A stretch of 64,000 nucleotides of DNA from an uncultured Thiotrichales bacterium. GTDB lineage: Bacteria > Pseudomonadota > Gammaproteobacteria > UBA4575. Under the pieces are notes generated by a model that made no database searches, was not told the origin of the DNA, and saw only the letters and a list, made by a program, of their open reading frames with translations. Positions 1-64,000 of this stretch are shown here, one piece after another (position 1 is the stretch's first letter; each line of letters opens with the position of its first letter). Where the stretch lies: positions 74-64,073 of the forward strand of contig CAZWQM010000003.1 of the NCBI GenBank assembly GCA_964636225.1, written 5' to 3'. The translations under genes were made by a program, and so were the position numbers.

Positions 1-156
1 TCATCTGTCGTGGGCAGTATTATCGGGATTACTCTGATTGTCACTAAAGTATTGGGTCGGGATGTTCCCACCCCCTTTGGTCCTTATCTGGCATTGGGTG
101 GCATCATATGTCTGCTATGGGGCCCTGAAGTAAAATCCATTCTTGGTGCTTTTTAG
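1..156 (+). CDS. pilD: type IV prepilin peptidase, C-terminal fragment (start lies outside the window)
   Basis: Frame 1 is open from the window edge to TAG at 154-156. The translation ...GRDVPTPFGPYLALGGIICLLWGPEV... resembles the last membrane segment of prepilin peptidases. The pilD-coaE-zapD order is typical of Gammaproteobacteria. Confidence 0.55.
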   Translation, partial: SSVVGSIIGITLIVTKVLGRDVPTPFGPYLALGGIICLLWGPEVKSILGAF

Positions 157-170
157 CCGCTTGTAATCTC

Positions 171-767
171 ATGTTACGCATAGGTCTTACCGGAGGAATA
201 GGTTCAGGAAAAACTACAGTAAGCGACCTATTTCATTCTCTTTACAATGTTCCGGTTATTGATGCAGATGAAATCAGTCGAAATCTTTTATTACCAAGCG
301 GACGTGCTTATCAAGAAACAATTGAGTTATTTGGCGCGGAATGTTTACTGGAGTCAACGCAAATTGATCGTAAACATATACGAAAAAAAATATTTGCAGA
401 TGATGAGTTACGTGCATCGCTTGAGAAAACTATTCACCCTAAAGTAAAAGATGAAATTGAAATCCAAATTGAATCTTTTACTTCGCAATACTGTCTGATA
501 GTTATTCCGCTGTTAATCGAATCAAACATGCAATTTCTGGTAGACAGAATACTAGTCATTGACACTCATATTCAGAATCAGATTGATCGCGTTATCGCAC
601 GAGATGAGTGCAGCAGAAATCACGTTGAGAATATTGTTACTGCTCAATTAGCCGCAGAAGAACGCCTTAGACACGCGAATGATGTGATTGAGAATAACGG
701 CAATATTGACGATTTAACCCGGCAAATCCACCAAATGCATCAAAAATACTTGGAATTAACCAACTAG
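171..767 (+). CDS. coaE: dephospho-CoA kinase
   Basis: N-terminal P-loop GLTGGIGSGKTT, about 200 aa, located after pilD. Confidence 0.9.
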   Translation: MLRIGLTGGIGSGKTTVSDLFHSLYNVPVIDADEISRNLLLPSGRAYQETIELFGAECLLESTQIDRKHIRKKIFADDELRASLEKTIHPKVKDEIEIQIESFTSQYCLIVIPLLIESNMQFLVDRILVIDTHIQNQIDRVIARDECSRNHVENIVTAQLAAEERLRHANDVIENNGNIDDLTRQIHQMHQKYLELTN

Positions 768-786
768 ACCCTTCATAATTCACACA

Positions 787-1557
787 ATGTCTTCTTTAAT
801 CCATTTCGAACAGCCGTTGAATGAGCGCATTCGCACGTTCATGCGTGTCGAACAGCTCTATAACCGCTGTGTGTATTACTTAAACAAAGAAGCTCCTATG
901 GATAGCCATTCCGCTCTGTCCGCACTGCTTGAGTTAATGGGCCTGGTCTCGCGTGGAGACTTAAAAAGAGAATTAATGAAGGAAGTCAAGCGGCAACTGA
1001 CTAACCTTCAACAGTTACACAGCACCCCTAATCTGGACCAAAATAAACTGGAAAAATTAATTTCCGAACATTCGTCATTGATTAACGATCTGGATAATCA
1101 GCCAGGGCAGCTGGTTACACATTTGAAGGATAATGACTTCATTAGCTGCATTAGACAACGCGCTGCAATACCAGGAGGGACCTGCGACTTTGACTTACCC
1201 GCGTTTCACTATTGGCTGACTCAACCCAGCGTTAAACGCAGGGATGTAATTCAGGCATGGTTACACCCGTTCGATGTGGTACATAAAACTGTTGTTCACT
1301 GTCTGGAATTAATCAGAAGCAGTTCTGAAGTTGAAAATTGCATTGCAGCAAACGGTTTTTATCAAAGAACGCTTAATAAAAACCACCCCAACCAACTAAT
1401 ACGCGTACTGGTGGAAATTCACGAAGAATGCTTCCCTGAAATCAGCGCCGGAAAACATCGATTTTCTATACGCTTTTTAACACAAACTAACCCTAACCAA
1501 TACCCCAAACAAGTAGATCGGGATATTCATTTCAAAATTGCCTGCTGCGCATTTTAA
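787..1557 (+). CDS. zapD: cell division protein ZapD (YacF family)
   Basis: The N-terminus IHFEQPLNERIRTFMRVEQLY matches the conserved ZapD start. It lies directly downstream of coaE, as in E. coli and Pseudomonas. Confidence 0.85.
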   Translation: MSSLIHFEQPLNERIRTFMRVEQLYNRCVYYLNKEAPMDSHSALSALLELMGLVSRGDLKRELMKEVKRQLTNLQQLHSTPNLDQNKLEKLISEHSSLINDLDNQPGQLVTHLKDNDFISCIRQRAAIPGGTCDFDLPAFHYWLTQPSVKRRDVIQAWLHPFDVVHKTVVHCLELIRSSSEVENCIAANGFYQRTLNKNHPNQLIRVLVEIHEECFPEISAGKHRFSIRFLTQTNPNQYPKQVDRDIHFKIACCAF

Positions 1558-2552
1558 ATATTAAAAGCACGAATCGCCGCAATGCCTTGTGCACCGTACA
1601 CTCTGGCATTGTGACAATCTTCAAGACTCATCCCTCCGAGTGCATACACAGGACAATTCGCGATTACGCACAACTGACTAAAACGGTTCCATCCCAATTC
1701 TTGCAAATCTGTATGACTCCTGGTTTTATTCACAGAACCGATCAGCACGCATCGCACACCTAATGCATTAGCCATCACAACTTCTTCTTCATTATGACAA
1801 GACGCCGAAAAAACATTTATATTTTTATAATGTGGCAACTGTTGATGAGCCTCACGCAAACGCGAACTGTTAAGATGTATTGCTTGCAGCCCAATTTCAT
1901 TTGCTACAGAAACATCCACATTACATACCAACTTAGCACCAGATTTTGCGCATAGTGCGATTAGCTGCTTTGCATTTTTTATATAAATGGCTTTATCTTC
2001 ATTTTTTGCTCGATATTGAATCAGTGATACGCCTGCCTTGAGTTGTTTTTCGACGATAGAAAATAATCGATCTCCAAATACATCGCGGTCGGCAATCATA
2101 TAAGTATCCGGCATAGTCAAAGCATCCAGCATAGCTGTATTGGCAGCCGGAAAGTCGAGCTGCGCTAACTGATTAGGTGATATCCATTGCAGATCCTGAC
2201 CTTCACATGATTTCACATCACCTCTAAAGCCGCTGACTTTAAAAACCTGGAAGTGAAGATGCCTGTCTTTATATTGATGTTGAAATTCAATCAGTTTCTG
2301 CAGAGTATGCGCATGTATTCCTAGCTCTTCATGCAGCTCACGTCTAAGTGCGATTTTAAAAGATTCATGTGATTCGAGTTTTCCACCTGGAAACTCCCAG
2401 CATTCGGCTAAATGAACACCGCGCTTTCTTTTGCCCACCAAAATCTGTTTATGTAGGTCTTCAATAATGCCGACACATATGCGCTGATTAGGTATTAACA
2501 AAACAGACGAAAAATTAGCTGCGGTAATCGGCATTGATGCTGACATATTCAT
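1554..2552 (-). CDS. mutT: Nudix hydrolase (MutT-like) fused to a thiamine-phosphate-synthase-like (TMP-TENI) C-terminal domain
   Basis: Nudix box GGKLESHESFKIALRRELHEELGI in the N-terminal half. The C-terminal half (LIQYRAK..., ...GSVNKTRSH..., ALGGM) looks ThiE-like. Its stop overlaps the convergent zapD stop (TTTAAA). The exact start is uncertain (Met codons at 2552, 2546 and 2534), and the gene overlaps the argJ 3-prime end. Confidence 0.8.
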   Translation of the reverse strand: MNMSASMPITAANFSSVLLIPNQRICVGIIEDLHKQILVGKRKRGVHLAECWEFPGGKLESHESFKIALRRELHEELGIHAHTLQKLIEFQHQYKDRHLHFQVFKVSGFRGDVKSCEGQDLQWISPNQLAQLDFPAANTAMLDALTMPDTYMIADRDVFGDRLFSIVEKQLKAGVSLIQYRAKNEDKAIYIKNAKQLIALCAKSGAKLVCNVDVSVANEIGLQAIHLNSSRLREAHQQLPHYKNINVFSASCHNEEEVVMANALGVRCVLIGSVNKTRSHTDLQELGWNRFSQLCVIANCPVYALGGMSLEDCHNARVYGAQGIAAIRAFNI

Positions 2553-3732
2553 GAGTTAAATCTGTCGTCCACACGGTATGCTTGGCTTTGCCTATATTAA
2601 GCTGAATTTTTATTTCAATCTCATCTGCTTGCATCGCGCGCTTACCTGCCTGCTCGGTATAGCTTTCATCCAACTCACCTTTGTCCATAACAGATACTCC
2701 ATTGATAGACAGACTGGCCTGTAATAACTGTAAATCCTTGTCCTCACATTTTCCTGCAGCCGCCATAATCCGACCCCAATTAGGGTCACTCGCGGCGAGC
2801 GCAGTTTTTACCAATGGAGAATTTGCCACACAATACGCAACCGCTTTAGCCTGCTGCGAATGACTGGCGCTCTCAATACATACTGTGACAAATTTAGTCG
2901 CTCCTTCACCATCTCGTACGATAGCCTGAGCCAGCCTTTGCATAATCCACTGCAAAGCTTTTTCAAATTGCTTTTGTTCTCCATCTGTCAGCTGCTGATA
3001 ACTGACCTCTGATTTACCGGTGGCAATCAATACGCTGGAGTCATTGGTCGATGTATCACTATCAACCGTAATTGAATTAAAAGATTGATCAACCGCTTTC
3101 GAATGTAATGCCTGTAATGCAGCTTGTGGAATTTCCAAATCTGTTGCCATATACGACAGCATGGTGGCCATATTAGGCTGTATCATGCCAGAGCCCTTGG
3201 CAATTCCGCTAATAACAACATTCTTCCCCGCGATATTGATAATTTTACTGTATGCCTTGGCTATTGTATCTGTCGTCATAATAGCTTTAGCAGCCTGCAG
3301 CCAATGATCTTGTGACAGGGATTTCCCTAATTCAGGCAATTGCTTTTTAATTTTGCTTACATCCAGGACTTCACCGATTACACCCGTCGAAAAAGGTAGT
3401 ACCTGCTCCGGTATTACTTGCAAATGTTGCGCAACGGCTTTGGTAGTTGCCAACGCGGCCTGCATACCTAGCTGACCAGTACCGGCATTGGCATTACCGG
3501 CATTTATAATCAAGTAACGTGGCGTGTTATTTTTAAGGTTATTAATCGCTAGTGTTACAGGTGCTGCACAAAATTTATTTTGCGTAAATACTGCGGCCAC
3601 ACTGGATTGTGGTGCAATCTCTATAAGCAGCAAATCATCTCGCCCAGAATAACGAATACCTGCAGCCGCTGTAGCTAAACGAACACCTTCAACAGGTAAT
3701 ACCTGTGTTGGTTCTGAAAGGTTAACCGCCAT
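2515..3732 (-). CDS. argJ: bifunctional ornithine acetyltransferase / N-acetylglutamate synthase
   Basis: 405 aa with the autoprocessing-site context ...ATMLSYMATD... and a C-terminal ...INADYRS typical of ArgJ. Confidence 0.92.
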   Translation of the reverse strand: MAVNLSEPTQVLPVEGVRLATAAAGIRYSGRDDLLLIEIAPQSSVAAVFTQNKFCAAPVTLAINNLKNNTPRYLIINAGNANAGTGQLGMQAALATTKAVAQHLQVIPEQVLPFSTGVIGEVLDVSKIKKQLPELGKSLSQDHWLQAAKAIMTTDTIAKAYSKIINIAGKNVVISGIAKGSGMIQPNMATMLSYMATDLEIPQAALQALHSKAVDQSFNSITVDSDTSTNDSSVLIATGKSEVSYQQLTDGEQKQFEKALQWIMQRLAQAIVRDGEGATKFVTVCIESASHSQQAKAVAYCVANSPLVKTALAASDPNWGRIMAAAGKCEDKDLQLLQASLSINGVSVMDKGELDESYTEQAGKRAMQADEIEIKIQLNIGKAKHTVWTTDLTHEYVSINADYRS

Positions 3733-3755
3733 TATTTATACTCACAGACATGAAC

Positions 3756-6488
3756 CTATGAAAACTTGCCATGGCATTGCTTGTATTTTTTACCTGAACC
3801 ACATGGGCAGGGCTCATTTCGCCCGACTTTTTTATCGGCTCGAACTACAGTATCTGGTTTTGCCATATCTTCAGCAGAATTGGCACGCGCCGTAGCTTCT
3901 GTCTCTCCCGGATGAAGGATATCCGCTGCCTGTTCATGCTGTAATTGCAAGCCGTCCACATCGGGGGCTGTTTCAGGGATAATCGGCGCGACTTCCTCAG
4001 GTGACTGAAACTTCACATGACAGAGAAAAGTAATCGTATCCTGTTTAATTTCTTCAAGCATTTGCTGAAACATTTCAAATGCTTCACGTTTATACTCTTG
4101 TTTGGGATTTTTTTGCGCATATCCACGCAGACCAATACTTTGCCTGAGGTAATCCATTGCCGCCAGATGCTCTTTCCATTTGGTATCCAGCACTTGTAAC
4201 ATGACGTCTTTTTCAAGACGTCTCATCATTTCATTACCCAACAGTTGTTGTTTTTCATCCAAGAGGTTTTTAACCGCCGCATGGATTAGCTCACGCAGTG
4301 GCTCTTCGTAAAGATTGTCATCCCTATCCATCCAGTCCTGAATAGGTAAATCAACGTTTACTTCTTTCTGCAACGCTTTGGACAAGCCATCTACATCCCA
4401 TTGCTCAGCCATACTGTTCGGCCTGATGAAGGTATCAATAGCATTAGTCACCACATCGAAACGTATGCCTTCAATATTTTCAGAAATATCTTCCAAGCCC
4501 ATCAGTTCATTACGCTGCTGATATATTACTTTACGCTGATCATTCGCCACGTCATCATATTCAAGCAGATTTTTGCGAATATCGAAGTTATGTGATTCAA
4601 CCTTGCGTTGCGCATTCTCAATCGCTTTGGACACCCATGGATGCTCAATGGATTCACCCTTTTCCATGCCCAGTTTTTGCATCAGGGTGCGTACACGGTC
4701 TGATGCAAAGATGCGCATCAAATTATCCTCAAGAGAAAGATAAAAACGGCTTGATCCTGGGTCACCCTGCCGGCCTGCCCGGCCACGCAACTGGTTATCA
4801 ATGCGTCTGGATTCGTGTCGTTCCGTGCCAATGATATGCAGTCCACCGGCATTCAATACTTTTTCGTGCTGAAGCTTCCAGTCAGTTTTTATTTGTTCAA
4901 TCTGTTGCGCGTCGGCCTTTTCACCCAGCGCTTCAATTTCTGCTTCAAGATTTCCTCCGAGCACAATATCTGTTCCACGACCTGCCATGTTGGTCGCTAT
5001 GGTCACAGTACCCGCCTTGCCCGCCTGGGCAATGATTTGCGACTCGGAAGCATGATGCTTGGCATTCAGTACCTGATGATCAATTTTTGCAGCAGTAAGC
5101 ATTTTGGACAGATGCTCCGAGGCTTCAATGGATGCGGTACCAACCAAAACTGGCTGCTGCCTTTCAATGCAATTTTTGACATCATCGATAATCGCTTCAA
5201 ATTTTTCCTGTAGCGTTAGATACACCAGATCACCGAGATCCTCCCGGGCCATTTCTCTATTCGTAGGCACCACGACTACTTCAAGACCATAGATAGACTG
5301 AAATTCAAATGCTTCAGTATCTGCCGTTCCGGTCATACCACTAAGTTTTTCGTACAGGCGAAAATAATTCTGGAAAGTAATAGAAGCAAGTGTCTGATTC
5401 TCATTTTGGATTTTCACACCCTCTTTGGCTTCTACCGCCTGGTGCAGACCTTCTGACCATCTTCGTCCGGGCATAGTTCGTCCGGTAAATTCATCAACAA
5501 TAATGACTTCACCATTGCGCACGATGTAATCCACATTTTTGTGAAATAATACATTGGCGCGAAGCGAAGCATTAACATGATGTAGCAAGTTGATATTGGC
5601 AATGTCATACAAAGAATCTTCTTCAGCCAACAGACCGGCTTTGGTCAACAGATCTTCAATGTGTTGATGTCCCTGTTCACTTAAGTGTACCTGTCTGGAT
5701 TTTTCATCAACAAAGTAATCACCCTCGCTTTCTTCAGAAGCCTGCTGAACCAGACTCGGCACAATTTTATCGACTTTAAGGTATAACTCGGAACTGTCGT
5801 CTGTAGGGCCGGAAATGATCAATGGTGTTCTTGCTTCATCTATCAGGATTGAATCCACTTCATCGACGACTGCAAAATACAGATCACGCTGGGAACGCTG
5901 TTCCGCAGAAAACTTCATATTGTCACGTAAATAATCAAAACCAAATTCGTTATTGGTCCCATAGGTAATATCTGCGGCGTAAGCCGCTTTACGTTGTTCA
6001 TCACTCAAGCCACTGACAATCACACCTACACTAAGACCGAGAAAGTTATACAGCTTGCCCATCCATTCCGCATCACGCTTAGCCAAGTAATCATTCACGG
6101 TAATAACGTGCACACTTTTACCTACCAGAGCATTTAGATAGACAGGCAAGGTGGCCACCAGTGTTTTACCTTCACCGGTTCTCATTTCAGCAATATTGCC
6201 GTCATTTAGCACCATGCCGCCAATTAGTTGCACATCAAAATGGCGCATTCCCAGGACTCGTTGTCCTGCTTCACGAACGACAGCGAATGCTTCAGGAAGC
6301 AATGAATTTAATTCAGCACCGTCTTGTAGTCGCTGTTTGAATTGCTGAGTTTGCTGGGCAAGTTCTGAGTCACTCAGACTTTTAAAGGACTCTTCGAGTT
6401 GATTAATTTGAGTAATAAGTTTTTTGTAGCGAGACAGTATGCGCTGATTGCGACTACCAAAAACTTTTTTTGCTAGCTTTCCGATCAT
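3756..6488 (-). CDS. secA: preprotein translocase ATPase SecA
   Basis: 910 aa with Walker A MRTGEGKT, a DEAD-like [19 protein letters not shown] motif and the C-terminal zinc finger [14 protein letters not shown]. Confidence 0.97.
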
Positions 6489-6672
6489 TTTTTATGCTTG
6501 AGACACTTGTGTGAAGGTTAATTTTATAATCTGGGGCAGTATATATGGGTTTCAATGCAAGAATATTAAGAATTACGCAGGTTCAACCAAGCGAACCGCA
6601 TATACTGAATATGTCTGGCGGGTATGCCAAAAGTTCAAATTAAAGAGAGATTTAGACGCCGTGTTGGGTGTG

Positions 6673-7599
6673 CTAGTTGCCTTGCTTGGAACGAATAAAT
6701 TTCATTGGATCAACACGCACTCCATTTTTGAGCACTTCAAAATGAACATGGGGCCCCGTCGATCTGCCCGTGCTGCCCATTTTAGCAATTACCTGCCCTT
6801 TCTTCACTGTTTGTCCGGCTTTTACGACCAACTTATCGTTGTGCCCATAGCGTGTGACATAACCGTTGCCATGATCAATTTCGACTAAGTTTCCGTAAGC
6901 AGTATGATCTTCCGCTTCTGTGACAACGCCACCAGCAACAGAAATAACATCAGAATAGTATTTAGCTGCAAAATCCACTCCTCGATGAAACTCCTGTTTA
7001 CCCGTAAAGGGATCAGCGCGCTTACCAAAATGAGATGAAATCCAGCCTTTTGCCACGGGTCGGCCTTGAGGATAGATCTCCTCTCGAAGGTTTCGGCTAG
7101 TCAACATCACATCGAGTGTATGCAGTTTATTTTCCTGAGTCTGTAGCTGGGATGAGATGGTTGCCATGGTCTGCTCCATACTGGCCAGCACATCTTGATT
7201 TGCCGCGTCTCCGTAAGAATCAGGACCTCCGAAGCCAGGTGGCTGGGTAAAGTCAATTTCCAGTCCGTCCAGATCGGCCATATTCATCAATTTATTCCCC
7301 AAAGCATCCAGACGATTGATGTGCGCCTGGTAATAAGCAATCTTTTGTGTCAGGGCTTCGATATTTGCATTACTCTCAGAGCGCACCTGCTCCAATTGAT
7401 TCTTTTGAATTTGAATATCGTGCTTCCACTCAGTGACGATGTTCTGGTGCCCGTATTTTACACCCAACCAGTAACCACCCCCCAGAAAGACTGCCATTAG
7501 CAGAAGTCCAAAGACCAGTGCGATTAGAAATTGCTCTGGGCTAAAGTAGCGTACACTATATAATCGTCGACCCGAGCGCGGTACTATAGTCAAGTTCAT
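6673..7599 (-). CDS. M23 family metallopeptidase (membrane-anchored, coiled-coil)
   Basis: N-terminal TM helix, central coiled coil, and C-terminal LytM motifs HRGVDFAA and GSTGRSTGPHVHFEV. Confidence 0.85.
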   Translation of the reverse strand: MNLTIVPRSGRRLYSVRYFSPEQFLIALVFGLLLMAVFLGGGYWLGVKYGHQNIVTEWKHDIQIQKNQLEQVRSESNANIEALTQKIAYYQAHINRLDALGNKLMNMADLDGLEIDFTQPPGFGGPDSYGDAANQDVLASMEQTMATISSQLQTQENKLHTLDVMLTSRNLREEIYPQGRPVAKGWISSHFGKRADPFTGKQEFHRGVDFAAKYYSDVISVAGGVVTEAEDHTAYGNLVEIDHGNGYVTRYGHNDKLVVKAGQTVKKGQVIAKMGSTGRSTGPHVHFEVLKNGVRVDPMKFIRSKQGN

Positions 7600-7677
7600 A
7601 GTCAGATGTAAATTCCGTTATGCCAATATACCCTGCTTATTATAACTTGCATCATACTAGGTAGATATCCAGTAAAC

Positions 7678-8085
7678 ATGATGAAATCGCCAATGCGCCC
7701 GATACATTCACTGATTGATGCGAAACTGTTAAATCGAACACAAAATGTACAATATTTAACGGATAGTCTGCACAGCCGCCTATCTTTTGAACTTCGTCAA
7801 CATTGCTGGGTTATCGATATTATCGGCAATACTCTGGTAATTATTACTGATAATGCCGAAAGAGCCACCATTTTGAGATACCAGCAACATGAAATATTAA
7901 AACAAATTAATGAAGAGTTTTCCGATTCATTGCAAGTACCTGTCAGACGTATAAAAATTAAAACGGATTACAGTTTATCCTTATTAAAGCCGGAAAATAT
8001 TCAGACAACTAAAAGAACTCCCGCACAACTTTCAAGCGCCAAAAAACACTGTCAGCAAATGTTATCTTATCTGAAAAGTAATTAA
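7678..8085 (+). CDS. DUF721 / DciA-like protein
   Basis: 135 aa. Its size and its position between the M23 peptidase and lpxC match the conserved gammaproteobacterial DUF721 gene. Assignment is by synteny and general sequence resemblance only. Confidence 0.55.
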   Translation: MMKSPMRPIHSLIDAKLLNRTQNVQYLTDSLHSRLSFELRQHCWVIDIIGNTLVIITDNAERATILRYQQHEILKQINEEFSDSLQVPVRRIKIKTDYSLSLLKPENIQTTKRTPAQLSSAKKHCQQMLSYLKSN

Positions 8086-8087
8086 CG

Positions 8088-9011
8088 CTACGCAGCGGTG
8101 GCAGTCGCAGCAGTTTCCGAATACAGAATAGGCACTTCCTGTGAGTATTTTTCAAAAGTTACTTCTTCCCAGGCCGTTGAGTCATTGAGTAAGGTTTTTA
8201 ACAGCTTATTATTCAATTCGTGCCCGGACTTATAGCCTTTAAACGAGCCAATCAGGCTATGCCCCAACAAGTACAAGTCGCCGATAGCATCCAGAATTTT
8301 ATGCTTAACAAACTCATCTTCGTAACGTAGCCCATCTTCATTGAGTATTTTTTGATCATCTACCGCAATGGCATTATCCAGGCTGCCGCCCAGTGCCAGA
8401 TTCTGTGCACGAAGAAATTCAAAGTCTCTCAGAAAACCAAAGGTTCGTGAACGACACACTTCTTTGACAAATGAGGTAGAAGAGAAATCTATTTCGGCAA
8501 ATTGTGGCCTGGCTTGAAATACTGGATGATCGAAATCTATGGTGAAGGCGACTTTAAATCCATTGTAAGGTTGAAACTCTGCCCACCGATCCTGATCAAC
8601 CACCCTTACAGGCTTTTTAATCCTGACAAAAGTTTTGGCCACCGCCTGTTCCTGGACGCCAGCGGACTGAAGTAAAAATACAAAAGGACTGGCACTGCCA
8701 TCCATAATTGGTACTTCAGGACCGGACAACTCAACAAATAAGTTATCAATTCCGAGGCCCGCAATCGCAGATAGCAAATGCTCTACTGTAGACACTTTGA
8801 CACCATTTTTTTCCAGCGAGGTGGATAACTGGGTATCCCCCACATTATCGATACACGCTTTTATCCGTGGGGAGTCTTGTATGTCAGAACGCATAAATAT
8901 AATTCCCGAATTTTCTTGGGCAGGTCGCAAGGTAAGATGAATTTTCTCACCAGTGTGGAGGCCGACTCCACTGGCACGAATCACATTTTTTAACGTTCTT
9001 TGTGTAATCAT
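8088..9011 (-). CDS. lpxC: UDP-3-O-acyl-N-acetylglucosamine deacetylase
   Basis: N-terminus [24 protein letters not shown] and internal ...STVEHLLSA...HELNN... are typical LpxC. It sits downstream of ftsZ. Confidence 0.95.
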
Positions 9012-9166
9012 ATTATGAGTTCTCAGAATGTAATATTAATTCGACCCGGCCAAAGTTGCAATTGCGAATCGTTATCAATAAGACCGCGGCTTCTTACTAC
9101 TAACTGGTTGTTTATATGACCAGACATGTCCCACAAAATTCCCAGGCAACTCATTTCATAAGTCGA

Positions 9167-10321
9167 CTAATCCGCTTGTCGACGTAGAAATGCCGGGATA
9201 TCTAGCAAATCTTCATTATAAGAACCATCTGCCACATGCTTTGCTTCTGCCTCATCTGCTCGTATCTTGGTCGGTCGATCCAACTCTACATACTCGCTAT
9301 CTCTTTCAATCCGGGTCATGCTCGGCTCAACAAGAGTCACTTTCGCGGGAGCTGTGGCGGCATTTTGCACACCCAAACCTGTGGCAACCAGTGTGACACG
9401 CAGTCTTTCTTCCATGGATTCATCAATCGCGGTACCCACTACTACCGTAGCATCTTCAGAAGCCAATGCTTCGATATGAGAACCCACTTCAGCAATCTCA
9501 TTCATGCCAATGTTCGGACCTGCAGTAATGTTGACCAATATACCGCGTGCGCCGGTGATATTCACATCCTCCAAAAGAGGGCTTGATATTGCGGCTTCGG
9601 CTGCTTCTCGTGCCCGCTCCGCACCGATGCCGGTACCCGAACCCATCATAGCCATGCCCATTTCTGACATTACCGTACGTACATCTGCAAAATCCACATT
9701 AATTAGGCCCGGGCAAGTGATTAATTCGGCGATTCCTTGAACCGCACCCAGCAGTACATCATTGGCTGCACGAAACGCTTCCAGCAGACTTATATTCTGA
9801 CCTAACACCGTTAATAACTTTTCATTTGGGATCGTAATCAATGAATCTACATGATTGGATAGCTCTTCAATGCCACGATTGGCAATCTGTGCGCGTTTGG
9901 TCCCTTCAAATGGAAACGGTTTGGTAACCACTGCAACTGTCAGGATTCCCAGTTCTTTAGCCACTTCAGCGACAATCGGTGCCGCACCGGTTCCGGTACC
10001 ACCACCCATACCTGCTGTAATAAACAACATGTCAGCACCTGCAATCACATCGTGAATTCGATCCCGGTCTTCCAAAGCTGACTGGCGACCAATTTCAGGA
10101 TTAGCGCCCGCACCCAGACCTTTGGTTATTTCCGTTCCCAACTGTAATGTAGTCTTTGCATTTGTTCGCTGTAGCGCTTGTGAATCTGTATTGGCGCATA
10201 TGAAATCGACGCCCTCAATTTTAGCATTGACCATGTGCTGTACCGCGTTGCCACCACCGCCGCCAACACCAATGACTTTTATTACCGCATTTTGTCCGTA
10301 TGCATCTATCAACTCAAACAT
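9167..10321 (-). CDS. ftsZ: cell division GTPase FtsZ
   Basis: Tubulin signature GGGTGTGAAP plus the N-terminal IKVIGVGGGGGNAV. Confidence 0.97.
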   Translation of the reverse strand: MFELIDAYGQNAVIKVIGVGGGGGNAVQHMVNAKIEGVDFICANTDSQALQRTNAKTTLQLGTEITKGLGAGANPEIGRQSALEDRDRIHDVIAGADMLFITAGMGGGTGTGAAPIVAEVAKELGILTVAVVTKPFPFEGTKRAQIANRGIEELSNHVDSLITIPNEKLLTVLGQNISLLEAFRAANDVLLGAVQGIAELITCPGLINVDFADVRTVMSEMGMAMMGSGTGIGAERAREAAEAAISSPLLEDVNITGARGILVNITAGPNIGMNEIAEVGSHIEALASEDATVVVGTAIDESMEERLRVTLVATGLGVQNAATAPAKVTLVEPSMTRIERDSEYVELDRPTKIRADEAEAKHVADGSYNEDLLDIPAFLRRQAD

Positions 10322-10360
10322 TTTGTTTCTCCTCTAGTCACGAGTTTTCACTCGATAAAA

Positions 10361-11602
10361 TTAAAAATTACCTTTAACCCAATTTTTTACTTTCCCAAAT
10401 ACTGCTGCCAGTCCCCCGCCGCTATATTTCTTTTGTTCTGAAGATTGCTGACTAAGATGCCCAAACAGTAACAGTCCAACACCTGTGGCATGAATGGGAT
10501 TACGTACAACATCAATTAGCCCTGTCACATATTGTGGAACGCCCAAACGTACCGGCATATGAAAAACTTCTTCCGCCAGCTCCACCACGCCTTCCATTTT
10601 TGAGCTTCCACCGGTGAGAACTATGCCTGCCGCAATTAGGTTTTCATAACCACTGCGCCTCAACTCTGCCAGTATTAAAGACATTAATTCTTCATAGCGT
10701 GGCTCAACCACTTCGGCCAGCGTCTGTCTCGACAGTCTTCTTGGCGCACGCTCACCTACGCTGGGTACTTCAATCACATCATCAGGATTGGTTAGCTGGC
10801 GTAATGCGCAAGCGTATTTGATTTTTATTTCTTCGGCATGTTGGGTCGGTGTGCGCATGGCAATCGCAATATCATTAGTAACCTGATCCCCGGCAATGGG
10901 AATCACCGCCGTATGTTTGATTGCGCCCTCAGTGAATACAGCAATGTCTGTGGTACCCCCACCAATATCAACCAAACAGATACCTAACTCTTTCTCGTCT
11001 TCTGTTAATACGGAATAACTCGAAGCCAGTTGTTCCAGAATGATATCGTCCGCCTGCAAACCGCAGCGCTCTATACACTTAACAATATTTTGTGCAGCGG
11101 ACACCGCTCCGGTAACAAGATGCACTTTCGCTTCCATACGAACTCCTGACATTCCAATGGGTTCGCGTATTCCCTCTTGCTGATCGATAATAAATTCTTG
11201 TGGGAGCACATGAAGTACTTTTTGATCCGCAGGAATCGCCACAGCTCTTGCAGCATCGATAACGCGCTCAACATCTCCTTCTAACACTTCGCGATCTCTA
11301 ATCGCAACAATACCATGTGAGTTCATACTTCTGATATGACTACCTGCAATCCCCGCATAGACTGAATGTATCTGACAACCCGCCATCAATTCCGCTTCCT
11401 CAATGGCGCGCTGTATTGACTGCACAGTTGACTCGATATTAACTACCACTCCTTTCTTTAATCCTCGCGAGGGATGTGTACCGATACCAATAATTTCCAA
11501 CTCATTGTCTTCAGTAATTTCAGCCACAATCGCAACAATTTTTGAGGTGCCAATATCCAGCCCTACTATCATTCCGCTTTCAGATTTCTTATTCATATAC
11601 AT
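10361..11602 (-). CDS. ftsA: cell division protein FtsA
   Basis: Actin-like ATPase motifs (VGLDIGTSKI, DIGGGTTD) and dcw position. Confidence 0.95.
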   Translation of the reverse strand: MYMNKKSESGMIVGLDIGTSKIVAIVAEITEDNELEIIGIGTHPSRGLKKGVVVNIESTVQSIQRAIEEAELMAGCQIHSVYAGIAGSHIRSMNSHGIVAIRDREVLEGDVERVIDAARAVAIPADQKVLHVLPQEFIIDQQEGIREPIGMSGVRMEAKVHLVTGAVSAAQNIVKCIERCGLQADDIILEQLASSYSVLTEDEKELGICLVDIGGGTTDIAVFTEGAIKHTAVIPIAGDQVTNDIAIAMRTPTQHAEEIKIKYACALRQLTNPDDVIEVPSVGERAPRRLSRQTLAEVVEPRYEELMSLILAELRRSGYENLIAAGIVLTGGSSKMEGVVELAEEVFHMPVRLGVPQYVTGLIDVVRNPIHATGVGLLLFGHLSQQSSEQKKYSGGGLAAVFGKVKNWVKGNF

Positions 11603-11617
11603 TAATAAATTATTAAA

Positions 11618-12376
11618 TTACCCATTCCAGCGAACTGCGAATCCATTGCTGTGTCGCAAATCTATACTGGCTATTGCTTCCCGTTCAGCCTTAGTGAACA
11701 TTGCAAATGAATGCAGGCAACGCTCGATTTGTTTGTCCGCTTGCTCTCTTCCTATATTGATAGAAATACCATCCGACAATGTAATTTCTTTATCGTAGCG
11801 CGCATCTTCTTTGAGTTTTAAAATACCTGCACCTACCTGGTTAAACTTTTCGTTGTACTTGTAATACAGATTTATCAGATGTTGCTCTCTTCCTGACACG
11901 CCTTGTAACAGCGGCAGTTTTCCAAAATTTTTCGTGTCACCCACATAAAATATCTCAGCATATTTATTTATCAGATGGCTCTCTCCCCAGCGGAAATAAG
12001 GCTGCTGTTCAACAATCCCAATGACAAGTTTACTTGGCCATACTCGTTTGATATTGGCGCGGTATATCCATGGAATATCATTTAGCTGGTTTTCAAACGC
12101 GGCAAGATCCACAGTAAAAAATCCATCATGCATGTAGTTTTGGGCTATATTGCGAACCTCTTCCTTACTTACCATATTCAGTGCCGTACGAACTTCAATA
12201 GTCTTAATGGAAACTTTATCAATTTGTTTTGTTGCCCATATTACAGCAATAACTATCAGTGCTAAGGCCAATAACTTGCCGACTTCACGATAGTCAATGC
12301 GTGCCTCTTCGACATTATGTTTAACATGACGCCGGTTTCTTTTAATATTTCTCTTCACAGTCAATCGTCCGTTCAA
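11618..12376 (-). CDS. ftsQ: cell division protein FtsQ
   Basis: Single N-terminal TM helix followed by a POTRA-like region. It lies between ddl and ftsA. Confidence 0.85.
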   Translation of the reverse strand: MNGRLTVKRNIKRNRRHVKHNVEEARIDYREVGKLLALALIVIAVIWATKQIDKVSIKTIEVRTALNMVSKEEVRNIAQNYMHDGFFTVDLAAFENQLNDIPWIYRANIKRVWPSKLVIGIVEQQPYFRWGESHLINKYAEIFYVGDTKNFGKLPLLQGVSGREQHLINLYYKYNEKFNQVGAGILKLKEDARYDKEITLSDGISINIGREQADKQIERCLHSFAMFTKAEREAIASIDLRHSNGFAVRWNG

Positions 12377-13293
12377 AGAGTTGTGTCCAGAATTTTTATA
12401 ACCAGTTGTTCAAAACTGATTCCCACACTGGCCGCTGCCATAGGCACTAGACTATGATCTGTCATGCCGGGAACTGTATTTACCTCCAGAAACCAGCTGT
12501 TATTATCGCGATCAATCATCACATCCACGCGCCCCCAGCCTTTTGCTGTGGTCACATCAAAAGCCTGAAGCGCCTGTGATTTTAACTTCTCTTCATCCGC
12601 ACTACTTAAACCACAAGGCAGAATATATTGCGTGTCATTGGCCTGATATTTTGCTTCAAAATCATAAAACTCGTGCGGCGTTTTAAGTTTAATCACTGGC
12701 AACGCCTTTCCATCGACAATGGCGACAGTGTATTCGTCACCGTCAATCCATTGTTCTGCCATTAACTGACCCTGATACTTAAAAGCATCCTGTAAAGCGG
12801 AAATGTATTGCTCCTCGCTAGAGACTTTATGAATACCAAGACTTGAGCCTTCGAGCGAGGGTTTGACAACAAAAGGAATACCCAGCACTGATTTAACTCG
12901 CTCGAAATCTACTGTCTCATCAATCCGCATAAACTCCGGTGAACTAATATCTGTTGCAGACCAAAGCTTTTTCGTCATTAACTTATTCATACAGATACTT
13001 GAAGCCAGAACATCGCTACCCGTATAAGGCAGACCTATTATTTCCAGCCCGCCCTGCATAGTGCCATCTTCACCTCCGCATCCATGCAGCGCTATAAATA
13101 TGCGATCGAAGTTATTTTCCTTCAGTACTGCAAATACATTCTGATCAACATCAATACCGTAAGCATCAACACCCATGCCTTTCAGCGCATTTAAAACCGC
13201 AGTTCCGCTTTTTAGTGAAATTTCACGCTCGCCCGATTGCCCACCCATCAGAACAGCAACTTTCCCGTATTTACTCACATCAACTTCTGTCAT
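12373..13293 (-). CDS. ddl: D-alanine--D-alanine ligase
   Basis: ATP-grasp enzyme (GKVAVLMGGQSGEREISL..., ...EVNTVPGMT...). Its ends overlap murB and ftsQ by 4 bp each. Confidence 0.93.
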   Translation of the reverse strand: MTEVDVSKYGKVAVLMGGQSGEREISLKSGTAVLNALKGMGVDAYGIDVDQNVFAVLKENNFDRIFIALHGCGGEDGTMQGGLEIIGLPYTGSDVLASSICMNKLMTKKLWSATDISSPEFMRIDETVDFERVKSVLGIPFVVKPSLEGSSLGIHKVSSEEQYISALQDAFKYQGQLMAEQWIDGDEYTVAIVDGKALPVIKLKTPHEFYDFEAKYQANDTQYILPCGLSSADEEKLKSQALQAFDVTTAKGWGRVDVMIDRDNNSWFLEVNTVPGMTDHSLVPMAAASVGISFEQLVIKILDTTL

Positions 13294-14192
13294 TTCGTTA
13301 CCTGCTGTCCTAAAAATTTCACTTCAGGCTCCAGATCTACATTGCACTTTTGTTTGACTGTTTTTTGAACATACTGGATTAGCGACTCTATATCAGTGGC
13401 TGTTGCATTATTTTCGTTAATAATAAAGTTGGCATGTTTAGTAGAGACCTGTGCTCCACCGATCGCAAATCCTTTCAGGCCGCATTCTTCTATCAGTTTT
13501 GCAGCATGATTATTGTCAGGATTTTTAAATACTGAACCACAATTTTTCTTACCGATCGGTTGTGTATCTGCGCGCTGCGCAAGTAATTTCTTAATTGGCA
13601 CTACCTTGGTTCCAAGTGCATCTTCATCCAGCGCAAAACTGGCACCGACAAACCATTCATCCGCATTAGATTTCACATAGCGATACCCGTATTCGTAATC
13701 ATCGCTACTTCGAGTTGTTACTCTACCCTGTCGATCAATTACATCGACAGTTGTCACTTTAGGCCAGGTCTCGCCTCCAAACGCACCTGCATTCATTGCG
13801 AGCGCCCCACCTACGGTGCCGGGGATACCTGCCATAGACTCCACACCTACGAGATTTCTGGCAACAGTCGCTCGGGCTAACTTTGCACAGGCCACACCTG
13901 CTTCGGCATATACATTATTTCCGTCAAAGCGAATTTTATTCAGTCCAGGCTGAGTGATAATTAAGATACCCTGAATTCCCTGGTCACGAATGAGCACATT
14001 TGATCCCAGACCTAACCAGGTAAGTGAAATATTCGAATCGATATTCGCCAGAAAATCACTCAGATCATGCACATCGGCTGGCTGAAACACGCATTGCGCT
14101 TTTCCACCCACACCCCAAGTGTTATAGCGCGAAACCGCAACGTCGAATTGTAATTTTCCTCGTGTTTCGGGAGTATTGATCTTAGTCATCAC
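13290..14192 (-). CDS. murB: UDP-N-acetylenolpyruvoylglucosamine reductase
   Basis: FAD-binding MurB motifs (LGLGSNVL, GIPGTVGGA) and dcw position. Confidence 0.92.
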   Translation of the reverse strand: MMTKINTPETRGKLQFDVAVSRYNTWGVGGKAQCVFQPADVHDLSDFLANIDSNISLTWLGLGSNVLIRDQGIQGILIITQPGLNKIRFDGNNVYAEAGVACAKLARATVARNLVGVESMAGIPGTVGGALAMNAGAFGGETWPKVTTVDVIDRQGRVTTRSSDDYEYGYRYVKSNADEWFVGASFALDEDALGTKVVPIKKLLAQRADTQPIGKKNCGSVFKNPDNNHAAKLIEECGLKGFAIGGAQVSTKHANFIINENNATATDIESLIQYVQKTVKQKCNVDLEPEVKFLGQQVTK

Positions 14193-15619
14193 GCCGCTTT
14201 CACCTCAGCCTGCACCTGCTCAAATAACGTTGTTGCCAATTTACCAATACTGCCGGCGCCCAAGGTTATGACAATATCATCAGGAGCAATAATATTTGCT
14301 AAGGTATGACTTAGTTTTTGTTCATCTTCGAGCAACACCGCATCCAGTTTACCTCGCAAGCGCAACGCATGTGCCAGCGCACGGCTATCGGCATTATTAA
14401 TAAATTTCTCACCGGCAGGGTATACATTTAAAAGTAGTAATACATCCACATCGTTCAACACCGCCACAAACTCATCAAATAAATCCCGAGTACGGGTATA
14501 ACGATGAGGTTGGAATACGGCAACCACGCGTTTTTTTGGCCAGCCATTGCGAATGCCTTCCACAGTGGCGGCGATTTCTTTCGGATGATGAGCGTAATCA
14601 TCAATAAATACAGCTTCACCACCTTCTAGGGAAACGGCCCCCAGATACTGCATTCTTCGACCAATCCCTGCAAAATTTTCCAATGCCAAGGCAATTTTTT
14701 GTGGATCAATTTCAAACTCAAGCCCGACTGCAATGCTTGCCAAAGCATTCAGTACATTATGCTTACCTGGCAAATTCAAAGTGAACATCATGGGCGTTTT
14801 GATATTCTTTCCATTCACTATGAATTTAGTATGTCCGCCATGATATTCAAGATCACTGGCATAAATGTCTGCTTCTGAGCTAAAACCATAGGTGACATAG
14901 GGTCTGGCAACCTCGGGAATCAAACCATGCACCACTTCATCATCTATACATAAAACCGCCAGACCATAAAATGGAATGTTATGCAGAAATTCGACAAATG
15001 CGTTACGCAGCTTTTCAAAATCATTCTCGTAACTGGACATATGATCTGCATCAATGTTTGTGACTACCGACACCACGGGCTGCAAATGTAAAAACGAGGC
15101 ATCACTCTCATCGGCTTCTGCCACCAGATACTCGCTTTGCCCCAATTGGGAATTGGTGCCAATACTGTTCACTCTCCCTCCAACGATAAACGTTGGATCC
15201 ATGCCTGCCTCAGCCATCACCGTTGCCACCAGGCTGGTGGTAGTTGTTTTACCATGCGTTCCGGCTATCGCAATTCCTTGTCGAAATCTCATCAACTCTG
15301 CGAGCATTTCTGCTCGCTGAATAATCGGTATTCGATGTTCCATGGCAGAAACAATTTCAACATTTTCCGCATCAATAGCGGATGACACGACTACAACATC
15401 CATATTTTCAACATTGCCAGCATCATGTTTCGGGTAAATAGTTGCACCTAAGTTTTCCAACCTGACAGTCGCTATATTAGGCTGACTATCGGAGCCAGAC
15501 ACCGCAAATCCAAGATTAAGCATGACTTCTGCAATACCGCTCATGCCTACGCCACCAATGCCGACAAAGAACACTTTACGAATTTTTCTCATAGGCAAAG
15601 CGGGTGTCACGTAACTCAT
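14189..15619 (-). CDS. murC: UDP-N-acetylmuramate--L-alanine ligase
   Basis: Mur ligase motifs (GIGGVGMSG, GTHGKTTTT). The start is set at the ATG that forms an ATGA overlap with the murG stop (15616-15619). The longer ORF-track start at 15661 would overlap murG by 46 bp. Confidence 0.93.
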   Translation of the reverse strand: MSYVTPALPMRKIRKVFFVGIGGVGMSGIAEVMLNLGFAVSGSDSQPNIATVRLENLGATIYPKHDAGNVENMDVVVVSSAIDAENVEIVSAMEHRIPIIQRAEMLAELMRFRQGIAIAGTHGKTTTTSLVATVMAEAGMDPTFIVGGRVNSIGTNSQLGQSEYLVAEADESDASFLHLQPVVSVVTNIDADHMSSYENDFEKLRNAFVEFLHNIPFYGLAVLCIDDEVVHGLIPEVARPYVTYGFSSEADIYASDLEYHGGHTKFIVNGKNIKTPMMFTLNLPGKHNVLNALASIAVGLEFEIDPQKIALALENFAGIGRRMQYLGAVSLEGGEAVFIDDYAHHPKEIAATVEGIRNGWPKKRVVAVFQPHRYTRTRDLFDEFVAVLNDVDVLLLLNVYPAGEKFINNADSRALAHALRLRGKLDAVLLEDEQKLSHTLANIIAPDDIVITLGAGSIGKLATTLFEQVQAEVKAA

Positions 15620-16707
15620 CGCCCCACCCTCGCCAGACGACCTTCGCAGGCATTCATGCATTCATCCGCTACCCGTTTACTTGCATTTCCTGAATTCAGG
15701 CTTTTTGCTGCACAGGCCATCTTTAACAGTGTTGATTCATTCAGCAGATTAAGTAGGAGTTCTGCCATTTTTTCCGATGACATTTCTGCTTCATGCATTA
15801 ATTGCGCGGCACCTGCTTCTACATAGCGTTTAGCATTTTCAGTCTGATGATCATCCACTGCATAAGGATAGGGTACCAGCACAGAAGCCAGCCCTACCGC
15901 TGCCACTTCAGCCAGCGTAATCGCCCCACTTCGACATACAATAAGATCAGCCCAGGAATATGCCTGGTCTACATTATCAATAAACTCTTCAACTTTAGCC
16001 TGCACCTGATACTGCTTATATTCATTTACAACAGCCTCTTTTCGGTTTTTACCTGTTTGATGCCACACTTCGATCGCTAAAGTCGAACAAACAGTCTGCA
16101 GTGCTCCAGGCATATAATTATTAAGCGATGCTGCGCCCTGACTTCCACCTATAATTAAAATTCGTTTCGTGCTATCACGACCTGACAATCTTTGTTGGGG
16201 AGCAGGAATATTCAATAAGTGGCTGCGAACCGGATTGCCACAATATTCCAGATTGCGCTTGTTAGATGTGACAGGGAACCCCGTAAACATAGTGCGACTA
16301 AGCGGCGCAAGAATTCTATTTGTCAGACCGACAATCGCATTTTGCTCATGAATGATTAACGGCTTTCTCAATAATACGCCTATCAACGCACAGGGCCCGG
16401 CAACAAATCCCCCCATGCCCAACAATGCGCAGGGTTTGTATTTCAAAACGATCAGCAAACTCTCATACAAGGCTTGAAATAGAATCAGCGGCGCTCTCAA
16501 ATATTGTAGCCAGCCTTTTCCTCTTAATCCCTGTACACTCATGATCGCCAGTGAAAAGCCCGCCTCTGGAACTACGCGTGACTCAATTCCCTTCTGTGTA
16601 CCCACCCAAATAACAGGCACACCACGATCGCGCAACTCATTGGCTACTGCCAGCGCAGGGAACACATGCCCTCCTGTACCACCAGCTAAAATCATGACCG
16701 GCTGCAT
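15616..16707 (-). CDS. murG: undecaprenyldiphospho-muramoylpentapeptide beta-N-acetylglucosaminyltransferase
   Basis: MQPVMILAGGTGGHVFPALAVA is the canonical MurG N-terminus. The start at 16707 lies immediately after the ftsW stop (16709-16711). Confidence 0.93.
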   Translation of the reverse strand: MQPVMILAGGTGGHVFPALAVANELRDRGVPVIWVGTQKGIESRVVPEAGFSLAIMSVQGLRGKGWLQYLRAPLILFQALYESLLIVLKYKPCALLGMGGFVAGPCALIGVLLRKPLIIHEQNAIVGLTNRILAPLSRTMFTGFPVTSNKRNLEYCGNPVRSHLLNIPAPQQRLSGRDSTKRILIIGGSQGAASLNNYMPGALQTVCSTLAIEVWHQTGKNRKEAVVNEYKQYQVQAKVEEFIDNVDQAYSWADLIVCRSGAITLAEVAAVGLASVLVPYPYAVDDHQTENAKRYVEAGAAQLMHEAEMSSEKMAELLLNLLNESTLLKMACAAKSLNSGNASKRVADECMNACEGRLARVGR

Positions 16708-16708
16708 C

Positions 16709-17905
16709 TTAGCCACCCGCCTTTCGTGTGCGGACAGTACGCGGTCTATGTACACGACGAGCACCCTGTTGATTGACTTCAGAATACACACGAATTAACA
16801 AGCCTATAGCCATACAACTTGCCAGCAAATTACTGCCACCCACACTAATGAATGGCATACTCAATCCTTTGGTTGGCAATAAGCCCATATTCACTCCTAC
16901 ATGAATCGTGGCCTGCAGGGTAAACAAGATTCCGCAACCGTAAGCGATGTGTTGCGCAAACGTCATATGTTGTTTTTGTGCACTGCTGGCAAGAGAAAAA
17001 CATCGCCAGATAAAAACAAAATAAGCACTAAGCAAAATCGCAACACCCACCAGACCCAGCTCTTCAGCAAGCACTGCAAAAACAAAATCATTGTGTGCTT
17101 CGGTCAGATAAAACAATTTCTGAATACTCTCGCCCAAGCCTTCTCCAAAAATACCACCATTACCAATGGCAATCAGGGCCTGAGTCAACTGAAAGCCATC
17201 TCCCAAAGGATCTTCAAACGGCCGCCAGAACGTCGTGACCCGTGACCAGCGTTCTGCATTACTCTTGGCCAGCCCATACATGATTAAAACCGAAAATGCA
17301 GTTGACAGGATAAATGGTACAAGACGCACTCCTCCCAGATACAGCATAGTGAATACAAGCGCCGTCAGAACCACTGTCGATCCAAAGTCTGGCTCCATCA
17401 TCAGCAATACAGCAATAATTCCTACCAGTGCCATTGGATTGATAAACGCAGTAACTTTTTGCTGGACGTTTGACCCATGCCTGACAATATATCCTGCCAG
17501 GTAAATAATCATTGCTACTTTGGCAAATTCTGATACCTGCAAGGCAATGGGACCAAGCGTAATCCAGCGACTGCTCGCATTAACACTGCGCCCCACTCCT
17601 GGCACAAGTACCATGACTAGCAGTAAAATAGTTATCACCAATAAAGTCGGACCTAATTGCTCCCAGTAAGCCAGACGTATTCGTGCAATCGCAAAAATAC
17701 TCAGCATTCCCAGCATCAGAAACATCATATGTTTCTTTACCAAATAAAAAGCGTCTGCATGGTTCTTATAAGCAATCTCGACCGTTGAGGAAGTCATCAT
17801 CGTGATGCCCACACCTAGCAACACAAGCAGCGCCAGCAACATGTACACGTCCATATAGTTTGCAATCAATTGCTGTGTATCGAGATTTTTATCAGTCGCC
17901 GCCAT
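16709..17905 (-). CDS. ftsW: lipid II flippase / peptidoglycan glycosyltransferase FtsW (SEDS family)
   Basis: Polytopic membrane protein in dcw position. The start at 17905 is preceded by the SD GGGGGAGAG. The upstream extension in the ORF track overlaps murD. Confidence 0.9.
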   Translation of the reverse strand: MAATDKNLDTQQLIANYMDVYMLLALLVLLGVGITMMTSSTVEIAYKNHADAFYLVKKHMMFLMLGMLSIFAIARIRLAYWEQLGPTLLVITILLLVMVLVPGVGRSVNASSRWITLGPIALQVSEFAKVAMIIYLAGYIVRHGSNVQQKVTAFINPMALVGIIAVLLMMEPDFGSTVVLTALVFTMLYLGGVRLVPFILSTAFSVLIMYGLAKSNAERWSRVTTFWRPFEDPLGDGFQLTQALIAIGNGGIFGEGLGESIQKLFYLTEAHNDFVFAVLAEELGLVGVAILLSAYFVFIWRCFSLASSAQKQHMTFAQHIAYGCGILFTLQATIHVGVNMGLLPTKGLSMPFISVGGSNLLASCMAIGLLIRVYSEVNQQGARRVHRPRTVRTRKAGG

Positions 17906-19262
17906 GACTCTCCCCCGATACAAATTGTTTAACAGCCGATGTAAATACCTGACCTCTTTCGATGTAATTTGAAAACATATCAAAGCTTGCACAGGCCGGC
18001 GAAAATAATACTGCGTCCCCCGGCTCAGCCATTTGATGAGCAAATTCGACACACTCATTTAATGAGCTTTGCTCTACAATCTGAACCACATCTTTAAGTG
18101 CATCAATAAACACTTGTTTATCACGACCAAAAACAATCACCAGCTTTACTCTTGTCTGCACGGCTTGCAAAAGCAGATCAATACTACCTCCTTTATGCAC
18201 ACCTCCCAAAATTAAAATAATAGGTCGATTAATACTGGCGATAGCAGATACCGTTGCACCCACATTGGTGCCCTTACTATCGTTGATCCATTGCATACCA
18301 TTTTGTTCAACAACCACCTCACAGCGATGCGGCAACCCTTTAAAGGTTCGAATAGTCTCGCGAACCTTGTCCGGATCATGAATAAAGGATTCGGACAGCG
18401 CCCAGGCGGCCAACACATTTAATTCACCAGTTAGACCCAATAAAGGAATATTCTTCGCATTAATTAATTTTTGTTGACCTTTAACCAGCCAGCGGGAATT
18501 TTCATCCTGCCTAATACCAAAACTGGGCTCTTCAGGTGTATCACTACCAAAACTGATCACATGATCAGAATCCTTCGAGAGCTCAATTCCATCCTGTGCT
18601 CGTGGGACTATTTTGAATTTGGCCTGTTTATATATTGATTTTTTAATGCGTGTATATTCTTCAATACTGCTATGCCGATCCAGATGATCGTCACTTACGT
18701 TTAACACGGCGGCTGCCTGAGGGCTCAGGGAAGAGCATGTTTCCAGTTGAAAACTGGAAAGTTCCAGTACATAGATATCAATCGACTCATCATCCAGTAA
18801 ACTTAGCGCCGGTTCACCAATATTGGCGCACGCTCTTGCTCTTATTCCCTGGCTTTTTAATATCTCTGTGACAAGAGTGGTTACTGTACTTTTTCCATTT
18901 GACCCGGTAATGGCGATGTAAGGCTTTTCCACTTCACGCGCAAATAGTTCAATATCACCCAATAATTCCACATCATCACGTACAGATTGATTAATCTCTG
19001 GCGTATCAGGTGACACTCCCGGACTTAATACAACCACGTCTGCATCACGGAGCCACTGTTTATCAATGCGGCCAAAACAAATTTGTGATTCGGAGAGAAT
19101 AGCTTTTATTTTTGCAGCATTAGGTGGCAGGTCACGATCGTCCATGATTCGAAACTGTTTGTTTCTTGACAACAGATATTCAGCCACAGACAAACCTGAC
19201 ACACCCGCCCCAACGATCAAATACTTTGTCAGATCCATATCCACTGAGAATCCCAAACTCAC
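17892..19262 (-). CDS. murD: UDP-N-acetylmuramoylalanine--D-glutamate ligase
   Basis: Rossmann motif IVGAGVSG plus Mur ligase GSNGKSTV. The codon at 19262 is GTG, and an ATG alternative exists at 19238. Confidence 0.92.
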   Translation of the reverse strand: MSLGFSVDMDLTKYLIVGAGVSGLSVAEYLLSRNKQFRIMDDRDLPPNAAKIKAILSESQICFGRIDKQWLRDADVVVLSPGVSPDTPEINQSVRDDVELLGDIELFAREVEKPYIAITGSNGKSTVTTLVTEILKSQGIRARACANIGEPALSLLDDESIDIYVLELSSFQLETCSSLSPQAAAVLNVSDDHLDRHSSIEEYTRIKKSIYKQAKFKIVPRAQDGIELSKDSDHVISFGSDTPEEPSFGIRQDENSRWLVKGQQKLINAKNIPLLGLTGELNVLAAWALSESFIHDPDKVRETIRTFKGLPHRCEVVVEQNGMQWINDSKGTNVGATVSAIASINRPIILILGGVHKGGSIDLLLQAVQTRVKLVIVFGRDKQVFIDALKDVVQIVEQSSLNECVEFAHQMAEPGDAVLFSPACASFDMFSNYIERGQVFTSAVKQFVSGESHGGD

Positions 19263-19266
19263 TACG

Positions 19267-20349
19267 TTACCTAATCTTCAAAGTTGCAAGACCAATTAAC
19301 ACCAATATGATGGTAATTATCCAAAAGCGTACGATTACTCTTGGTTCAGGCCAGCCACGCAATTCAAAATGATGATGCAGTGGTGCCATCTTGAACACGC
19401 GCTTGCCAGTCAATTTAAATGAAGCCACCTGAATCATGACTGACAGGGTTTCCATAACAAAAACCCCTCCCATGATGACCAAAACAATTTCCTGCCTCAC
19501 CAATACGGCTACCACACCCAGCGCCGCCCCCAGTGATAATGCTCCCACGTCACCCATAAATACCTGTGCCGGATAAGCGTTAAACCACAAGAAACCTAAC
19601 CCTGCACCCACTATGGAAGCGCAAAATACAACAAGCTCGCCAGCTAAAGGAATAAACGGAATGGCAAGATACTCTGCAAATGTGGAATGTCCACTTACAT
19701 AAGCAAAAATACCCAGGGCGCCTGACACCATGGCCGTTGGCATGATGGCTAAGCCATCCAAACCATCAGTCAGATTGACCGCATTACTGGAGCCTACAAT
19801 GACAAAGTAGGTGAGCAAGACAAACCAGCCACCAAGACTAATCACTACGTTTTTGAAAAAAGGAACATATAAGTTTGTTTCAACCGGTATCGCAGCCGTT
19901 TGAAACAGCCACAATGCAGCTATCAATGCAGCTGCAGATTGAAGGCCATATTTAAGTATTGCAGATATGCCGGCACTGCTTCCCTGAATCAGCTTCTTGA
20001 TATCATCAAAAGCACCAATCGCACCAAAAGAAAAAGTCACAAAGCAAACCACCCAGATATACCGGTTACCTAAATTCCCCCACAGCAGAGTACTGACCAA
20101 TATACTTAGCAACAAAAACGCACCACCCATCGTCGGTGTACCTGCTTTCAGTAAATGCGTCTGTGGACCGTCCGAACGTATATTTTGTTTTACACTGTAA
20201 TCTGACAACCGGCGAATCATTATTGGGCCGGTGACAAAACAAATGACTAGCGCAGTTAATACACTAAGGATTGAACGTAGCGTTAGATAACCAAACACAT
20301 TAAAGACGCTATGGTATTTTTCTAAATATTCAAATAAATATAGAAGCAC
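19267..20349 (-). CDS. mraY: phospho-N-acetylmuramoyl-pentapeptide transferase
   Basis: 360-aa polytopic protein with [13 protein letters not shown] and the C-terminal HHHFEL motif. Confidence 0.95.
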
Positions 20350-20361
20350 GCTCGTCCCTTA

Positions 20362-21717
20362 TCAATGTACCATTTCTACGTTAACCAGATGGTTAACCAC
20401 GTCTTCCATATGCATGGCACGCGAACCCTTTACCAGAATGCAGCAATTTGGGCCGACTTGCTGGCAAAGCGCGCGGCTTAACTCATCGTGACAATTAAAG
20501 TGATATCCATATTGGCCAAAACTTTCCGCAGCATATTTCGATAAAACACCCAGGCAAAATAATTTCTTAACACCTGCGGACTTGGCTTGCCTGCCTATTT
20601 GTTCATGTATTGCTTCAGCATTAGTGCCCAGCTCACCCATATCTCCCAACACCAGCCAGGGTTCCTTGGATTGCGAACACAGCACCTCAATGGCGGATTG
20701 CAGTGAAGCAGGATTCGCGTTGTATGTATCATCAATAATCGTTGCACCATGCGCACCCACCATTGACTGCAAACGGCCTTTAGCGCTCAATGCATTTTCC
20801 AAACCTTGCTTTATATGTTTGGAATCAATTCCCAGCTTATAGGCGGCGGCCGCAACCGCAAGCGCATTACTTTTATTGTGCTTGCCAGGCATTGGAAGAT
20901 TGACACCTAGTGTTTCCCCACCCAGATTAATCACAAAAGAATCGCCCTTTTCGATTAAGCCCTGAACATTCGCATTACTGGAAAATCCAAATGTAATCAC
21001 TTGCAAATGTTTGGTTTTCTCACGCCACACATTGATAAATTCATCATCCGCATTCAGTACGGCGATACCAGATGGATTAACACCATTAAAGATTTCACCT
21101 TTTGCTTCAGCCACACCTGCAACCGAACCAAATCCTTCTAGATGAGCAGGTCCAGCATTCGTAATGATCGCCACATCGGGCTGCGCCAATTGACTCAAGT
21201 GATCAATTTCACCGAAATGGTTCGCCCCCATTTCAATGACTGCATATTGATCCCCATGTCGTAGCGACAATAATGTTAAGGGAACACCAATATGATTATT
21301 CAAATTACCCTGGGTAGAACATGTGTCTCCTGCTTGCGACAGTACAGATGTTAGCATCTGCTTAACTGTAGTTTTTCCGTTACTACCGGTAACTGCAACC
21401 AGCTTCGGTGCAACTTTATTTCTCCATGCCTGAGCCCAGCGAGATAAGCCCTGAAGCGTGTCATCAACCAATACACCAGGTAAACATGTAGTCACGGGCT
21501 TGTGCACAAAGACAGCTCGAGCAATATTCTCCATCTTTTCATTGATAAACTCATGGCCATCGAAATTTTCTCCCTCAAGCGCAACAAATAATTCACCCGA
21601 AAAAATAGTTCTGGAATCTGTCGAGATCGCATTAACACCCACATCTGCACCATGCAACTTGCCATGAGCCATGTCTGCAATCTCACTTAACTGAAGCCAG
21701 CTACCCATTGACCACAA
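20362..21717 (-). CDS. murF: UDP-N-acetylmuramoyl-tripeptide--D-alanyl-D-alanine ligase
   Basis: Mur ligase P-loop GSNGKTTV and dcw position. The start may lie a few codons downstream, because it overlaps the murE 3-prime end. Confidence 0.9.
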   Translation of the reverse strand: MWSMGSWLQLSEIADMAHGKLHGADVGVNAISTDSRTIFSGELFVALEGENFDGHEFINEKMENIARAVFVHKPVTTCLPGVLVDDTLQGLSRWAQAWRNKVAPKLVAVTGSNGKTTVKQMLTSVLSQAGDTCSTQGNLNNHIGVPLTLLSLRHGDQYAVIEMGANHFGEIDHLSQLAQPDVAIITNAGPAHLEGFGSVAGVAEAKGEIFNGVNPSGIAVLNADDEFINVWREKTKHLQVITFGFSSNANVQGLIEKGDSFVINLGGETLGVNLPMPGKHNKSNALAVAAAAYKLGIDSKHIKQGLENALSAKGRLQSMVGAHGATIIDDTYNANPASLQSAIEVLCSQSKEPWLVLGDMGELGTNAEAIHEQIGRQAKSAGVKKLFCLGVLSKYAAESFGQYGYHFNCHDELSRALCQQVGPNCCILVKGSRAMHMEDVVNHLVNVEMVH

Positions 21718-23191
21718 ACCCCGCTAGTAATTCAGAAGCGACAGCGACGTCATCAAATTCGATTTTTTGATGCTTGATATATTGATACTTTTCATGCCCT
21801 TTACCTGCAATGAGTACTGCATCGTTCGCGCTGGCCATTTCAAGCGCCGCGGCAATCGCCTGTTTTCTATCAACAATGACTTTATAGTTACTGCTCTCGC
21901 AGCCCTGAGTTATCTGATTAATTATTTCCTGAGGATCTTCGTATCTTGGATTATCGGAAGTGATGAAAACAAAATTAGAATTTCGTGTCGCAATCTCCCC
22001 CATTTCCGAACGCTTTCCTGTGTCTCTGTCACCCCCGCAACCAAACACGCAAATTAGATTTCCCAAACAATGCTCGCGCACAGCATTTAATGCCGCCAAT
22101 AATGCGGCTGGTGTATGCGCATAATCTACAATCACAGCACATCCGGCTGGATTTAATATTTTCTGCATTCGTCCCGGAACTGGCGTCAAGCTGTTTAATG
22201 CTTCAATTATTTCCAGATTACCTTTATCCAAACTTGTCAGCACAGCCGCTACTGCCAATACATTAAACACATTGAACTGCCCCAGCAGCGGAGTCGTCAC
22301 ATCTAAGACTTGATGTTTTACGGATAGCTTGATGAATGTCGAATCTTCCAGATATTTTACTTCCAGCGCATAAACGTCGGCACGGGCATTCATTAAAGAA
22401 AAGGTGATAACATTCAGAGATGAAGCTAGCGATAGACTCCATTCCGCCGCGATCTCATCATCCAAATTAAGCACCGCATATTTCGGCCGCTTATCAAAAA
22501 ATAAACCTGCTTTTGCCTGCACATAAGCTTCCATCGATTCATGATAATCCAGGTGGTCGCGCGTAATGTTTGTCAACACAGCCGTATGTACAGGCACATT
22601 TTTTAAACGACCCTGCTGTATGCCATGCGAAGATGCTTCCATGGCAACCGCAGTGCAGCCTGCTTGCTGAAATTTAAAATATTCTTTTGCAATTCTCGAT
22701 ACCGGTGGTGTGGTATGAGTGGATTCAGACAGAACACCCAGCTGACCATATCCCAAAGTGCCGATTAAACCGCAGCTTTCACCCGTGTTATTTAGTGCTT
22801 GTGCTGCAAGGTGCGCAACGGAAGATTTTCCATCTGTTCCGGTAATAGCGACTGTCTTGATAGTTTCATCTATATCACCATAAAAACGATTTACAAGTAA
22901 ATTTACTTTAGCATCCAGACCCGAACACTCAATCAGCGGAATTACAGCATCTATTGTCATTTGATTTTCATCGACCAACGCACCCTTGTAAATAATTGCG
23001 CTGGCACCTTTATTAATTGCCTCTCTCGCATATTTGAGCCCTGACATAGCAATAAACAAATCGCCCGGCTCAACATCAGCACTGTATTCACTAATGCCTT
23101 TAATACTGACACCTTCCAGGTTGTCAAAAAATACCTGTGAGTCCAGCAACTCGCTGAGCATCATTGAACGCGGATTCATTTGCGTATCCAT
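21701..23191 (-). CDS. murE: UDP-N-acetylmuramoyl-L-alanyl-D-glutamate--2,6-diaminopimelate ligase
   Basis: GTDGKSSV P-loop and a DNPR motif (TSDNPRYEDP). TAATG junction with ftsI. Confidence 0.92.
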   Translation of the reverse strand: MDTQMNPRSMMLSELLDSQVFFDNLEGVSIKGISEYSADVEPGDLFIAMSGLKYAREAINKGASAIIYKGALVDENQMTIDAVIPLIECSGLDAKVNLLVNRFYGDIDETIKTVAITGTDGKSSVAHLAAQALNNTGESCGLIGTLGYGQLGVLSESTHTTPPVSRIAKEYFKFQQAGCTAVAMEASSHGIQQGRLKNVPVHTAVLTNITRDHLDYHESMEAYVQAKAGLFFDKRPKYAVLNLDDEIAAEWSLSLASSLNVITFSLMNARADVYALEVKYLEDSTFIKLSVKHQVLDVTTPLLGQFNVFNVLAVAAVLTSLDKGNLEIIEALNSLTPVPGRMQKILNPAGCAVIVDYAHTPAALLAALNAVREHCLGNLICVFGCGGDRDTGKRSEMGEIATRNSNFVFITSDNPRYEDPQEIINQITQGCESSNYKVIVDRKQAIAAALEMASANDAVLIAGKGHEKYQYIKHQKIEFDDVAVASELLAGFVVNG

Positions 23192-24903
23192 TACTTTCTA
23201 GACTCCGTGAGCAACAGGTTTTCCGGTTTATGCTCGATAAAACTTGGAGGCACATTCATTAATCGCAGTGCGCCTTCAGTCACACGTGAGAATAGTGGTG
23301 CTGCAACCTCACCTCCATAATACCCATCTTCCTTGGCAGGCTGATCGATCAATGCAACTACCACTACTTTCGGATTATCTGCCGGCGCCATACCAGCAAA
23401 TAGTGCGATATAGTTATCTTTAGAATAACCTCCATCCTGCGACTTGCGCGCGGTACCTGTTTTTCCTGCCGCACTATAACCCTGCATTCTGGCGCGGCTT
23501 CCAGTTCCTTCTTCTGTCAACACGGCTTTAAGCATTTCCCTGACTGCCTTGGCCGTGCGCTCTGACATCACACGCTCACCGGCTGGCGCTTGTTCGTTCA
23601 ATAAAAAAGAAGTAGGTAACATGATGCCATTATTGGCAAGCACCGAATAAGCGCGCGCCATCTGCATGGCAGTGGTCGACATGCCATAGCCATAAGCCAA
23701 TGTTGCGCGCTGGGTTTTATTCCAGTTGTTATAACTATCCAGTTTTCCTGCACGCTCCCCCGGAAATCCGGAGCCGTTTAACTGCCCAAATCCGACCGAC
23801 TGATACTGCTGCCACAGTTGTTGCTGCGACATTTTTAGTGCTACTCGCACCGCTCCCACATTACTCGATTTACTCAAAATAGTTTTCATATCAATCACGC
23901 CGTGATTACTATGATCGCTGACCAGCAACTTCCCTACCTTGAAATAACCAGGAGCAGTATTTATTGTACTGCCTGGTTTATATATTCCGTTCTCAATGGC
24001 TGCCGCGATTAAAAATGGCTTGATAGTAGAGCCCGGCTCAAACACGTCTGTTACAGCCCTATTCCTTATAGAAGACGGTTTGGCATTGGCCCGGTCATTA
24101 GGATTGAAAGCTGGGAGGTTCGCCATAGCCAACACTTCTCCACTTTCTACCGCTAACACCACCACAGAACCTGCTTTTGCACTGTAACGATTGATGGTGC
24201 GTTTCAACTCCCTATAAGCGAGATACTGAATACTCTTATCAATGGATAGTGCCAAATCCTTGCCGTGATGTGGCTCTGTCACTAAACCGATATCCCCTAC
24301 TATGGTGCCGCGACCATTTTTAAGCACACGCTTTTTACCGGGAGACCCATGCAGCCATTCATCAAACGCCAGCTCCAGACCTTCCAACCCCTGATCATCT
24401 ATATTAGTAAGCCCGACGACATGAGCCGCAATTTCACCGGCGGGGTAATAACGACGAAACTCTCTCACCGCAGAAATTCCTGTGACATCATTCTGCTTGA
24501 GTTCGTCAGCGACATTGGGGAAAACATGACGTTTCAGATAAACAAATTGCTTGTTTTTTCTTTCCTCAAGTTTTTTGGTCAGCTCTTTCGAATTCAGACC
24601 CAGCACTTTTGCTGCATTCGCAATGGATTCCGGATGACTTAAAGCCGTCTCTGGATGAGCCCAGATAGAAAATACAGGGGTGCTAATTGCCAACGCCTCA
24701 CCATGTCGATCTGTAATAACACCTCTGTTAGCCGGGATCTCAATCGTACGAATATGCCGGTTTGACCCTTCTTCGTTATAGAAGTCAGCATGCAATAACT
24801 GTAATTGCGCCGCTCTTAAGAACAATAGTACAAACACACAGGAAACGAAAAACAATAGCAGATATCGCCGCCCGGCAAACACCTTGGCCTTGGATCTACT
24901 CAT
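23191..24903 (-). CDS. ftsI: peptidoglycan D,D-transpeptidase FtsI (PBP3)
   Basis: N-terminal TM helix and a transpeptidase domain with SxxK (STIKP), SSN and KTGT motifs. Confidence 0.92.
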   Translation of the reverse strand: MSRSKAKVFAGRRYLLLFFVSCVFVLLFLRAAQLQLLHADFYNEEGSNRHIRTIEIPANRGVITDRHGEALAISTPVFSIWAHPETALSHPESIANAAKVLGLNSKELTKKLEERKNKQFVYLKRHVFPNVADELKQNDVTGISAVREFRRYYPAGEIAAHVVGLTNIDDQGLEGLELAFDEWLHGSPGKKRVLKNGRGTIVGDIGLVTEPHHGKDLALSIDKSIQYLAYRELKRTINRYSAKAGSVVVLAVESGEVLAMANLPAFNPNDRANAKPSSIRNRAVTDVFEPGSTIKPFLIAAAIENGIYKPGSTINTAPGYFKVGKLLVSDHSNHGVIDMKTILSKSSNVGAVRVALKMSQQQLWQQYQSVGFGQLNGSGFPGERAGKLDSYNNWNKTQRATLAYGYGMSTTAMQMARAYSVLANNGIMLPTSFLLNEQAPAGERVMSERTAKAVREMLKAVLTEEGTGSRARMQGYSAAGKTGTARKSQDGGYSKDNYIALFAGMAPADNPKVVVVALIDQPAKEDGYYGGEVAAPLFSRVTEGALRLMNVPPSFIEHKPENLLLTESRK

Positions 24904-25172
24904 TTGGATTTAAGCTCCAGCATTACCACATCAGAATGATTCACCAACCGCATTCCCAGTTCATTATTCGCTATTTGCTCTATTCTTGATTGATTGGACC
25001 AGGCACTCTCTTCCAGTAGCAATTGTTCCCATTCCGTTTGTAACTTGGAACCTGTTTCCTGTAGCGCCTGCAATTCAACAAAATATCTTCTTTGTAAATG
25101 TTTGCTATACACTAAACCTGAAGCACTCACGACCACCACCAAATAGAAAACAAACAGTGTCATCAGTTTCAT
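24900..25172 (-). CDS. ftsL: cell division protein FtsL
   Basis: 90 aa with an N-terminal TM helix and a leucine-zipper-like coil. It lies between rsmH and ftsI, with 4-bp overlaps on both sides. Confidence 0.75.
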   Translation of the reverse strand: MKLMTLFVFYLVVVVSASGLVYSKHLQRRYFVELQALQETGSKLQTEWEQLLLEESAWSNQSRIEQIANNELGMRLVNHSDVVMLELKSK

Positions 25173-26101
25173 TGAGTCACTTTCTCGGCTATACGCAATC
25201 GCGCACTGCGCGCCCGCGGGTTAACTTCCAGTTCCTGCTCAGTAGGGCGAAGCATTTTTCCTACCGGTTTTAAATAATCCTTCAACTCAGGCATGACTGG
25301 CAGCCCAGGCAAGAGATCATCTTGCTGAGTGTCTCTAATAAATCGTTTGACTATGCGATCTTCCAAACTATGAAAACTAATTACTACCAGTCGTCCTTGA
25401 CTATTGAGTAAATCAAAGGCTGCCTGCAGTCCTGACTGAAGGGCTTGCAGTTCTTTATTGACTGCAATTCTTATCGCCTGAAATGTTCTGGTTGCAGGAT
25501 GTATCCCCTGATAGTTAGACGGGTAACAGGCTTTAACTATTCCTGCTAGTCGCTTGGTCGTAGTGATTGCAGACAGTTTTTGTTCCTCAAGAATCTTAAT
25601 AGCTATCTTCCTCACATGCCGTTCTTCACCAAATTCACGCAACACTGTCATCAACTCTTTTGAGGAAACATTGGTCAACCATTCTGCGGCGGTAACACCC
25701 GCTTCTGTGTTCATACGCATATCCAGCGGTCCATCATGGCTAAAACTAAAGCCCCTGTGTGCTTCATCCAGCTGAGGCGAGGAAACACCCAAGTCAAAGA
25801 AAATTCCATCGACATTGGTTATTAAATTATGCTCGACACCAATTGGAGATAACTTTGCAAATGACTGATGAATAATAGTGACTCTTTTATCCCCTCCAAA
25901 TTTTTGCCTGGCACACTCTATTGCAACGGGATCCTGATCCAGTAAAAACAAACGTCCCTCAGCACTCAAGTTTTCCAATATCAGCTGACTATGGCCGCCG
26001 CGACCAAAAGTACAGTCAATATATGTGCCGCTATTCTTAAGCCTTAATCCACACAAGGATTCACGTGGCATCACTGGAACATGAGCAGATTTTGCTGACA
26101 T
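25169..26101 (-). CDS. rsmH: 16S rRNA (cytosine1402-N4)-methyltransferase
   Basis: MraW family motifs (HVPVM, DCTFGRGGHS, DLGVSSPQLD). Confidence 0.93.
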   Translation of the reverse strand: MSAKSAHVPVMPRESLCGLRLKNSGTYIDCTFGRGGHSQLILENLSAEGRLFLLDQDPVAIECARQKFGGDKRVTIIHQSFAKLSPIGVEHNLITNVDGIFFDLGVSSPQLDEAHRGFSFSHDGPLDMRMNTEAGVTAAEWLTNVSSKELMTVLREFGEERHVRKIAIKILEEQKLSAITTTKRLAGIVKACYPSNYQGIHPATRTFQAIRIAVNKELQALQSGLQAAFDLLNSQGRLVVISFHSLEDRIVKRFIRDTQQDDLLPGLPVMPELKDYLKPVGKMLRPTEQELEVNPRARSARLRIAEKVTQ

Positions 26102-26106
26102 GCGGA

Positions 26107-26559
26107 CTAAACACTAAGATGTTCTAATGCCGTTTCATCTGCAGCCGAACTTGCCTCTTCCTGCAACCACTCTTCACAAGACTCATGCCAGCGAGTTTGA
26201 TCCCACAACTCAAATTTATTTCCCTGGCCGACAAGACACACATTCTTTTCCAATCCCGCGAAATCGCGTAATTCCTGCGGGATCAGAATTCTGGACTGTG
26301 CGTCAATCTCACGCGGCTTGGCATGACCCAAATAAAGCCGGTGCCAGCGACGCACCTGTTTACCCACATTCGGCAATGCCCTAAGATCAGCTTCGAAACG
26401 TTCCCATTCGGGCAAGGGATAAATGAGCAGACATCGATCGACATCAACAGTGATTACTATCTGTCCACCACAGGCTGCATTGATCCCATCACGGTATTCC
26501 GTGGGCACAGTAATTCGCGCCTTGGCGTCAATGGTTGTTGCGGTGATGCCTCTAAACAT
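26107..26559 (-). CDS. mraZ: transcriptional regulator MraZ
   Basis: MFRGITATTIDAKARITVP with duplicated SpoVT/AbrB-like halves. It is the first gene of the dcw cluster. Confidence 0.93.
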   Translation of the reverse strand: MFRGITATTIDAKARITVPTEYRDGINAACGGQIVITVDVDRCLLIYPLPEWERFEADLRALPNVGKQVRRWHRLYLGHAKPREIDAQSRILIPQELRDFAGLEKNVCLVGQGNKFELWDQTRWHESCEEWLQEEASSAADETALEHLSV

Positions 26560-26572
26560 TCTTGTTCTTCAA

Positions 26573-26621
26573 TCCCATTTTCGTAACGAAATACCACTTT
26601 TTCCCACATCTTCACACTATA
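26573..26621 (-). promoter_or_regulatory. candidate Pmra promoter -10 box plus MraZ operator (TGGGA-type direct repeats at about 10-bp phasing)
   Basis: The minus strand reads TATAGT (26621-26616), then TGGGA (26606-26602), TGGTA (26596-26592) and TGGGA (26577-26573), just upstream of the mraZ ATG. E. coli MraZ binds TGGGN direct repeats in the equivalent place. Confidence 0.4.
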
Positions 26622-26789
26622 AAAATCAAGCGAGTAAAAAGCAAGCTAAATTAAGCCGTTTGTCGGGAATTTTGCCTTGTAAGACAATTACTTAGTGATA
26701 CTTCTAGAGAATATATTTAAGCGAATATTCATGCTTATTAGGGGCTTGCCAGCCCTTAGTGAGAGAATACTTTAAGTTGAGAAGTGGGA

Positions 26790-27148
26790 ATTGAGAGTTG
26801 ATCAGTAAGCCGGGTTTTGTCGTGGGCAATCATTCATCTGTGATGCCTGTCGCCAGACACCTTAAGCGACCTACCCGAGAGCCATATGGACCATACGTGG
26901 TCATAAAATGACCTGCTCTCCTATTTGGTCTTGCTCCAGGCGGGGTTTACCTAGCCATTGATGTTACCATCAATGCGGTGCGCTCTTACCACACCATTTC
27001 ACCCTTACCTGCCAGAGCAGGCGGTATTTTTTCTGCTGCACTTTCCATGGGTTCACACCCTCCAGGCGTTACCTGGCACCCTGTCCTGCGGAGCCCGGAC
27101 TTTCCTCTGCTGCTTAAAGCAACAGCGATTGCCTCGATCAACTCTCGA
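26790..27148 (-). ncRNA. rnpB: RNase P RNA, bacterial type A
   Basis: The minus strand contains GAGGAAAGUCCGGGCUCC (complement of 27090-27107), CAGGUAAGGGUGAAAUGGUGUGGUAAGAGCGCACCGC, and the 3-prime P4 strand ACAAAACCCGGCUUA. A 5-prime GAGAGUUGAUC (27146-27136) pairs with a 3-prime GAUCAACUCUC (26803-26793) to form P1. The location between mraZ and rsmI is the same as in Pseudomonas. The ends are accurate to about 5 nt. Confidence 0.87.
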
Positions 27149-27206
27149 CGTGACTGTAGCATTAAACCGTCTCATGCACATCGCCATAAGGATATAGTCC
27201 GACATG

Positions 27207-28049
27207 CTAATTTTTTGAGTAATATTCACTGGCGAGTTCATACAAGCAATTTTTGGATAATGAGGTCAGTTTCATCGCCAAAGCTACCGCATCCTTATGG
27301 CTCATGACGCCACAGACACGAGAGAATAGTAAGCGCATATTCTGCAGATCCATGTCGTTATGTTCAGTGCCATCTGCACCCTGAATAATCACCACAAACT
27401 CCCCTTTTAGCGGAATTGCATCATTCTCAAACTGCTCTAAAATTTCTACTACTTTCCCTGACACGATTTGCTCATGAATTTTTGTCAACTCACGTGCAAT
27501 CATTAGCATTCGATCCGGTCCAAGTACAGATTGAATATCTTTTAGTACATCTATAATGCGGTGCTTAGCCTCATATATAATAGTTGCCTGCTCACATAAT
27601 GACAGTTGTTGTAAACGCCGAATTCGTGATGCGTGCTTGGGAGGAAGAAACCCCTCAAATGAAAATCGAGTAATATTAAAATCATTTACTGATAATGCGG
27701 TAATGGAAGCGCAGGCACCCGGAACTGGAATGACCGCAATATTATTATGGCGACATAAAGATACCAGCGAGTGCCCAGGGTCACTGACTAGCGGCGTTCC
27801 GGCATCGGTAATCAGTGCGATGTCCTTGCCCTGCTCAAACTCGGACAGCAACTGCGGATCACGCGCTGAAGCATTATGCTGATGATAAGAAATTAAAGGT
27901 GTAGATATATTATGTGCAGTAAAAAGTTTTTTAGCTACACGCGTATCTTCTGCGGCTACCAGTGCTACATTTTTCAATGTTTCAATCGCACGTATAGTAA
28001 TATCCTTAAGATTTCCAATTGGAGTTGCAACAATATAAAGTGTAGCCAA
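27207..28049 (-). CDS. rsmI: 16S rRNA (cytidine1402-2'-O)-methyltransferase
   Basis: MATLYIVATPIGNLKDITIRAIETLKNV...AEDTR is the tetrapyrrole-methylase-like RsmI/YraL N-terminus. It is divergent from lpoA, as in E. coli. Confidence 0.92.
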   Translation of the reverse strand: MATLYIVATPIGNLKDITIRAIETLKNVALVAAEDTRVAKKLFTAHNISTPLISYHQHNASARDPQLLSEFEQGKDIALITDAGTPLVSDPGHSLVSLCRHNNIAVIPVPGACASITALSVNDFNITRFSFEGFLPPKHASRIRRLQQLSLCEQATIIYEAKHRIIDVLKDIQSVLGPDRMLMIARELTKIHEQIVSGKVVEILEQFENDAIPLKGEFVVIIQGADGTEHNDMDLQNMRLLFSRVCGVMSHKDAVALAMKLTSLSKNCLYELASEYYSKN

Positions 28050-28061
28050 ACCGGTTCCTCA

Positions 28062-29969
28062 ATGCTTAATAAACCCAATCAAACAAAACTTATTTTTATG
28101 ACAAACAAAGCTATTCCTACCATATCATATTGCCTGACACTGATTGTAATTACACTGCTCGTGAGTAGCTGCGATTCTAATTTACCTACCCGTTCAGAAG
28201 CTGAACCTAATAATACAGAAATCAAAAAAGCGGAAAGACTTATTAAGCATGGCCAATATCAAAAAGCTTCTGAGCTATATTGGCAAGTATCCCTGAAAGA
28301 ACCTTCACCATCAAAAGAACGCTACCAGTTAAAAGCTGCGGAACTTTCCGTTTCTTCCAGCAACTTCGATCTCGCCCAGCAGTACATTAATCTAATCAAT
28401 GAGCAACAGCTAACATTTGAGCTCATTCCTAGCAAGCGTATTACCGAATCCAGAATCGCGATACATCATGCACGATATCAGGAAGTATTAACGCTATTAC
28501 CTGAGTCATTGATGACTCGGGCACCTCAAAATATCTCTGAAATTCTCGAATTACGTGCACAAGCATATTATGGTGTTGGTGATACCTACGCGAGTTTAAT
28601 CACTCGGACAGAACTCTCATCTCGCCAGGATAAGCATGCAGATAAGTCTTACAATCAAAACGAAATTTGGCGTTTACTGGCTACTGCGCGCAATGAAGAA
28701 CTGGAAGCCTGGTTAAACACGGATAATCAGGAACTAAAAGGCTGGATAGCCTTGGCTCAAACCAAGCGCTCTCGATATTCCAGCATTGATCAACTAAGCT
28801 ACTCGCTAAATGCATGGCGAGACAATTATCCAAACCACCCGGCCACCGATAATCTATTAACTAGCATTCTGGAAAGTTTTGAAAATTATTTTGCAGTACC
28901 TGAAAAAATTGCCTTATTGCTACCCATGACAGGCCGCTACGCTAAAATTTCAGAAGTAATCTATGCTGGTATCACTTCCGCCAGAGAATTACATTCAGAT
29001 GATCAATATTCGCCAAAATTAGAACTTTACGATACCGGAGACAACCCTGATGATATTCTTTATTTCTATCAGCGCGCAGTAGATGATGGTGCAGACTTTG
29101 TTATCGGCCCATTAAAAAAAGAATCCGTCGAGCTATTAGTGCAGCAATCTGAACTTCCCGTACCAGTATTAACACTTAACTACACATCCGAACACACTCA
29201 GACTGCAGGGAATGTATTCCAGTTCGGCTTATTACCGGAAGATGAAGCGATACAAGTAGCGGAGCGTGCTTCACTTGATGATCACATAAGCGCGATAATA
29301 TTTGCACCTAATGGAGAATGGGGAGAAAGACTGGCAGGGGCATTTCGAACCCGATTTGAAGAACTCAGCGGTACGGTACTCAACACTCAGTACTACTCAC
29401 CAGATAACACAGATTTTTCTGTGCCGCTTAAAGTCGCCTTACAGATCGATCAAAGTGAAGCACGCTATAGAAAGTTAAAATCCATTCTTGGTCAAAATAT
29501 TGAGTTTGAACCGCGTAGACGCCAGGATGTCGACATGGTATTCATGGTCGCCTCACCCCGTACTGCGCGCTTAATTCGACCCCAGATTAATTACTACTAT
29601 GCAACCGACCTGCCAGTATATAGTACGTCTCATGTGTTCTCCGGAATAGAGAACGTCTCCAGCGACAGAGACATTAACGGTGTTTTGTATTGCGATATTC
29701 CCTGGTTATTAAGACCTTCTGCAGACAGTGAAATTCTGCATGAAATACTCGAGTTGGAGCCTGGAGACAGCTATCATTTACTTCCAAGATTCGCTGCATT
29801 GGGCATTGATGCTTACTATCTGCCGCTTAAACTGGCAGAGCTGGCCGCATTACCCTATGAAAGTTACGATGGCCTAACCGGAAAACTTCGTATTGAAGAT
29901 GGAAATAAAATTTTCCGCGAACTCAATTGGGCACAATTTGTAAAAGGTCGTCCTACAATGCTGCCATAG
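28062..29969 (+). CDS. lpoA: penicillin-binding protein activator LpoA (LppC family lipoprotein)
   Basis: A signal peptide with the lipobox LLVSSC follows the Met at 28062 (or 28098). TPR-like N-terminal domain and periplasmic-binding-like C-terminal domain. rsmI/lpoA/yraN/diaA synteny. The ORF-track start at 27912 overlaps rsmI and was trimmed. Confidence 0.8.
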   Translation: MLNKPNQTKLIFMTNKAIPTISYCLTLIVITLLVSSCDSNLPTRSEAEPNNTEIKKAERLIKHGQYQKASELYWQVSLKEPSPSKERYQLKAAELSVSSSNFDLAQQYINLINEQQLTFELIPSKRITESRIAIHHARYQEVLTLLPESLMTRAPQNISEILELRAQAYYGVGDTYASLITRTELSSRQDKHADKSYNQNEIWRLLATARNEELEAWLNTDNQELKGWIALAQTKRSRYSSIDQLSYSLNAWRDNYPNHPATDNLLTSILESFENYFAVPEKIALLLPMTGRYAKISEVIYAGITSARELHSDDQYSPKLELYDTGDNPDDILYFYQRAVDDGADFVIGPLKKESVELLVQQSELPVPVLTLNYTSEHTQTAGNVFQFGLLPEDEAIQVAERASLDDHISAIIFAPNGEWGERLAGAFRTRFEELSGTVLNTQYYSPDNTDFSVPLKVALQIDQSEARYRKLKSILGQNIEFEPRRRQDVDMVFMVASPRTARLIRPQINYYYATDLPVYSTSHVFSGIENVSSDRDINGVLYCDIPWLLRPSADSEILHEILELEPGDSYHLLPRFAALGIDAYYLPLKLAELAALPYESYDGLTGKLRIEDGNKIFRELNWAQFVKGRPTMLP

Positions 29970-29998
29970 TTCATAACAATCAATTTAACGATTACGCA

Positions 29999-30936
<938 letters not shown>

Positions 30937-30940
30937 CAAC

Positions 30941-32335
30941 ATGTCGAATAGCTTACCCGCTGATTTTTTAAACGAATTAAAAAGCGTTTTCCAGAGCAAT
31001 CGTTTATTGCTCGAGCCAGCCGACTGCTGGCCGTATGGGTATGACAATAGCAAAATACATCATGCCCCTGATGTCGTGGTATTGCCTGAAAATCATGATC
31101 AGGTCGTTGATTGCGTAAGGCTATGTAATAAATACACTATTCCTTTGACTACTCGTGGCCGGGGCACCGGCACCACGGGAGCTTCTGTTCCTGTTCGTGG
31201 AGGACTTGTGATGTCAATGGAACGGATGGATAAAATTCTTAGCTGTGATCCTGGTAATCGAAGTGTACATGTTCAGACAGGTGTTACCAATCTGGTATTA
31301 CAGAATTATCTAAAGCAGCGGAATTTTTTTTGGGCGCCGGATCCAAGCAGCGCAGAATTTTGTAGTATAGGCGGAAATCTTGCGTGCAATGCTGCAGGGC
31401 CAAGAGCAATAAAGTATGGCACCACTCGTGAAAACACTTTACGCCTAAAAGCCGTTACAGGTTTTGGAGAAAGTATTCGCACAGGTAGCAAAACAAGCAA
31501 GGGTGTTGTCGGCCTGGATCTTACTCGATTGATCATAGGCTCCGAGGGAACATTGGCAATCATCACTGAAGCTGACTTAAAAATCACACCTCTTCCGGCA
31601 CAAAAAAATACTTTGCGTGCACTTTATCGTAGTCATCAGGGCGCATGCGATGCTATTCAAAATATTGCTTCGCAGTTACATACACCTTGCGCTATTGAAT
31701 TTATGGATAAGCATGCAATTAAATTAATACAGAACTATAGCGAAATTCCCCTACCTCAATCTGCACAAGCTATGTTAATGGTAGAAGTTGACGGCGATGC
31801 GGAGCTGTTGTCCATTAGTACTGAAAGAATCAAAACAGTATTATCCAATCAGGAACATATTGAGGTTGAGCTCGCCACCACTGAGGAGGAACGTAAAACC
31901 TTATGGCAAGCACGTAAGGCGTTGTCCCCCATCTTGCGCAATCTGGCACCCAATAAAATTAACGAAGATGTAGTCGTTCCTGTGACAAACTTATCCAGGC
32001 TGCTTAATCAACTCAACCAATTATCTTTGAAATTCAATCTTCCAATTGTAAATTTTGGCCACGCAGGGAATGGCAACCTACATGTCAACATCATGTATGA
32101 TGCCTGCGATCAAACACAAAACCAGAAGGCTATAACGTGTCTGAAAAAAATATTTGAAACAGTATTAGAGCTGGATGGAACACTTTCAGGCGAGCACGGT
32201 ATCGGTATTAGCAAACGCGATTATGTCGGTATGGAAATCGGCACACATGAACTAGCCTTAATGAGAAATATTAAAGCTCAATTCGACCCAAATCTAATTT
32301 TAAATCCAGATAAAAGTTTACCGTTAATCAAATAA
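30941..32335 (+). CDS. FAD-linked oxidase (GlcD / D-2-hydroxyacid dehydrogenase-like)
   Basis: FAD-binding PCMH-type N-terminal domain (RGRGTGTTGASVP) and a C-terminal GTLSGEHGIGISKR motif typical of GlcD-like enzymes. Confidence 0.85.
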   Translation: MSNSLPADFLNELKSVFQSNRLLLEPADCWPYGYDNSKIHHAPDVVVLPENHDQVVDCVRLCNKYTIPLTTRGRGTGTTGASVPVRGGLVMSMERMDKILSCDPGNRSVHVQTGVTNLVLQNYLKQRNFFWAPDPSSAEFCSIGGNLACNAAGPRAIKYGTTRENTLRLKAVTGFGESIRTGSKTSKGVVGLDLTRLIIGSEGTLAIITEADLKITPLPAQKNTLRALYRSHQGACDAIQNIASQLHTPCAIEFMDKHAIKLIQNYSEIPLPQSAQAMLMVEVDGDAELLSISTERIKTVLSNQEHIEVELATTEEERKTLWQARKALSPILRNLAPNKINEDVVVPVTNLSRLLNQLNQLSLKFNLPIVNFGHAGNGNLHVNIMYDACDQTQNQKAITCLKKIFETVLELDGTLSGEHGIGISKRDYVGMEIGTHELALMRNIKAQFDPNLILNPDKSLPLIK

Positions 32336-32339
32336 TGGT

Positions 32340-32579
32340 CTACAGCATCAAGGTAATGATGAAATATACGGTCACCACCATGGAAACTGCAGCCATTGAC
32401 ACCAACATCAATTGCGAACGGCTTGGCTCATTTTTCTGTACTCTTTCCCGTTCAATACGCGCAAAGGCACAGACAACCTGACTCCCGGAGATTGTTTTTG
32501 TATCCGATGGACGATCTTGCTGCTCAGATTCTTGACTAGCGGGAAGGCTTGGTTCTTCTAAGCTTAATTCAATATGCAT
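32340..32579 (-). CDS. hypothetical small tail-anchored membrane protein (79 aa)
   Basis: Strong SD (GGAGG, 6 nt before the ATG at 32579). Acidic, polar N-terminus and a single C-terminal hydrophobic helix (LMLVSMAAVSMVVTVYFIITLML). No recognisable family. Confidence 0.5.
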   Translation of the reverse strand: MHIELSLEEPSLPASQESEQQDRPSDTKTISGSQVVCAFARIERERVQKNEPSRSQLMLVSMAAVSMVVTVYFIITLML

Positions 32580-32728
32580 GGGACTGCCTCCAAAATATAT
32601 TCTCGAATATCATTCCTGTGCGCAATTGCAATTGACGTATTTAGAGAATGAAAACTACGCTTATAAATTAGCGTTTCAGAAAAATATGACGGCAGTTTAG
32701 AGATATCTTTAGCGGGCTATTTCTAAAT

Positions 32729-32744
32729 TGTGATACAGATCACA
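32729..32744. promoter_or_regulatory. perfect TGTGA-N6-TCACA palindrome (CRP/FNR-family-type site, or a short hairpin 3-prime of dsrP)
   Basis: The sequence tgtgatacagatcaca lies 18 nt after the dsrP stop and about 150 nt upstream of the 79-aa ORF. Confidence 0.35.
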
Positions 32745-32761
32745 TGAATATCATCATGGCA

Positions 32762-33985
32762 TCACGCCACTTTATTCATGTTTATTTTTTTTGCCGCAAC
32801 GATTTTGTCAGAGAGACTATCAGGAAGGAATCCTAAAACAGCCACACCAACCGTTACCAATAGTAGAGTTATTGCCATACCTGCCAAACCAAGCAACATC
32901 TCCCAAATACTTGGCGTGTATTGGCCAACTTCACCATCAAAGAATGAACTACTCACTTCCATGCCAGGGAACATTTCCAGTGGAAACGCCTGACCACCCA
33001 CCACAATCACATAGACTTGAGCCAGCCCGCCCAATATGATCATGGCGCAAATTGCGACCAGTGTTTTTCGACAATTCTGTACTTGAGGCATGTAGATTAA
33101 TGCCAGCGGAACCAAACCACCTATAATAATATGCCCCACCCAAAACAGTGTTGTGTAGATACCACCCTCTAACAGGAAAAACTTCTCAACACTGTGATGC
33201 TCTGTCGAATAAAGCTTGGTTATGTGATAGACGACCGTGAAATATAATACACTCGCGATAAACACACCTAGCAAATTGCGTAATTTATTCAGCACGTAAT
33301 CGCCCAGAGGCCGTTGTGTGCAACTATAGGATGCCATAAGCACTAGAATAAAAAATGCCAGTCCAAAAGCGAATGACATGATAATGAACATAGGTGCCAA
33401 GACCGCTGTATCATATGCACTACGAGCAACCAGGAAACCAAAAATTGAACCTGTACCTGTAGTAAGTATCAGACGCCAAATGAATGCGACCACACCTGCT
33501 TTTTTACTGTATTTCATCATGCTGTTGTCCATCATCCACCACATGTAGATGCCAACGATCACAAAGAAACCGGTATATAAGAAAATATTCCAGGCAAAAA
33601 TAGATTTAAAGTTATAGGTGGTCATGGCAACGATCAATCTGTCAGGACGACCCAAATCCAATACCAATACAGCGAGTCCACCGGCCAATAGCGAAAGTGC
33701 TAACAAGGCGGATAATCTGGCAAGCGGTTTATATTCGACTTTTCCAAATACAGAAGCAATGGATGCCACATTCAGAGCACCAGAAGCTGCAACAATTAAA
33801 AAGATTGCAAACACATGTGGCAAACCCCAGACGATCTGGTTAGTCATGCCGGTAATGACATGACCTTCATGTTCCATATGGTGAGCCGATAACAGACCAA
33901 TGGCCGTCATTAACGCCAGACCGATCAACAACATCCAGAACTTGGGTGAACGCGCTTCGATAGAGCTATATCTTAAAGTTTCCAT
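32762..33985 (-). CDS. dsrP: DsrP, NrfD/PsrC-like integral membrane subunit of the DsrMKJOP complex
   Basis: 407-aa polytopic membrane protein directly following the dsrO-like ferredoxin gene in a dsr cluster. Confidence 0.88.
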   Translation of the reverse strand: METLRYSSIEARSPKFWMLLIGLALMTAIGLLSAHHMEHEGHVITGMTNQIVWGLPHVFAIFLIVAASGALNVASIASVFGKVEYKPLARLSALLALSLLAGGLAVLVLDLGRPDRLIVAMTTYNFKSIFAWNIFLYTGFFVIVGIYMWWMMDNSMMKYSKKAGVVAFIWRLILTTGTGSIFGFLVARSAYDTAVLAPMFIIMSFAFGLAFFILVLMASYSCTQRPLGDYVLNKLRNLLGVFIASVLYFTVVYHITKLYSTEHHSVEKFFLLEGGIYTTLFWVGHIIIGGLVPLALIYMPQVQNCRKTLVAICAMIILGGLAQVYVIVVGGQAFPLEMFPGMEVSSSFFDGEVGQYTPSIWEMLLGLAGMAITLLLVTVGVAVLGFLPDSLSDKIVAAKKINMNKVA

Positions 33986-33989
33986 GTCT

Positions 33990-34787
33990 TTATAAACCCT
34001 GGTATCTAACGCCCGTATTCAGCCCCAGGTCAGCACGTATTTGCGTACCACCAAATTCTTTCAAGCGTTGTGAAATTTCACTTTGCGGATCATTTAAGTC
34101 ACCAAAAATTATTGCCTGATGGCCTTCACTCGCACATGCTTGTGCACAGGCTGTGGTGTTATCTCCGGCATCAACTTTATTTACACACATATTACAGGCG
34201 TCAACACAGCCTTTACCACGTGGCGTATTTGGGAGCTGATTTTCCAATACTTCATGAACAAACGATCGTGCTTTATATGGGCATGCCATCATGCAGTAAC
34301 GACAACCAATACAGGTATGCATATTCACTAATACGATACCGTCGTCACGCTTAAATGATGCACCTGTAGGACACACATCAACACAGGGCGGATGCTCGCA
34401 GTGTTGGCACATGACAGGAAATGACTTGCTATTCTTTGTCGTAGGATCTTTTATGGTAATTTTTCTGATCCACTGCGAATCAGTGCGGGAACCTTCTTCT
34501 GGCCATAGACCGTGCTCATCATTACACGCGGTAACACAGGCATTGCAGTCATCAGCACACTGATTAACATTTACCAACATTCCCCAGCGAACTTTATCTG
34601 TGACGGCTTGATCCGCCGGTTTGGCAGCGGCCGTTTGGTAAAGCATTACACCAGGAGCAACAGCCAGTCCTGACACACCTAACAGGCTTCCCAGAAATGA
34701 ACGCTTACTTTGATCAGTTTTCTGTATATCGACACCCTGATCAGGTTTGCGCAATAGTTTGTAGGCTTTATTAACGACGTTATTCAT
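33990..34787 (-). CDS. dsrO: DsrO, periplasmic 4Fe-4S ferredoxin-like subunit
   Basis: Tat-like signal (KRSFLGSLLGVSGLAVAPG) and multiple Cys clusters (CQHCEHPPCVDVCP, CIGCRYCMMACP). Confidence 0.88.
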   Translation of the reverse strand: MNNVVNKAYKLLRKPDQGVDIQKTDQSKRSFLGSLLGVSGLAVAPGVMLYQTAAAKPADQAVTDKVRWGMLVNVNQCADDCNACVTACNDEHGLWPEEGSRTDSQWIRKITIKDPTTKNSKSFPVMCQHCEHPPCVDVCPTGASFKRDDGIVLVNMHTCIGCRYCMMACPYKARSFVHEVLENQLPNTPRGKGCVDACNMCVNKVDAGDNTTACAQACASEGHQAIIFGDLNDPQSEISQRLKEFGGTQIRADLGLNTGVRYQGL

Positions 34788-34789
34788 TT

Positions 34790-35278
34790 TTACTGTGCTG
34801 ACAAAAGACTGGAATTTAAAATTAACTCATTAGCACTTGCGTTCATATCGAGATGCGGGTTAGTGCCATTGATAGCATGCTGCTTAATGGCTTCTCGCAC
34901 TGCCCCTTCAGGCCGATCCGCATGACACTGAAAACAATCTATGCTCACTGCCGCATAACTATGGCAGCTTGCACAGAAGTGTTCTTCGCTATTGGAGTAA
35001 CGCGCATAATCGCCCTGAGCATTGGGTGTGATATGACAATCAATGCAGTTTTTCAAACTGTGTTTTTTAGTACGTATCCCTTGGACAACAGTTTTATCCC
35101 GCTGGTGTAACACGGTTTCAAAATGGTTGGAACGCATCCACACCGGATCTTCGACACACTGCTCTCCTTTAGGCGGCGGCACATTACTGCCGTCAGCAAC
35201 TAATGCGTTGCTGAAGCAGATCAGCAGTAGTGCTATTAAAACATTGCCTAGAATGTTTATACGAGTGACTCCCATCAT
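34790..35278 (-). CDS. dsrJ: DsrJ, periplasmic triheme cytochrome c
   Basis: Signal/anchor peptide plus three CxxCH motifs (CIDCH, CASCH, CFQCH) in about 160 aa. Confidence 0.87.
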   Translation of the reverse strand: MMGVTRINILGNVLIALLLICFSNALVADGSNVPPPKGEQCVEDPVWMRSNHFETVLHQRDKTVVQGIRTKKHSLKNCIDCHITPNAQGDYARYSNSEEHFCASCHSYAAVSIDCFQCHADRPEGAVREAIKQHAINGTNPHLDMNASANELILNSSLLSAQ

Positions 35279-35339
35279 ATGCTTCTGTTGTTTCTGTATT
35301 TATAGACTCCCGCCTTCGAGGGAATGACTTTTATTATAT

Positions 35340-37292
35340 TTAGTGGTCGCCAAGCGCCATGTCGATGTAACCAGTAGGACATACATCTGCACATATATGG
35401 CAGCCCACACAACGATCGTAGTTAGTATCTACATAACGTCCAGTGGTGGACTTGTCTTTCTTGACTCGAAAAACTGCGTCCTGAGGACAGTAAATCACAC
35501 AGTTATCACATTCAAAACACATACCACAGCTCATGCAGCGTTTTGCTTCTTCGACAGCCTGCTCTTCTTTTAGACCTATCAGTCTTTCCTCAAAGTGTCC
35601 TAATACCTCGTCTGAACTTGGAACGACGGTTTCACGCTGTATACGTGGAGTATATTGGAAATGTCCAAGGAACAATCGATCAGAAGAAATAATTTCTTGC
35701 GCTGAACGATCCTCAAAGTTATGAATCGAGAAACTGGACGCATCTGTACCACGCGTTTCACCTACCTGGTAGGCTTCAGGCTCTAGTCCTGTCTCCTGCA
35801 GTTTTTCAAGAAGCGAGAAATGATGTACATCTACTTTTGGTCGCTTACCAAATTCCTGACCTTTCAGATAGTGATCTACGCTTTCTGCGCAAATAGATGC
35901 CTGGCCGATCGCAGTTGTTAACAAGTGTGGACGAATAATATCACCACAAACGAAATGACCCTGTTTACCTGGCACTTGATAATGTTTATCGGCATCAATC
36001 AAACCACGGCCGTTATCAAATTCTTCCAATCCTTCCAGATCGCCACCCTGACCAATGGCCGCAACAATCAGATCACATTCAATTTCGTACTCGGTACCTT
36101 CAACTGGAGTAGGTCGACCATCTTTCATTTCACACTTTGCCATGCGTAACGCAATGGCACGACCTTCATCGTTGACGATGACTTCCACTGGCATTACACC
36201 GTTATCGATGCGCACACCTTCGTGGATAGCATCATGCACTTCATGCTCGGCTGCAGTCATTTCCTCTCGCTCGAACAATGAAGTCAGTGTGACTTCTGCA
36301 CCTTCGCGAGCAGCAGCATAAGCGGCATCGTGAGCGACATAACCACCAATCACATGCTCAGGTGCTTCCTGCTTATCCAGCTTTGAAATCTTGCCAAGAC
36401 GGCGCGCGACAGAAACAACGTCAATAGAGGTATCACCACCGCCCACACAAACCACACGATCTGCAGTAACTTTGAGCGTTCCTTTGTTAAACGCTTCCAG
36501 GAATCTCACGCCAGATACACAGTTGGGTGCATCACCGTTAGGTACTGGAAGATTTCGTCCTGTTTGGCAACCCAGCGCCCATACAACCGCATCGTATTCT
36601 TTTTCAAGATCTGCCAAGAGCACGTCACGACCAACACGGGTATTTAATTTAACTTCAATATCACCCAGATCGAGAATGCGTTGAATTTCAGCATCGAGGA
36701 TGTTACGTGGTGTACGGTAACCAGGAATACCGTACTTGAACATGCCGCCCAGCTCATCGTGGTCATCAAAAACAGTGCTGGCATGACCCATACGGCGTAA
36801 TTGATAAGCCGCTGCCAGACCGGCGGGCCCGCCACCAATGATAGCGACACGTTTACCGGATAATGTAGCTGGTGCTTCGAACTTAAAACTTTCTTTAACC
36901 GCGGTATCACCAATATATTGTTCTACGGCATTAATACCGACAAAGTCTTCGACATTGTTTCGGTTACATCCGTCCTGACAAGGTGCAGGACATACACGAC
37001 CCATCATTGATGGGAAAGGATTAGCATCCGTGGAGCGACGGAATGCATATTCCTGCATAGTGACACCTTCAGGGGGACGTTCTATTCCTCTTACGATATC
37101 CAGCCATCCACGAATGTCTTCACCTGAAGGACAGCTGCCCTGGCAAGGAGGTGTACGATGAACATAAGTAGGGCACTTATGGGATTTATCGCCTTCAAAA
37201 ATTTGGTCGCCAAAATTTCCCCACTCGTGGTCACCATCATCAAACTTACGAAATGTTAGTTTGTAAGACATGTCATCCTTTGATGTAGCCAT
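35340..37292 (-). CDS. dsrL: DsrL, NAD(P)H:acceptor oxidoreductase (GltD-like with C-terminal ferredoxin domain)
   Basis: IIGGGPAGLAAAYQL dinucleotide fold, N-terminal Fe-S Cys cluster, and C-terminal 2x[4Fe-4S] (CMSCGMCFECDNCVIYCP, CVGCHICADVCP). It lies between dsrK and dsrJ, as in sulfur oxidisers. Confidence 0.9.
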   Translation of the reverse strand: MATSKDDMSYKLTFRKFDDGDHEWGNFGDQIFEGDKSHKCPTYVHRTPPCQGSCPSGEDIRGWLDIVRGIERPPEGVTMQEYAFRRSTDANPFPSMMGRVCPAPCQDGCNRNNVEDFVGINAVEQYIGDTAVKESFKFEAPATLSGKRVAIIGGGPAGLAAAYQLRRMGHASTVFDDHDELGGMFKYGIPGYRTPRNILDAEIQRILDLGDIEVKLNTRVGRDVLLADLEKEYDAVVWALGCQTGRNLPVPNGDAPNCVSGVRFLEAFNKGTLKVTADRVVCVGGGDTSIDVVSVARRLGKISKLDKQEAPEHVIGGYVAHDAAYAAAREGAEVTLTSLFEREEMTAAEHEVHDAIHEGVRIDNGVMPVEVIVNDEGRAIALRMAKCEMKDGRPTPVEGTEYEIECDLIVAAIGQGGDLEGLEEFDNGRGLIDADKHYQVPGKQGHFVCGDIIRPHLLTTAIGQASICAESVDHYLKGQEFGKRPKVDVHHFSLLEKLQETGLEPEAYQVGETRGTDASSFSIHNFEDRSAQEIISSDRLFLGHFQYTPRIQRETVVPSSDEVLGHFEERLIGLKEEQAVEEAKRCMSCGMCFECDNCVIYCPQDAVFRVKKDKSTTGRYVDTNYDRCVGCHICADVCPTGYIDMALGDH

Positions 37293-37331
37293 AACCTTGC
37301 TCCTAGTTAGCTAATACCGTTTTAATTTAGT

Positions 37332-38879
37332 TTACGCTGCTTCAACATCATCCGATGCTGAATCTTCTTCATCACTCTCGCCATCCGTCTGTCCCGTCAG
37401 GACAATGGCATTACTGACAAGCTGATGCACGCTGACAATCTGGTCCATACTAAAATCGTAGTATGGAAATACTTTTGAAAATTGACTTTTGCATATGGCA
37501 CAGATAGCCGCCATGTGAGTCACACCATTTTCTACAGTTACCTGCTTAAGCGCCTGCATACGGGGCATGGCGCCCTTGACTCGCAGTTCGATTAAATCGT
37601 CGGTTAACAAACCGCCACCGCCGCCACAGCAATAAGTACCTTCCTTAATGGCATGCTCCGGCATATCGTAATAATGATTACAGCATGCTTTAATGATATC
37701 GCGTGGAATAGTAAATTGTCCGCCCGGGGTATCACCCATGCGTGATGCGCGCGCCACATTACAGGAATCGTGATAAGTCAGTACCATGTGATCATTTCCT
37801 GACTTATCTAATTTAATCGTTCCATCCTGTATCAGCCCGTGGGTTAATTCACAGATATGCTGCGGTACTGGATATTTGGGATCAAGAAAATCAAATGGCC
37901 CGGCCAGTGTATTCAGGAAGCTGTATGCGACACGCCATGCGTGTCCACATTCTCCGAACACGATACGTTTAACACCAAGATCAATGGCCGCTTTACGAAT
38001 ACGCAAAGCAAGCTTCTGCATGTTTTCATAACTTCCGATAAACATTCCGAAGTTTGCGGCTTCACTTGCGTATGAACTCATCGTCCATGAAATTCCTGCC
38101 TCATGGAATACTTTTGCGTAACCAATCAAACCATCAATATGCGGCTCTGCAAAAAAGTCTGCTGAGGGAGTTACCAGTAATACTTCGGCGCCTTTCAGAT
38201 CCAACGGCAATTTAACCTGCACACCAGTTTCATCCTCAATGTCTTCTTCCAGACCTTCCAAGGTATCCAGTAATGCCGGTTCCGGTAGACCCAGGTTATT
38301 TCCTAATGTCTGCGCCTTGCCTATAATTTCATTGCAGTATTTCTGCCCTTTACCGACGGCGTCCATCACTTCACGCGCAGCCATAGATATTTCAGCAGTA
38401 TCAATTCCGTAAGGACAATACACTGAACAGCGACGACATTGTGAGCATTGATGGAAATAGGTATACCAATCATCCAACACTTCTTCAGTGAGGTCTTCTG
38501 CGCCAACCAGCTTAGGTACCAGCTTACCGGCCAAAGTATAGTAACGACGATAGACTTTTCTGAATAGATCCTGGCGTGCCACAGGCATGTTTTTAGGATC
38601 CGTTGTTCCTAGGTAATAATGACACTTATCTGTACATGCACCACACTTAACGCAAGAATCCAGAAATACCTGTAGAGAACGATACTTTTTAGTTAGCTCG
38701 CCCATTTTATCAATGGCAACTTGCTTCCAGTTATCAACCAGCTCACCTGGATAACCTAACGGTGTTTGAAACTGCTCTTTGGCAACAAAAGGAGCACTGT
38801 GTGCCATTGCCCCTTTCTGCAGCTTTGGAATGATCGGATATTCTTTTAGCTCCGGTACTTCAAATTTAATGTCGGCCAT
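37332..38879 (-). CDS. dsrK: DsrK, HdrD-like catalytic subunit (CCG domain)
   Basis: Ferredoxin-type motifs CVKCGACTDKC and CSQCRRCSVYCP, plus the CCG-domain cysteines (YCCGGGGG). Confidence 0.9.
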   Translation of the reverse strand: MADIKFEVPELKEYPIIPKLQKGAMAHSAPFVAKEQFQTPLGYPGELVDNWKQVAIDKMGELTKKYRSLQVFLDSCVKCGACTDKCHYYLGTTDPKNMPVARQDLFRKVYRRYYTLAGKLVPKLVGAEDLTEEVLDDWYTYFHQCSQCRRCSVYCPYGIDTAEISMAAREVMDAVGKGQKYCNEIIGKAQTLGNNLGLPEPALLDTLEGLEEDIEDETGVQVKLPLDLKGAEVLLVTPSADFFAEPHIDGLIGYAKVFHEAGISWTMSSYASEAANFGMFIGSYENMQKLALRIRKAAIDLGVKRIVFGECGHAWRVAYSFLNTLAGPFDFLDPKYPVPQHICELTHGLIQDGTIKLDKSGNDHMVLTYHDSCNVARASRMGDTPGGQFTIPRDIIKACCNHYYDMPEHAIKEGTYCCGGGGGLLTDDLIELRVKGAMPRMQALKQVTVENGVTHMAAICAICKSQFSKVFPYYDFSMDQIVSVHQLVSNAIVLTGQTDGESDEEDSASDDVEAA

Positions 38880-38903
38880 TCTTCTTGCGCTCTTTTAATT
38901 ATG

Positions 38904-39629
38904 TTACTTGGAAGATTCCAACTTGATTGCCCACGGTGCGATATGTCTCTTCTCACGCGGATTATCCACTTGATTTCGCGTCGGACTGAAAAATACACCG
39001 GGCGCATGTAACAATTTAGAGATTGGGAATATTACCATTAGTGTAATCACCAATAATAAATGAATCACCAGAATTGAATCTGTAGGCATAGTTCTGATAT
39101 CAAATACCATTAAGCCCAATAAGTATGATTTCAAAGTAATGATGTCTGTATGTGTCACAAACGTCATTAATGCACCTGTTACTCCAATTCCAATGATTAA
39201 TAGCAACATTAAATAGTCTGAAGGTGCCGAGATATAACGCACACGATCAACCACGATACGTCGCAATAACAAACCACCTAGTCCGGCAAGCATCATTAAT
39301 GATGCATACTTACCAAATGGCTGTAACAAAGCTACCCACCACCATACCGGGTCAGTAAAATAACGCAGATGGCGCAATAAAACCAAAAACAGGCCAAAGT
39401 GAAACATCCATCCAAATAACCAGATCCATTTGTTTGATTTGAACAAACTTTCAAAGATTGTAATTTCCTTGATCATTCGAAACGCCACACCGGATGTAGT
39501 AGTCGGCGCGGGTGTGGTTGGAATTTTTAGTGGCGCAGGCGTCTTCATGTATTTGCGAATACGAAACGCAAGACCAAAGACTAAAATTGCCGTCGCAATG
39601 TAAAATAATATAGCGAATAAAATAGACAT
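38904..39629 (-). CDS. dsrM: DsrM, NarI-like dihaem cytochrome b membrane subunit
   Basis: 241 aa with about 5 TM helices containing conserved His residues. It precedes dsrK. Confidence 0.88.
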   Translation of the reverse strand: MSILFAILFYIATAILVFGLAFRIRKYMKTPAPLKIPTTPAPTTTSGVAFRMIKEITIFESLFKSNKWIWLFGWMFHFGLFLVLLRHLRYFTDPVWWWVALLQPFGKYASLMMLAGLGGLLLRRIVVDRVRYISAPSDYLMLLLIIGIGVTGALMTFVTHTDIITLKSYLLGLMVFDIRTMPTDSILVIHLLLVITLMVIFPISKLLHAPGVFFSPTRNQVDNPREKRHIAPWAIKLESSK

Positions 39630-39705
39630 TTTATATAAACACTAAAGCGTATTTGAGACAAAACCGGACGAGCCCAATGAACCCGCCCAGCTTTCAACAA
39701 AATAA

Positions 39706-40038
39706 TTATACGCAGCCAGTTGGCTTTGGAAGACCAGCATATTTACATGCTTGCTTCGCAGGGCCATAAGGGAACAATTCATACAAGTATTTGCTGTTAC
39801 CTTTATCTTTACCAAGCTTCTTGCCAATTGCCTTAGTCAAAACTCGTACTGCTGGAGCAATCTGATACTCCTCGTAGTACTCACGCAGAAAGTTAATAAC
39901 CTCCCAGTGGTTTTCGTCTAATGCAGCACCATCAGCCTCAGCCATAGCTGTTGCAAGCTCCGGTCTCCACTGATTCAAATCTGCCAAGTAACCCTCTTCG
40001 TCTGTCTCGTAACTTTGACCGTCGACTTCTATTGCCAT
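39706..40038 (-). CDS. dsrC: DsrC, sulfur-trafficking substrate protein of DsrAB
   Basis: 110 aa. The C-terminal arm ...GPAKQACKYAGLPKPTGCV carries both conserved cysteines (CysB-X10-CysA, with CysA penultimate). Confidence 0.93.
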   Translation of the reverse strand: MAIEVDGQSYETDEEGYLADLNQWRPELATAMAEADGAALDENHWEVINFLREYYEEYQIAPAVRVLTKAIGKKLGKDKGNSKYLYELFPYGPAKQACKYAGLPKPTGCV

Positions 40039-40116
40039 GTGATTTCTCCTATCGTTTTATCGCTAATCTTGATTCATACGCTATTAATCGCACAAATCAT
40101 AATCTTTCATAAATTA

Positions 40117-40425
40117 TTACAGCCAAGACTGAACTGACTTATGTTCGGTGGTCAGATCTACAAATCCACTGTAATCAACAATTTTAATGCCGTCTGCAAC
40201 ATTGTCTTCACTCAAGCCTCGCGCTTTAAGATCTGGCCCCAAGACATAAAAAGAAATATCTGACATCGCATCAGCTACTATCTTTGAATGTTTTGTATTT
40301 TTCATTGCAGCCACAACACCGTCTTCTATTAGTAAAATTGAGCTGCCTGGTTTGGCTAAACGAACGCAAGATTCAAGCGTATTTTTTTCAAACGGGCTTT
40401 TATTTACTGTATGTAGCATTGCCAT
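40117..40425 (-). CDS. dsrH: DsrH (TusB-like) sulfurtransferase subunit
   Basis: 102 aa. MLHTVNKSPF... matches DsrH/TusB. It is the third gene of the dsrEFH block. Confidence 0.85.
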   Translation of the reverse strand: MAMLHTVNKSPFEKNTLESCVRLAKPGSSILLIEDGVVAAMKNTKHSKIVADAMSDISFYVLGPDLKARGLSEDNVADGIKIVDYSGFVDLTTEHKSVQSWL

Positions 40426-40437
40426 ATGCTCAATCCT

Positions 40438-40857
40438 CTAAAAACTAAATACGACGTCTTGCTGATCAATCACTTCAGCAAGTTCTTGGCGTGAAACAAG
40501 ATGAATGGAATCTTTTTCTGCCCAATCATCGTCTTCATCTTCGTATTTCAAATCCTGCAGATCATCCAGAGACAATCCACGCTCTTCCAAAGATTCTTTT
40601 TCAATGTAAATCTTCTTGATGTCGTAATCTCCCAGCGCAGAATAAGTAGGTGAAAAGTTTTTCATGCCTATCTCACCCGTGTTTTGACCTTTCATTAATT
40701 GGTATACACCGTCATCCGCAAATACCAGACTAACATCCTGATCAAACGCTGCTGCAATTAATACAACTTCCAAAGATTCAAGCGCGTATATGGTTCCGTA
40801 AGGAGACTTACGGTTCATATACATAAATTTCTTAACTACCTGATCGCCGTCTTCCAT
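40438..40857 (-). CDS. dsrF: DsrF (TusC-like) sulfurtransferase subunit
   Basis: 139 aa with a DsrE/F fold (SPYGTIYALESLEVVLIAAAFDQDVSLVF). SD GAGAGGGA lies upstream of the ATG at 40857. Confidence 0.85.
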   Translation of the reverse strand: MEDGDQVVKKFMYMNRKSPYGTIYALESLEVVLIAAAFDQDVSLVFADDGVYQLMKGQNTGEIGMKNFSPTYSALGDYDIKKIYIEKESLEERGLSLDDLQDLKYEDEDDDWAEKDSIHLVSRQELAEVIDQQDVVFSF

Positions 40858-40887
40858 TTAAATATCCCTCTCTAGTCTTTGTTCAGG

Positions 40888-41280
40888 TTAATCACCAAAC
40901 ACAACCATACGGTCTGCCTGAATACCGGCTTCAATTAACTGCCCCAGCCCAGAGATACGAAAACCTTCAGCGACATTATTTGCAGTTTTACCATTACGCT
41001 TGGCTTCATCTTCATCCAGCATTCCACGACGCTGCGCAGCAGCCACACATAAAACCAGATCTACATCATGCTCTTTTGCCAGTTGTGACCACAGATTGGG
41101 TATATGACGGTCATCCTGTGGCGGCACCGCCAGAGACGTACCGTTATTCACACCATCATGATAGAAGAACACGCGAAATACTTCGTGACCTTTATCAATT
41201 GCGGCTTTAGCAAACTTGTACGCAGTGTCTGATGCTTGATGCGTGTAAGGGCCTTCGTTGACTAATATTCCAAATTTCAC
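40888..41280 (-). CDS. dsrE: DsrE (TusD-like) sulfurtransferase subunit
   Basis: 130 aa. MKFGILVNEGPYTHQAS..., with the active-site Cys context DLVLCVAAAQRRG. Confidence 0.88.
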   Translation of the reverse strand: MKFGILVNEGPYTHQASDTAYKFAKAAIDKGHEVFRVFFYHDGVNNGTSLAVPPQDDRHIPNLWSQLAKEHDVDLVLCVAAAQRRGMLDEDEAKRNGKTANNVAEGFRISGLGQLIEAGIQADRMVVFGD

Positions 41281-41296
41281 CGATCAACTCCCAAAT

Positions 41297-42370
41297 TTAG
41301 AAACGAATATGGGTAGAAGCATTAAGACTACGACGCGCGCCTCTCCAGTTATCAATGTGGAATTTAGTAAACGGAAGACCTGTCAATTCAAAGAATCTTG
41401 GCCAACCCACACGCTCGACCCAATCGTTAATTCTTTCCCAATCACGCGCATCTTCTTTGTATGCACGCAGAATACGCTTAACAATGGCAGTCGCTTCAGG
41501 CCAACGTGGAGGATTATTAGGTATACCCGCAGCCACCAGTTTTTGAAAAGTTGGTTTGCTACGTGCATTTGAATGATTACCGCCCACCCAAATCGCTAGT
41601 TTGGAATGTTCAGCATCATTAATTTGCATTGGAGGACATGGCGGGAAGCATGCACCACAACAGATGCATTTCTTCTCGTCCACTTCCAGTGATGGCTTAC
41701 CATTCACCAACGCAGGTCGAATCGCCGCAACCGGACAACGCGCCACAACAGAAGGTCGCTCACATACGTTTGAAACCAAATCATGATTGATTTTAGGTGG
41801 CTTGGTATGCTGCACGTTAATCGCGATGTCACCCTGGCCACCACAGTTAATCTGGCAGCAGGATGTAGTGATATGCACTCGGTTAGGCATGTTGTTTTCT
41901 CTGAACTCATCGATAAGCTCATCCATCATCGCCTTAACCACACCAGACGCGTCAGTGCCCGGAATATCACAGTGCAACCATCCCTGTGTATGCGAAATCA
42001 TTGCAACTGAGTTTTTGGTGCCACCTACAACGAAGCCTTCGGCTTCCAGCGCATCAATTAGAGGCTGAACTTTGGCCTCATCGGCCACCATGTACTCAAT
42101 GTTTGAACGGATAGTAAAACGCACATAGCCATCTGCGTACTTGTCACCGATGTCACACAGCGAACGCAATGTAAAAACGTCAAGAATTCGTTGAGTACCG
42201 GCACGCACCGTCCAGATCTGCTCGCCACTTTTGGCTACGTGCAACAAAACGCCCGGTCGCGGGTGTTCATGATAGTCCCATGCGCCATAGTTTTTGCGCA
42301 TAACCGGGTGCATGTATTGAAAGCCGTCTGGGCATCCTGATTCTATAGGTGGGCGATGTTCTTGTGACAT
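41297..42370 (-). CDS. dsrB: dissimilatory sulfite reductase beta subunit (reverse/oxidative type by context)
   Basis: 357 aa with sirohaem/Fe-S Cys motifs and a ferredoxin insert (CICCGACFPPCP). It follows dsrA. Confidence 0.93.
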   Translation of the reverse strand: MSQEHRPPIESGCPDGFQYMHPVMRKNYGAWDYHEHPRPGVLLHVAKSGEQIWTVRAGTQRILDVFTLRSLCDIGDKYADGYVRFTIRSNIEYMVADEAKVQPLIDALEAEGFVVGGTKNSVAMISHTQGWLHCDIPGTDASGVVKAMMDELIDEFRENNMPNRVHITTSCCQINCGGQGDIAINVQHTKPPKINHDLVSNVCERPSVVARCPVAAIRPALVNGKPSLEVDEKKCICCGACFPPCPPMQINDAEHSKLAIWVGGNHSNARSKPTFQKLVAAGIPNNPPRWPEATAIVKRILRAYKEDARDWERINDWVERVGWPRFFELTGLPFTKFHIDNWRGARRSLNASTHIRF

Positions 42371-42464
42371 TGTTTTTTATCTCCGAACTACAAAGCCCAC
42401 AACTAGTTGCAGGCTTTGGTGATTTAAATAATAAAAATTAAAATTCTTGCTTAAAGCCGAGCTT

Positions 42465-43724
42465 TTAGCTGGCTGCTTTTTCTTCGGCTTTACGGTTAAA
42501 CCATTTTTCAGCTTCTTCATCCCAGCCATCCATACGTACGTACGAACTTTGACGTGGGTCGTTGACCATATTTGGATCCACTTCGATGCCCACACCTTCA
42601 AGGAAATTAACCAAGCCAATACGCTCAACCATTTCGCCGCAACGCTCGTGTTCCAGGCCATTCTCAGCCCAGAAATCAATGGTCTCTTCCGCCAGCTCAG
42701 TTAATTTTTCGTAATCTTCTTCCGTTTCCAGTTTCATGAATGGAACAACAACGGTCCCCATCAAGTCACCAATTTTAAGTGTACGTTTTCCACCGATCAG
42801 GATTGTTGCACCTTTATCATCGCCTGGGGATAACGCTTTCACCATGACGTTCATACAATGCATGCAACGAACACAGTTACGATTATCCACATCCATGGTG
42901 TCATCGTCTTTGAGTGAAAGTGCTTTAGTTGGGCAGCGAGTGATCACGTTATCGATCACATATTCACGGCCTTTACGTGCAACGAATTTTTTAACTTCTT
43001 CCTGATTTACCTTCATATCGTCACGCCATGTGCCGATAATGGCGAAGTCAGAACGCTCAATAGAGTTCATGCAGTCATTACCGCAACCTGAAACTTTGAA
43101 CTTGAATTTGTATGGCAGGGCTGGACGATGCACGTCGTCAGTAAAATTATTCAAGAGTGTACGGTGAATTTTCATCTCATCCAGTCCGGACATTTCACAT
43201 CGCGCCGCACCCACACAGGACATACCAGTACGCACACATGGACCGGCACCACCAAGGTCCCAGCCGTATTCGTTGATTTCATCGAAGAAGTGTTGTGTAT
43301 TTTGGGTGGAGGTACCAATGAACATGATATTGCCAGTTTGGCCATGGAAAGTCACAAGACCAGAACCCCATTTTTCCCAGCTGTCACCCAGTTGACGTAA
43401 CATATCGGTGGTGTAGTAGTTTCCTGCAGGAGGCTGTACACGTAGCGTGTGGAACTCTTTAGATTCAGGGAACGAACTTGCTACTTCTGAGAATCTTGGA
43501 ATAATGCCGGACCCGTATCCGAATACACTGACCGTGCCACCCTTCCAGTAGCCTTTTCGAGTTTCGTATGAATGCTCTAACTGGCCAAGCAAGTCATTCG
43601 CCATACCATTGATTCTTTTATCTTCATGCTTATCACGAAGACGCTTGAATCCAGATATAAAACTCGGCCATGGTCCGTTTTCTAACTCATCAAGCATTGG
43701 GGTATCATGATGCTGGTCAGCCAT
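42465..43724 (-). CDS. dsrA: dissimilatory sulfite reductase alpha subunit (reverse/oxidative type by context)
   Basis: The start is set at MADQHHDTPMLDELENGPWPSF (ATG at 43724), preceded by SD AGGAGA. The ORF-track start at 43757 adds 11 aa that include that SD. Nitrite/sulfite reductase ferredoxin-like and 4Fe-4S motifs are present. Confidence 0.93.
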   Translation of the reverse strand: MADQHHDTPMLDELENGPWPSFISGFKRLRDKHEDKRINGMANDLLGQLEHSYETRKGYWKGGTVSVFGYGSGIIPRFSEVASSFPESKEFHTLRVQPPAGNYYTTDMLRQLGDSWEKWGSGLVTFHGQTGNIMFIGTSTQNTQHFFDEINEYGWDLGGAGPCVRTGMSCVGAARCEMSGLDEMKIHRTLLNNFTDDVHRPALPYKFKFKVSGCGNDCMNSIERSDFAIIGTWRDDMKVNQEEVKKFVARKGREYVIDNVITRCPTKALSLKDDDTMDVDNRNCVRCMHCMNVMVKALSPGDDKGATILIGGKRTLKIGDLMGTVVVPFMKLETEEDYEKLTELAEETIDFWAENGLEHERCGEMVERIGLVNFLEGVGIEVDPNMVNDPRQSSYVRMDGWDEEAEKWFNRKAEEKAAS

Positions 43725-44089
43725 TTTCAATTCTCCTAATTCACCAGTTATTTTCAAACTTGGGGTTATATTATTCCACGCGCAGATCAGCCGCTACTCT
43801 GGCTGTATATGGAGGTAGCAGTCTAGAGTTGACGGGTAGAGATCAAAATCCTACCTATGGGGTGCGGGGGGTTATACTACTTATCTCGACGGGGATATAG
43901 CGACATAAATAATTATTATCTCCACACAGTCCCTAGTCGACAATGGGTATATTATACACTTATAAAACAACCAGTTATATTATTTTTTCTTATATTATTC
44001 AAATTGTACTGAAACCTTTCACTATAGGCAGAATACTGGCCTGAATCGTACGGAATAAACAAAACGTTAACCTGGTCTCAATCCTATGA
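43725..44089. promoter_or_regulatory. divergent control region between dsrA and the TauD-like/Cas6-like operon, with a reiterated AT-rich 10-mer
   Basis: Exact TTATATTATT at 43766-43775, 43975-43984 and 43990-43999. 8/10 copies at 43948-43957 and 43872-43881. A GGGG-prefixed version, GGGGTTATAYTAYT, occurs at 43762-43775 and 43868-43881. Confidence 0.4.
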
Positions 44090-44983
44090 ATGCCAACAAA
44101 AATTATGCTGTATATGGACGATTTTGAATCTGATTATTTAAATTGGCGTGCCTCAAAATTGGCAAGCCGTGCCCTGTCCTTACATACTAACCCGGTCGCC
44201 ATACAGAATCCTGCACAATTAACTACGCAGGAACTCGAGCAGTTGCGCAACCATTGCCGAATTAACAATTTCGCTATCTATCGGCTCGCCCAGCCCTCAC
44301 TCGCCACCAAAGAAAATGTACGCTGTATGACGTCCCAGATTGGAATGAAGGCGCTGGATCAGAATTTATGCGCAGACAATGACAGTATTTCTTCGCTAAA
44401 AGTAATGAATTTAGGGCGGGCCCGAGGTTATATTCCGTACTCCACCAGCGCCCTTAACTGGCACACCGACGGCTACTACAATACATTTGACCAGCAGATT
44501 CGCTCATTTCTGCTCCATTGTGTTCAAAATGCACTTAATGGCGGGGAGAATATGCTTATAAATCATGAGCTTATTTATATTTTTTTGCATGATCAAAATC
44601 CTGCTCTGACGTATGCCCTGATGCAGCCAGATGCATTTACTATTCCAGCTAACGTGGAAAATGGTAAGGTTATTCGCCCAGCCCAAAGCGGGCCCGTATT
44701 CTATCGTGACCAAGCCACAAATACCCTGCAAATGCGCTATACCGCCAGAACTCGCAGTATTGAATGGAAAAAGAATAAAGATATTCAAACCGCTGTAAAA
44801 CTCATTGAAGAATTACTCAAACATAGTGAGCACATCATCCGTTACACGCTACAGCCTGGCGAAGGATTAATTTGTAACAATATTCTGCATGGGCGATCGG
44901 CCTTTACAAATGGGAATATTCCGGAGCAACAGCGAGTGATGTATCGTGCACGCTCTTATTACCGATTATTTAGCGATCAATAA
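44090..44983 (+). CDS. TauD/TfdA-family Fe(II)/2-oxoglutarate dioxygenase-like protein
   Basis: 297 aa. HxD in LNWHTDGYY, and a distal His/Arg in ICNNILHGRSAF about 150 aa downstream, fit the clavaminate-synthase-like facial triad. The substrate is unknown. Confidence 0.7.
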   Translation: MPTKIMLYMDDFESDYLNWRASKLASRALSLHTNPVAIQNPAQLTTQELEQLRNHCRINNFAIYRLAQPSLATKENVRCMTSQIGMKALDQNLCADNDSISSLKVMNLGRARGYIPYSTSALNWHTDGYYNTFDQQIRSFLLHCVQNALNGGENMLINHELIYIFLHDQNPALTYALMQPDAFTIPANVENGKVIRPAQSGPVFYRDQATNTLQMRYTARTRSIEWKKNKDIQTAVKLIEELLKHSEHIIRYTLQPGEGLICNNILHGRSAFTNGNIPEQQRVMYRARSYYRLFSDQ

Positions 44984-44989
44984 AAAGCA

Positions 44990-45184
44990 ATGCTCTCATT
45001 AAGTGAAATTCTAATGCAGAATCACAGCATGCAAAGCTTTGACGAGCTCAAAATCGAGCTGGAAAAGCGTGCCAGACAGGGAGAAATATTCTTCCAAATG
45101 GATGTACGTCCACCTTTCAAAGATACACCTGAAGAGTGGGAAGATATTCTTGAATCTGTATTTACTTCTGCTAGAGCAGGTTAA
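44990..45184 (+). CDS. hypothetical 64-aa acidic protein
   Basis: The ORF begins 6 nt after the upstream stop and ends 4 nt before the next start. The sequence looks helical and acidic. There is no clear SD, so translational coupling is presumed. Confidence 0.4.
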   Translation: MLSLSEILMQNHSMQSFDELKIELEKRARQGEIFFQMDVRPPFKDTPEEWEDILESVFTSARAG

Positions 45185-45188
45185 CCCC

Positions 45189-45878
45189 ATGTATTGGAAT
45201 GATGACACGGGCAATGAAGCGGTCTATGAAGTGCCAGATGACATTGTCGATGTCAATTTTAAAATCAAGTGTGCTCAGCTGCCACTGGATCACGCCCACG
45301 CACTGTCGGAGGCTGTGATCAAAGAACTGCCCTGGATTGCACACACTGAGTCGGCCGGCATACATCTGATACATGGCGCAGAATCCGGCAATGGCTGGAT
45401 TCGCCCTCGTGACCCGGATGAACTTATTTACCCGTCACGACGCACCTTATTCACCATTCGCATTCCCCAGGAGCGCATTGAAGATGTGAAAACTCTGGAC
45501 GGCAAATCAATACAATTGTGTAACACCACACTTGAATTCTCTCGTCCCAGCATTCGCAAATTATCCAAGCTCACCACTATTTTTGCACGTTATGTTCTGG
45601 CTGAAAAAGCTGAAGATGAAAACGAGTTTCTAAAAGAAATGGCTGAACAGTTGGCGATGAAAAACATCAAGCCCAAAAAGATGATGAGCGGACGCACCAC
45701 AGACTTGCGATTTCCGAATAAAACACTGTGCACACGCAGCCTGATGATAGATGGCTTGGACGTTACTGAATCGGTACTCCTCCAACAGCAAGGGCTGGGA
45801 TCTGGTAGAAAATACGGGTGTGGTCTATTTTTACCTCATAAGGGTATTGACGCGGTCAATGAGACGCAGGAAAAATAG
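45189..45878 (+). CDS. Cas6/Cmx6-like RAMP protein (orphan; no CRISPR context)
   Basis: The N-terminus VDVNFKIKCAQLPLDHAHALSEAVIKELPWI...AGIHLIHG follows the Cmx6-type Cas6 pattern (VDL.FP..G..LP.DHGYAL..AL...P.L......IHPI.G). The C-terminus carries an exact glycine-rich RAMP loop GxGxxxxxGxG (GLGSGRKYGCG). The start is set at the ATG at 45189. Confidence 0.7.
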   Translation: MYWNDDTGNEAVYEVPDDIVDVNFKIKCAQLPLDHAHALSEAVIKELPWIAHTESAGIHLIHGAESGNGWIRPRDPDELIYPSRRTLFTIRIPQERIEDVKTLDGKSIQLCNTTLEFSRPSIRKLSKLTTIFARYVLAEKAEDENEFLKEMAEQLAMKNIKPKKMMSGRTTDLRFPNKTLCTRSLMIDGLDVTESVLLQQQGLGSGRKYGCGLFLPHKGIDAVNETQEK

Positions 45879-45937
45879 CGCCCTCAAAAAATTATTGAAC
45901 ATATCCTTTAATTTTTAGCAGTTAGGAGAATTATTTT

Positions 45938-46279
45938 ATGGCAATTGAAGTTAATGGAAAGAGCATTGAAACCACACCTAGTGGCTTCCTGGTCAATATT
46001 GAAGACTGGTCTGAAGCACTCGCCGAAACCATCGCCAAGGAAGAAGGTGTTGAGTTGACTGAAAAACACTGGGATGTAGTCAACTATCTACGTGACGAAT
46101 TTATTAATAATGCAGGCAACCAGCCCAATACTCGTAATATGGTAAAAGCCATGTCCAAGCAATGGGGCGATAAAAGCGTGAACGCCAAAACACTTTATGA
46201 CTTGTTCCCGGGCGATCCCAGTAAACAGGGCGGACGCATTGGCGGTTTACCAGAAAGCCGGCGCAAGGGCGGATACTAA
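45938..46279 (+). CDS. DsrC/TusE/RspA-family protein lacking both C-terminal cysteines
   Basis: It aligns along its full length with the dsrC at 39706-40038 (MAIEV.G.S.ET...G.L....W...LA...A..EG..L...HW.V.N.LR...). The arm ends ...PSKQGGRIGGLPESRRKGGY, with Gly in place of CysB and CysA. SD AGGAGA is present. Confidence 0.85.
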   Translation: MAIEVNGKSIETTPSGFLVNIEDWSEALAETIAKEEGVELTEKHWDVVNYLRDEFINNAGNQPNTRNMVKAMSKQWGDKSVNAKTLYDLFPGDPSKQGGRIGGLPESRRKGGY

Positions 46280-46370
46280 TTCACATACTCTCTATCGGGA
46301 TACATATCAGTCAGAGAATATGAATTAGAATTTAACTATTAAATTTAAGAAAATTACTATTGGAGGGCCC

Positions 46371-46574
46371 ATGAGCTCCAAGCAGGACAAAATTAAAAAA
46401 ATGTTAGAAATGCAGAAGAAGTTCATTGAGCTGGATCGCGCACGTGGTGTTTCTGCTAAAGAATACTTCACCCCTGAAGACGGCGCCGAACTGGATGGCT
46501 ACCGTGAAGAGTATGCAAAGCTCGCAATGGATGTGGTTTCAGAAGCACATAGTGAAAAAGGTTCTCGCGCCTAA
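46371..46574 (+). CDS. hypothetical 67-aa protein
   Basis: Good SD (GGAGGG). Charged, helical-looking sequence. It is the last ORF before the terminator. Confidence 0.55.
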   Translation: MSSKQDKIKKMLEMQKKFIELDRARGVSAKEYFTPEDGAELDGYREEYAKLAMDVVSEAHSEKGSRA

Positions 46575-46599
46575 GTATACTGCTACAACTTAACATCGC

Positions 46600-46629
46600 A
46601 AAAAAGCTGCATTCATGCAGCTTTTTTTA
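46600..46629 (+). terminator. rho-independent terminator (A-tract/T-tract, potentially bidirectional)
   Basis: aaaaAGCTGCAttcaTGCAGCTttttttt. The 7-bp stem spans 46605-46611 and 46616-46622, extendable by A:U pairs, and a T7 run follows. Confidence 0.75.
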
Positions 46630-46898
46630 TGTCTACAATAGCATCGCTAGCTAATCTTGACTTCTAACAGAAGCAAATAACTCTCATTACACAAGCACAC
46701 TACGTAAAGCAAACTTAAATCCAAGTTTTTAACTGCTCTTCCCGCCACAATTAAGCTACAAATTTTCAAACCATTTCTCATTCAAAGCGCATGGTTTGTG
46801 AACTGAAACACGAAAAAATTATATAAATTTAAGCCTAATGTAACCTTACTTGCATATAGTATTTCCATTACTGGAGAGTTCTACATCTGGAGAAGGCT

Positions 46899-47021
46899 AT
46901 GTTTAAAAAAGACCAACCAACCAGTCACAAGTCAGAAGAAGAGATCCGAAAATCTTCAGCTGCCTTAACAGAAAAAAAGTCGCTACCGGCCCGGAACAAC
47001 GCTCAGAAAACGATTCACTAA
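46899..47021 (+). CDS. candidate 40-aa small ORF (MFKKDQPTSHKSEEEIRKSSAALTEKKSLPARNNAQKTIH)
   Basis: Below the ORF-track cutoff. It was found by reading the sequence. SD GGAGAAGG lies 4-5 nt before the ATG. There is no family resemblance, and it conflicts with the antisense ORF at 46903-47097. Confidence 0.25.
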   Translation: MFKKDQPTSHKSEEEIRKSSAALTEKKSLPARNNAQKTIH

Positions 47022-47179
47022 ATCTGGAAGATATTAGAACTGCGGGCTTATAAACTAATTTAAGTTCTTCTAATCTGCATTCAATAAAAAGTGGCATGCA
47101 AACTTATTGTACAGTGTAACTGTAACCACAATGCTTTTTCACGACCAAGATCAGCCGTTTAGAGCTATTGTTTTTTGCT

Positions 47180-47371
47180 TTACTTTTTTGGCGACAATTG
47201 ACCAACGAAACTGTTAAACGCTGTTTCATTCACGTCTACAACACACACATCCAAACCAGACAATCTCCTATCAGGGCGCTTTCGACGTTCTATCTCAGCT
47301 TCAGACAATGTCGAATTCAGATTACGACGTTCTTGTTTCGCATGCCGAATATTTTTAGTTAAATTCTTCAT
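47180..47371 (-). CDS. hypothetical 63-aa basic protein
   Basis: ORF downstream of apt on the same strand. Arg-rich segment (ERRKRPDRR). No convincing SD. Confidence 0.3.
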   Translation of the reverse strand: MKNLTKNIRHAKQERRNLNSTLSEAEIERRKRPDRRLSGLDVCVVDVNETAFNSFVGQLSPKK

Positions 47372-47462
47372 ACAGATGCGCTGTTATATTATTTGATAGT
47401 CACATATTACCGCTACTGAAAAGACGCTTTTGCGAAAGAACTCACAATCCCCTTGAAATGGC

Positions 47463-47975
47463 TTAATACTGAACAAGTGAATGCACAGAATTTTCGGGTA
47501 GTAATTCACGCCCGGCCAACGCGGTAAGCTCAATAATAAAAGCAAATCCCAGAAGCTCACAGTCAAACTGATCAAGCAGACGCGCTGTAGCAGCGGCAGT
47601 GCCACCGGTGGCGATAACATCATCTACGACCAGCACTCGGCCACCCGGCTTAATCGCGTCTTTATGAATCTCCAGACGATCCGTACCATATTCCAATTGA
47701 TATTCAACTGAATGAACCTGCGCTGGAAGCTTGCCAGGTTTACGTACCGGTACAAACCCAGCAGATAGATGGTAAGCCAACGGCGCACCTAATATAAACC
47801 CGCGTGATTCAATTGCCACGATATAATCGATATCGTGCTGTTTAAAAATTCTTACCATTTCATCAAGCACGTAACTCATGCCTTTATGGTCCTGCAACAG
47901 TGTCGTGATATCCCTAAACATAATGCCGGGTTTAGGAAAGTCCGGCACATTTCGAATTAAAGATTTAATATCCAT
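47463..47975 (-). CDS. apt: adenine phosphoribosyltransferase
   Basis: N-terminus [21 protein letters not shown] and PRPP motif [14 protein letters not shown]. Confidence 0.93.
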
Positions 47976-47986
47976 AATATAGCCAG

Positions 47987-48670
47987 TTATAGCTCACTCC
48001 ATTGACGCACCAGATTGACATACACCAAATCAACCTGCCTGGTATGTTCTTCCTGTGGCTGCTTGCGTAATAATTTTTCACGCGCGCAGCTTAATTGATA
48101 CAAGAGCGCCCTTTGTTGCGCGTCTTTTACCATGCTTTGTATCCAGGTCACTGCCACCAGACGCTTTCCTTGAGTAACCTCTTCTACCTGATGCCGTGTT
48201 GTCGCCGGATACATGACGGCATCGCCCGCAGCATATTTAATTAACTGCAAGCCATAATCCGTTTGAATTGACAATTCACCTCCTGCATAGTCATCAGGTG
48301 AATTGAGAAAAATGGTTAATGCCAGATCTGAGCGATAACGTTGCGCCACAGCACCGGGTGCTCCCATAATCGGATCATCGATATGTTCGCCATAATACAT
48401 ACCTTTTTCATAGCAGGCATAGAATGGGCTGGCAATTTTTAAAGGCAAAGCCGCACGCTGATAGACCTTGTGGCGTAACAGATTTCCCATCACAATATCA
48501 TTCAGCAATTTGACATTGGGATCATCACTCGGCATTTCCTGATTGTACTTAACGCTTGCAGCCGCTACTCCTGCGCTTAATTTTCCATCCACAAAACTTG
48601 CATTCGCTAATAGCCGCTGTACCTTTAACAATTCTTGGGGACCCAGCACATTTTTTAAATGAATCAGCAC
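47987..48670 (-). CDS. PKHD-type Fe(II)/2OG hydroxylase (PiuC/YbiX family)
   Basis: 227 aa. HIDD plus a later H (YPATTRHQV), and overall resemblance to YbiX. Confidence 0.8.
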
Positions 48671-48721
48671 GATTAATCTCTTGTCCGTTATAATAAAGTT
48701 TTAGCTAAGGATTGCACCGCA

Positions 48722-49039
48722 ATGATACTCAAAGTTGTAATAGATGAAAAAACAATCCCCATTGAAGTGCCCGATTATATGCTAGTTGAGGCAGAAGAGT
48801 TTTTTAATAAAATGGATATCGACATGGATGCAGGTTGGCAAATGAGCCGTGAATGGGTTGATAACCCCAACAATTTTCAGCGTTGCCAGATTGTCGCAGA
48901 TAAAATTCTGACCTCTATACACAGCGAAAACGAAAAACTAGCCACACTGATGGCGGCTTATATATTAAAAAAGCTCCCTAACATTTCTTCAGTGGATATT
49001 GATACCGAAGGTGATATGACGCAAACCTCATTTACCTAG
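48722..49039 (+). CDS. hypothetical protein (105 aa)
   Basis: Clean ORF divergent from the PiuC-like gene, with no overlap. No recognisable motif. Confidence 0.5.
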   Translation: MILKVVIDEKTIPIEVPDYMLVEAEEFFNKMDIDMDAGWQMSREWVDNPNNFQRCQIVADKILTSIHSENEKLATLMAAYILKKLPNISSVDIDTEGDMTQTSFT

Positions 49040-49075
49040 CCGTTATTTTCAGTATTCTTGAATTAACCCTGAGGG

Positions 49076-50842
49076 CTAATGACCCTGATACATTTGTTCG
49101 ATTTCAGCCGCAAACAGTTGTTTGATTTTTTCTCGTTTTATTTTAAGCGTGGGAGTGAGTAAACCATTCTCAACTTCCCAGGGTTCCAGTGTAGCAGCAA
49201 TCTTATAGATTTGCGCATAGCCTGGAAATTCAAGCATATGCCGACTAATTCTTTTTAAAAGTTCGGCTTTTACATCGTCATCATTAATATTATTTTTATT
49301 AATGTGTTGCAATTTGCTTTGTTCCGGATTCAATACAACGATAGCCGATAAAAAAGGTTTACGCTCACCAATGACAATGGTTTGATCAAACAACGCATCG
49401 GAACATATCGCGTGTTCCACATCCGCAGGTGGAATTTTCTCTCCATTAGACAGCACGATAATATCCTTAACCCGGCCGGTGATAAAAATGATGTTATCCT
49501 CAATACGAGCAATATCACCCGTGTGTAACCAGCCATCATCGTTGAGAATTTTTTTTGTCGCGGCCTTATCATCCCAATAGCCCAACATGACAGAATTACC
49601 TCGAACCAAAAGCTCACCGAGTTCTGACAATTTTACCTGAACGTGATCCAAAGCCATGCCTACACTTCCCACAATATTTTTGTCTACTCTATTTGTTGAG
49701 ATGACTGGAGAGGTCTCTGTCATGCCATAACCCTGCAGAACATTGATTCCCATGCCTATAAAAAATGCATTCAACTCTTTGGCAAAAGCTGCACCACCCG
49801 CCACTGCAAATAAAAGCCGACCCCCCAGTTTTTCACGAATCTTTTTGGCTACTAATCTATCCAGCAATGGATGCAATAAAAACAGAAATGACCGTTTAGC
49901 TGTACCTTGTCTATAACAAAATTTTTTATAGCCAATTTCGTAAGTCGCTTTAAATAAACGACGCACAAAAGATGATTTCTGCTCAACCTGCTCATGGATG
50001 CGGGCATACACACGCTCGTAAATACGTGGAACTGAAATCAAAATAGTCGGTTTAATAATTTGCAAATCATCTGCAAGCTGTTCAATAGAGCGAGTGTAAG
50101 TAACTTCGGCTCCATAGAGCATGGGCGCGTAATAGCCAGTAGTTCTTTCAAAAGTATGCGAAAGTGGTAAAAAGGATAGCAGTTTTCCATTTTCATCAAC
50201 GGGCACAGCACGCCCAGCATCTGCAGCATTCGTTAATAAATTATTATGACTTAAAGTCACGCCTTTGGGCCGACCGGTAGTGCCTGACGTAAAGACAATG
50301 GTCGCAGGGTCGTCGCTGTTACAGGCAGATTGCTTAAATGCCGCAGAGGTATAGTTTTTTAGCTGCGACCGTAACGCGGGAAGTTCAATACCTTCGATTT
50401 CGTCCAACAATACAATACTCTTCAGCGAGTCGATTTCATTAATGAAATTTTTTGACAAAGCATATTGCTCACGCGTTGCAATTATCAGCAATCTGCTGGC
50501 CGTCTTTTGTAAAATATAGTGAACGTTATCTTCGCGATCATTGGGGTACAGCGGCACGCTGATAATACCTAATCCAGCCGCGGCTATATCTACCGCCACC
50601 CACATCAGACTATTCGGCAGCATTAATGCAAATCGATCGCCCGCTGACAGCCCAAGTTCTATCATCCACTGCTGTATAGAAGCAGCAATATCTCTTGTTT
50701 CCGACCAGCTATAGGATTGCCATTCTTCAGTCTGATGATTGAATTCGGTGTAAGCTGTTTTTTTTGGTGATGAATTAACACGTTCGTTAAAAGCCTGCGC
50801 AATCGTAAACGTTTCATCAATATTGATCGGTTGACCTGCCAT
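49076..50842 (-). CDS. long-chain-fatty-acid--CoA ligase (AMP-dependent synthetase)
   Basis: AMP-binding motifs TSGTTGRPKGV and GYGMTE... The start is set at the Met (50842) just after the upstream stop. Confidence 0.88.
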   Translation of the reverse strand: MAGQPINIDETFTIAQAFNERVNSSPKKTAYTEFNHQTEEWQSYSWSETRDIAASIQQWMIELGLSAGDRFALMLPNSLMWVAVDIAAAGLGIISVPLYPNDREDNVHYILQKTASRLLIIATREQYALSKNFINEIDSLKSIVLLDEIEGIELPALRSQLKNYTSAAFKQSACNSDDPATIVFTSGTTGRPKGVTLSHNNLLTNAADAGRAVPVDENGKLLSFLPLSHTFERTTGYYAPMLYGAEVTYTRSIEQLADDLQIIKPTILISVPRIYERVYARIHEQVEQKSSFVRRLFKATYEIGYKKFCYRQGTAKRSFLFLLHPLLDRLVAKKIREKLGGRLLFAVAGGAAFAKELNAFFIGMGINVLQGYGMTETSPVISTNRVDKNIVGSVGMALDHVQVKLSELGELLVRGNSVMLGYWDDKAATKKILNDDGWLHTGDIARIEDNIIFITGRVKDIIVLSNGEKIPPADVEHAICSDALFDQTIVIGERKPFLSAIVVLNPEQSKLQHINKNNINDDDVKAELLKRISRHMLEFPGYAQIYKIAATLEPWEVENGLLTPTLKIKREKIKQLFAAEIEQMYQGH

Positions 50843-50846
50843 AATC

Positions 50847-52880
50847 TTATTGCAACTGCGCCCAGCCGGATGACGACTTAAATCGCTCACCATGTTTAGC
50901 TTGCAGCTCGTTTAAGCGATCACGTAATTGAATAGGACCGGCTGTTCGCGCATATTGCACAGGGCCACCACGAAAAGGTGCAAAGCCGGTTCCAAAAATG
51001 ATCCCTGCGTCCAGCAGATCTGCATCTGCGACTAATTTCTCCTCCAAGCATCTCATGGTTTCATTCACTAAACTTAATATCAGTCTATCCTGAACCTGCC
51101 TGTTAACAGCTGATTTGGCTCTCATCTGCTTACTGACTTTCCCTTTCTTCCATAAATAAAATCCTTGCCCAGATTTTCTGCCCAGCTCTCCCTGATCCAG
51201 TTTATGCTGAAGCCGATTCGAGACAGGCAAATCAAATGCTGCGGCCAATACTTTACCCACATGACTACAGATATCCAGCCCCACAACATCTGCTAATTCT
51301 ATCGGGCCCATGGGCATACCAAACTCAACTGCGGCATGATCAATATCTTCCGGGGACACACCTTCATCAACAAGAATAATGGCCTCCATGATGTAAGGCA
51401 TAAGAATACGATTAACCAGGAAGCCCGGTGAAGACTTAACGGGCAGAGGTAGCCTGCTTATCTGTTTAACAAATCTGGCCGCATTATCCAGAACCTGCTG
51501 ATTAGTATTTTCGGCATGAATAATTTCCACCAACTGCATTTTTGCCACTGGATTAAAAAAATGCAGTCCAACCAATCGCGATGGGTCATTTAATTTTTCC
51601 GCCAAGGCTTCCAGCGGCAGGCTGGAAGTGTTAGTGGCCAGAATAGTGTCTTCACGTATTTGCGGTTCAATGTCTGCATACAATGCCTGCTTGGCCTGCA
51701 GATTTTCATATATCGCTTCAATAACAACATCGGCACGAGCCACACCAATGCCTCGATGATCCGGCATCAGTCGATCTTTTGCGGCCACACACAAATGCGG
51801 GTCACGTATTTTTTTCTCAAACAAGGCATGGGCTCGCTGAATGGCCGGCGCAATATACTTGGGCTCTCTATCCTGCAAGGTGACATAAAAGCCCTGCATG
51901 GCACACCATGCCGCGATGTCACCTCCCATAATGCCCGCACCTACCACATGAACATATTGCGGTTCAAATGATCCGCTCTTGGCCAGCGACTTCATGCGTT
52001 CCTGCAATAGAAACACTCGTACTAATTGCCGTGTACCCGGTGAGTCAGAAAACAAATCTGTTACTGAATTAGCTTCCTGGATAAATCTCTTTGGTCGTTC
52101 TACTGAAAAACTCTTCCAGCAATCGAGAAGTTTAAACGGTGCAGGATAGTGCATAGGTGAGACTTTCTCGCGGATCTGCTTACGCATTAATAACGCCGCA
52201 GCTTGTCGAGCAAGTGGATAGGATATAAGTTTATTAATCAGTGAAGGTTGACGTTTAGGCTTACCACTCAGCACCAATGCCTGAGCAGTAACCCGCATTT
52301 GCCTTGCAGGCACAATTGCATCTACTATTCCCATTTTTTTTGCCTGCCTTGCCACTATGACACGCCCTGCCAGCATTAATTGTAATGCCGGCAAATCGCC
52401 AATTAACTCTGGCAAGCGTACTGCACCTCCATATCCTGGATGAATTCCCAATTTGATTTCTGGCAAACCCAATTTGCATTTTGCTGAGTTTTCAGCAACG
52501 CGATAAGTACAGGCAAGCGCGAGTTCAAGACCTCCGCCTAGACAAAAACCATGGATAAGAGCCAGTGACGGGAAAGGCAATGTTTCGATTAAATCGTAAA
52601 CTGTTTGACCATAACGTAATTTAACAAACGCAGCTTCGCGTGTTTTTAACTGTGTAAATTCAGTAATGTCTGCTCCAGCTAAAAAGCCATTGGGTTTTCT
52701 GGAGTAAATAATCAGGCCTGCCGCCGCGCTTGTTTGCAGCTCCTCCAGGATTGACTTTAATTCTTCCAGAACAGTGCTGGTTAATATATTGGTATTGCCT
52801 TTCGCGTAATCCAGGCTCAGCCAAATAATATGTTGATCATCATTCTCAATTTGCCAGTGCTGATATTTTTCATCATTCAT
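50847..52880 (-). CDS. fadB: fatty-acid oxidation complex alpha subunit (enoyl-CoA hydratase / 3-hydroxyacyl-CoA dehydrogenase)
   Basis: N-terminal crotonase fold (FLAGADITEF...GGGLELALAC) plus an NAD-binding VVGAGIMGGDIA domain. The start forms an ATGA overlap with the thiolase stop (52877-52880). Confidence 0.9.
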   Translation of the reverse strand: MNDEKYQHWQIENDDQHIIWLSLDYAKGNTNILTSTVLEELKSILEELQTSAAAGLIIYSRKPNGFLAGADITEFTQLKTREAAFVKLRYGQTVYDLIETLPFPSLALIHGFCLGGGLELALACTYRVAENSAKCKLGLPEIKLGIHPGYGGAVRLPELIGDLPALQLMLAGRVIVARQAKKMGIVDAIVPARQMRVTAQALVLSGKPKRQPSLINKLISYPLARQAAALLMRKQIREKVSPMHYPAPFKLLDCWKSFSVERPKRFIQEANSVTDLFSDSPGTRQLVRVFLLQERMKSLAKSGSFEPQYVHVVGAGIMGGDIAAWCAMQGFYVTLQDREPKYIAPAIQRAHALFEKKIRDPHLCVAAKDRLMPDHRGIGVARADVVIEAIYENLQAKQALYADIEPQIREDTILATNTSSLPLEALAEKLNDPSRLVGLHFFNPVAKMQLVEIIHAENTNQQVLDNAARFVKQISRLPLPVKSSPGFLVNRILMPYIMEAIILVDEGVSPEDIDHAAVEFGMPMGPIELADVVGLDICSHVGKVLAAAFDLPVSNRLQHKLDQGELGRKSGQGFYLWKKGKVSKQMRAKSAVNRQVQDRLILSLVNETMRCLEEKLVADADLLDAGIIFGTGFAPFRGGPVQYARTAGPIQLRDRLNELQAKHGERFKSSSGWAQLQ

Positions 52881-54166
52881 TGGATGGCCTCCACCAACAT
52901 TGCGCCACCTTGCCCACCGCCTATGCACAATGTGGCAATCCCTTTATGTGCATTTTGTTGCAGAAGTGTATTCACCATGTGCAATACAATTCGAGCACCC
53001 GTCATTCCCACAGGGTGTCCACAGGCGACAGCACCGCCATGAATATTTATTTTATTCGGATCGATTTCACCCAACGCTTTTTTGACGTTTAAATTATTTC
53101 GGCAATAATCTTCATCGTTAAATGCAGCAAGGCAGGCCAGCACTTGTCCCGCAAAAGCCTCATTTAATTCCCAATAATCTATATCGTCTATTTGCAGGCG
53201 GTTCTCTTTCAGCAGTAAGTGAGAGGCATGCACGGGCCCCAGACCCATCTCGGAAGGATCCAGCCCTGCCCAATGGCAACTGGTTAACTTTGCCAATGGC
53301 GTTAATTTATATTGTTTTACCGCTTTCTCTGATGCCAGCAGTAACCATGCTGCACCATCGCTGATTTGCGCACTGTTACCCGCCGTAACTTTGCCGTAAG
53401 GTTTATCAAATACGGCTTTTAGCCTGGCCAGCTTTTCCATCGTTGAGTCCGGACGCACTCCGTCATCAAACTCATAAATTTTTCCGTGTTTTTCGTATAG
53501 CGGTTCTATTTCGTAATCAAAGACATTTTTTTTCTGGGCCTCAGCCAATTGCGAATGACTGTGTACGGCAAACTCATCCATTGCTTCTCTGGAGATATTA
53601 AATCGATGTGCAATTTTTTCTGCGGTCTGTCCCATCGACATATTCACTGTCGGATCAGTTAATCCGCACAGCAAACCTATTACGGGTTTTAGCAACGCCG
53701 GACGAAATTTTGCTATGACCTGCAGTTTATTCTGTATCGACTTAGCCTGTGCAAGATCCGCCAGCCAATGCACATACTCTTCGCGAAACAATAGCGGCGC
53801 ATGACTCATAGCTTCCACACCACCCGCCAGCACCAGATTGGAGTGACCTAATCTGATTTGACCCATAGCACTGTCCAGCGCCTGCATGCCCGAAGCGCAA
53901 TTTCTTTGCACTGTCCAGGCCGGAATAGTTTCAGGCAACTTCAGACGCAGCCCAACTAATCGCGCAATATTGGCCTCATCAGCACGCGGCATAACACAGC
54001 CCAAAATGATTTCATCGATGTTATTTGCATATTGCGCATGCTTACTCAGTAACGATCGTGCAATTGCCACACTCATATCGGATGCAGAAAACGGACCCGG
54101 CCGGCCACGCGCTTTGAGTATAGGACTGCGCAGACCATCTACGACATAAACCGGTTTTCCACTCAT
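52877..54166 (-). CDS. fadA: acetyl-CoA C-acyltransferase (3-ketoacyl-CoA thiolase)
   Basis: Thiolase active-site Cys context NCASGMQAL and C-terminal CIGGGQGGAM. Confidence 0.92.
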   Translation of the reverse strand: MSGKPVYVVDGLRSPILKARGRPGPFSASDMSVAIARSLLSKHAQYANNIDEIILGCVMPRADEANIARLVGLRLKLPETIPAWTVQRNCASGMQALDSAMGQIRLGHSNLVLAGGVEAMSHAPLLFREEYVHWLADLAQAKSIQNKLQVIAKFRPALLKPVIGLLCGLTDPTVNMSMGQTAEKIAHRFNISREAMDEFAVHSHSQLAEAQKKNVFDYEIEPLYEKHGKIYEFDDGVRPDSTMEKLARLKAVFDKPYGKVTAGNSAQISDGAAWLLLASEKAVKQYKLTPLAKLTSCHWAGLDPSEMGLGPVHASHLLLKENRLQIDDIDYWELNEAFAGQVLACLAAFNDEDYCRNNLNVKKALGEIDPNKINIHGGAVACGHPVGMTGARIVLHMVNTLLQQNAHKGIATLCIGGGQGGAMLVEAIQ

Positions 54167-56604
54167 GAATGTTTTCTCCCTTTCCAGTAAGTGGCATCAA
54201 AATCATCTACCGCAAATACTTTCAACCGCGCCTGCTGAGCATTGCGTATTACATCCGCTTCGGAGTCATTTATGACACCACAGGATACCGCCAGGTCCAA
54301 ATCAAATTTCTTGATATTGCCCAGTCGTTTGGCACGTTTAACCAGCATTTCCAAAGGCGCCGCATTGATCACTTGCTGCAAGGCATCCTCCAACCACACC
54401 AGTGATTCATTAGCATCTTTCGGCACGTAGATATCGCCAGTTAATGATTCTCGCGTACCTAAATCATCCAGCAGCTTATTTGATATTTCATCATGTAGCG
54501 TATCTTTGCGAGGAATTTGTGGCTTGCCCAACGGATAAATCATGATATGCAATATATGTTTGAACCATTTTCCTGGCAGGTTATACATAAGCTCCTGCAT
54601 GGCCAGATGAAAACCGCGACCACACTCGCGCATAGCCCAGTCTACAAAAGGGACTTCTTCAGAAGGCTCTCCCCGATCGCGGAAAAATTTCAGTACTACC
54701 GAAGACAGGTATAAATAACTCAGCATATCTCCCAGTCTTGCTGACACATGCTCACGTCGTTTTAATGATCCGCCAAATATGGTTAACGCCACATCTGCAA
54801 CCAATGCAAAATTTGCAGACAGTCGGGTCAGGCGTTTGTAATGCGGCTCTACAGTAGTAGCGAACGGCGCTTTCACCCAATGTGCTTTAGTTAGTCCAAG
54901 GAAAATACTCCGCCCAATATTGGTAATTACATGCAATACATGGTTCCACAATGCATAATCAAATTTGTCCAGCGCAACATTTTCATTTTCTTCACTCAAC
55001 GCCTCCATTTCTTTGTACAACCAAGGATGACAGCGCACCGCCCCCTGACCAAATATGATCATACTGCGGGTAAGAATATTTGCGCCTTCTACTGTAATCG
55101 CAATGGGTACAGCTTTATAAATATGCGCAATATGATTACGCGGACCAATACATATTCCCGAGCCACCGTGAATATCCATGGCATCATCCACCACTTGTCG
55201 CATGCGTTCTGTTAAGTGATATTTAATAATTGCCGAAGCTACTGACGGTTTGGAGCCCTGATCTAATGCTGCGGCAGTGACGGATCTTGCAGCATCCATC
55301 ATATAGGTATTGCCGCCAATTCGACCCAGCACTTCAGCCACCCCTTCAAATTCACCAATGGGCATTTTGAACTGTGTGCGAACTCGCGCATAGGCGCCGG
55401 TATTTCTACTGGCAAATTTTGCAGCCGCTGTGGCAAGAGCTGGCAAAGAGATGGCGCGCCCGTCTGCAAGGGATTCCATTAACATCTTCCAGCCTTTACC
55501 TACTTGCGCCTGACCTCCAATAATCCAGTCCATGGGAATAAACACATCCTCACCTTGAGTTGGACCATTCATAAAAGGGACATTTAATGGCATATGTCGA
55601 TTGCCAATAACAACGCCTTCAGTATCAGTAGGAATGAGAGCCAGTGTAATTCCGAGATTTTCCTCATCACCTAACAAGTGATCCGGATCCAATAATACAA
55701 ACGCAAGCCCAAGCAACGTCGCCACGGGTGCCAAAGTGATATAACGTTTGTTCCAGGTCACACGCATGCCCAGTGTTTTTTCTCCATTAAATTCCTGGTA
55801 ACAGACAATCCCTCTATCTGGCATGCTGCCCGCATCGGACCCTGCCTGTGGCCCGGTTAATGCAAAGCAAGGTATCTCTTTACCCTCCGCCAGTCTTGGC
55901 AAGTAGTAATCACGTTGCTCCTGTGTTCCATATTCAAGTAACAATTTTCCCGGGCCAAGTGAATTGGGTACCATTACAGTCACACCCGCCGCAATAGATC
56001 GACTCGCTACTTTCATCACTACACATGAATGCGCATAGGCAGAAAATTCCAAACCACCATAGGCCTTAGGAATAATCATTCCAAAAAAACTATGTTCTCT
56101 TATGAAGTCCCATGCTTGTGGCGACAGATCAAAGTCTTCATTCGTGATCTTCCAATCATCCAGCAAGTCACATAGTTGCTCTACTGGTCCATCCAAATAA
56201 GCCTGTTCTTCCTCACTTAATTTCGCACTAGGAGTATCCCTCAAAAATCGCCAGTCGGGATTTCCTGTAAATAGCTCTGCCTCCCACCATGTGGTTCCAG
56301 CTTCCAGAGCTTCTCGCTCTGTGTCTGATATAAGAGGTAATAGTTTGCGAAATAATTCAAGCGCACGCACACTAATAAACTTCTTGCGCAAGGAAGGAAT
56401 AGCAGTCACTGCGATCACGGCGGCGAATACCAGCCATAGTATTGCTTTTATCAACCACGGTATGGCCGAAAGAAAGCTATAAATCGCTAACGCACTGCCA
56501 ACCGCCATCAGAAGAGTAGAGGCAGGTAAATTCAAATATAAGAAGTAGGAAATCGAGCCTATCAGCAAAATTAAAAACAGTAGCTCTATTAATATCAGCT
56601 GCAT
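54163..56604 (-). CDS. fadE: acyl-CoA dehydrogenase, FadE-type (membrane-anchored, about 813 aa)
   Basis: N-terminal TM helices followed by an acyl-CoA dehydrogenase core. The length matches E. coli FadE. ATGA overlap with the thiolase start. Confidence 0.88.
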   Translation of the reverse strand: MQLILIELLFLILLIGSISYFLYLNLPASTLLMAVGSALAIYSFLSAIPWLIKAILWLVFAAVIAVTAIPSLRKKFISVRALELFRKLLPLISDTEREALEAGTTWWEAELFTGNPDWRFLRDTPSAKLSEEEQAYLDGPVEQLCDLLDDWKITNEDFDLSPQAWDFIREHSFFGMIIPKAYGGLEFSAYAHSCVVMKVASRSIAAGVTVMVPNSLGPGKLLLEYGTQEQRDYYLPRLAEGKEIPCFALTGPQAGSDAGSMPDRGIVCYQEFNGEKTLGMRVTWNKRYITLAPVATLLGLAFVLLDPDHLLGDEENLGITLALIPTDTEGVVIGNRHMPLNVPFMNGPTQGEDVFIPMDWIIGGQAQVGKGWKMLMESLADGRAISLPALATAAAKFASRNTGAYARVRTQFKMPIGEFEGVAEVLGRIGGNTYMMDAARSVTAAALDQGSKPSVASAIIKYHLTERMRQVVDDAMDIHGGSGICIGPRNHIAHIYKAVPIAITVEGANILTRSMIIFGQGAVRCHPWLYKEMEALSEENENVALDKFDYALWNHVLHVITNIGRSIFLGLTKAHWVKAPFATTVEPHYKRLTRLSANFALVADVALTIFGGSLKRREHVSARLGDMLSYLYLSSVVLKFFRDRGEPSEEVPFVDWAMRECGRGFHLAMQELMYNLPGKWFKHILHIMIYPLGKPQIPRKDTLHDEISNKLLDDLGTRESLTGDIYVPKDANESLVWLEDALQQVINAAPLEMLVKRAKRLGNIKKFDLDLAVSCGVINDSEADVIRNAQQARLKVFAVDDFDATYWKGRKHS

Positions 56605-56638
56605 TACTCAACCTTCCTTTTGGATTTTAATAACTTAT

Positions 56639-57538
56639 TCAATGAGCAAATTTGTTTTCACTCACAGATCCTTCCGAGATATGTAGCACATCATGTGCAT
56701 CCAGATATTTCTGAGCCTCTTCCGTAACTATGCCTGATTCATCCCAGGGCAGTTTTTGGTAAAAGCCCAAATCATCTTTCCCCAGTAACGGGTATTTAAT
56801 GATTTCAAAGTACGGCGAATAATCAAAATCGCGTGGAGTAAACAAGCGCAAATTACGCTCTCTTAATGTGAATTTTTTATTTTCGTCTTGAAATATCAAT
56901 GGCAGCACCGGAAAGCGCACCGATGCAAAAGCGCTGGCAATCATTGATGAGCACACTACCTTAGTGGGTGCCTGGGCGTTATGCTCAAACAGACTTGAAT
57001 GCCATCGTCTGGGCATGAAAGTCCACCAGGGAATCAAAAAACGTGCGAGATCCAGCAGCTGCCTGACATCATAAGCCATTCCGAGAAAAGTAGTGGCATG
57101 CGTTATTACTTTGTTTACATCTTCAGGCGAGATCCCCCTTGGTCGACAAATTCGGGTGTGAAAGTCTTTATAAAATTTTAAAGGTGTCACGACAGTTCCC
57201 TTTCCTAACTGGCTTTCAATCAACAGAGGTTCGTCGGGTGGTCCATCATAATGCTGCATGATACGGGCTTTGGCGACTAGATCATGAATATCGTAGAGCC
57301 GACCCACATAAAGCGCACTATGACTCCAGGAACTCTGTGTGATAACTTTGATGGCGTGACTAACACGCAGACGTCCTTCAACCAATAGCACGTCGGCTGG
57401 TCGAATTTCAAACTCCAGACGCGAAAAATTGGTGGGAGATAAAATTTCGCCATTCGTATCGGTTAAAAGAATACCTATTGCTTTATCCCAAGCCCATCGT
57501 TTTAATCGTTGTAGCATGGTGAGATATTCCCCTGACAT
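56639..57538 (-). CDS. permuted papain-like (YiiX/NlpC-P60 superfamily) hydrolase-like protein
   Basis: RPADVLLVEG...ITQSSWSHSALYVG (the His segment) is followed much later by VVCSSMIASAF (the Cys segment). This is the permuted order typical of the YiiX/YaeF family. Confidence 0.55.
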   Translation of the reverse strand: MSGEYLTMLQRLKRWAWDKAIGILLTDTNGEILSPTNFSRLEFEIRPADVLLVEGRLRVSHAIKVITQSSWSHSALYVGRLYDIHDLVAKARIMQHYDGPPDEPLLIESQLGKGTVVTPLKFYKDFHTRICRPRGISPEDVNKVITHATTFLGMAYDVRQLLDLARFLIPWWTFMPRRWHSSLFEHNAQAPTKVVCSSMIASAFASVRFPVLPLIFQDENKKFTLRERNLRLFTPRDFDYSPYFEIIKYPLLGKDDLGFYQKLPWDESGIVTEEAQKYLDAHDVLHISEGSVSENKFAH

Positions 57539-57693
57539 ATTATGAGATTAACAGCTTCACTCAAATGGCGATTTAATTTCAAAACTATATAAATATGATA
57601 GCAAGCAGCTTATATTAGTTCATATTTATATTTGTGCTGATCGTCTAAACATTAATTAATTCGCTTAAGTATTATTTATAAGCAAATTCAAAC

Positions 57694-58200
57694 TTACTTA
57701 TAAGCGCTTGTAGATGTTTCTAGCTTAAGTTGCATTCTGAAGTGAGGGATACCTAGACCGGTATCCATTGTGGCTATCACTTCAAAACCATGCTGTCGGT
57801 AGAATTCCAACGCATTTGCTCGCGCATTTAACCAGCAGGTTGCTGCGCCATTTTCTTGAGCATACTCAAGTAATTTTAGAATTATTCGACTTCCGATGCG
57901 CATTCTTTGGTATTTTTCAATCACTGCCATATAACGGATGCGCATGGCTTGATTTTCGGCCGGCTGAATACTTCCCACACCTATTATCGAGTTCTGCTTG
58001 TGAATTGCCGCGCAATGAAATGACTGCGAATCCAGTGAATCTCTTTCGCTGCCTAATGGAAGTTTGAGCGGTTTACGTAACTGCTCCCAGCGAAATCGAA
58101 AGTAACGCTCATACTCATCATGCGAATGAGGGCAAATAATCTTATAGGTCAGCGTATCCAACAATGCAAACTCAGGCAAAAACCACCCAGGTAGTGGCAA
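57694..58200 (-). CDS. GNAT family N-acetyltransferase
   Basis: RYMAVIEKYQRMRIGSRIILKLLEYAQENG...EFYRQHGFE is the acetyl-CoA-binding Q/RxxGxG/A core. It overlaps the upstream gene by 29 bp. Confidence 0.75.
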   Translation of the reverse strand: MPLPGWFLPEFALLDTLTYKIICPHSHDEYERYFRFRWEQLRKPLKLPLGSERDSLDSQSFHCAAIHKQNSIIGVGSIQPAENQAMRIRYMAVIEKYQRMRIGSRIILKLLEYAQENGAATCWLNARANALEFYRQHGFEVIATMDTGLGIPHFRMQLKLETSTSAYK

Positions 58201-58774
58201 TGTATTTTTCCCCTGACTGCAACGTCACACCACGGTGCTCGTGGGTCCAAAAGGGCGGAAATAAAACCAGCTTGCCCACTTCAGGTTTGATTTTCACATC
58301 CTGAAACAAAAATTCTGTTTCACCTCCCGGACCTTCAACATCATTCAAATACCAGATCGCAACCAATTGTCGATGACTGAAGTCGTGACTGCCTCCATCA
58401 ATATGCCAATGATAAAATTCGCCCTCCTGAGTTCGTTGCAAACCATAACCCATATCTTTGAATGGTCCGTTAAAGAACGAAAATTGCATTCTAAATTCCC
58501 TTATCGCTACACTTAGAGACTTAAATAACGCCCTGTCTACATCATGCCAATGTGGCTTGCCACTAACAACAAGATCTGTAGATTGCTTAATACTTGTATC
58601 CTGATCAGCTAATTGCCCGATACGTCCTTGATATTGATCCTGCTTATTGACCTCAAAACGCCGGATGACATCCTCACAAAACTCGGTCGCCAGAGCATTT
58701 TTCTTTTCGAAAATAAAACTGTTTTGTTTGACTTCCCGAATAGTTACTAATTTGTTTTTCCCAGATCCACTCAT
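58172..58774 (-). CDS. 2OG-Fe(II) oxygenase (prolyl-4-hydroxylase-like)
   Basis: HxD (YHWHIDGG) plus a distal His (FWTHEHRG) and LVAIWYLNDV...GGETEF, typical of P4H-like oxygenases. Confidence 0.75.
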   Translation of the reverse strand: MSGSGKNKLVTIREVKQNSFIFEKKNALATEFCEDVIRRFEVNKQDQYQGRIGQLADQDTSIKQSTDLVVSGKPHWHDVDRALFKSLSVAIREFRMQFSFFNGPFKDMGYGLQRTQEGEFYHWHIDGGSHDFSHRQLVAIWYLNDVEGPGGETEFLFQDVKIKPEVGKLVLFPPFWTHEHRGVTLQSGEKYIATTWVVFA

Positions 58775-58777
58775 TAT

Positions 58778-59809
58778 TTATAATTGTCTTGTTTCAAGAT
58801 ATTTCTCAATTTCAGCTTCGTTGATATACCTATCATGCAGCAAAAGGACTTGCCTGCAGGTTTCCGCCCAGTGCTCTGTTGCTTTGTTTATCCAGGCTTG
58901 CATTTTTTGCCAATCATTCTGTTCACACCATGCTTGATAAACATCCAGAAAAGATGGACATAGTTGTTTACGCAGGGGATTCATATTCGCTGCGTAAAAA
59001 TGTATGGAAGCTTCTCTATTTTCAGCAAACAAAGCCGGCAAGGTTGTTACTGCATCTGCATAAAAGTCCTTTAATGCACGCAATCTGAATTCAAGACGCG
59101 CATTGGAAATGCTAACCAGCATCTGCTTCCATTGTTCTCCTAATAATTTATTGGTTTTAATTTCGCCCTGCTCATACAAAATAATTGCTTCTGTTTCCAC
59201 TTCCGTGATTTGATCCAGCGCAGCGTTTAAATCACCCTGGAAATCATAAAATGAAAATGCACGGCTGGCAGCATTCTTTATTTTATGCCATTGCCACTCC
59301 TGCAGTTTTTCCCATAGCATTCGCCTTATCGATTCTTTACGGATAAATATTTTATTATCCAGTGTCATGGCGGGAGGCGAACCAAGATCACGTGCACATT
59401 CTTCAGAAGTAATCACTATCTGGCACTCATCAGCGAACTTCTGTTCTGCCAGTCGGCCCAGGAAAAAATGTGGAGTACACCGATTACCCACGCCACCACT
59501 ATAAGCCATACCACGTGATTGAAGTTGTGTATTGATCGCATCAGTATCAAACGGATCATACAGCTGCCCATTTATTTCTATAGGTTTAAAAGGTGCCTGT
59601 TGCAGACTTTCCCATAAACATTCCCGGTCTACGACCCACTCTCCCACTTCTTCTTTGGTCATTGAGTCTGTATACAAATAACCCTTATCCCAACGACAAT
59701 ATTCGCGCATCTTCATCAAATAGACACACATGGTAAAATTACCTGCATGTCTGGCATCGGCAACATTGCAGTTATACTGAACAACTTCACAAAGAGCGTC
59801 TGTATTCAT
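58778..59809 (-). CDS. conserved hypothetical protein (about 343 aa, Cys-containing N-terminus, helical C-terminal half)
   Basis: Long clean ORF ending 3 nt before the oxygenase start. The start is preferred at 59809 (SD AGAGG, 6-nt spacing) over the ORF-track start at 59833. No characterised family recognised. Confidence 0.65.
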   Translation of the reverse strand: MNTDALCEVVQYNCNVADARHAGNFTMCVYLMKMREYCRWDKGYLYTDSMTKEEVGEWVVDRECLWESLQQAPFKPIEINGQLYDPFDTDAINTQLQSRGMAYSGGVGNRCTPHFFLGRLAEQKFADECQIVITSEECARDLGSPPAMTLDNKIFIRKESIRRMLWEKLQEWQWHKIKNAASRAFSFYDFQGDLNAALDQITEVETEAIILYEQGEIKTNKLLGEQWKQMLVSISNARLEFRLRALKDFYADAVTTLPALFAENREASIHFYAANMNPLRKQLCPSFLDVYQAWCEQNDWQKMQAWINKATEHWAETCRQVLLLHDRYINEAEIEKYLETRQL

Positions 59810-59840
59810 GGATGACCTCTGTATAATATTCATAACTGTC

Positions 59841-59866
59841 CATGCCCGATGTTACCTCAGGGCATG
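59841..59866. promoter_or_regulatory. 7-bp perfect inverted repeat CATGCCC-N12-GGGCATG in the divergent intergenic region
   Basis: Read directly from the sequence. It lies between the 58778-59809 gene and the 59912 gene. Confidence 0.3.
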
Positions 59867-59911
59867 AGATAATTCACAGACACATAACCTCAATTCTCAT
59901 AGGGATAGACA

Positions 59912-60526
59912 ATGGCAAGATTAAAAGCCAAATGGAATCAGAAAAATCGTGAGCGCACACCGGAACAAATCGCTTCTGCGGTCGGCTTCAATACCTGGTT
60001 GCTGGCTACGGAGGCTTGCCTGAATCATGAGAATGAAGGTTTCGAAACCAATACCCAATCACAAAGGCTGGATGTTATCAGCGAGTACCTGGCATTTTCA
60101 CTGCACCTGGTCGACCGCATGACTTATGGCGAGCTCGACGAAGATGAACGCGTGCGTTTCATTAATGCATTAGGTGTAAATATGGCTACTCTCATACACT
60201 CCAACCGGCTGGATGCAAATGGACCCGGGGAATATCGAAGCCAATTTATTTCTCTTCTTAACGAGCGAATGGATGAGTACTCGGAATGCAGTTATGACCC
60301 TAAAACCGGCCCGGGTTTTAACCTCAAAAGAACTTTGGGCAATCATGTGATGTCCGTAATGGGTGAAAAAGACAACAAATGGATTCCCGATTATGTGATT
60401 GATGTTGAAGCCCCCAAAATAGTTAAAGGCATGAGACGGGTTATGGATGGCATGGGCGATTCACTTGAAGATGCCAATTACGATATGCCACCTATTCCCG
60501 AAGGAGGCACCTGGGGTGAAGGTTAA
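59912..60526 (+). CDS. hypothetical protein (204 aa)
   Basis: Clean ORF with soluble-looking sequence. No motif recognised. Confidence 0.55.
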   Translation: MARLKAKWNQKNRERTPEQIASAVGFNTWLLATEACLNHENEGFETNTQSQRLDVISEYLAFSLHLVDRMTYGELDEDERVRFINALGVNMATLIHSNRLDANGPGEYRSQFISLLNERMDEYSECSYDPKTGPGFNLKRTLGNHVMSVMGEKDNKWIPDYVIDVEAPKIVKGMRRVMDGMGDSLEDANYDMPPIPEGGTWGEG

Positions 60527-61376
60527 ATTCGTTATTTTATTATTTTTAATATTCACTTCATTCAGCAACAGCCACGCAGAACAGAATACAAAGCAAAACA
60601 CGCAAGAAAACATTTGTGCCTATGGATCACATAAAGAGCTGTATGAGAAATTTGCCCAAAAAAACTACATAGTCATTGCCCAGGGTAAACGCATGCAACC
60701 CGACGGTCACATTAAGGATTTTGCGGATGTTTTATTTCTGCTATCTCCGGAAATGGACTTTTTTCACGCCGTTGCAATGAATGGTATTCACCATGATCAC
60801 TTCAAGGCATGTATTTTTTACTCTGGCAGAGAAATTGATTATCAGTTTGCGCCGCCTATTGCCGATATTCTTCTGCGTGTAAATCGCCAACATCAGATTT
60901 TTCTTAGCGACTCCATGCCTGCAAACGCCACATGCCCGAAGGATGATAAAGATTGTGTTACATGGTCGGACTGGGCGCAAAAAACAACCCAGACGTTTTT
61001 GTTCAGCGCTTACAAATACTCATCAAATTGGCCGCATGACCCTTACGATGATATTGTCGAGTTGACGCTTGATAGCAAGGTTATTCATCCAACGCGTGGT
61101 GCATTAGCCGAGCTCGCTCGTACAAAGTATGCATTGCGTTTGCGTAATGAATTGCACGAAAACATTGACGAGATAAAAGTTGCCAAAGACGCGTATAAAC
61201 AAATATATGAAGAAGCGGACCACAGGCTCCCTCTAATATTTTTGAGTCTTACACAAAATAGAAATTGGTCGATTAACGAAATTGATCGTGAGAATGGCCT
61301 GGTACACCCAGTGCTTCATGGCGCCGAGCTTGAGCTATACCCCATGTCCAACGCGCAATACAAAAGTTTCAAATAG
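60516..61376 (+). CDS. hypothetical secreted protein
   Basis: A GTG at 60516 is preceded by a perfect SD AAGGAGG (60501-60507). Signal peptide VKVKFVILLFLIFTSFSNSHA/EQ. It overlaps the upstream stop by 11 nt. The ORF-track start at 60447 is inside the upstream gene. Confidence 0.6.
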   Translation: MKVKFVILLFLIFTSFSNSHAEQNTKQNTQENICAYGSHKELYEKFAQKNYIVIAQGKRMQPDGHIKDFADVLFLLSPEMDFFHAVAMNGIHHDHFKACIFYSGREIDYQFAPPIADILLRVNRQHQIFLSDSMPANATCPKDDKDCVTWSDWAQKTTQTFLFSAYKYSSNWPHDPYDDIVELTLDSKVIHPTRGALAELARTKYALRLRNELHENIDEIKVAKDAYKQIYEEADHRLPLIFLSLTQNRNWSINEIDRENGLVHPVLHGAELELYPMSNAQYKSFK

Positions 61377-61384
61377 TCAAGTGA

Positions 61385-61651
61385 TCACCATAGTGGATGC
61401 TTAATCCAGACAGATTCACTTTCTTTTATATTTAAAGCATCAAATACATCTCTTTGATGAAACCCAAAAGACTCCAATAGTTGCTCAAGCAGCATTCGGG
61501 TAAGGGGTACCGAGGTTTGCATCAACTTGGATTTTTTATCCTTCTCACGTTTATGTTGCCCAACAATTTGCGCAGAGTAATGTGCACCGTGTTTAGCAAC
61601 TTTGACAAACACGTTCATATTTTCGTTAGGCAAACTCAGAAAATCATTCAT
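61385..61651 (-). CDS. hypothetical protein (88 aa)
   Basis: SD AAGGA lies 7 nt upstream of the ATG. It is convergent with the secreted protein gene, with a 9-nt gap. Confidence 0.45.
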   Translation of the reverse strand: MNDFLSLPNENMNVFVKVAKHGAHYSAQIVGQHKREKDKKSKLMQTSVPLTRMLLEQLLESFGFHQRDVFDALNIKESESVWIKHPLW

Positions 61652-61995
61652 ACAACATCCTTTAAAACCATGTAAATATCTTCATCCAGACGGTGTTTAT
61701 TGCGCCAGATCCTTTAATTATTATGTACAACGCACCTCAAAATTGACAAAAAGTGAGAATATTCATCAGCTTAGCGGCCAAATACCGTATATCTCGAATA
61801 TTTTACGATATTTCATATGTCCGCTGAATGGTGGCTTATAAATGTAGTAAAAACGTACCAGTTCGCTTATAGTGGTAGTCGCTACAGATTTAGTAATCGG
61901 CAATAATGGTTGTTCCCTCCGTGTTACCCCTTGAGTTTCCTGTTTCATAAGCCTGTAAGCAACATTTTTTCAATTTTTTTAAGGTAAATATTTTT

Positions 61996-62199
61996 ATGGC
62001 TACAGGTACTATTAAGTGGTTCAACGAATCCAAAGGCTTTGGATTCATTTCTCAAGACAACGGTGGAGCGGATGTTTTTGTCCATTACAGCGCGATTCAA
62101 GGCACTGGCTTCAAAACACTAAAAGAAGGTCAGACAGTGACTTTTGAAGTTGAAAACGGACCTAAAGGGCCGCAGGCAACCAGCGTTGCATCCGCTTAG
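61996..62199 (+). CDS. cold-shock protein (CspA family)
   Basis: [34 protein letters not shown] carries the RNP1/RNP2 motifs KGFGFI and VFVH. A long leader of about 340 bp lies upstream. Confidence 0.95.
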
Positions 62200-62241
62200 G
62201 AAAAAAATCATCGACCTGTCTTTTAGACCAGGTCGTTAGGC

Positions 62242-62272
62242 AGAGCCCCGCACACACGGGGCTCTTTGTTTT
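62242..62272 (+). terminator. rho-independent terminator after csp
   Basis: AGAGCCCCG-cacaca-CGGGGCTCT followed by TTGTTTT. A second hairpin, CGACCTG...CAGGTCG, lies just upstream. Confidence 0.7.
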
Positions 62273-62310
62273 CCGGCTTTAACAGCCTCCACACACATGT
62301 TGGAGCTATT

Positions 62311-62580
62311 ATGAAAAAATTATTTATTGGCAATCTACCTGCCAGCACCAAGACTGAAGAACTGGAAGCCTTATTTTCCGAATTTGGCCGAGTTCGATCT
62401 TCAAGGCTAGTGACAGATGTGTTTTCTGGACAATGCAAAGGATTTGGCTTTATTGAAATGGAAGGCCATGAGGCACGTGCAGCGATCGCCGGTTTAAACG
62501 GAAAAGACTTTAACGGTAAGCCTTTAAAGGTGAACTTTGAAGCGCCCAAGAATGCTCGTCGAGGTGGCGGACGCTACTAG
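62311..62580 (+). CDS. RRM-type RNA-binding protein
   Basis: RNP2 LFIGNL and RNP1 KGFGFIEM, with an RGG tail. The start is at ATG 62311 with SD GGAG. The ORF-track start at 62266 lies inside the terminator. Confidence 0.88.
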   Translation: MKKLFIGNLPASTKTEELEALFSEFGRVRSSRLVTDVFSGQCKGFGFIEMEGHEARAAIAGLNGKDFNGKPLKVNFEAPKNARRGGGRY

Positions 62581-62733
62581 TCGATATTCTGCTACAAACT
62601 CTTCACTTTGGAGCAACTGCCCTGAATCCAGAGCAGTTGTTCTACTAAATTAAATAAATCTAATCACTTTCTCTCAACTACAGTAATGAGTTCCAGCAGT
62701 TGCAGAAAAATGCTGGTGGTGATGTATTGAACC

Positions 62734-62928
62734 CTACTTGGTCCAGTTAGTCATATTTTCGGTCGATTTTTCCTGGCCGTCTTCATAACCGGCGGTGTAA
62801 GCTTCTGTAACACGCTGCTCTTCACGCTCTGGATGACCCAGGTAGCCACCTTGCCAGCCAAGAACATATTCAGGATCGACACCCTTTTGTTCCATTTGTG
62901 TAACTGCGTCACGATATGCTTGATCCAT
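62734..62928 (-). CDS. hypothetical 64-aa acidic protein
   Basis: Strong SD GGAGG 7 nt before the ATG. It lies immediately downstream of the TrpD-like gene. Confidence 0.55.
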   Translation of the reverse strand: MDQAYRDAVTQMEQKGVDPEYVLGWQGGYLGHPEREEQRVTEAYTAGYEDGQEKSTENMTNWTK

Positions 62929-62961
62929 TGTAAGACCTCCTATTAAAAAAATTATTGTAAA

Positions 62962-64000
62962 TTAACTGGCTTGAAAACAACTCATCGCTTTACCAGAAGC
63001 GATGATACCCGAAACCATTTCGGCTCCTTGATTAAGTGATTCTGCTTTACCCAGATGTTTCAACATAATGGCTGCTGAATAAATCAGACAGTCCCTGGCA
63101 GGCCCTTCTTTTCCATCCAGCGCTTCCAGTCCGGCTTGAGCACTGGCTTTTGATAATGCTTCAATATTGACACTCTCTTCAGCGCTATCTTTCATACGGA
63201 TAGCCTGTTCTGGAATTGGTACACAGCGCATGGACTGTTGTATGCCCAACTGCTCGGGGAATACGTCAATTTCCATTAACTCACCCTGTAAACCATGGTA
63301 TTCGAAATACTTGGCAGGTTTGTTCAGCGCCGGCGTTACTCCACCTTCCACGCCCCTCACCAATACCGCAGATTCGTAACCCGCCAATTTAGCCAGCCTT
63401 TCATACACAGGCGGATAAGGCTTGTGCACATAACCCGTCAAGAGGTGAGTCGATTTTTTCCCACAGATGGGCTTTGCCAACACTTCTACTGTCGTCAGCA
63501 CTGGCCGTTTAATGATTCTTTTTCTTAAAGGCACCAGATCGTGCAGTGGTTTACAGAAACTGGCTTGATCCAGATAACTCCAGCCAATTTTCTCATTATT
63601 GATTCGTTCCACCGACTGCATGGGTGTCAGATCAACATTAATTCCGGCTTCACGTAGCACTTTGCGATGTGTCACTCCAAATTTGGGGCCAACTTCCTCA
63701 AGGCCGTGACTGACTGCAGGAATGCCACAGGCGGACAATACCGCGGGCAGGAATGCCATGACCGGCGCACCGCGCGTGTAACCATCATAAGGCTCGGCAA
63801 TATCTACAACTTGATCAACTTCCGCGATAACGCGATCGGTCTGATCCAGGATCGCCTGCAGACTGCCTTTATTCTCATCATCCGTTTCGCGCTTCATGCG
63901 CAAAGCGATTAAATACACGCCCGCCTGAATGGGGTCCGTCCTGTCACTCAAAATGTAGCGCATCACATCGCGCGATTCCTCAAAGGACAGATCTTTGCTG
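62962..64000 (-). CDS. anthranilate-phosphoribosyltransferase-like (glycosyl transferase family 3) protein, N-terminus outside the window
   Basis: The frame stays open beyond the Met at 63966 to the window edge (...SKDLSFEESRDVMRYILSDRTDPIQAGVYLIALRMKRETDDE), matching the TrpD N-terminal helical domain. The position of the canonical GTGGD motif reads EPYDGYTRG. Confidence 0.7.
   Translation of the reverse strand, partial: SKDLSFEESRDVMRYILSDRTDPIQAGVYLIALRMKRETDDENKGSLQAILDQTDRVIAEVDQVVDIAEPYDGYTRGAPVMAFLPAVLSACGIPAVSHGLEEVGPKFGVTHRKVLREAGINVDLTPMQSVERINNEKIGWSYLDQASFCKPLHDLVPLRKRIIKRPVLTTVEVLAKPICGKKSTHLLTGYVHKPYPPVYERLAKLAGYESAVLVRGVEGGVTPALNKPAKYFEYHGLQGELMEIDVFPEQLGIQQSMRCVPIPEQAIRMKDSAEESVNIEALSKASAQAGLEALDGKEGPARDCLIYSAAIMLKHLGKAESLNQGAEMVSGIIASGKAMSCFQAS

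Follow-up and report, generated by a model that had tools for sequence, protein, structure and literature searches.

A conserved accessory gene module divergent from dsrAB, with a Cas6-like protein at its core

Genes and predicted promoters of the locus

The window, that is, the whole 64-kb stretch of DNA analysed here, carries a dsrABEFHCMKLJOP cluster (32762-43724), of which dsrA (42465-43724, reverse strand) is the first gene, with dsrB (41297-42370, likewise reverse) following. Both are ORF calls, with Pfam-labelled equivalents present in two of the loci compared (L001 and L002). A canonical dsrC, also an ORF call, is found at 39706-40038 and is separate from the dsrC-like gene described next. 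Divergent from this cluster, on the forward strand, are dsrQ (44090-44983; 297 aa), which encodes a TauD-family Fe(II)/2-oxoglutarate dioxygenase; s64 (44990-45184; 64 aa), encoding an acidic protein that is outside of known families; cas6L (45189-45878; 229 aa), encoding a Cas6/Cmx6-derived RAMP protein in a non-CRISPR context; dsrCL (45938-46279; 113 aa), encoding a cysteine-less protein of the DsrC/TusE fold; and s67 (46371-46574; 67 aa), which again is outside of known families and has its own predicted promoter. The start of cas6L is taken as the ATG of the 229-aa ORF, homologues being 228-229 aa in length; a 279-aa ORF with a TTG start was rejected, since a protein in the database matches with full identity across 229 aa.

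The layout given in a preliminary description of this DNA is found just as claimed, i.e., five ORFs with gaps of 6, 4, 59 and 91 nt, a 365-bp divergent spacer between the dsrA start (43724, reverse strand) and dsrQ, and a terminator. The latter is a bidirectional intrinsic terminator (46600-46627, both strands) consisting of a perfect 13-nt inverted repeat with flanking A/T runs, the predicted fold of which (-16.1 kcal/mol, z = -5.0) was equalled by 0 of 200 shuffled sequences. The two short ORFs are real genes as well, since other genomes carry conserved homologues in equivalent positions, 79 for the 64-aa and 56 for the 67-aa protein.

The dsrA/dsrQ spacer has a palindromic operator, O1 (TATCTCGACGGGGATA, 43882-43897), near its midpoint, recognized by its sequence match and its conserved place: it is the only zero-mismatch match to TATCYC-N4-GRGATA within the window, and some 50 loci have the palindrome in the same location. 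A putative dsrQ -10 element (TATTAT, 43914-43919, forward strand) lies 18 nt past this operator, with TATAAT, TATGAT or TATTAT found at the same offset in three further loci (L001, L003 and L004). The predicted dsrA promoter (43820-43865, reverse strand) combines a box (GCACCCCATAGGTAGGAT, 43848-43865) with a -10 of TAGACT (43820-43825), and across some 45 loci (44-80% Cas6L identity) that box is placed 35-36 nt ahead of CTAGACT. A third predicted promoter, that of s67 (46287-46331, forward strand), consists of an operator-like box (ACTCTCTATCGGGATA, 46287-46302) along with a -10 of TAGAAT (46326-46331). Here a TAnnnT hexamer follows the TA of GGGATA by exactly 25 nt in 34 of 45 loci, while in a further 10 the distance is 24 or 26 nt; using nhmmer, the element is detected upstream of s67 even in loci in which dsrCL is inverted.

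An operator motif, CCC-N4/5-GGGAT, which in the spacer is palindromic, is thus common to the predicted dsrA, dsrQ and s67 promoters, and s67 therefore appears to have a promoter of its own. As that promoter is conserved, a single five-gene operon is improbable, and the gene set probably consists instead of at least two transcription units. What stands of the earlier ‘compact five-gene operon’ is the tight coupling of the first three genes, seen in many loci as an overlap of 1-17 nt between the end of dsrQ and the start of s64, and with 1-25 nt separating the s64 end from the cas6L start across loci. The remaining two genes are more variable, with dsrCL inverted in approximately 10 loci and s67 missing from approximately 20. 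Judged by its promoter sequences, the module is co-regulated with dsr.

The encoded proteins

DsrQ is a TauD-like dioxygenase, as had been proposed, matching PF02668 (TauD) at 6.6e-19 (69 bits against 27) and having a complete active site, i.e., WHTDGYYN (HxD), NNxLHxR and a C-terminal RxxxRxR, which are invariant in 78 homologues. TauD-family chemistry requires O2, and DsrQ hence is O2-dependent by family. The best matches to its catalytic half are TmpA, trimethyllysine hydroxylase (TMLH) and gamma-butyrobetaine hydroxylase (BBOX), with which it has an HxD…H triad in common, but these matches are weak (E of 1e-10 to 1e-3, far under equivalog cut-offs; the nearest solved structure, TmpA 6npb, reaches just E=1.6e-3), and DsrQ is without the N-terminal domain of that branch (297 aa versus about 370). 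Because all NCBIfam equivalogs fall far below their cut-offs, the best at 46.8 bits versus 268, neither taurine nor another defined substrate is assigned to DsrQ.

Lenk et al. 2012 (via Löffler et al. 2020, PMC7596348) had applied the name dsrQ to a tauD-like gene lying divergently to dsrA, and in the latter its function is listed as unknown and its occurrence reported as mainly among (facultatively) aerobic sulfur oxidisers. The gene of the window fits that description, being tauD-like, directly upstream of and divergent from dsrA, and found in a sulfur oxidiser possessing dsrEFH and dsrL. Going by this account, the published dsrQ is the same TauD-family gene in the same place, which in chemotrophic sulfur oxidisers is read in the direction leading away from dsrA, but the dioxygenase alone is named; the s64, Cas6-like, cysteine-less DsrC and s67 partners are additional here. 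Neither these partners, the shared operator, nor a family-wide dsr linkage of the Cas6-like protein is mentioned within the searchable text. An earlier statement that this combination of genes is undescribed accordingly holds for the partners, going by searchable literature, but not for the dioxygenase.

Also published, in the same source (PMC7596348), is speculation that DsrQ is a sulfonate dioxygenase. DsrQ would then free sulfite from an organosulfonate, be it one inside the cell or one in its surroundings, with its neighbours either accessory or unrelated in function. Membership in the TauD family with an intact active site is consistent with such chemistry, as is the use of small molecules by the nearest DsrQ relatives (TmpA, TMLH and BBOX) and, in some lineages, the presence of TauE/SafE-type exporter genes near the module. 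The shortfall against NCBIfam equivalogs (47 versus 268 bits and similar) nevertheless argues otherwise, Cas6L is found without DsrQ in some loci, and the near-obligate, translationally coupled s64 and Cas6L, along with a cysteine-less DsrC, would be left unexplained. We view this possibility as rather improbable.

With Cas6L, profile searches, a check which the preliminary description had named, and structure searches place the 45189-45878 product within the RAMP/Cas6 superfamily. It matches PF09559 (Cas6) at 2.4e-57 (194 bits against a threshold of 26.7) and TIGR02807 (cas6_cmx6) at 118 bits (cut-off 98.85), PADLOC Cas6 models likewise match, and the profile match to the type I-B CAST Cas6 8fcj_B is 1.4e-17. 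An AF2 model (pLDDT 80) gave 42 Cas6-type Foldseek matches at E<=1e-3, with the top TM, 0.77-0.82, to 8fcu_B/8fcj_B. The likeness to Cas6 of type I-B/I-MYXAN (Cmx6; CAST Cascade PDB 8FCJ/8FCU chain B) thus is of a two-RRM RAMP fold, with a PLD motif after strand 1 and a glycine-rich loop, G(L/I)GxxRxxxCG(I/L)F, also in common, but with an identity of only about 22%. The Cas6L family furthermore is acidic, with a median pI of 5.9 and a net charge of -5 across 467 sequences, whereas CRISPR Cas6 is basic (CAST Cas6 pI 9.2), and strongly conserved within the Cas6L family are both a nine-residue loop, xSGNGWxRP, that is deleted in the CRISPR protein, and a PHKGI tail. Also unlike CRISPR Cas6, Cas6L is found beside dsrAB in sampled loci, without a CRISPR array or cas gene.

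The glycine-rich RAMP loop is RNA-binding in true Cas6. As the loop is kept in the Cas6L family (GLGxGRxxGCG, which aligns with 8fcj_B) and several Arg/Lys are invariant, a local RNA-binding patch may be present. Overall, however, its acidity together with conserved features foreign to CRISPR Cas6 would make Cas6L atypical for an RNA binder. CRISPR arrays are absent from both the window and 82 fetched loci (1.34 Mb in all), and cas families from among the neighbours in 10 Pfam-labelled loci. Within the window's dsr region neither repeated elements nor a repeat-like RNA target (hairpin plus handle) for Cas6L were found, and an Rfam search of that region returned zero matches, although a target farther off in the genome may exist. 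One hairpin-like conserved motif was considered as an RNA target and rejected: in both directions the -10 boxes come after it, which puts it outside of the predicted transcripts, and its fixed distance to the -10 is as is seen with DNA sites, such that the motif behaves as a DNA operator.

These observations bear upon a module acting instead at the level of RNA, in which Cas6L would bind or cut RNA, thereby processing or stabilizing dsr mRNA, or else presenting tRNA or other RNA to DsrQ, with DsrCL in a TusE-like adaptor role. The genuine Cas6 fold with its conserved loop, scores above curated Cas6/Cmx6 cut-offs, and predicted promoters that would give long (~100-200 nt) dsrA and dsrQ 5' leaders all are compatible with this, as too is the functioning of TusE, a DsrC relative, in tRNA 2-thiouridine synthesis (PMC3397948). 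Against it are Cas6L acidity, the lack of arrays in the window or fetched loci and of repeats or an Rfam family in the window's dsr region, the spacing of the sole hairpin-like motif like that of a DNA site, and dsrA leader sequences which vary without conservation across loci. RNA processing or modification, one of two readings originally offered, consequently goes unsupported, and we consider it quite unlikely.

DsrCL is, as first described, a cysteine-less DsrC paralogue. Its fold is evident from matches to PF04358 (DsrC; 6.3e-35) and TIGR03342 (103 bits versus 53.5), with the best PDB match being A. vinosum DsrC (1yx3, 2.2e-23). In common with DsrC, TusE and cysteine-less ‘RspA-type’ proteins are this fold and a PxKQ…GLP lead-in to the C-terminal arm. 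The penultimate cysteine of that arm is strictly conserved in DsrC and TusE, with true DsrC possessing a second cysteine 10 residues upstream. Both of the redox-active positions, which in A. vinosum DsrC are Cys100 and Cys111 (PMC3397948), are replaced in DsrCL, and indeed there is no cysteine in the whole of the protein, its arm reading GGRIGGLPESRRKGGY, and the same is true of 79 homologues. The arm is two residues longer than that of DsrC and ends in RKGGY, invariant in all 79, with the C-terminus as a whole being an invariant GLPxxxRKGGY. Of the small proteins, s64 (pI 4.6) displays an invariant motif, D..P...D(T)P..WED.LE..F, across 79 homologues, and s67 a conserved ...AHxEKGS tail across 56-58; neither has a match in Pfam, NCBIfam or PDB.

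From a different perspective, DsrCL, alone or with Cas6L and s64, might be a transcriptional regulator, i.e., that which binds the CCC-N4-GGGAT operator of dsrA, dsrQ and s67, with DsrQ perhaps an O2 sensor that modifies the DsrCL factor. A palindromic operator conserved between divergent promoters, and seen again at the s67 promoter, would be expected from this, and no classical transcription factor is encoded within the conserved neighbourhood. DsrC moreover contains a helix-turn-helix-like motif, and A. vinosum DsrC was reported by Grimm et al. in 2010 as binding dsr promoter DNA. DsrCL is acidic (pI 5.2), however, its most conserved feature is the flexible C-terminal arm, which in DsrC enters DsrAB rather than touching DNA, and DsrD, as considered below, cautions against reading regulation from a helix-turn-helix. 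Some loci also are without a nearby dsrCL, and the regulator gene could be anywhere in the genome. A regulatory role thus seems unlikely, and of the original suggestion of a regulatory module for the divergent dsr operon it is co-regulation, i.e., one operator type at three promoters, that is retained, not the module as regulator.

Occurrence across genomes

Co-occurrence beyond one genome, to be checked by a gene-neighbourhood survey, had been set down as decisive at the outset, and the gene set in fact is very widespread and tracks dsrAB. Cas6L relatives are encoded in at least 578 species genomes, and in each of the branches sampled, as approximately 90 loci down to 35% identity, Cas6L is encoded divergently from dsrAB. 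Where flanks suffice, a divergent dsrA lies no more than 5.5 kb from cas6L in 64 of 66 loci, DsrQ is present in 71 of 75, s64 or a 233-aa substitute (p233) in 82 of 85, and DsrCL in 75 of 79; s67 is present in 56 of 76 loci and is absent where the 233-aa gene occurs. Seven probes of the most distant Cas6L branches, at 35-49% identity and with forms that lack the NGW loop among them, each adjoin dsrAB, and the position of Cas6L is fixed across orders of Gammaproteobacteria. As some loci are without DsrQ (L085, L044/L046) or without DsrCL (L083, L087), no single pairwise partnership is obligatory. What is seen is a widely conserved module of genes accessory to the oxidative Dsr system, divergent from dsrAB, with Cas6L as its core, and carried by hundreds of sulfur oxidisers.

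The automated label on Cas6L, ‘type I-MYXAN Cas6/Cmx6’, might be taken to indicate a decayed CRISPR-Cas remnant or an annotation artefact, in either case with no present function. Its steady length (228-229 aa), 68 columns invariant among 18 sequences that are 55-83% identical, a total of 867 clusters at the 50% identity level and fixed position refute decay, and leave that explanation with a negligible probability. Within the family as recovered here, each sampled branch is non-CRISPR-associated, which bears on both defence-system censuses and genome annotation.

A possible function, and flanking genes

The reading we prefer, at a probability of roughly 40%, is of an accessory module to the oxidative Dsr pathway which works at the level of proteins, depends on O2 and is built upon an exapted Cas6, as gene order, conservation and charge would suggest. 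The module and dsrAB would be switched on together, with translational coupling supplying DsrQ, s64 and Cas6L in fixed proportion to form a protein complex. The Cas6 fold, its crRNA endonuclease role lost, would provide the O2/2-oxoglutarate-dependent DsrQ with an adaptor or with a subunit that holds its substrate. DsrC-type proteins would be what the complex acts on or together with, most probably at the C-terminal arm of DsrCL, which is basic and invariant (…RKGGY). Unable to carry sulfur, this arm might still fit into the site on DsrAB that DsrC occupies, with the outcome that sulfite-reductase activity is tuned or protected in the presence of oxygen. A tie to oxygen is indicated by the O2 requirement of DsrQ, by the mainly (facultatively) aerobic carriers of dsrQ and, in some lineages, by neighbours such as KatG, thioredoxin, MsrB and further 2OG oxygenases. 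Counting against the reading are the RNA-binding loop kept in Cas6L, the small-molecule substrates of the nearest DsrQ relatives, and the loci without DsrQ or DsrCL. More tentative, and possible rather than probable, is the specific proposal that a Cas6 recruited from CRISPR immunity allows DsrQ-s64-Cas6L to hold a DsrC-type C-terminal arm (or, less likely, dsr RNA) for oxidative modification. If true, then aerobic sulfur oxidisers would have a dedicated means of tuning or repairing an oxygen-sensitive sulfite reductase system, and nature would here offer a clear example of a Cas6 protein co-opted for a non-immune role.

By analogy, a precedent for acting on protein may be seen with DsrD of sulfate and sulfite reducers, a small accessory protein encoded with dsrAB which was long taken for a DNA-binding regulator but which proved to be an allosteric activator of DsrAB, i.e., acting on the enzyme (PMC8794893). 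DsrCL or s67 might plausibly function in a way analogous to DsrD, though its winged helix is a fold unrelated to either, it is found in reductive-type organisms, and it is without a dioxygenase or RAMP partner.

Much of the sulfur oxidation that takes place in oceans, sediments and symbioses is driven by the oxidative Dsr pathway, whose accessory genes are only partly understood. Since 2012, going by the searchable literature, dsrQ has stood next to dsrA without an explanation, and it becomes here one piece of a fixed gene set, with a promoter and operator architecture in common with dsrAB. Experimenters thereby gain defined targets, that is, five small proteins and one 16-bp operator.

Beyond the terminator are two loosely associated neighbours, a PKHD/YbiX-type Fe(II) dioxygenase gene (47987-48670, reverse strand; NF003975 at 238 bits) and a gene encoding a 105-aa protein (48722-49039, forward strand), a pair found downstream in 53 of 66 loci. 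As no operator copy was found at 47987-49039, this pair is at most a putative part of the module. Further along, at 57694-60526, Pfam and NCBIfam together indicate a GNAT, a 2OG-FeII_Oxy_3 oxygenase, a DUF6866/Sfum_1244-family protein and a 204-aa protein. Among the fetched loci, 39-50 have these conserved neighbours, as a rule with the 105-aa gene immediately before them, whereas in the window an 8.5-kb insertion lies in between.

A conserved accessory module beside dsrAB

The five genes that diverge from dsrA belong to the oxidative Dsr system as an accessory module, which is conserved and built around an exapted Cas6. In its promoter and operator architecture the module agrees with dsrAB. 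The ORFs, all on the forward strand, encode a TauD-family Fe(II)/2-oxoglutarate dioxygenase (dsrQ, 44090-44983), a 64-aa protein (s64, 44990-45184), a protein of Cas6/Cmx6 fold (cas6L, 45189-45878), a cysteine-less DsrC paralogue (dsrCL, 45938-46279), and a 67-aa protein (s67, 46371-46574), with gaps of 6, 4, 59 and 91 nt, exactly as in the preliminary description. They point away from a complete oxidative-type cluster, dsrABEFHCMKLJOP (32762-43724, reverse strand), and the spacer between the dsrA ATG and the five-gene set, proposed earlier to be a control region common to both, is indeed 365 bp long and has predicted operator and promoter elements inside it. The terminator expected after the five genes is present as well, i.e., as a perfect 13-nt inverted repeat (46600-46627) with A/T runs on both sides and a stable fold (-16.1 kcal/mol, z = -5). 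In many loci the stop of dsrQ and the start of s64 overlap, the overlap being 1, 13 or 17 nt, and 1-25 nt separate the s64 end from the cas6L start among the fetched relative loci (L001, L002 and so on); judging from these spacings, the packing of dsrQ, s64 and cas6L is an arrangement for translational coupling.

The dioxygenase gene was named dsrQ by Lenk et al. (2012), as related within Löffler et al. 2020 (PMC7596348), and 'DsrQ/DsrU (unknown functions)' are mentioned at one point in a paper on peatland Acidobacteria. A full-text literature search returned nothing tying Cas6 or Cmx6 to dsr genes, nor any description of the dsrQ partner genes.

Relatives of Cas6L, the cas6L product, number 2409 at E<=1e-5 in a 90%-clustered collection. 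They make up 867 clusters when the identity level is 50% (149 with E<=1e-30), and occur in at least 578 species-representative genomes. Loci were fetched for the best 80 of these at least 578 genome hits (44-80% identity), with ORFs scored against the window's proteins and co-occurrence counted over distinct loci with enough flank. So counted, cas6L is accompanied by a divergent dsrA in 64 of 66 loci, by a TauD-like gene in 71/75, by a cysteine-less dsrC in 75/79, and by s67 in 56/76, while 82 of 85 loci hold s64 (79) or a 233-aa protein (20) in the same slot. The expected association of TauD-like, Cas6-like and cysteine-less DsrC genes thus extends far beyond this genome, and tracks dsr. The records are gammaproteobacterial and span several orders (Acidiferrobacterales, Sulfuricaulis, Thiohalobacter, Thiogranum, Ectothiorhodospiraceae, Chromatiales, Thiotrichales). 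The most distant branches were sampled separately, by seven look-ups, among them some of members at 35% identity and some of members that lack the Cas6L-specific SGNGWxRP (NGW) loop. In all seven dsrAB adjoins cas6L, and the dioxygenase, the small or 233-aa protein, or both, are encoded there too. A CRISPR-linked sister branch, sought among the NGW-loop-less members, was rejected as these are likewise dsr-linked. In every part sampled, that is, this 'Cas6/Cmx6' family is linked to dsr rather than to CRISPR.

Some loci depart from the common arrangement. L044 (Bacterium BMS3Bbin13) and L046 (a Chromatiales MAG) have s64-cas6L-dsrCL divergent from dsrEFHC, lacking dsrQ, which is the only arrangement seen without adjoining dsrAB. 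On a 3.1-Mb contig (L087/L088) the dsr order is dsrAB-dsrC-dsrMKL: dsrC follows dsrB without an intervening dsrEFH, though dsrQ, the 233-aa gene and cas6L are retained. Four dsr loci of typical gammaproteobacterial form (L052, L060, L070, L079) come from MAGs that bear the labels Bacteroidota, Halobacteria archaeon or Nitrospiraceae, probably through binning contamination.

Cas6L as a Cas6 and the question of RNA

The assignment of Cas6L to Cas6, as first suggested, is real. The protein matches PF09559 (2.4e-57) and TIGR02807 cas6_cmx6 (118 bits, the cut-off being 98.85). A profile built from 18 homologues matches the Cas6 subunit of a type I-B CAST Cascade (8fcj_B) at 1.4e-17. Its AlphaFold model (pLDDT 80) superimposes on the type I-B CAST Cas6 chain with TM 0.77-0.82 in Foldseek, the list of hits continuing with dozens of other Cas6/Cse3 structures.

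Every sequence and fold comparison thus returns Cas6, whereas the searches of context came back empty throughout, i.e., no array, no cas genes and no repeat, for which reason Cas6L is not filed here as a CRISPR component. CRISPR arrays were absent from the window and from 82 loci (TRF, k-mer array scan, repeat searches), so that a CRISPR remnant is rejected, and no cas genes were seen among the Pfam-labelled neighbours of cas6L. A phage origin was likewise rejected, with no relative among 2.9 million viral contigs. As NCBIfam, Pfam and PADLOC each label the product CRISPR Cas6, automated defence-system or CRISPR censuses will count an 'orphan Cas6' for each genome with the module.

Cas6L and CRISPR Cas6 have in common a glycine-rich loop. 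They differ in that HGAESGNGWxRP, the most conserved loop of the Cas6L family and the least confident region of the AlphaFold model, corresponds to a 9-residue gap in 8fcj_B, and in a C-terminal PHKGI specific to the family. The two differ in charge as well. Cas6L is acidic as a family (n = 467; median pI 5.9, net charge -5, 77% below pI 6.5), whereas the CRISPR Cas6 that resembles it is basic (pI 9.2).

Cas6 is an RNA enzyme, and an RNA target was therefore sought for Cas6L. Rfam at a permissive threshold gave no family across 43000-48000, its two sub-threshold sRNA hits both falling on the terminator; no repeated elements were found across the window's dsr region; and the dsrA 5' leaders of 49 loci hold no conserved sequence and no obvious common hairpin. 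A conserved element upstream of s67 (CCC-loop-GGG plus ATACAG) was considered as a solitary CRISPR-repeat-like RNA site, hairpin plus handle. That candidate was dropped because in 34/45 loci a TAnnnT box follows it at a distance of exactly 25 nt, because a second copy of the element sits between the divergent dsrA and dsrQ -10 boxes, and because its stems often are only 2-3 bp. An RNA processing or modification role, the first of two readings in the preliminary description, thus found no target, and the specific tests run all came out against it. The glycine-rich loop and several arginines are invariant, which speaks for RNA binding, yet, given also the acidity of the family, an RNA role is judged unlikely.

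Long stable hairpins (-30 to -47 kcal/mol, spacer fold) occur in cas6L-dsrCL or dsrCL-s67 spacers of some relatives (L003 9012-9124, L004 10688-10813, and spacers of L008, L017 and L018), are absent from the window, and look like REP-type or terminator insertions. In L017, at about 9606-9800, an enlarged dsrQ-s64 spacer holds four copies of TACGACCGTCTTTTTT, of a size that is not CRISPR-like.

Predicted operators common to dsrA, dsrQ and s67

The promoters described here are predictions from conservation and spacing, in loci from genomes or MAGs. The dsrA/dsrQ spacer contains the palindrome TATC(C/T)C-N4-G(A/G)GATA (43882-43897), the single perfect match in the 64-kb window, which is flanked on both sides by outward-pointing -10-like boxes. 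A core, CCC-N4/5-GGGAT, is shared by the dsrA, dsrQ and s67 promoters (43820-43919 and 46287-46331), and about 45-50 of the fetched loci have this architecture. Towards dsrA there is a second box, GCACCCCAT(A/G)G..GGAT, which in about 45 loci is followed 35-36 nt downstream by a CTAGACT that hardly varies, the predicted dsrA -10. The s67 promoter has the layout of that of dsrA, GCACCC and the -10 being 40 nt apart (hand count, window dsrA and L023 s67), and its TAnnnT hexamer, where not exactly at 25 nt, is within one nucleotide of it in 10 more loci.

The spacer and s67-upstream elements thus appear to be DNA operator/promoter elements, outside the predicted transcripts, which would give dsrA, dsrQ and s67 a common control logic. 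They would also make s67 its own transcription unit, so that of the single five-gene operon claimed initially the co-directional ORFs and terminator stand, while the inclusion of s67 probably does not.

DsrQ, DsrCL and their neighbours

The profile search agrees with the reading of DsrQ as TauD-like (PF02668, 6.6e-19). As WHTDGYYN, NNxLHxR and a C-terminal arginine cluster are kept in 78/78 sequences, DsrQ should be an active Fe/2OG oxygenase, one with weak matches to TmpA, TMLH and BBOX and a substrate not readable from homology. That DsrQ acts as a free sulfonate dioxygenase, its neighbours having minor roles, seems improbable to us, its TauD family membership notwithstanding, given the retention of those neighbours across loci.

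DsrCL belongs to the DsrC family by profile (PF04358, 6.3e-35) and contains no cysteine, as had been stated. It matches A. vinosum DsrC (1yx3) at 2.2e-23, sharing its fold but with both of the defining redox cysteines (numbering as in PMC3397948) replaced. All 79 sequences end in GLPxxxRKGGY, a flexible arm that thus is under strong selection though unable to carry sulfur.

Our preferred reading, held tentatively at a probability of roughly 0.4, is that DsrQ, s64 and Cas6L assemble into one complex, where the Cas6 fold would serve as adaptor for an O2-dependent oxygenase. This complex would act on or with DsrC-type arms; DsrCL would be its substrate or else a mimic, itself non-reactive, that docks on DsrAB. 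The link to oxygen is drawn from the chemistry of the enzyme family, from a report that dsrQ is restricted to (facultatively) aerobic chemotrophs (PMC7596348), and from oxidative-stress genes nearby in some lineages. It is rather doubtful that DsrCL is instead a regulator that binds the operators, even with such elements at three promoters. DsrD, a winged-helix protein long taken for a dsr regulator, is actually an allosteric activator of DsrAB (PMC8794893), and is a useful precedent for a small dsr-encoded protein acting on DsrAB.

Both s64 and s67 are acidic, helical proteins with good conservation; for s64 a single-sequence AF2 model was weak (pLDDT 69.5). Profile searches against Pfam, NCBIfam, PADLOC and the PDB gave no match for these two, nor for the 233-aa, 105-aa and 204-aa proteins. 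The 233-aa protein was tested as a fused s64, which was ruled out. Its family (231-239 aa; L055 9294-9998, L085 7304-7999, L086 1832-2533, L087 7279-7980, L089, L091) is conserved, occupies in 20 loci the slot with cas6L on one side and s64 (or dsrQ) on the other, and has the motifs FPVDP…ETP…DGAAVAA…LVRLRN..DVLVQDEWWFDRE. Lineages with this gene lack s67, have a rhodanese 3' of the cysteine-less DsrC, and have MsrB, a TauE-type exporter, KatG or thioredoxin close by. The most divergent branch carries a 73-aa DUF6967 protein between s64 and cas6L (L083 7772-7993, L084 2209-2430).

Gene order after cas6L is flexible, as in one lineage of ten loci (L030, L036, L038, L041, L047, L051, L054, L060, L069, L079) s67 lies directly 3' of cas6L, with the cysteine-less dsrC gene beyond it in opposite orientation. 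L002/L009 (10765-13098) have another dsrL-like gene (650 aa) and one more gene of the dsrC family a few kb past the 3' end of the module; an extra DsrC-family ORF, the only one checked for, is at the corresponding position in L008, L010, L014, L016, L021, L023, L025 and L028.

The wider neighbourhood 3' of the module is conserved in 39-53 loci. It comprises a YbiX/PKHD-type Fe(II) dioxygenase and the 105-aa protein (47987-49039), followed by a GNAT acetyltransferase, a second 2OG-FeII_Oxy_3 oxygenase, a DUF6866/Sfum_1244-family protein and the 204-aa protein (57694-60526), for three Fe/2OG oxygenases near dsr in all. Neither gene group has operator copies in the window. They are split by an 8.5-kb fatty-acid beta-oxidation block (49076-57538; acyl-CoA ligase, FadB-like, thiolase, FadE-like acyl-CoA dehydrogenase and C92 amidase genes), which among the fetched loci L004 alone shares with the window.

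Follow-up and report, generated by a model that had tools for sequence, protein, structure and literature searches.

A Cas6/Cmx6 homolog has a fixed place in an accessory operon divergent from the reverse-dsr operon of gammaproteobacterial sulfur oxidizers

The 64-kb stretch of DNA analyzed here, which we refer to as the window, carries a reverse-dsr operon, dsrABEFHCMKLJOP, on the reverse strand (32762..43724) and, divergent from it on the forward strand, a short accessory operon containing a gene for a Cas6-like protein of 229 amino acids (45189..45878). Within the reverse-dsr operon, dsrA (42465-43724), dsrB (41297-42370), dsrE/F/H (40117-41280) and dsrC (39706-40038) were identified from their translations and dsrMKL (35340-39629) by homology with annotated loci; the three ORFs at 32762-35278 on the same strand are presumably dsrJOP, a label taken from their position and the usual operon order. 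The sulfur-metabolism neighborhood that the original prediction had described around the Cas6-like gene is thus borne out.

The first gene of the accessory operon (44090..44983, forward strand) encodes a TauD-family Fe(II)/2-oxoglutarate dioxygenase, DsrQ, which matches PF02668 with 69 bits and has the HxD...H motif, with the WHTDG and the later His both visible in the translation, and which scores far under the cut-offs of every named equivalog in NCBIfam. The name dsrQ was given to a tauD-like gene upstream of dsr clusters by Lenk et al. 2012, as cited in the passage on this gene in PMC7596348. The dioxygenase gene is followed by one for an acidic protein of 64 residues (44990..45184, forward strand), the stop codon of which lies 4 nt before the ATG of the Cas6-like gene. 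Because of this 4-nt gap, and because no ribosome-binding site is obvious ahead of the Cas6-like ATG itself, the two genes are likely translationally coupled. The 64-residue protein belongs to no Pfam or NCBIfam family, and although its three-helix model is confident, it finds no PDB fold match at E < 1.

Downstream of the Cas6-like gene lies a gene for a DsrC/TusE-family protein of 113 residues (45938..46279, forward strand; PF04358, 120 bits), which ends GGLPESRRKGGY and is missing both C-terminal cysteines. In this family the C-terminal arm carries two cysteines in true DsrC, one in TusE and none in RspA. None of 69 distinct sequences of the DsrC-like protein has a cysteine in its last 14 residues, the arm is invariant in 68 of them, and the protein ends RKGGY. 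Given the cysteine-less arm, this partner is, as judged by its sequence, of the RspA-like type and not a sulfur-carrying DsrC. The last gene of the module encodes a 67-residue protein (46371..46574, forward strand) and has a conserved promoter of its own. Pfam and NCBIfam searches with this and the other module proteins (235, 182, 193 and 105 residues) gave nothing, DUF6967 being the sole family match. The operon ends in a terminator-like hairpin, GCTGCA-TTCA-TGCAGC with a T run (46606..46628, forward strand), which was read from the sequence and is unlisted by the consensus scan.

We place the start of the Cas6-like gene at the ATG at 45189 because its homologs are all 229 residues long and all begin MYW; an alternative TTG-start ORF from 45039 would run over the 64-residue gene. 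A fusion of the 64-residue and Cas6-like proteins was rejected, as the start codons of the longer entries in the databases seem to have been mis-called. The strings VDVNFKIKCAQLPLDHAHALSEAV, AGIHLIHG and GLGSGRKYGCG, on which the original prediction of a Cmx6-style N terminus and a GxGxxxxxGxG loop rested, can all be read in the 229-residue protein. The prediction had also proposed a search against cas6/cmx6 profiles and a comparison with Cas6 structures, and both confirm it. The protein matches Pfam PF09559 (Cas6) over its full length with 194 bits (E 2.4e-57, cut-off 26.7) and NCBIfam TIGR02807 (cas6_cmx6) with 118 bits (cut-off 98.85), compared with 255 bits for a true Cmx6, and the PADLOC Cas6 models give it up to 193 bits. 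A sequence search of the PDB finds the Cas6 of a type I-B CAST, 8fcj_B (E 1.2e-10), and the same chain is the best Foldseek match of the AlphaFold model (pLDDT 84; E 7e-17, TM 0.72/0.76), followed exclusively by Cas6/Cse3 structures. The model has the tandem ferredoxin-like (RRM) domains of the Cas6 fold together with the C-terminal glycine-rich loop GLGSGRKYGCG, and His35 is retained at the start of a helix. Hence, the product of 45189-45878 is a genuine Cas6/Cmx6 homolog by both sequence and fold. A single-sequence scan of a genome collection with this protein returned seven close relatives.

The features that would mark a crRNA maturase, namely an adjoining cas operon with cas3, cas8/cmx8, cas7/devR, cas5, cas4-cas1 and cas2, a nearby array and a strongly basic protein, were not found here. 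Over the 64-kb window, TRF detected nothing beyond tandem repeats that are 16-39 nt long and have a period of 6-14 nt, a direct-repeat search gave one two-copy family, by chance, and no array, and Rfam at a permissive threshold gave no CRISPR-DR match. A k-mer array scan recovered the arrays beside the cyanobacterial control genes but none from the window or any locus of the Cas6-like gene, and in all ∼1 Mb of Cas6-like dsr loci were scanned with zero CRISPR arrays. Among 47 window ORFs of at least 110 residues plus five operon proteins, a scope that passes over smaller ORFs outside the operon such as a lone cas2, PADLOC recognized the Cas6 only. The claim that neither a CRISPR array nor any further cas gene lies in the 64 kb therefore stands, the part on cas genes within the scope of the PADLOC run. 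In related loci with annotated neighbors, likewise, no cas gene adjoins the Cas6-like gene. The two Cmx6 control loci (L012 and L013) have a full cas operon with cmx6 at its head, and arrays of 12 and 16 repeats adjoin these genes. The window protein has a pI of 5.9, and the median for its clade is 6.45.

The position beside dsr recurs widely. In a sample of 98 loci from 35 lineages at <60% identity, with each count taken over the loci with enough flank, dsrA is divergent from the Cas6-like operon in 45 of 46 loci (17 of 18 after de-replication at 60% identity), a TauD-like gene lies upstream of the Cas6-like gene in 64 of 68 (25/28 de-replicated at the same level) and a DsrC-like gene lies downstream in 67 of 73 (21/26). 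Homologs of the 64-residue protein, as detected with phmmer, precede the Cas6-like gene in 55 of the 89 loci that have 300 nt or more of flank. The usual order in the accessory operon is the TauD-like DsrQ, the 64-residue protein, the Cas6-like protein, the cysteine-less DsrC-like protein and the 67-residue protein. The arrangement persists at 33-39% identity (L014, L099 and L100); the DsrC-like gene does not adjoin the Cas6-like gene in some lineages (L014 and L099), and one distant locus carries an extra ThiF-like E1 enzyme. The Cas6-like gene is thus a constant member of an accessory operon divergent from the reverse-dsr operon of gammaproteobacterial sulfur oxidizers. This fixed position and the lack of adjoining cas genes and arrays support the exapted, non-defense use of the Cas6 fold that had been put forward, the sole reading in keeping with them, and the protein seems to have taken on a role beyond immunity.

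The window protein belongs to a dsr-linked clade without nearby CRISPR, which numbers >2,400 clusters at 90% identity and, at 50%, no fewer than 150, with identities down to 32%. We compared 145 clade representatives, over which residue conservation was counted, with the Cmx6 controls, which are two proteins only, both from complete I-MYXAN cas operons with arrays. Cmx6 of type I-MYXAN (type I-B) and the I-B CAST Cas6 are 24-29% identical to the Cas6-like protein and have the same tandem ferredoxin-like fold (TM 0.72-0.78), and the clade and Cmx6 have in common an LPxDH motif, a GxGxxRxxGCGxFxP loop, Arg91 and Arg134. Unlike Cmx6, the clade has fixed dsr neighbors and has been seen neither within a cas operon nor close to an array. 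Also unlike Cmx6, it has two hallmarks that are found in neither control: a 10-residue loop insertion, (A/P)xSGNGWxRP, which is present in all but two of the best 150 representatives at 50% identity (32-55% identity), and a C-terminal PHKGI, which is present in nearly all full-length members of the same set. In the window protein, these are residues 64-73 (AESGNGWIRP) and 216-220, and the glycine-rich loop is residues 202-212. His35 of its Asp34-His35 dyad aligns with a histidine of both Cmx6 controls and precedes helix 36-46 of the model, which we take to be the same topological place as that of the catalytic histidine of other Cas6 enzymes (Cas6e and Pfu Cas6). This histidine is present in 132 of 145 representatives (91%), with tyrosine in its place in nine, Asp34 is conserved in 87%, and the glycines of the glycine-rich loop are each >92% conserved.

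Whereas the controls are strongly basic (pI 9.4 and 9.6, net charge +7 to +9), the clade is near neutral, with a median net charge of -2. Most basic positions of Cmx6 have been lost and a different set gained: of 17 positions that are Lys, Arg or His in both controls, His35, position 87, Arg91 and Arg134 are the only ones conserved at 90% or above in the clade, Arg207 is kept in 64%, and two of the three basic residues within the glycine-rich loop are lost; eleven Arg/Lys positions are conserved at ≥77%. The invariant residues of the clade include Glu144, Gly69-Trp70 and Trp3, which are not typical of RNA binding. On these sequence comparisons, the clade is a deep, previously unrecognized branch distinct from true Cmx6.

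The dsrA/dsrQ intergenic region holds a palindrome, P1 (TATCTCGACGGGGATA, 43882..43897; consensus TATCYC-N4-GRGATA), which we read as a putative DNA operator. The TATTAT -10 box (43914-43919) of the dsrQ/Cas6-like operon follows 16 nt after its right half, and the palindrome as a whole precedes the predicted dsrA start site by ∼70-85 nt. On the reverse strand, P1 is followed after 17 nt by a conserved element, E2 (CACCCCATAGGTAGG, 43850..43864), which starts 39 nt before the dsrA -10 box TAGACT (43825-43820), and the P1/E2/-10 spacing is identical in 38 of 49 distinct leaders. A P1-like site (ACTCTCTATCGGGATA, 46287..46302, forward strand) also stands exactly 23 nt upstream of the TAGAAT -10 box (46326-46331) of the 67-residue gene. 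Because related palindromic sites occur at fixed distances from the -10 boxes of all three, the dsr operon, the accessory operon and the 67-residue gene are probably co-regulated at the DNA level. The conserved palindromes, lying as they do upstream of -10 boxes, are better read as DNA than as RNA sites: the motif before the 67-residue gene was rejected as a Cas6 RNA site on account of the -10 box at its exact distance, and the fixed distances that P1 and E2 hold to the dsrA and dsrQ -10 boxes disfavor an RNA site further. Matches to the motif pattern within the TauD-like coding sequence were set aside as coding-sequence coincidences.

Searches of the window and related loci for an RNA partner of the Cas6-like protein (Rfam, operon hairpins and dsrA leader) found none. 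Hairpins between dsrA and dsrB, dsrH and dsrC, and dsrC and dsrM were rejected as targets, being GC-rich and terminator-like with no sequence common among lineages. The sole candidate, a weak one, is a hairpin, CAGCC-N8-GGCUG (43788..43805, reverse strand), near the 5' end of the predicted ∼90-nt dsrA leader; the sequence of this hairpin is not conserved across the leaders compared.

As our best explanation, offered tentatively, we propose a Cas6 that was exapted for, and is dedicated to, the dsr system, where it binds or processes RNA and thereby tunes sulfur-oxidation transcripts. Such a protein would derive from a crRNA-processing Cas6 of type I-B/I-MYXAN and would recognize a specific structured RNA through a retained Cas6 groove, formed by the Asp-His dyad where helix 1 begins, the glycine-rich loop and a remodeled set of conserved arginines and lysines. 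Binding or cutting would tune the stability or translation of the transcripts, the nearest candidate RNA being the long leader of dsrA, which bears the 5' hairpin. The protein would probably act in complex with the translationally coupled 64-residue protein, and the GNGW loop, the invariant Glu144 and the C-terminal His-Lys could form a new interface or ligand site linking it to DsrQ or the DsrC-like protein. Several observations count against this explanation: no RNA partner was found in the searches above, the palindromes read as DNA sites, and the operon and leader hairpins are not conserved in sequence. The near-neutral charge and the loss of most control-basic positions weigh in the same direction, as do the partners (dioxygenase, DsrC-like protein and small acidic proteins), which have no known RNA link, and the Asp-His dyad may serve as a structural helix cap instead of a catalytic pair. 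The broader version, in which a Cas6 branch as diverse as the CRISPR-linked Cmx6 was domesticated by sulfur-oxidizing Gammaproteobacteria as the RNA-recognizing subunit of an oxygen-dependent reverse-Dsr control module with DsrQ, the 64-residue protein and the cysteine-less DsrC, seems to us doubtful.

Several of the points that weaken an RNA-directed role would be explained if the Cas6 fold had been repurposed without RNA, as a scaffold, chaperone or binder of a small ligand or protein tail working with DsrQ and the DsrC-like protein, for example by making the invariant RKGGY tail accessible to the dioxygenase, or by sensing a sulfur anion, with the glycine-rich loop and Asp-His kept only for fold integrity or as a new active site. 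The shift from basic to near neutral, in which most basic positions of Cmx6 were lost (among them those of the glycine-rich loop), the new invariant Glu144, Gly69-Trp70 and Trp3, odd for RNA binding, and the empty searches for RNA elements all point this way. So do the partners, all of them proteins of sulfur or oxygenase chemistry, the C-terminal arm of the DsrC-like protein with its near-complete invariance and the ThiF-like E1 enzyme added in one distant locus. We nevertheless regard a role without RNA as rather unlikely, since the eleven conserved Arg/Lys positions and the 91% conservation of His35 suit a polyanion site, the absence of the DsrC-like gene beside the Cas6-like gene in some lineages (L014 and L099) means that it is not an obligatory cis-encoded partner, and we know of no Cas6-family member that works without RNA. 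An ordinary orphan Cas6, which would mature the crRNA of a CRISPR-Cas system at another place in the genome and lie beside dsr only incidentally, would agree with a score that exceeds the Cas6/Cmx6 "equivalog" cut-off of NCBIfam and with the name given in public records. It is very improbable, however, as the dsrAB-side position is kept to ∼33% identity and across 35 lineages, none of them beside cas genes or arrays, which disfavors service to an array in trans; moreover, the clade has its own insertion, motifs and altered charge, and true Cmx6 genes head complete cas operons.

It is also conceivable, but improbable, that the Cas6-like protein itself binds P1 and P1-like DNA, having switched from hairpin RNA to DNA, as duplex or extruded hairpin, and autoregulates its own operon along with the dsr operon and the 67-residue gene. 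P1 occurs between dsrA and dsrQ in all the clades examined, even in L014, L099 and L100, distant loci without the DsrC-like and 67-residue genes, although this co-occurrence comes only from loci chosen for carrying the Cas6-like gene. The palindrome overlaps the -35 position of the Cas6-like operon promoter, as is often the case for autoregulators, its inverted repeat of 5-6 bp with a 4-nt spacer has the geometry of a Cas6 hairpin, and Pfam and NCBIfam find no classical DNA-binding domain in the operon. However, one position of the palindrome has C/A combinations in L009, L026 and L028, which fit the degenerate half-sites of a dimeric DNA binder and not a hairpin, and to our knowledge no Cas6 binds DNA. 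The DsrC-like protein, or a regulator encoded elsewhere, is a better candidate for binding the operator; the DsrC family carries a helix-turn-helix-like motif, and binding of DsrC to the dsr promoter region of Allochromatium has been reported (Grimm et al. 2010), both of which favor the DsrC-like protein.

If the broader version, with a domesticated RNA-recognizing subunit, is true, this would be the first single Cas protein serving core energy metabolism and not defense or a mobile element. For CRISPR biology the clade would provide a clean and widespread case of a lone Cas6 exapted into housekeeping metabolism, and a natural experiment in the remodeling of a hairpin-RNA endonuclease fold. 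Thousands of public entries that carry the name "type I-MYXAN CRISPR-associated protein Cas6/Cmx6" probably have no part in CRISPR systems, and these entries inflate the counts of orphan cas genes. For the sulfur cycle, the reverse-Dsr system, which abundant marine sulfur oxidizers use, gains a conserved, unstudied accessory operon, and the rigid promoter and operator layout of this operon gives concrete candidates for the control of dsr expression.

A precedent for regulatory, non-defense Cas proteins exists in the same CRISPR subtype, as DevTRS of the Myxococcus xanthus dev operon, which function in developmental gene regulation, are the Cas8, Cas7 and Cas5 of I-MYXAN. The dev genes remain in a cas operon with an array, whereas here there is a Cas6 only, in a sulfur-metabolism context. 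Other derived, non-adaptive offshoots of CRISPR-Cas include the I-E-derived cas5-6-7-8 of Streptomyces with a STAND NTPase, HRAMP, type IV systems and CASTs (Koonin and Makarova, PMC8730458). As in these, a Cas protein is found away from adaptive immunity, with the adaptation module lost and, in several of them, the array lost too; but the offshoots keep several effector subunits and have roles in defense or mobile elements, whereas ours is a lone Cas6 in a core energy-metabolism locus, for which we found no mention in PMC8730458 or PMC6452270. The gene that Lenk et al. 2012 named is, according to the passage on dsrQ in PMC7596348, likewise a tauD-like first gene divergent from dsrA in aerobic or facultative sulfur oxidizers; that passage speculates on sulfonate desulfonation and does not mention a Cas6-like gene. 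A literature search combining Cas6/Cmx6 with dsr, in which Lenk et al. 2012 was not covered, found no paper connecting them. In one of the Cmx6 control loci, a "DevR family CRISPR-associated autoregulator" is annotated.

The open reading frame at 45189-45878 (+) encodes a protein of 229 residues that begins MYWNDDTGNEAVYEVPDDIVDVNFKIKCAQLPLDHAHALSEAV and contains both AGIHLIHG and the C-terminal glycine-rich loop GLGSGRKYGCG, the strings on which the original prediction of a Cas6/Cmx6-like RAMP protein was based. A longer form starting at TTG was rejected, because it runs into the preceding 64-residue gene and the homologs are uniformly 229 residues long from the same methionine. Profile searches agreed with the prediction, giving a full-length match to Pfam PF09559 (Cas6; E 2.4e-57, 194 bits) and 118 bits against NCBIfam TIGR02807 (cas6_cmx6; cut-off 98.85). 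The sole significant solved relative by sequence is 8fcj_B, the Cas6 of a type I-B CRISPR-associated transposon (E 1.2e-10). This chain also headed a structure search (E 7e-17, TM 0.72/0.76) with an AlphaFold model built from a 39-sequence alignment (pLDDT 84, pTM 0.81), followed only by Cas6, Cas6e/Cse3 and related RAMP structures. The model is thus consistent with the proposed fold, and the candidate catalytic histidine appears to be kept as His35.

The gene is not an orphan but a member of a clade. The protein has 2,409 relatives in a 90%-clustered database, and an exhaustive HMMER scan of 50%-identity representatives yielded 867 clusters with E no higher than 0.001, 149 of them below 1e-30. 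An insertion of ∼10 residues, (A/P)xSGNGWxRP, which forms the low-confidence loop 64-71 of the AlphaFold model, is missing from only two of the top 150 representatives (32-55% identity, 210-240 residues), and nearly all full-length members among these carry a C-terminal PHKGI motif. Our controls were two true Cmx6 genes carried on cyanobacterial plasmids, both of which head complete I-MYXAN operons (cas3, cmx8/cas8, devR/cas7, cas5, cas4-cas1, cas2) followed by an array (12 repeats in one, 16 in the other; repeat length 36-37 nt). The controls share 26-29% identity with the window protein and have LPxDH, Arg91, Arg134 and a GxGxxRxxGCGxFxP loop in common with it, but both lack the clade insertion and the PHKGI tail, and the TIGR02807-derived PADLOC model scores true Cmx6 at 255 bits compared with 118 for the window protein. 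Clade members are publicly named "type I-MYXAN CRISPR-associated protein Cas6/Cmx6" (the named examples are all from Gammaproteobacteria MAGs, including one Thiothrix), which for this dsr-linked clade is likely a mis-annotation.

No CRISPR array was found in the 64-kb window, a search of it for Rfam CRISPR repeats was equally empty, and the 47 large window ORFs and the accessory operon proteins include no other cas gene, so both absences claimed from reading the sequence held up. The claimed sulfur-metabolism neighborhood was also borne out by translation, with dsrABEFHC on the minus strand, divergent and directly upstream of the Cas6-like operon, and the genes beyond matching dsrMKL annotated in related loci. 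We collected 98 loci with a clade member, annotated them using profiles of the window's own proteins, and de-replicated them at 60% identity to 35 lineages. Among loci with enough flank, a divergent dsrA lies within 3.5 kb in 45 of 46 (de-replicated, 17/18), the lone exception still having dsrK and dsrL upstream. A TauD-like gene is upstream on the same strand in 64 of 68 (25/28), a DsrC-family gene is downstream in 67 of 73 (21/26), and the 67-residue gene is downstream in 44 of 65. Position is conserved even in the most distant members, though their neighbors vary: dsrAB and further genes, then TauD, a 62-residue gene, DUF6967 and the Cas6-like gene in L014 (35% identity); TauD, DUF6967, the Cas6-like gene, a 182-residue gene and a ThiF-like E1 in L099 (33%); and a 58-residue gene, a 235-residue gene, the Cas6-like gene and a DsrC-like gene, with TauD absent, in L100 (39%). 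A scan that recovered the control arrays found none in ∼1 Mb of clade loci. This conserved context and the lack of arrays tie the gene to dsrAB and not to CRISPR, and the loci show Cas6 homologs forming a clade that is linked to dsr and independent of CRISPR, encoded in a conserved accessory operon whose operators are shared with dsrA.

The Cas6 family is already known, but it seems to have gone unrecognized that one branch is CRISPR-free and dsr-dedicated and is likely mis-annotated. Reviews of CRISPR evolution and exaptation (PMC8730458, PMC6452270) cover derived systems, with a lone Cas6 in a metabolic locus absent; a preprint on CRISPR-linked genes leaves dsr, sulfite and oxygenase genes unmentioned; and the word Cas6 is absent from the top-ranked dsr-focused papers. 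Searches for Cas6/Cmx6 together with dsr gave unrelated co-mentions only, in incomplete coverage that leaves room for an earlier mention.

Several other genes accompany the module. An extra gene for a very acidic 235-residue protein (pI 4.5, no family match) lies between the 64-residue and Cas6-like genes in 22 of 80 loci with enough flank (for example L039:7274-7981, L087:7205-7912 and L100:9292-9996); in other distant loci DUF6967 occupies its place. Two further 2OG-Fe(II) oxygenases (PKHD/YbiX type), a GNAT acetyltransferase and a DUF6866 protein are syntenic with the module (window 47987-48670 (-) and 58172-58774 (-); loci L008, L009 and L010), and a PADLOC model labeled "2OG, CAS-associated" hits 2 of the 47 large ORFs in the window, presumably the oxygenases just named. 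In the single lineage of L010, dsrA and the TauD-like gene stand 1.3 kb apart, and this expanded intergenic region holds a 193-residue ORF (L010:8100-8681) with a weak, below-cut-off match to an NHLP-type RiPP leader (36 bits). Past the operon terminator, ∼890 nt of the window (46575-47462) contain no ORFs beyond short, doubtful ones; this region has a counterpart of similar length in close relatives, and in more distant loci an oxygenase gene directly follows the 67-residue gene.

The TauD-like gene (44090-44983) is the gene named tauD/dsrQ. Löffler et al. (PMC7596348) cite Lenk et al. (2012) for its place upstream of the dsr clusters of aerobic sulfur oxidizers and offer only the speculation that its product releases sulfite from sulfonates. 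The best named relatives of the protein are trimethyllysine and gamma-butyrobetaine dioxygenases, with scores far under their cut-offs. The stop codon of the 64-residue gene (44990-45184) and the downstream Cas6-like ATG are 4 nt apart, and this ATG lacks an evident ribosome-binding site, an arrangement that suggests translational coupling and a complex of the two products. No Pfam or NCBIfam family matches the 64-residue protein, for which three helices are predicted and a fold search gave no match; the NCBI name "sulfur relay protein DsrC" of some copies is unsupported, with no similarity to the DsrC families of either database. The DsrC-family neighbor (45938-46279) is missing both C-terminal cysteines and ends in GLPxxxRKGGY in 68 of 69 distinct sequences; an enzyme such as the TauD-like dioxygenase might use this tail as a substrate arm.

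In every clade a palindrome, P1 (TATCYC-N4-GRGATA; window 43882-43897), lies between dsrA and dsrQ. A second element, E2 (CACCCCATAGGTAGG, 43864-43850, dsrA strand; consensus CACCCC-N4-GTRGGR), begins 17 nt past P1, and a -10 box (TAGACT, TAGAAT or TAAAAT) stands 39 nt past the E2 start in 38 of 49 distinct sequences. P1 overlaps the -35 position of the divergent dsrQ/Cas6-like promoter; in the window's clade, a TATAAT-like box directed at that operon follows its right half at a distance of 16 nt. A P1-like site (46287-46302) is exactly 23 nt before the -10 box ahead of the 67-residue gene in 37 loci (TAGAAT in the window, region 46287-46331; elsewhere often extended TGnTAnnnT), and only the length of the spacer is fixed, its sequence and the surrounding DNA being unconserved. 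These fixed distances mark the three elements as DNA operators, positioned so that they would not be transcribed into the mRNAs under their control, and we withdrew a reading of the palindromic motif as a Cas6-type hairpin with a 3' handle. Across the dsrA upstream regions of L001-L100 this promoter layout is rigidly kept in all clades, and P1 and E2 look like operators of sulfur-oxidation regulators.

Several features favor continued action on RNA. Among 145 representatives His35 is kept in 91% (Tyr in 6%), Asp34 in 87% and the four glycines of the loop in over 92%; eleven Arg/Lys columns are conserved at least 77%, and Arg91 and Arg134 unite clade and Cmx6. His35 precedes helix 36-46 of the AlphaFold model, and the catalytic histidine of other Cas6 enzymes occupies the same place before that helix. 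Roles other than RNA binding are not known for Cas6 homologs. Against this, clade proteins are close to neutral (median pI 6.45, net charge -2), whereas the two Cmx6 controls have pI 9.4-9.6 and charges of +7 to +9. Only His35, position 87, Arg91 and Arg134 are at least 90% conserved among the 17 positions that are Lys, Arg or His in both controls (Arg207 is kept in 64%), and two of three basic residues within the glycine-rich loop are lost. New clade invariants include Glu144, Gly69-Trp70 and Trp3.

Our tentative reading, held with somewhat less than even confidence, is that an exapted Cas6 would still recognize a specific RNA and act post-transcriptionally on sulfur-oxidation genes, probably with the 64-residue protein as its partner. 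The loss of basic character would also suit a scaffold or ligand binder that works with DsrQ and the DsrC-like protein independently of RNA; the conserved Arg/Lys columns and His35 speak against this reading, which we consider rather unlikely. Binding of the palindromes by the Cas6-like protein itself is improbable. A CRISPR service in trans, to which the Cas6 family match points, is highly improbable for a gene that follows dsrAB through array-free loci.

Also against an RNA role, no conserved RNA element was found, and the hairpins inside the operon are unremarkable. The predicted dsrA leaders (75-190 nt, ∼90 nt in the window) nearly all start with a hairpin whose sequence is not conserved across clades; at window 43788-43805 (-) its stem is CAGCC/GGCUG, as in the rest of the window's clade, and loci L025 and L030 have other paired sequence. 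Two further RNAs in the window are ordinary, a class A RNase P RNA at 26790-27145 (-) (331 bits) and a cspA-type thermoregulator leader at 61868-62270 (+) (86 bits).
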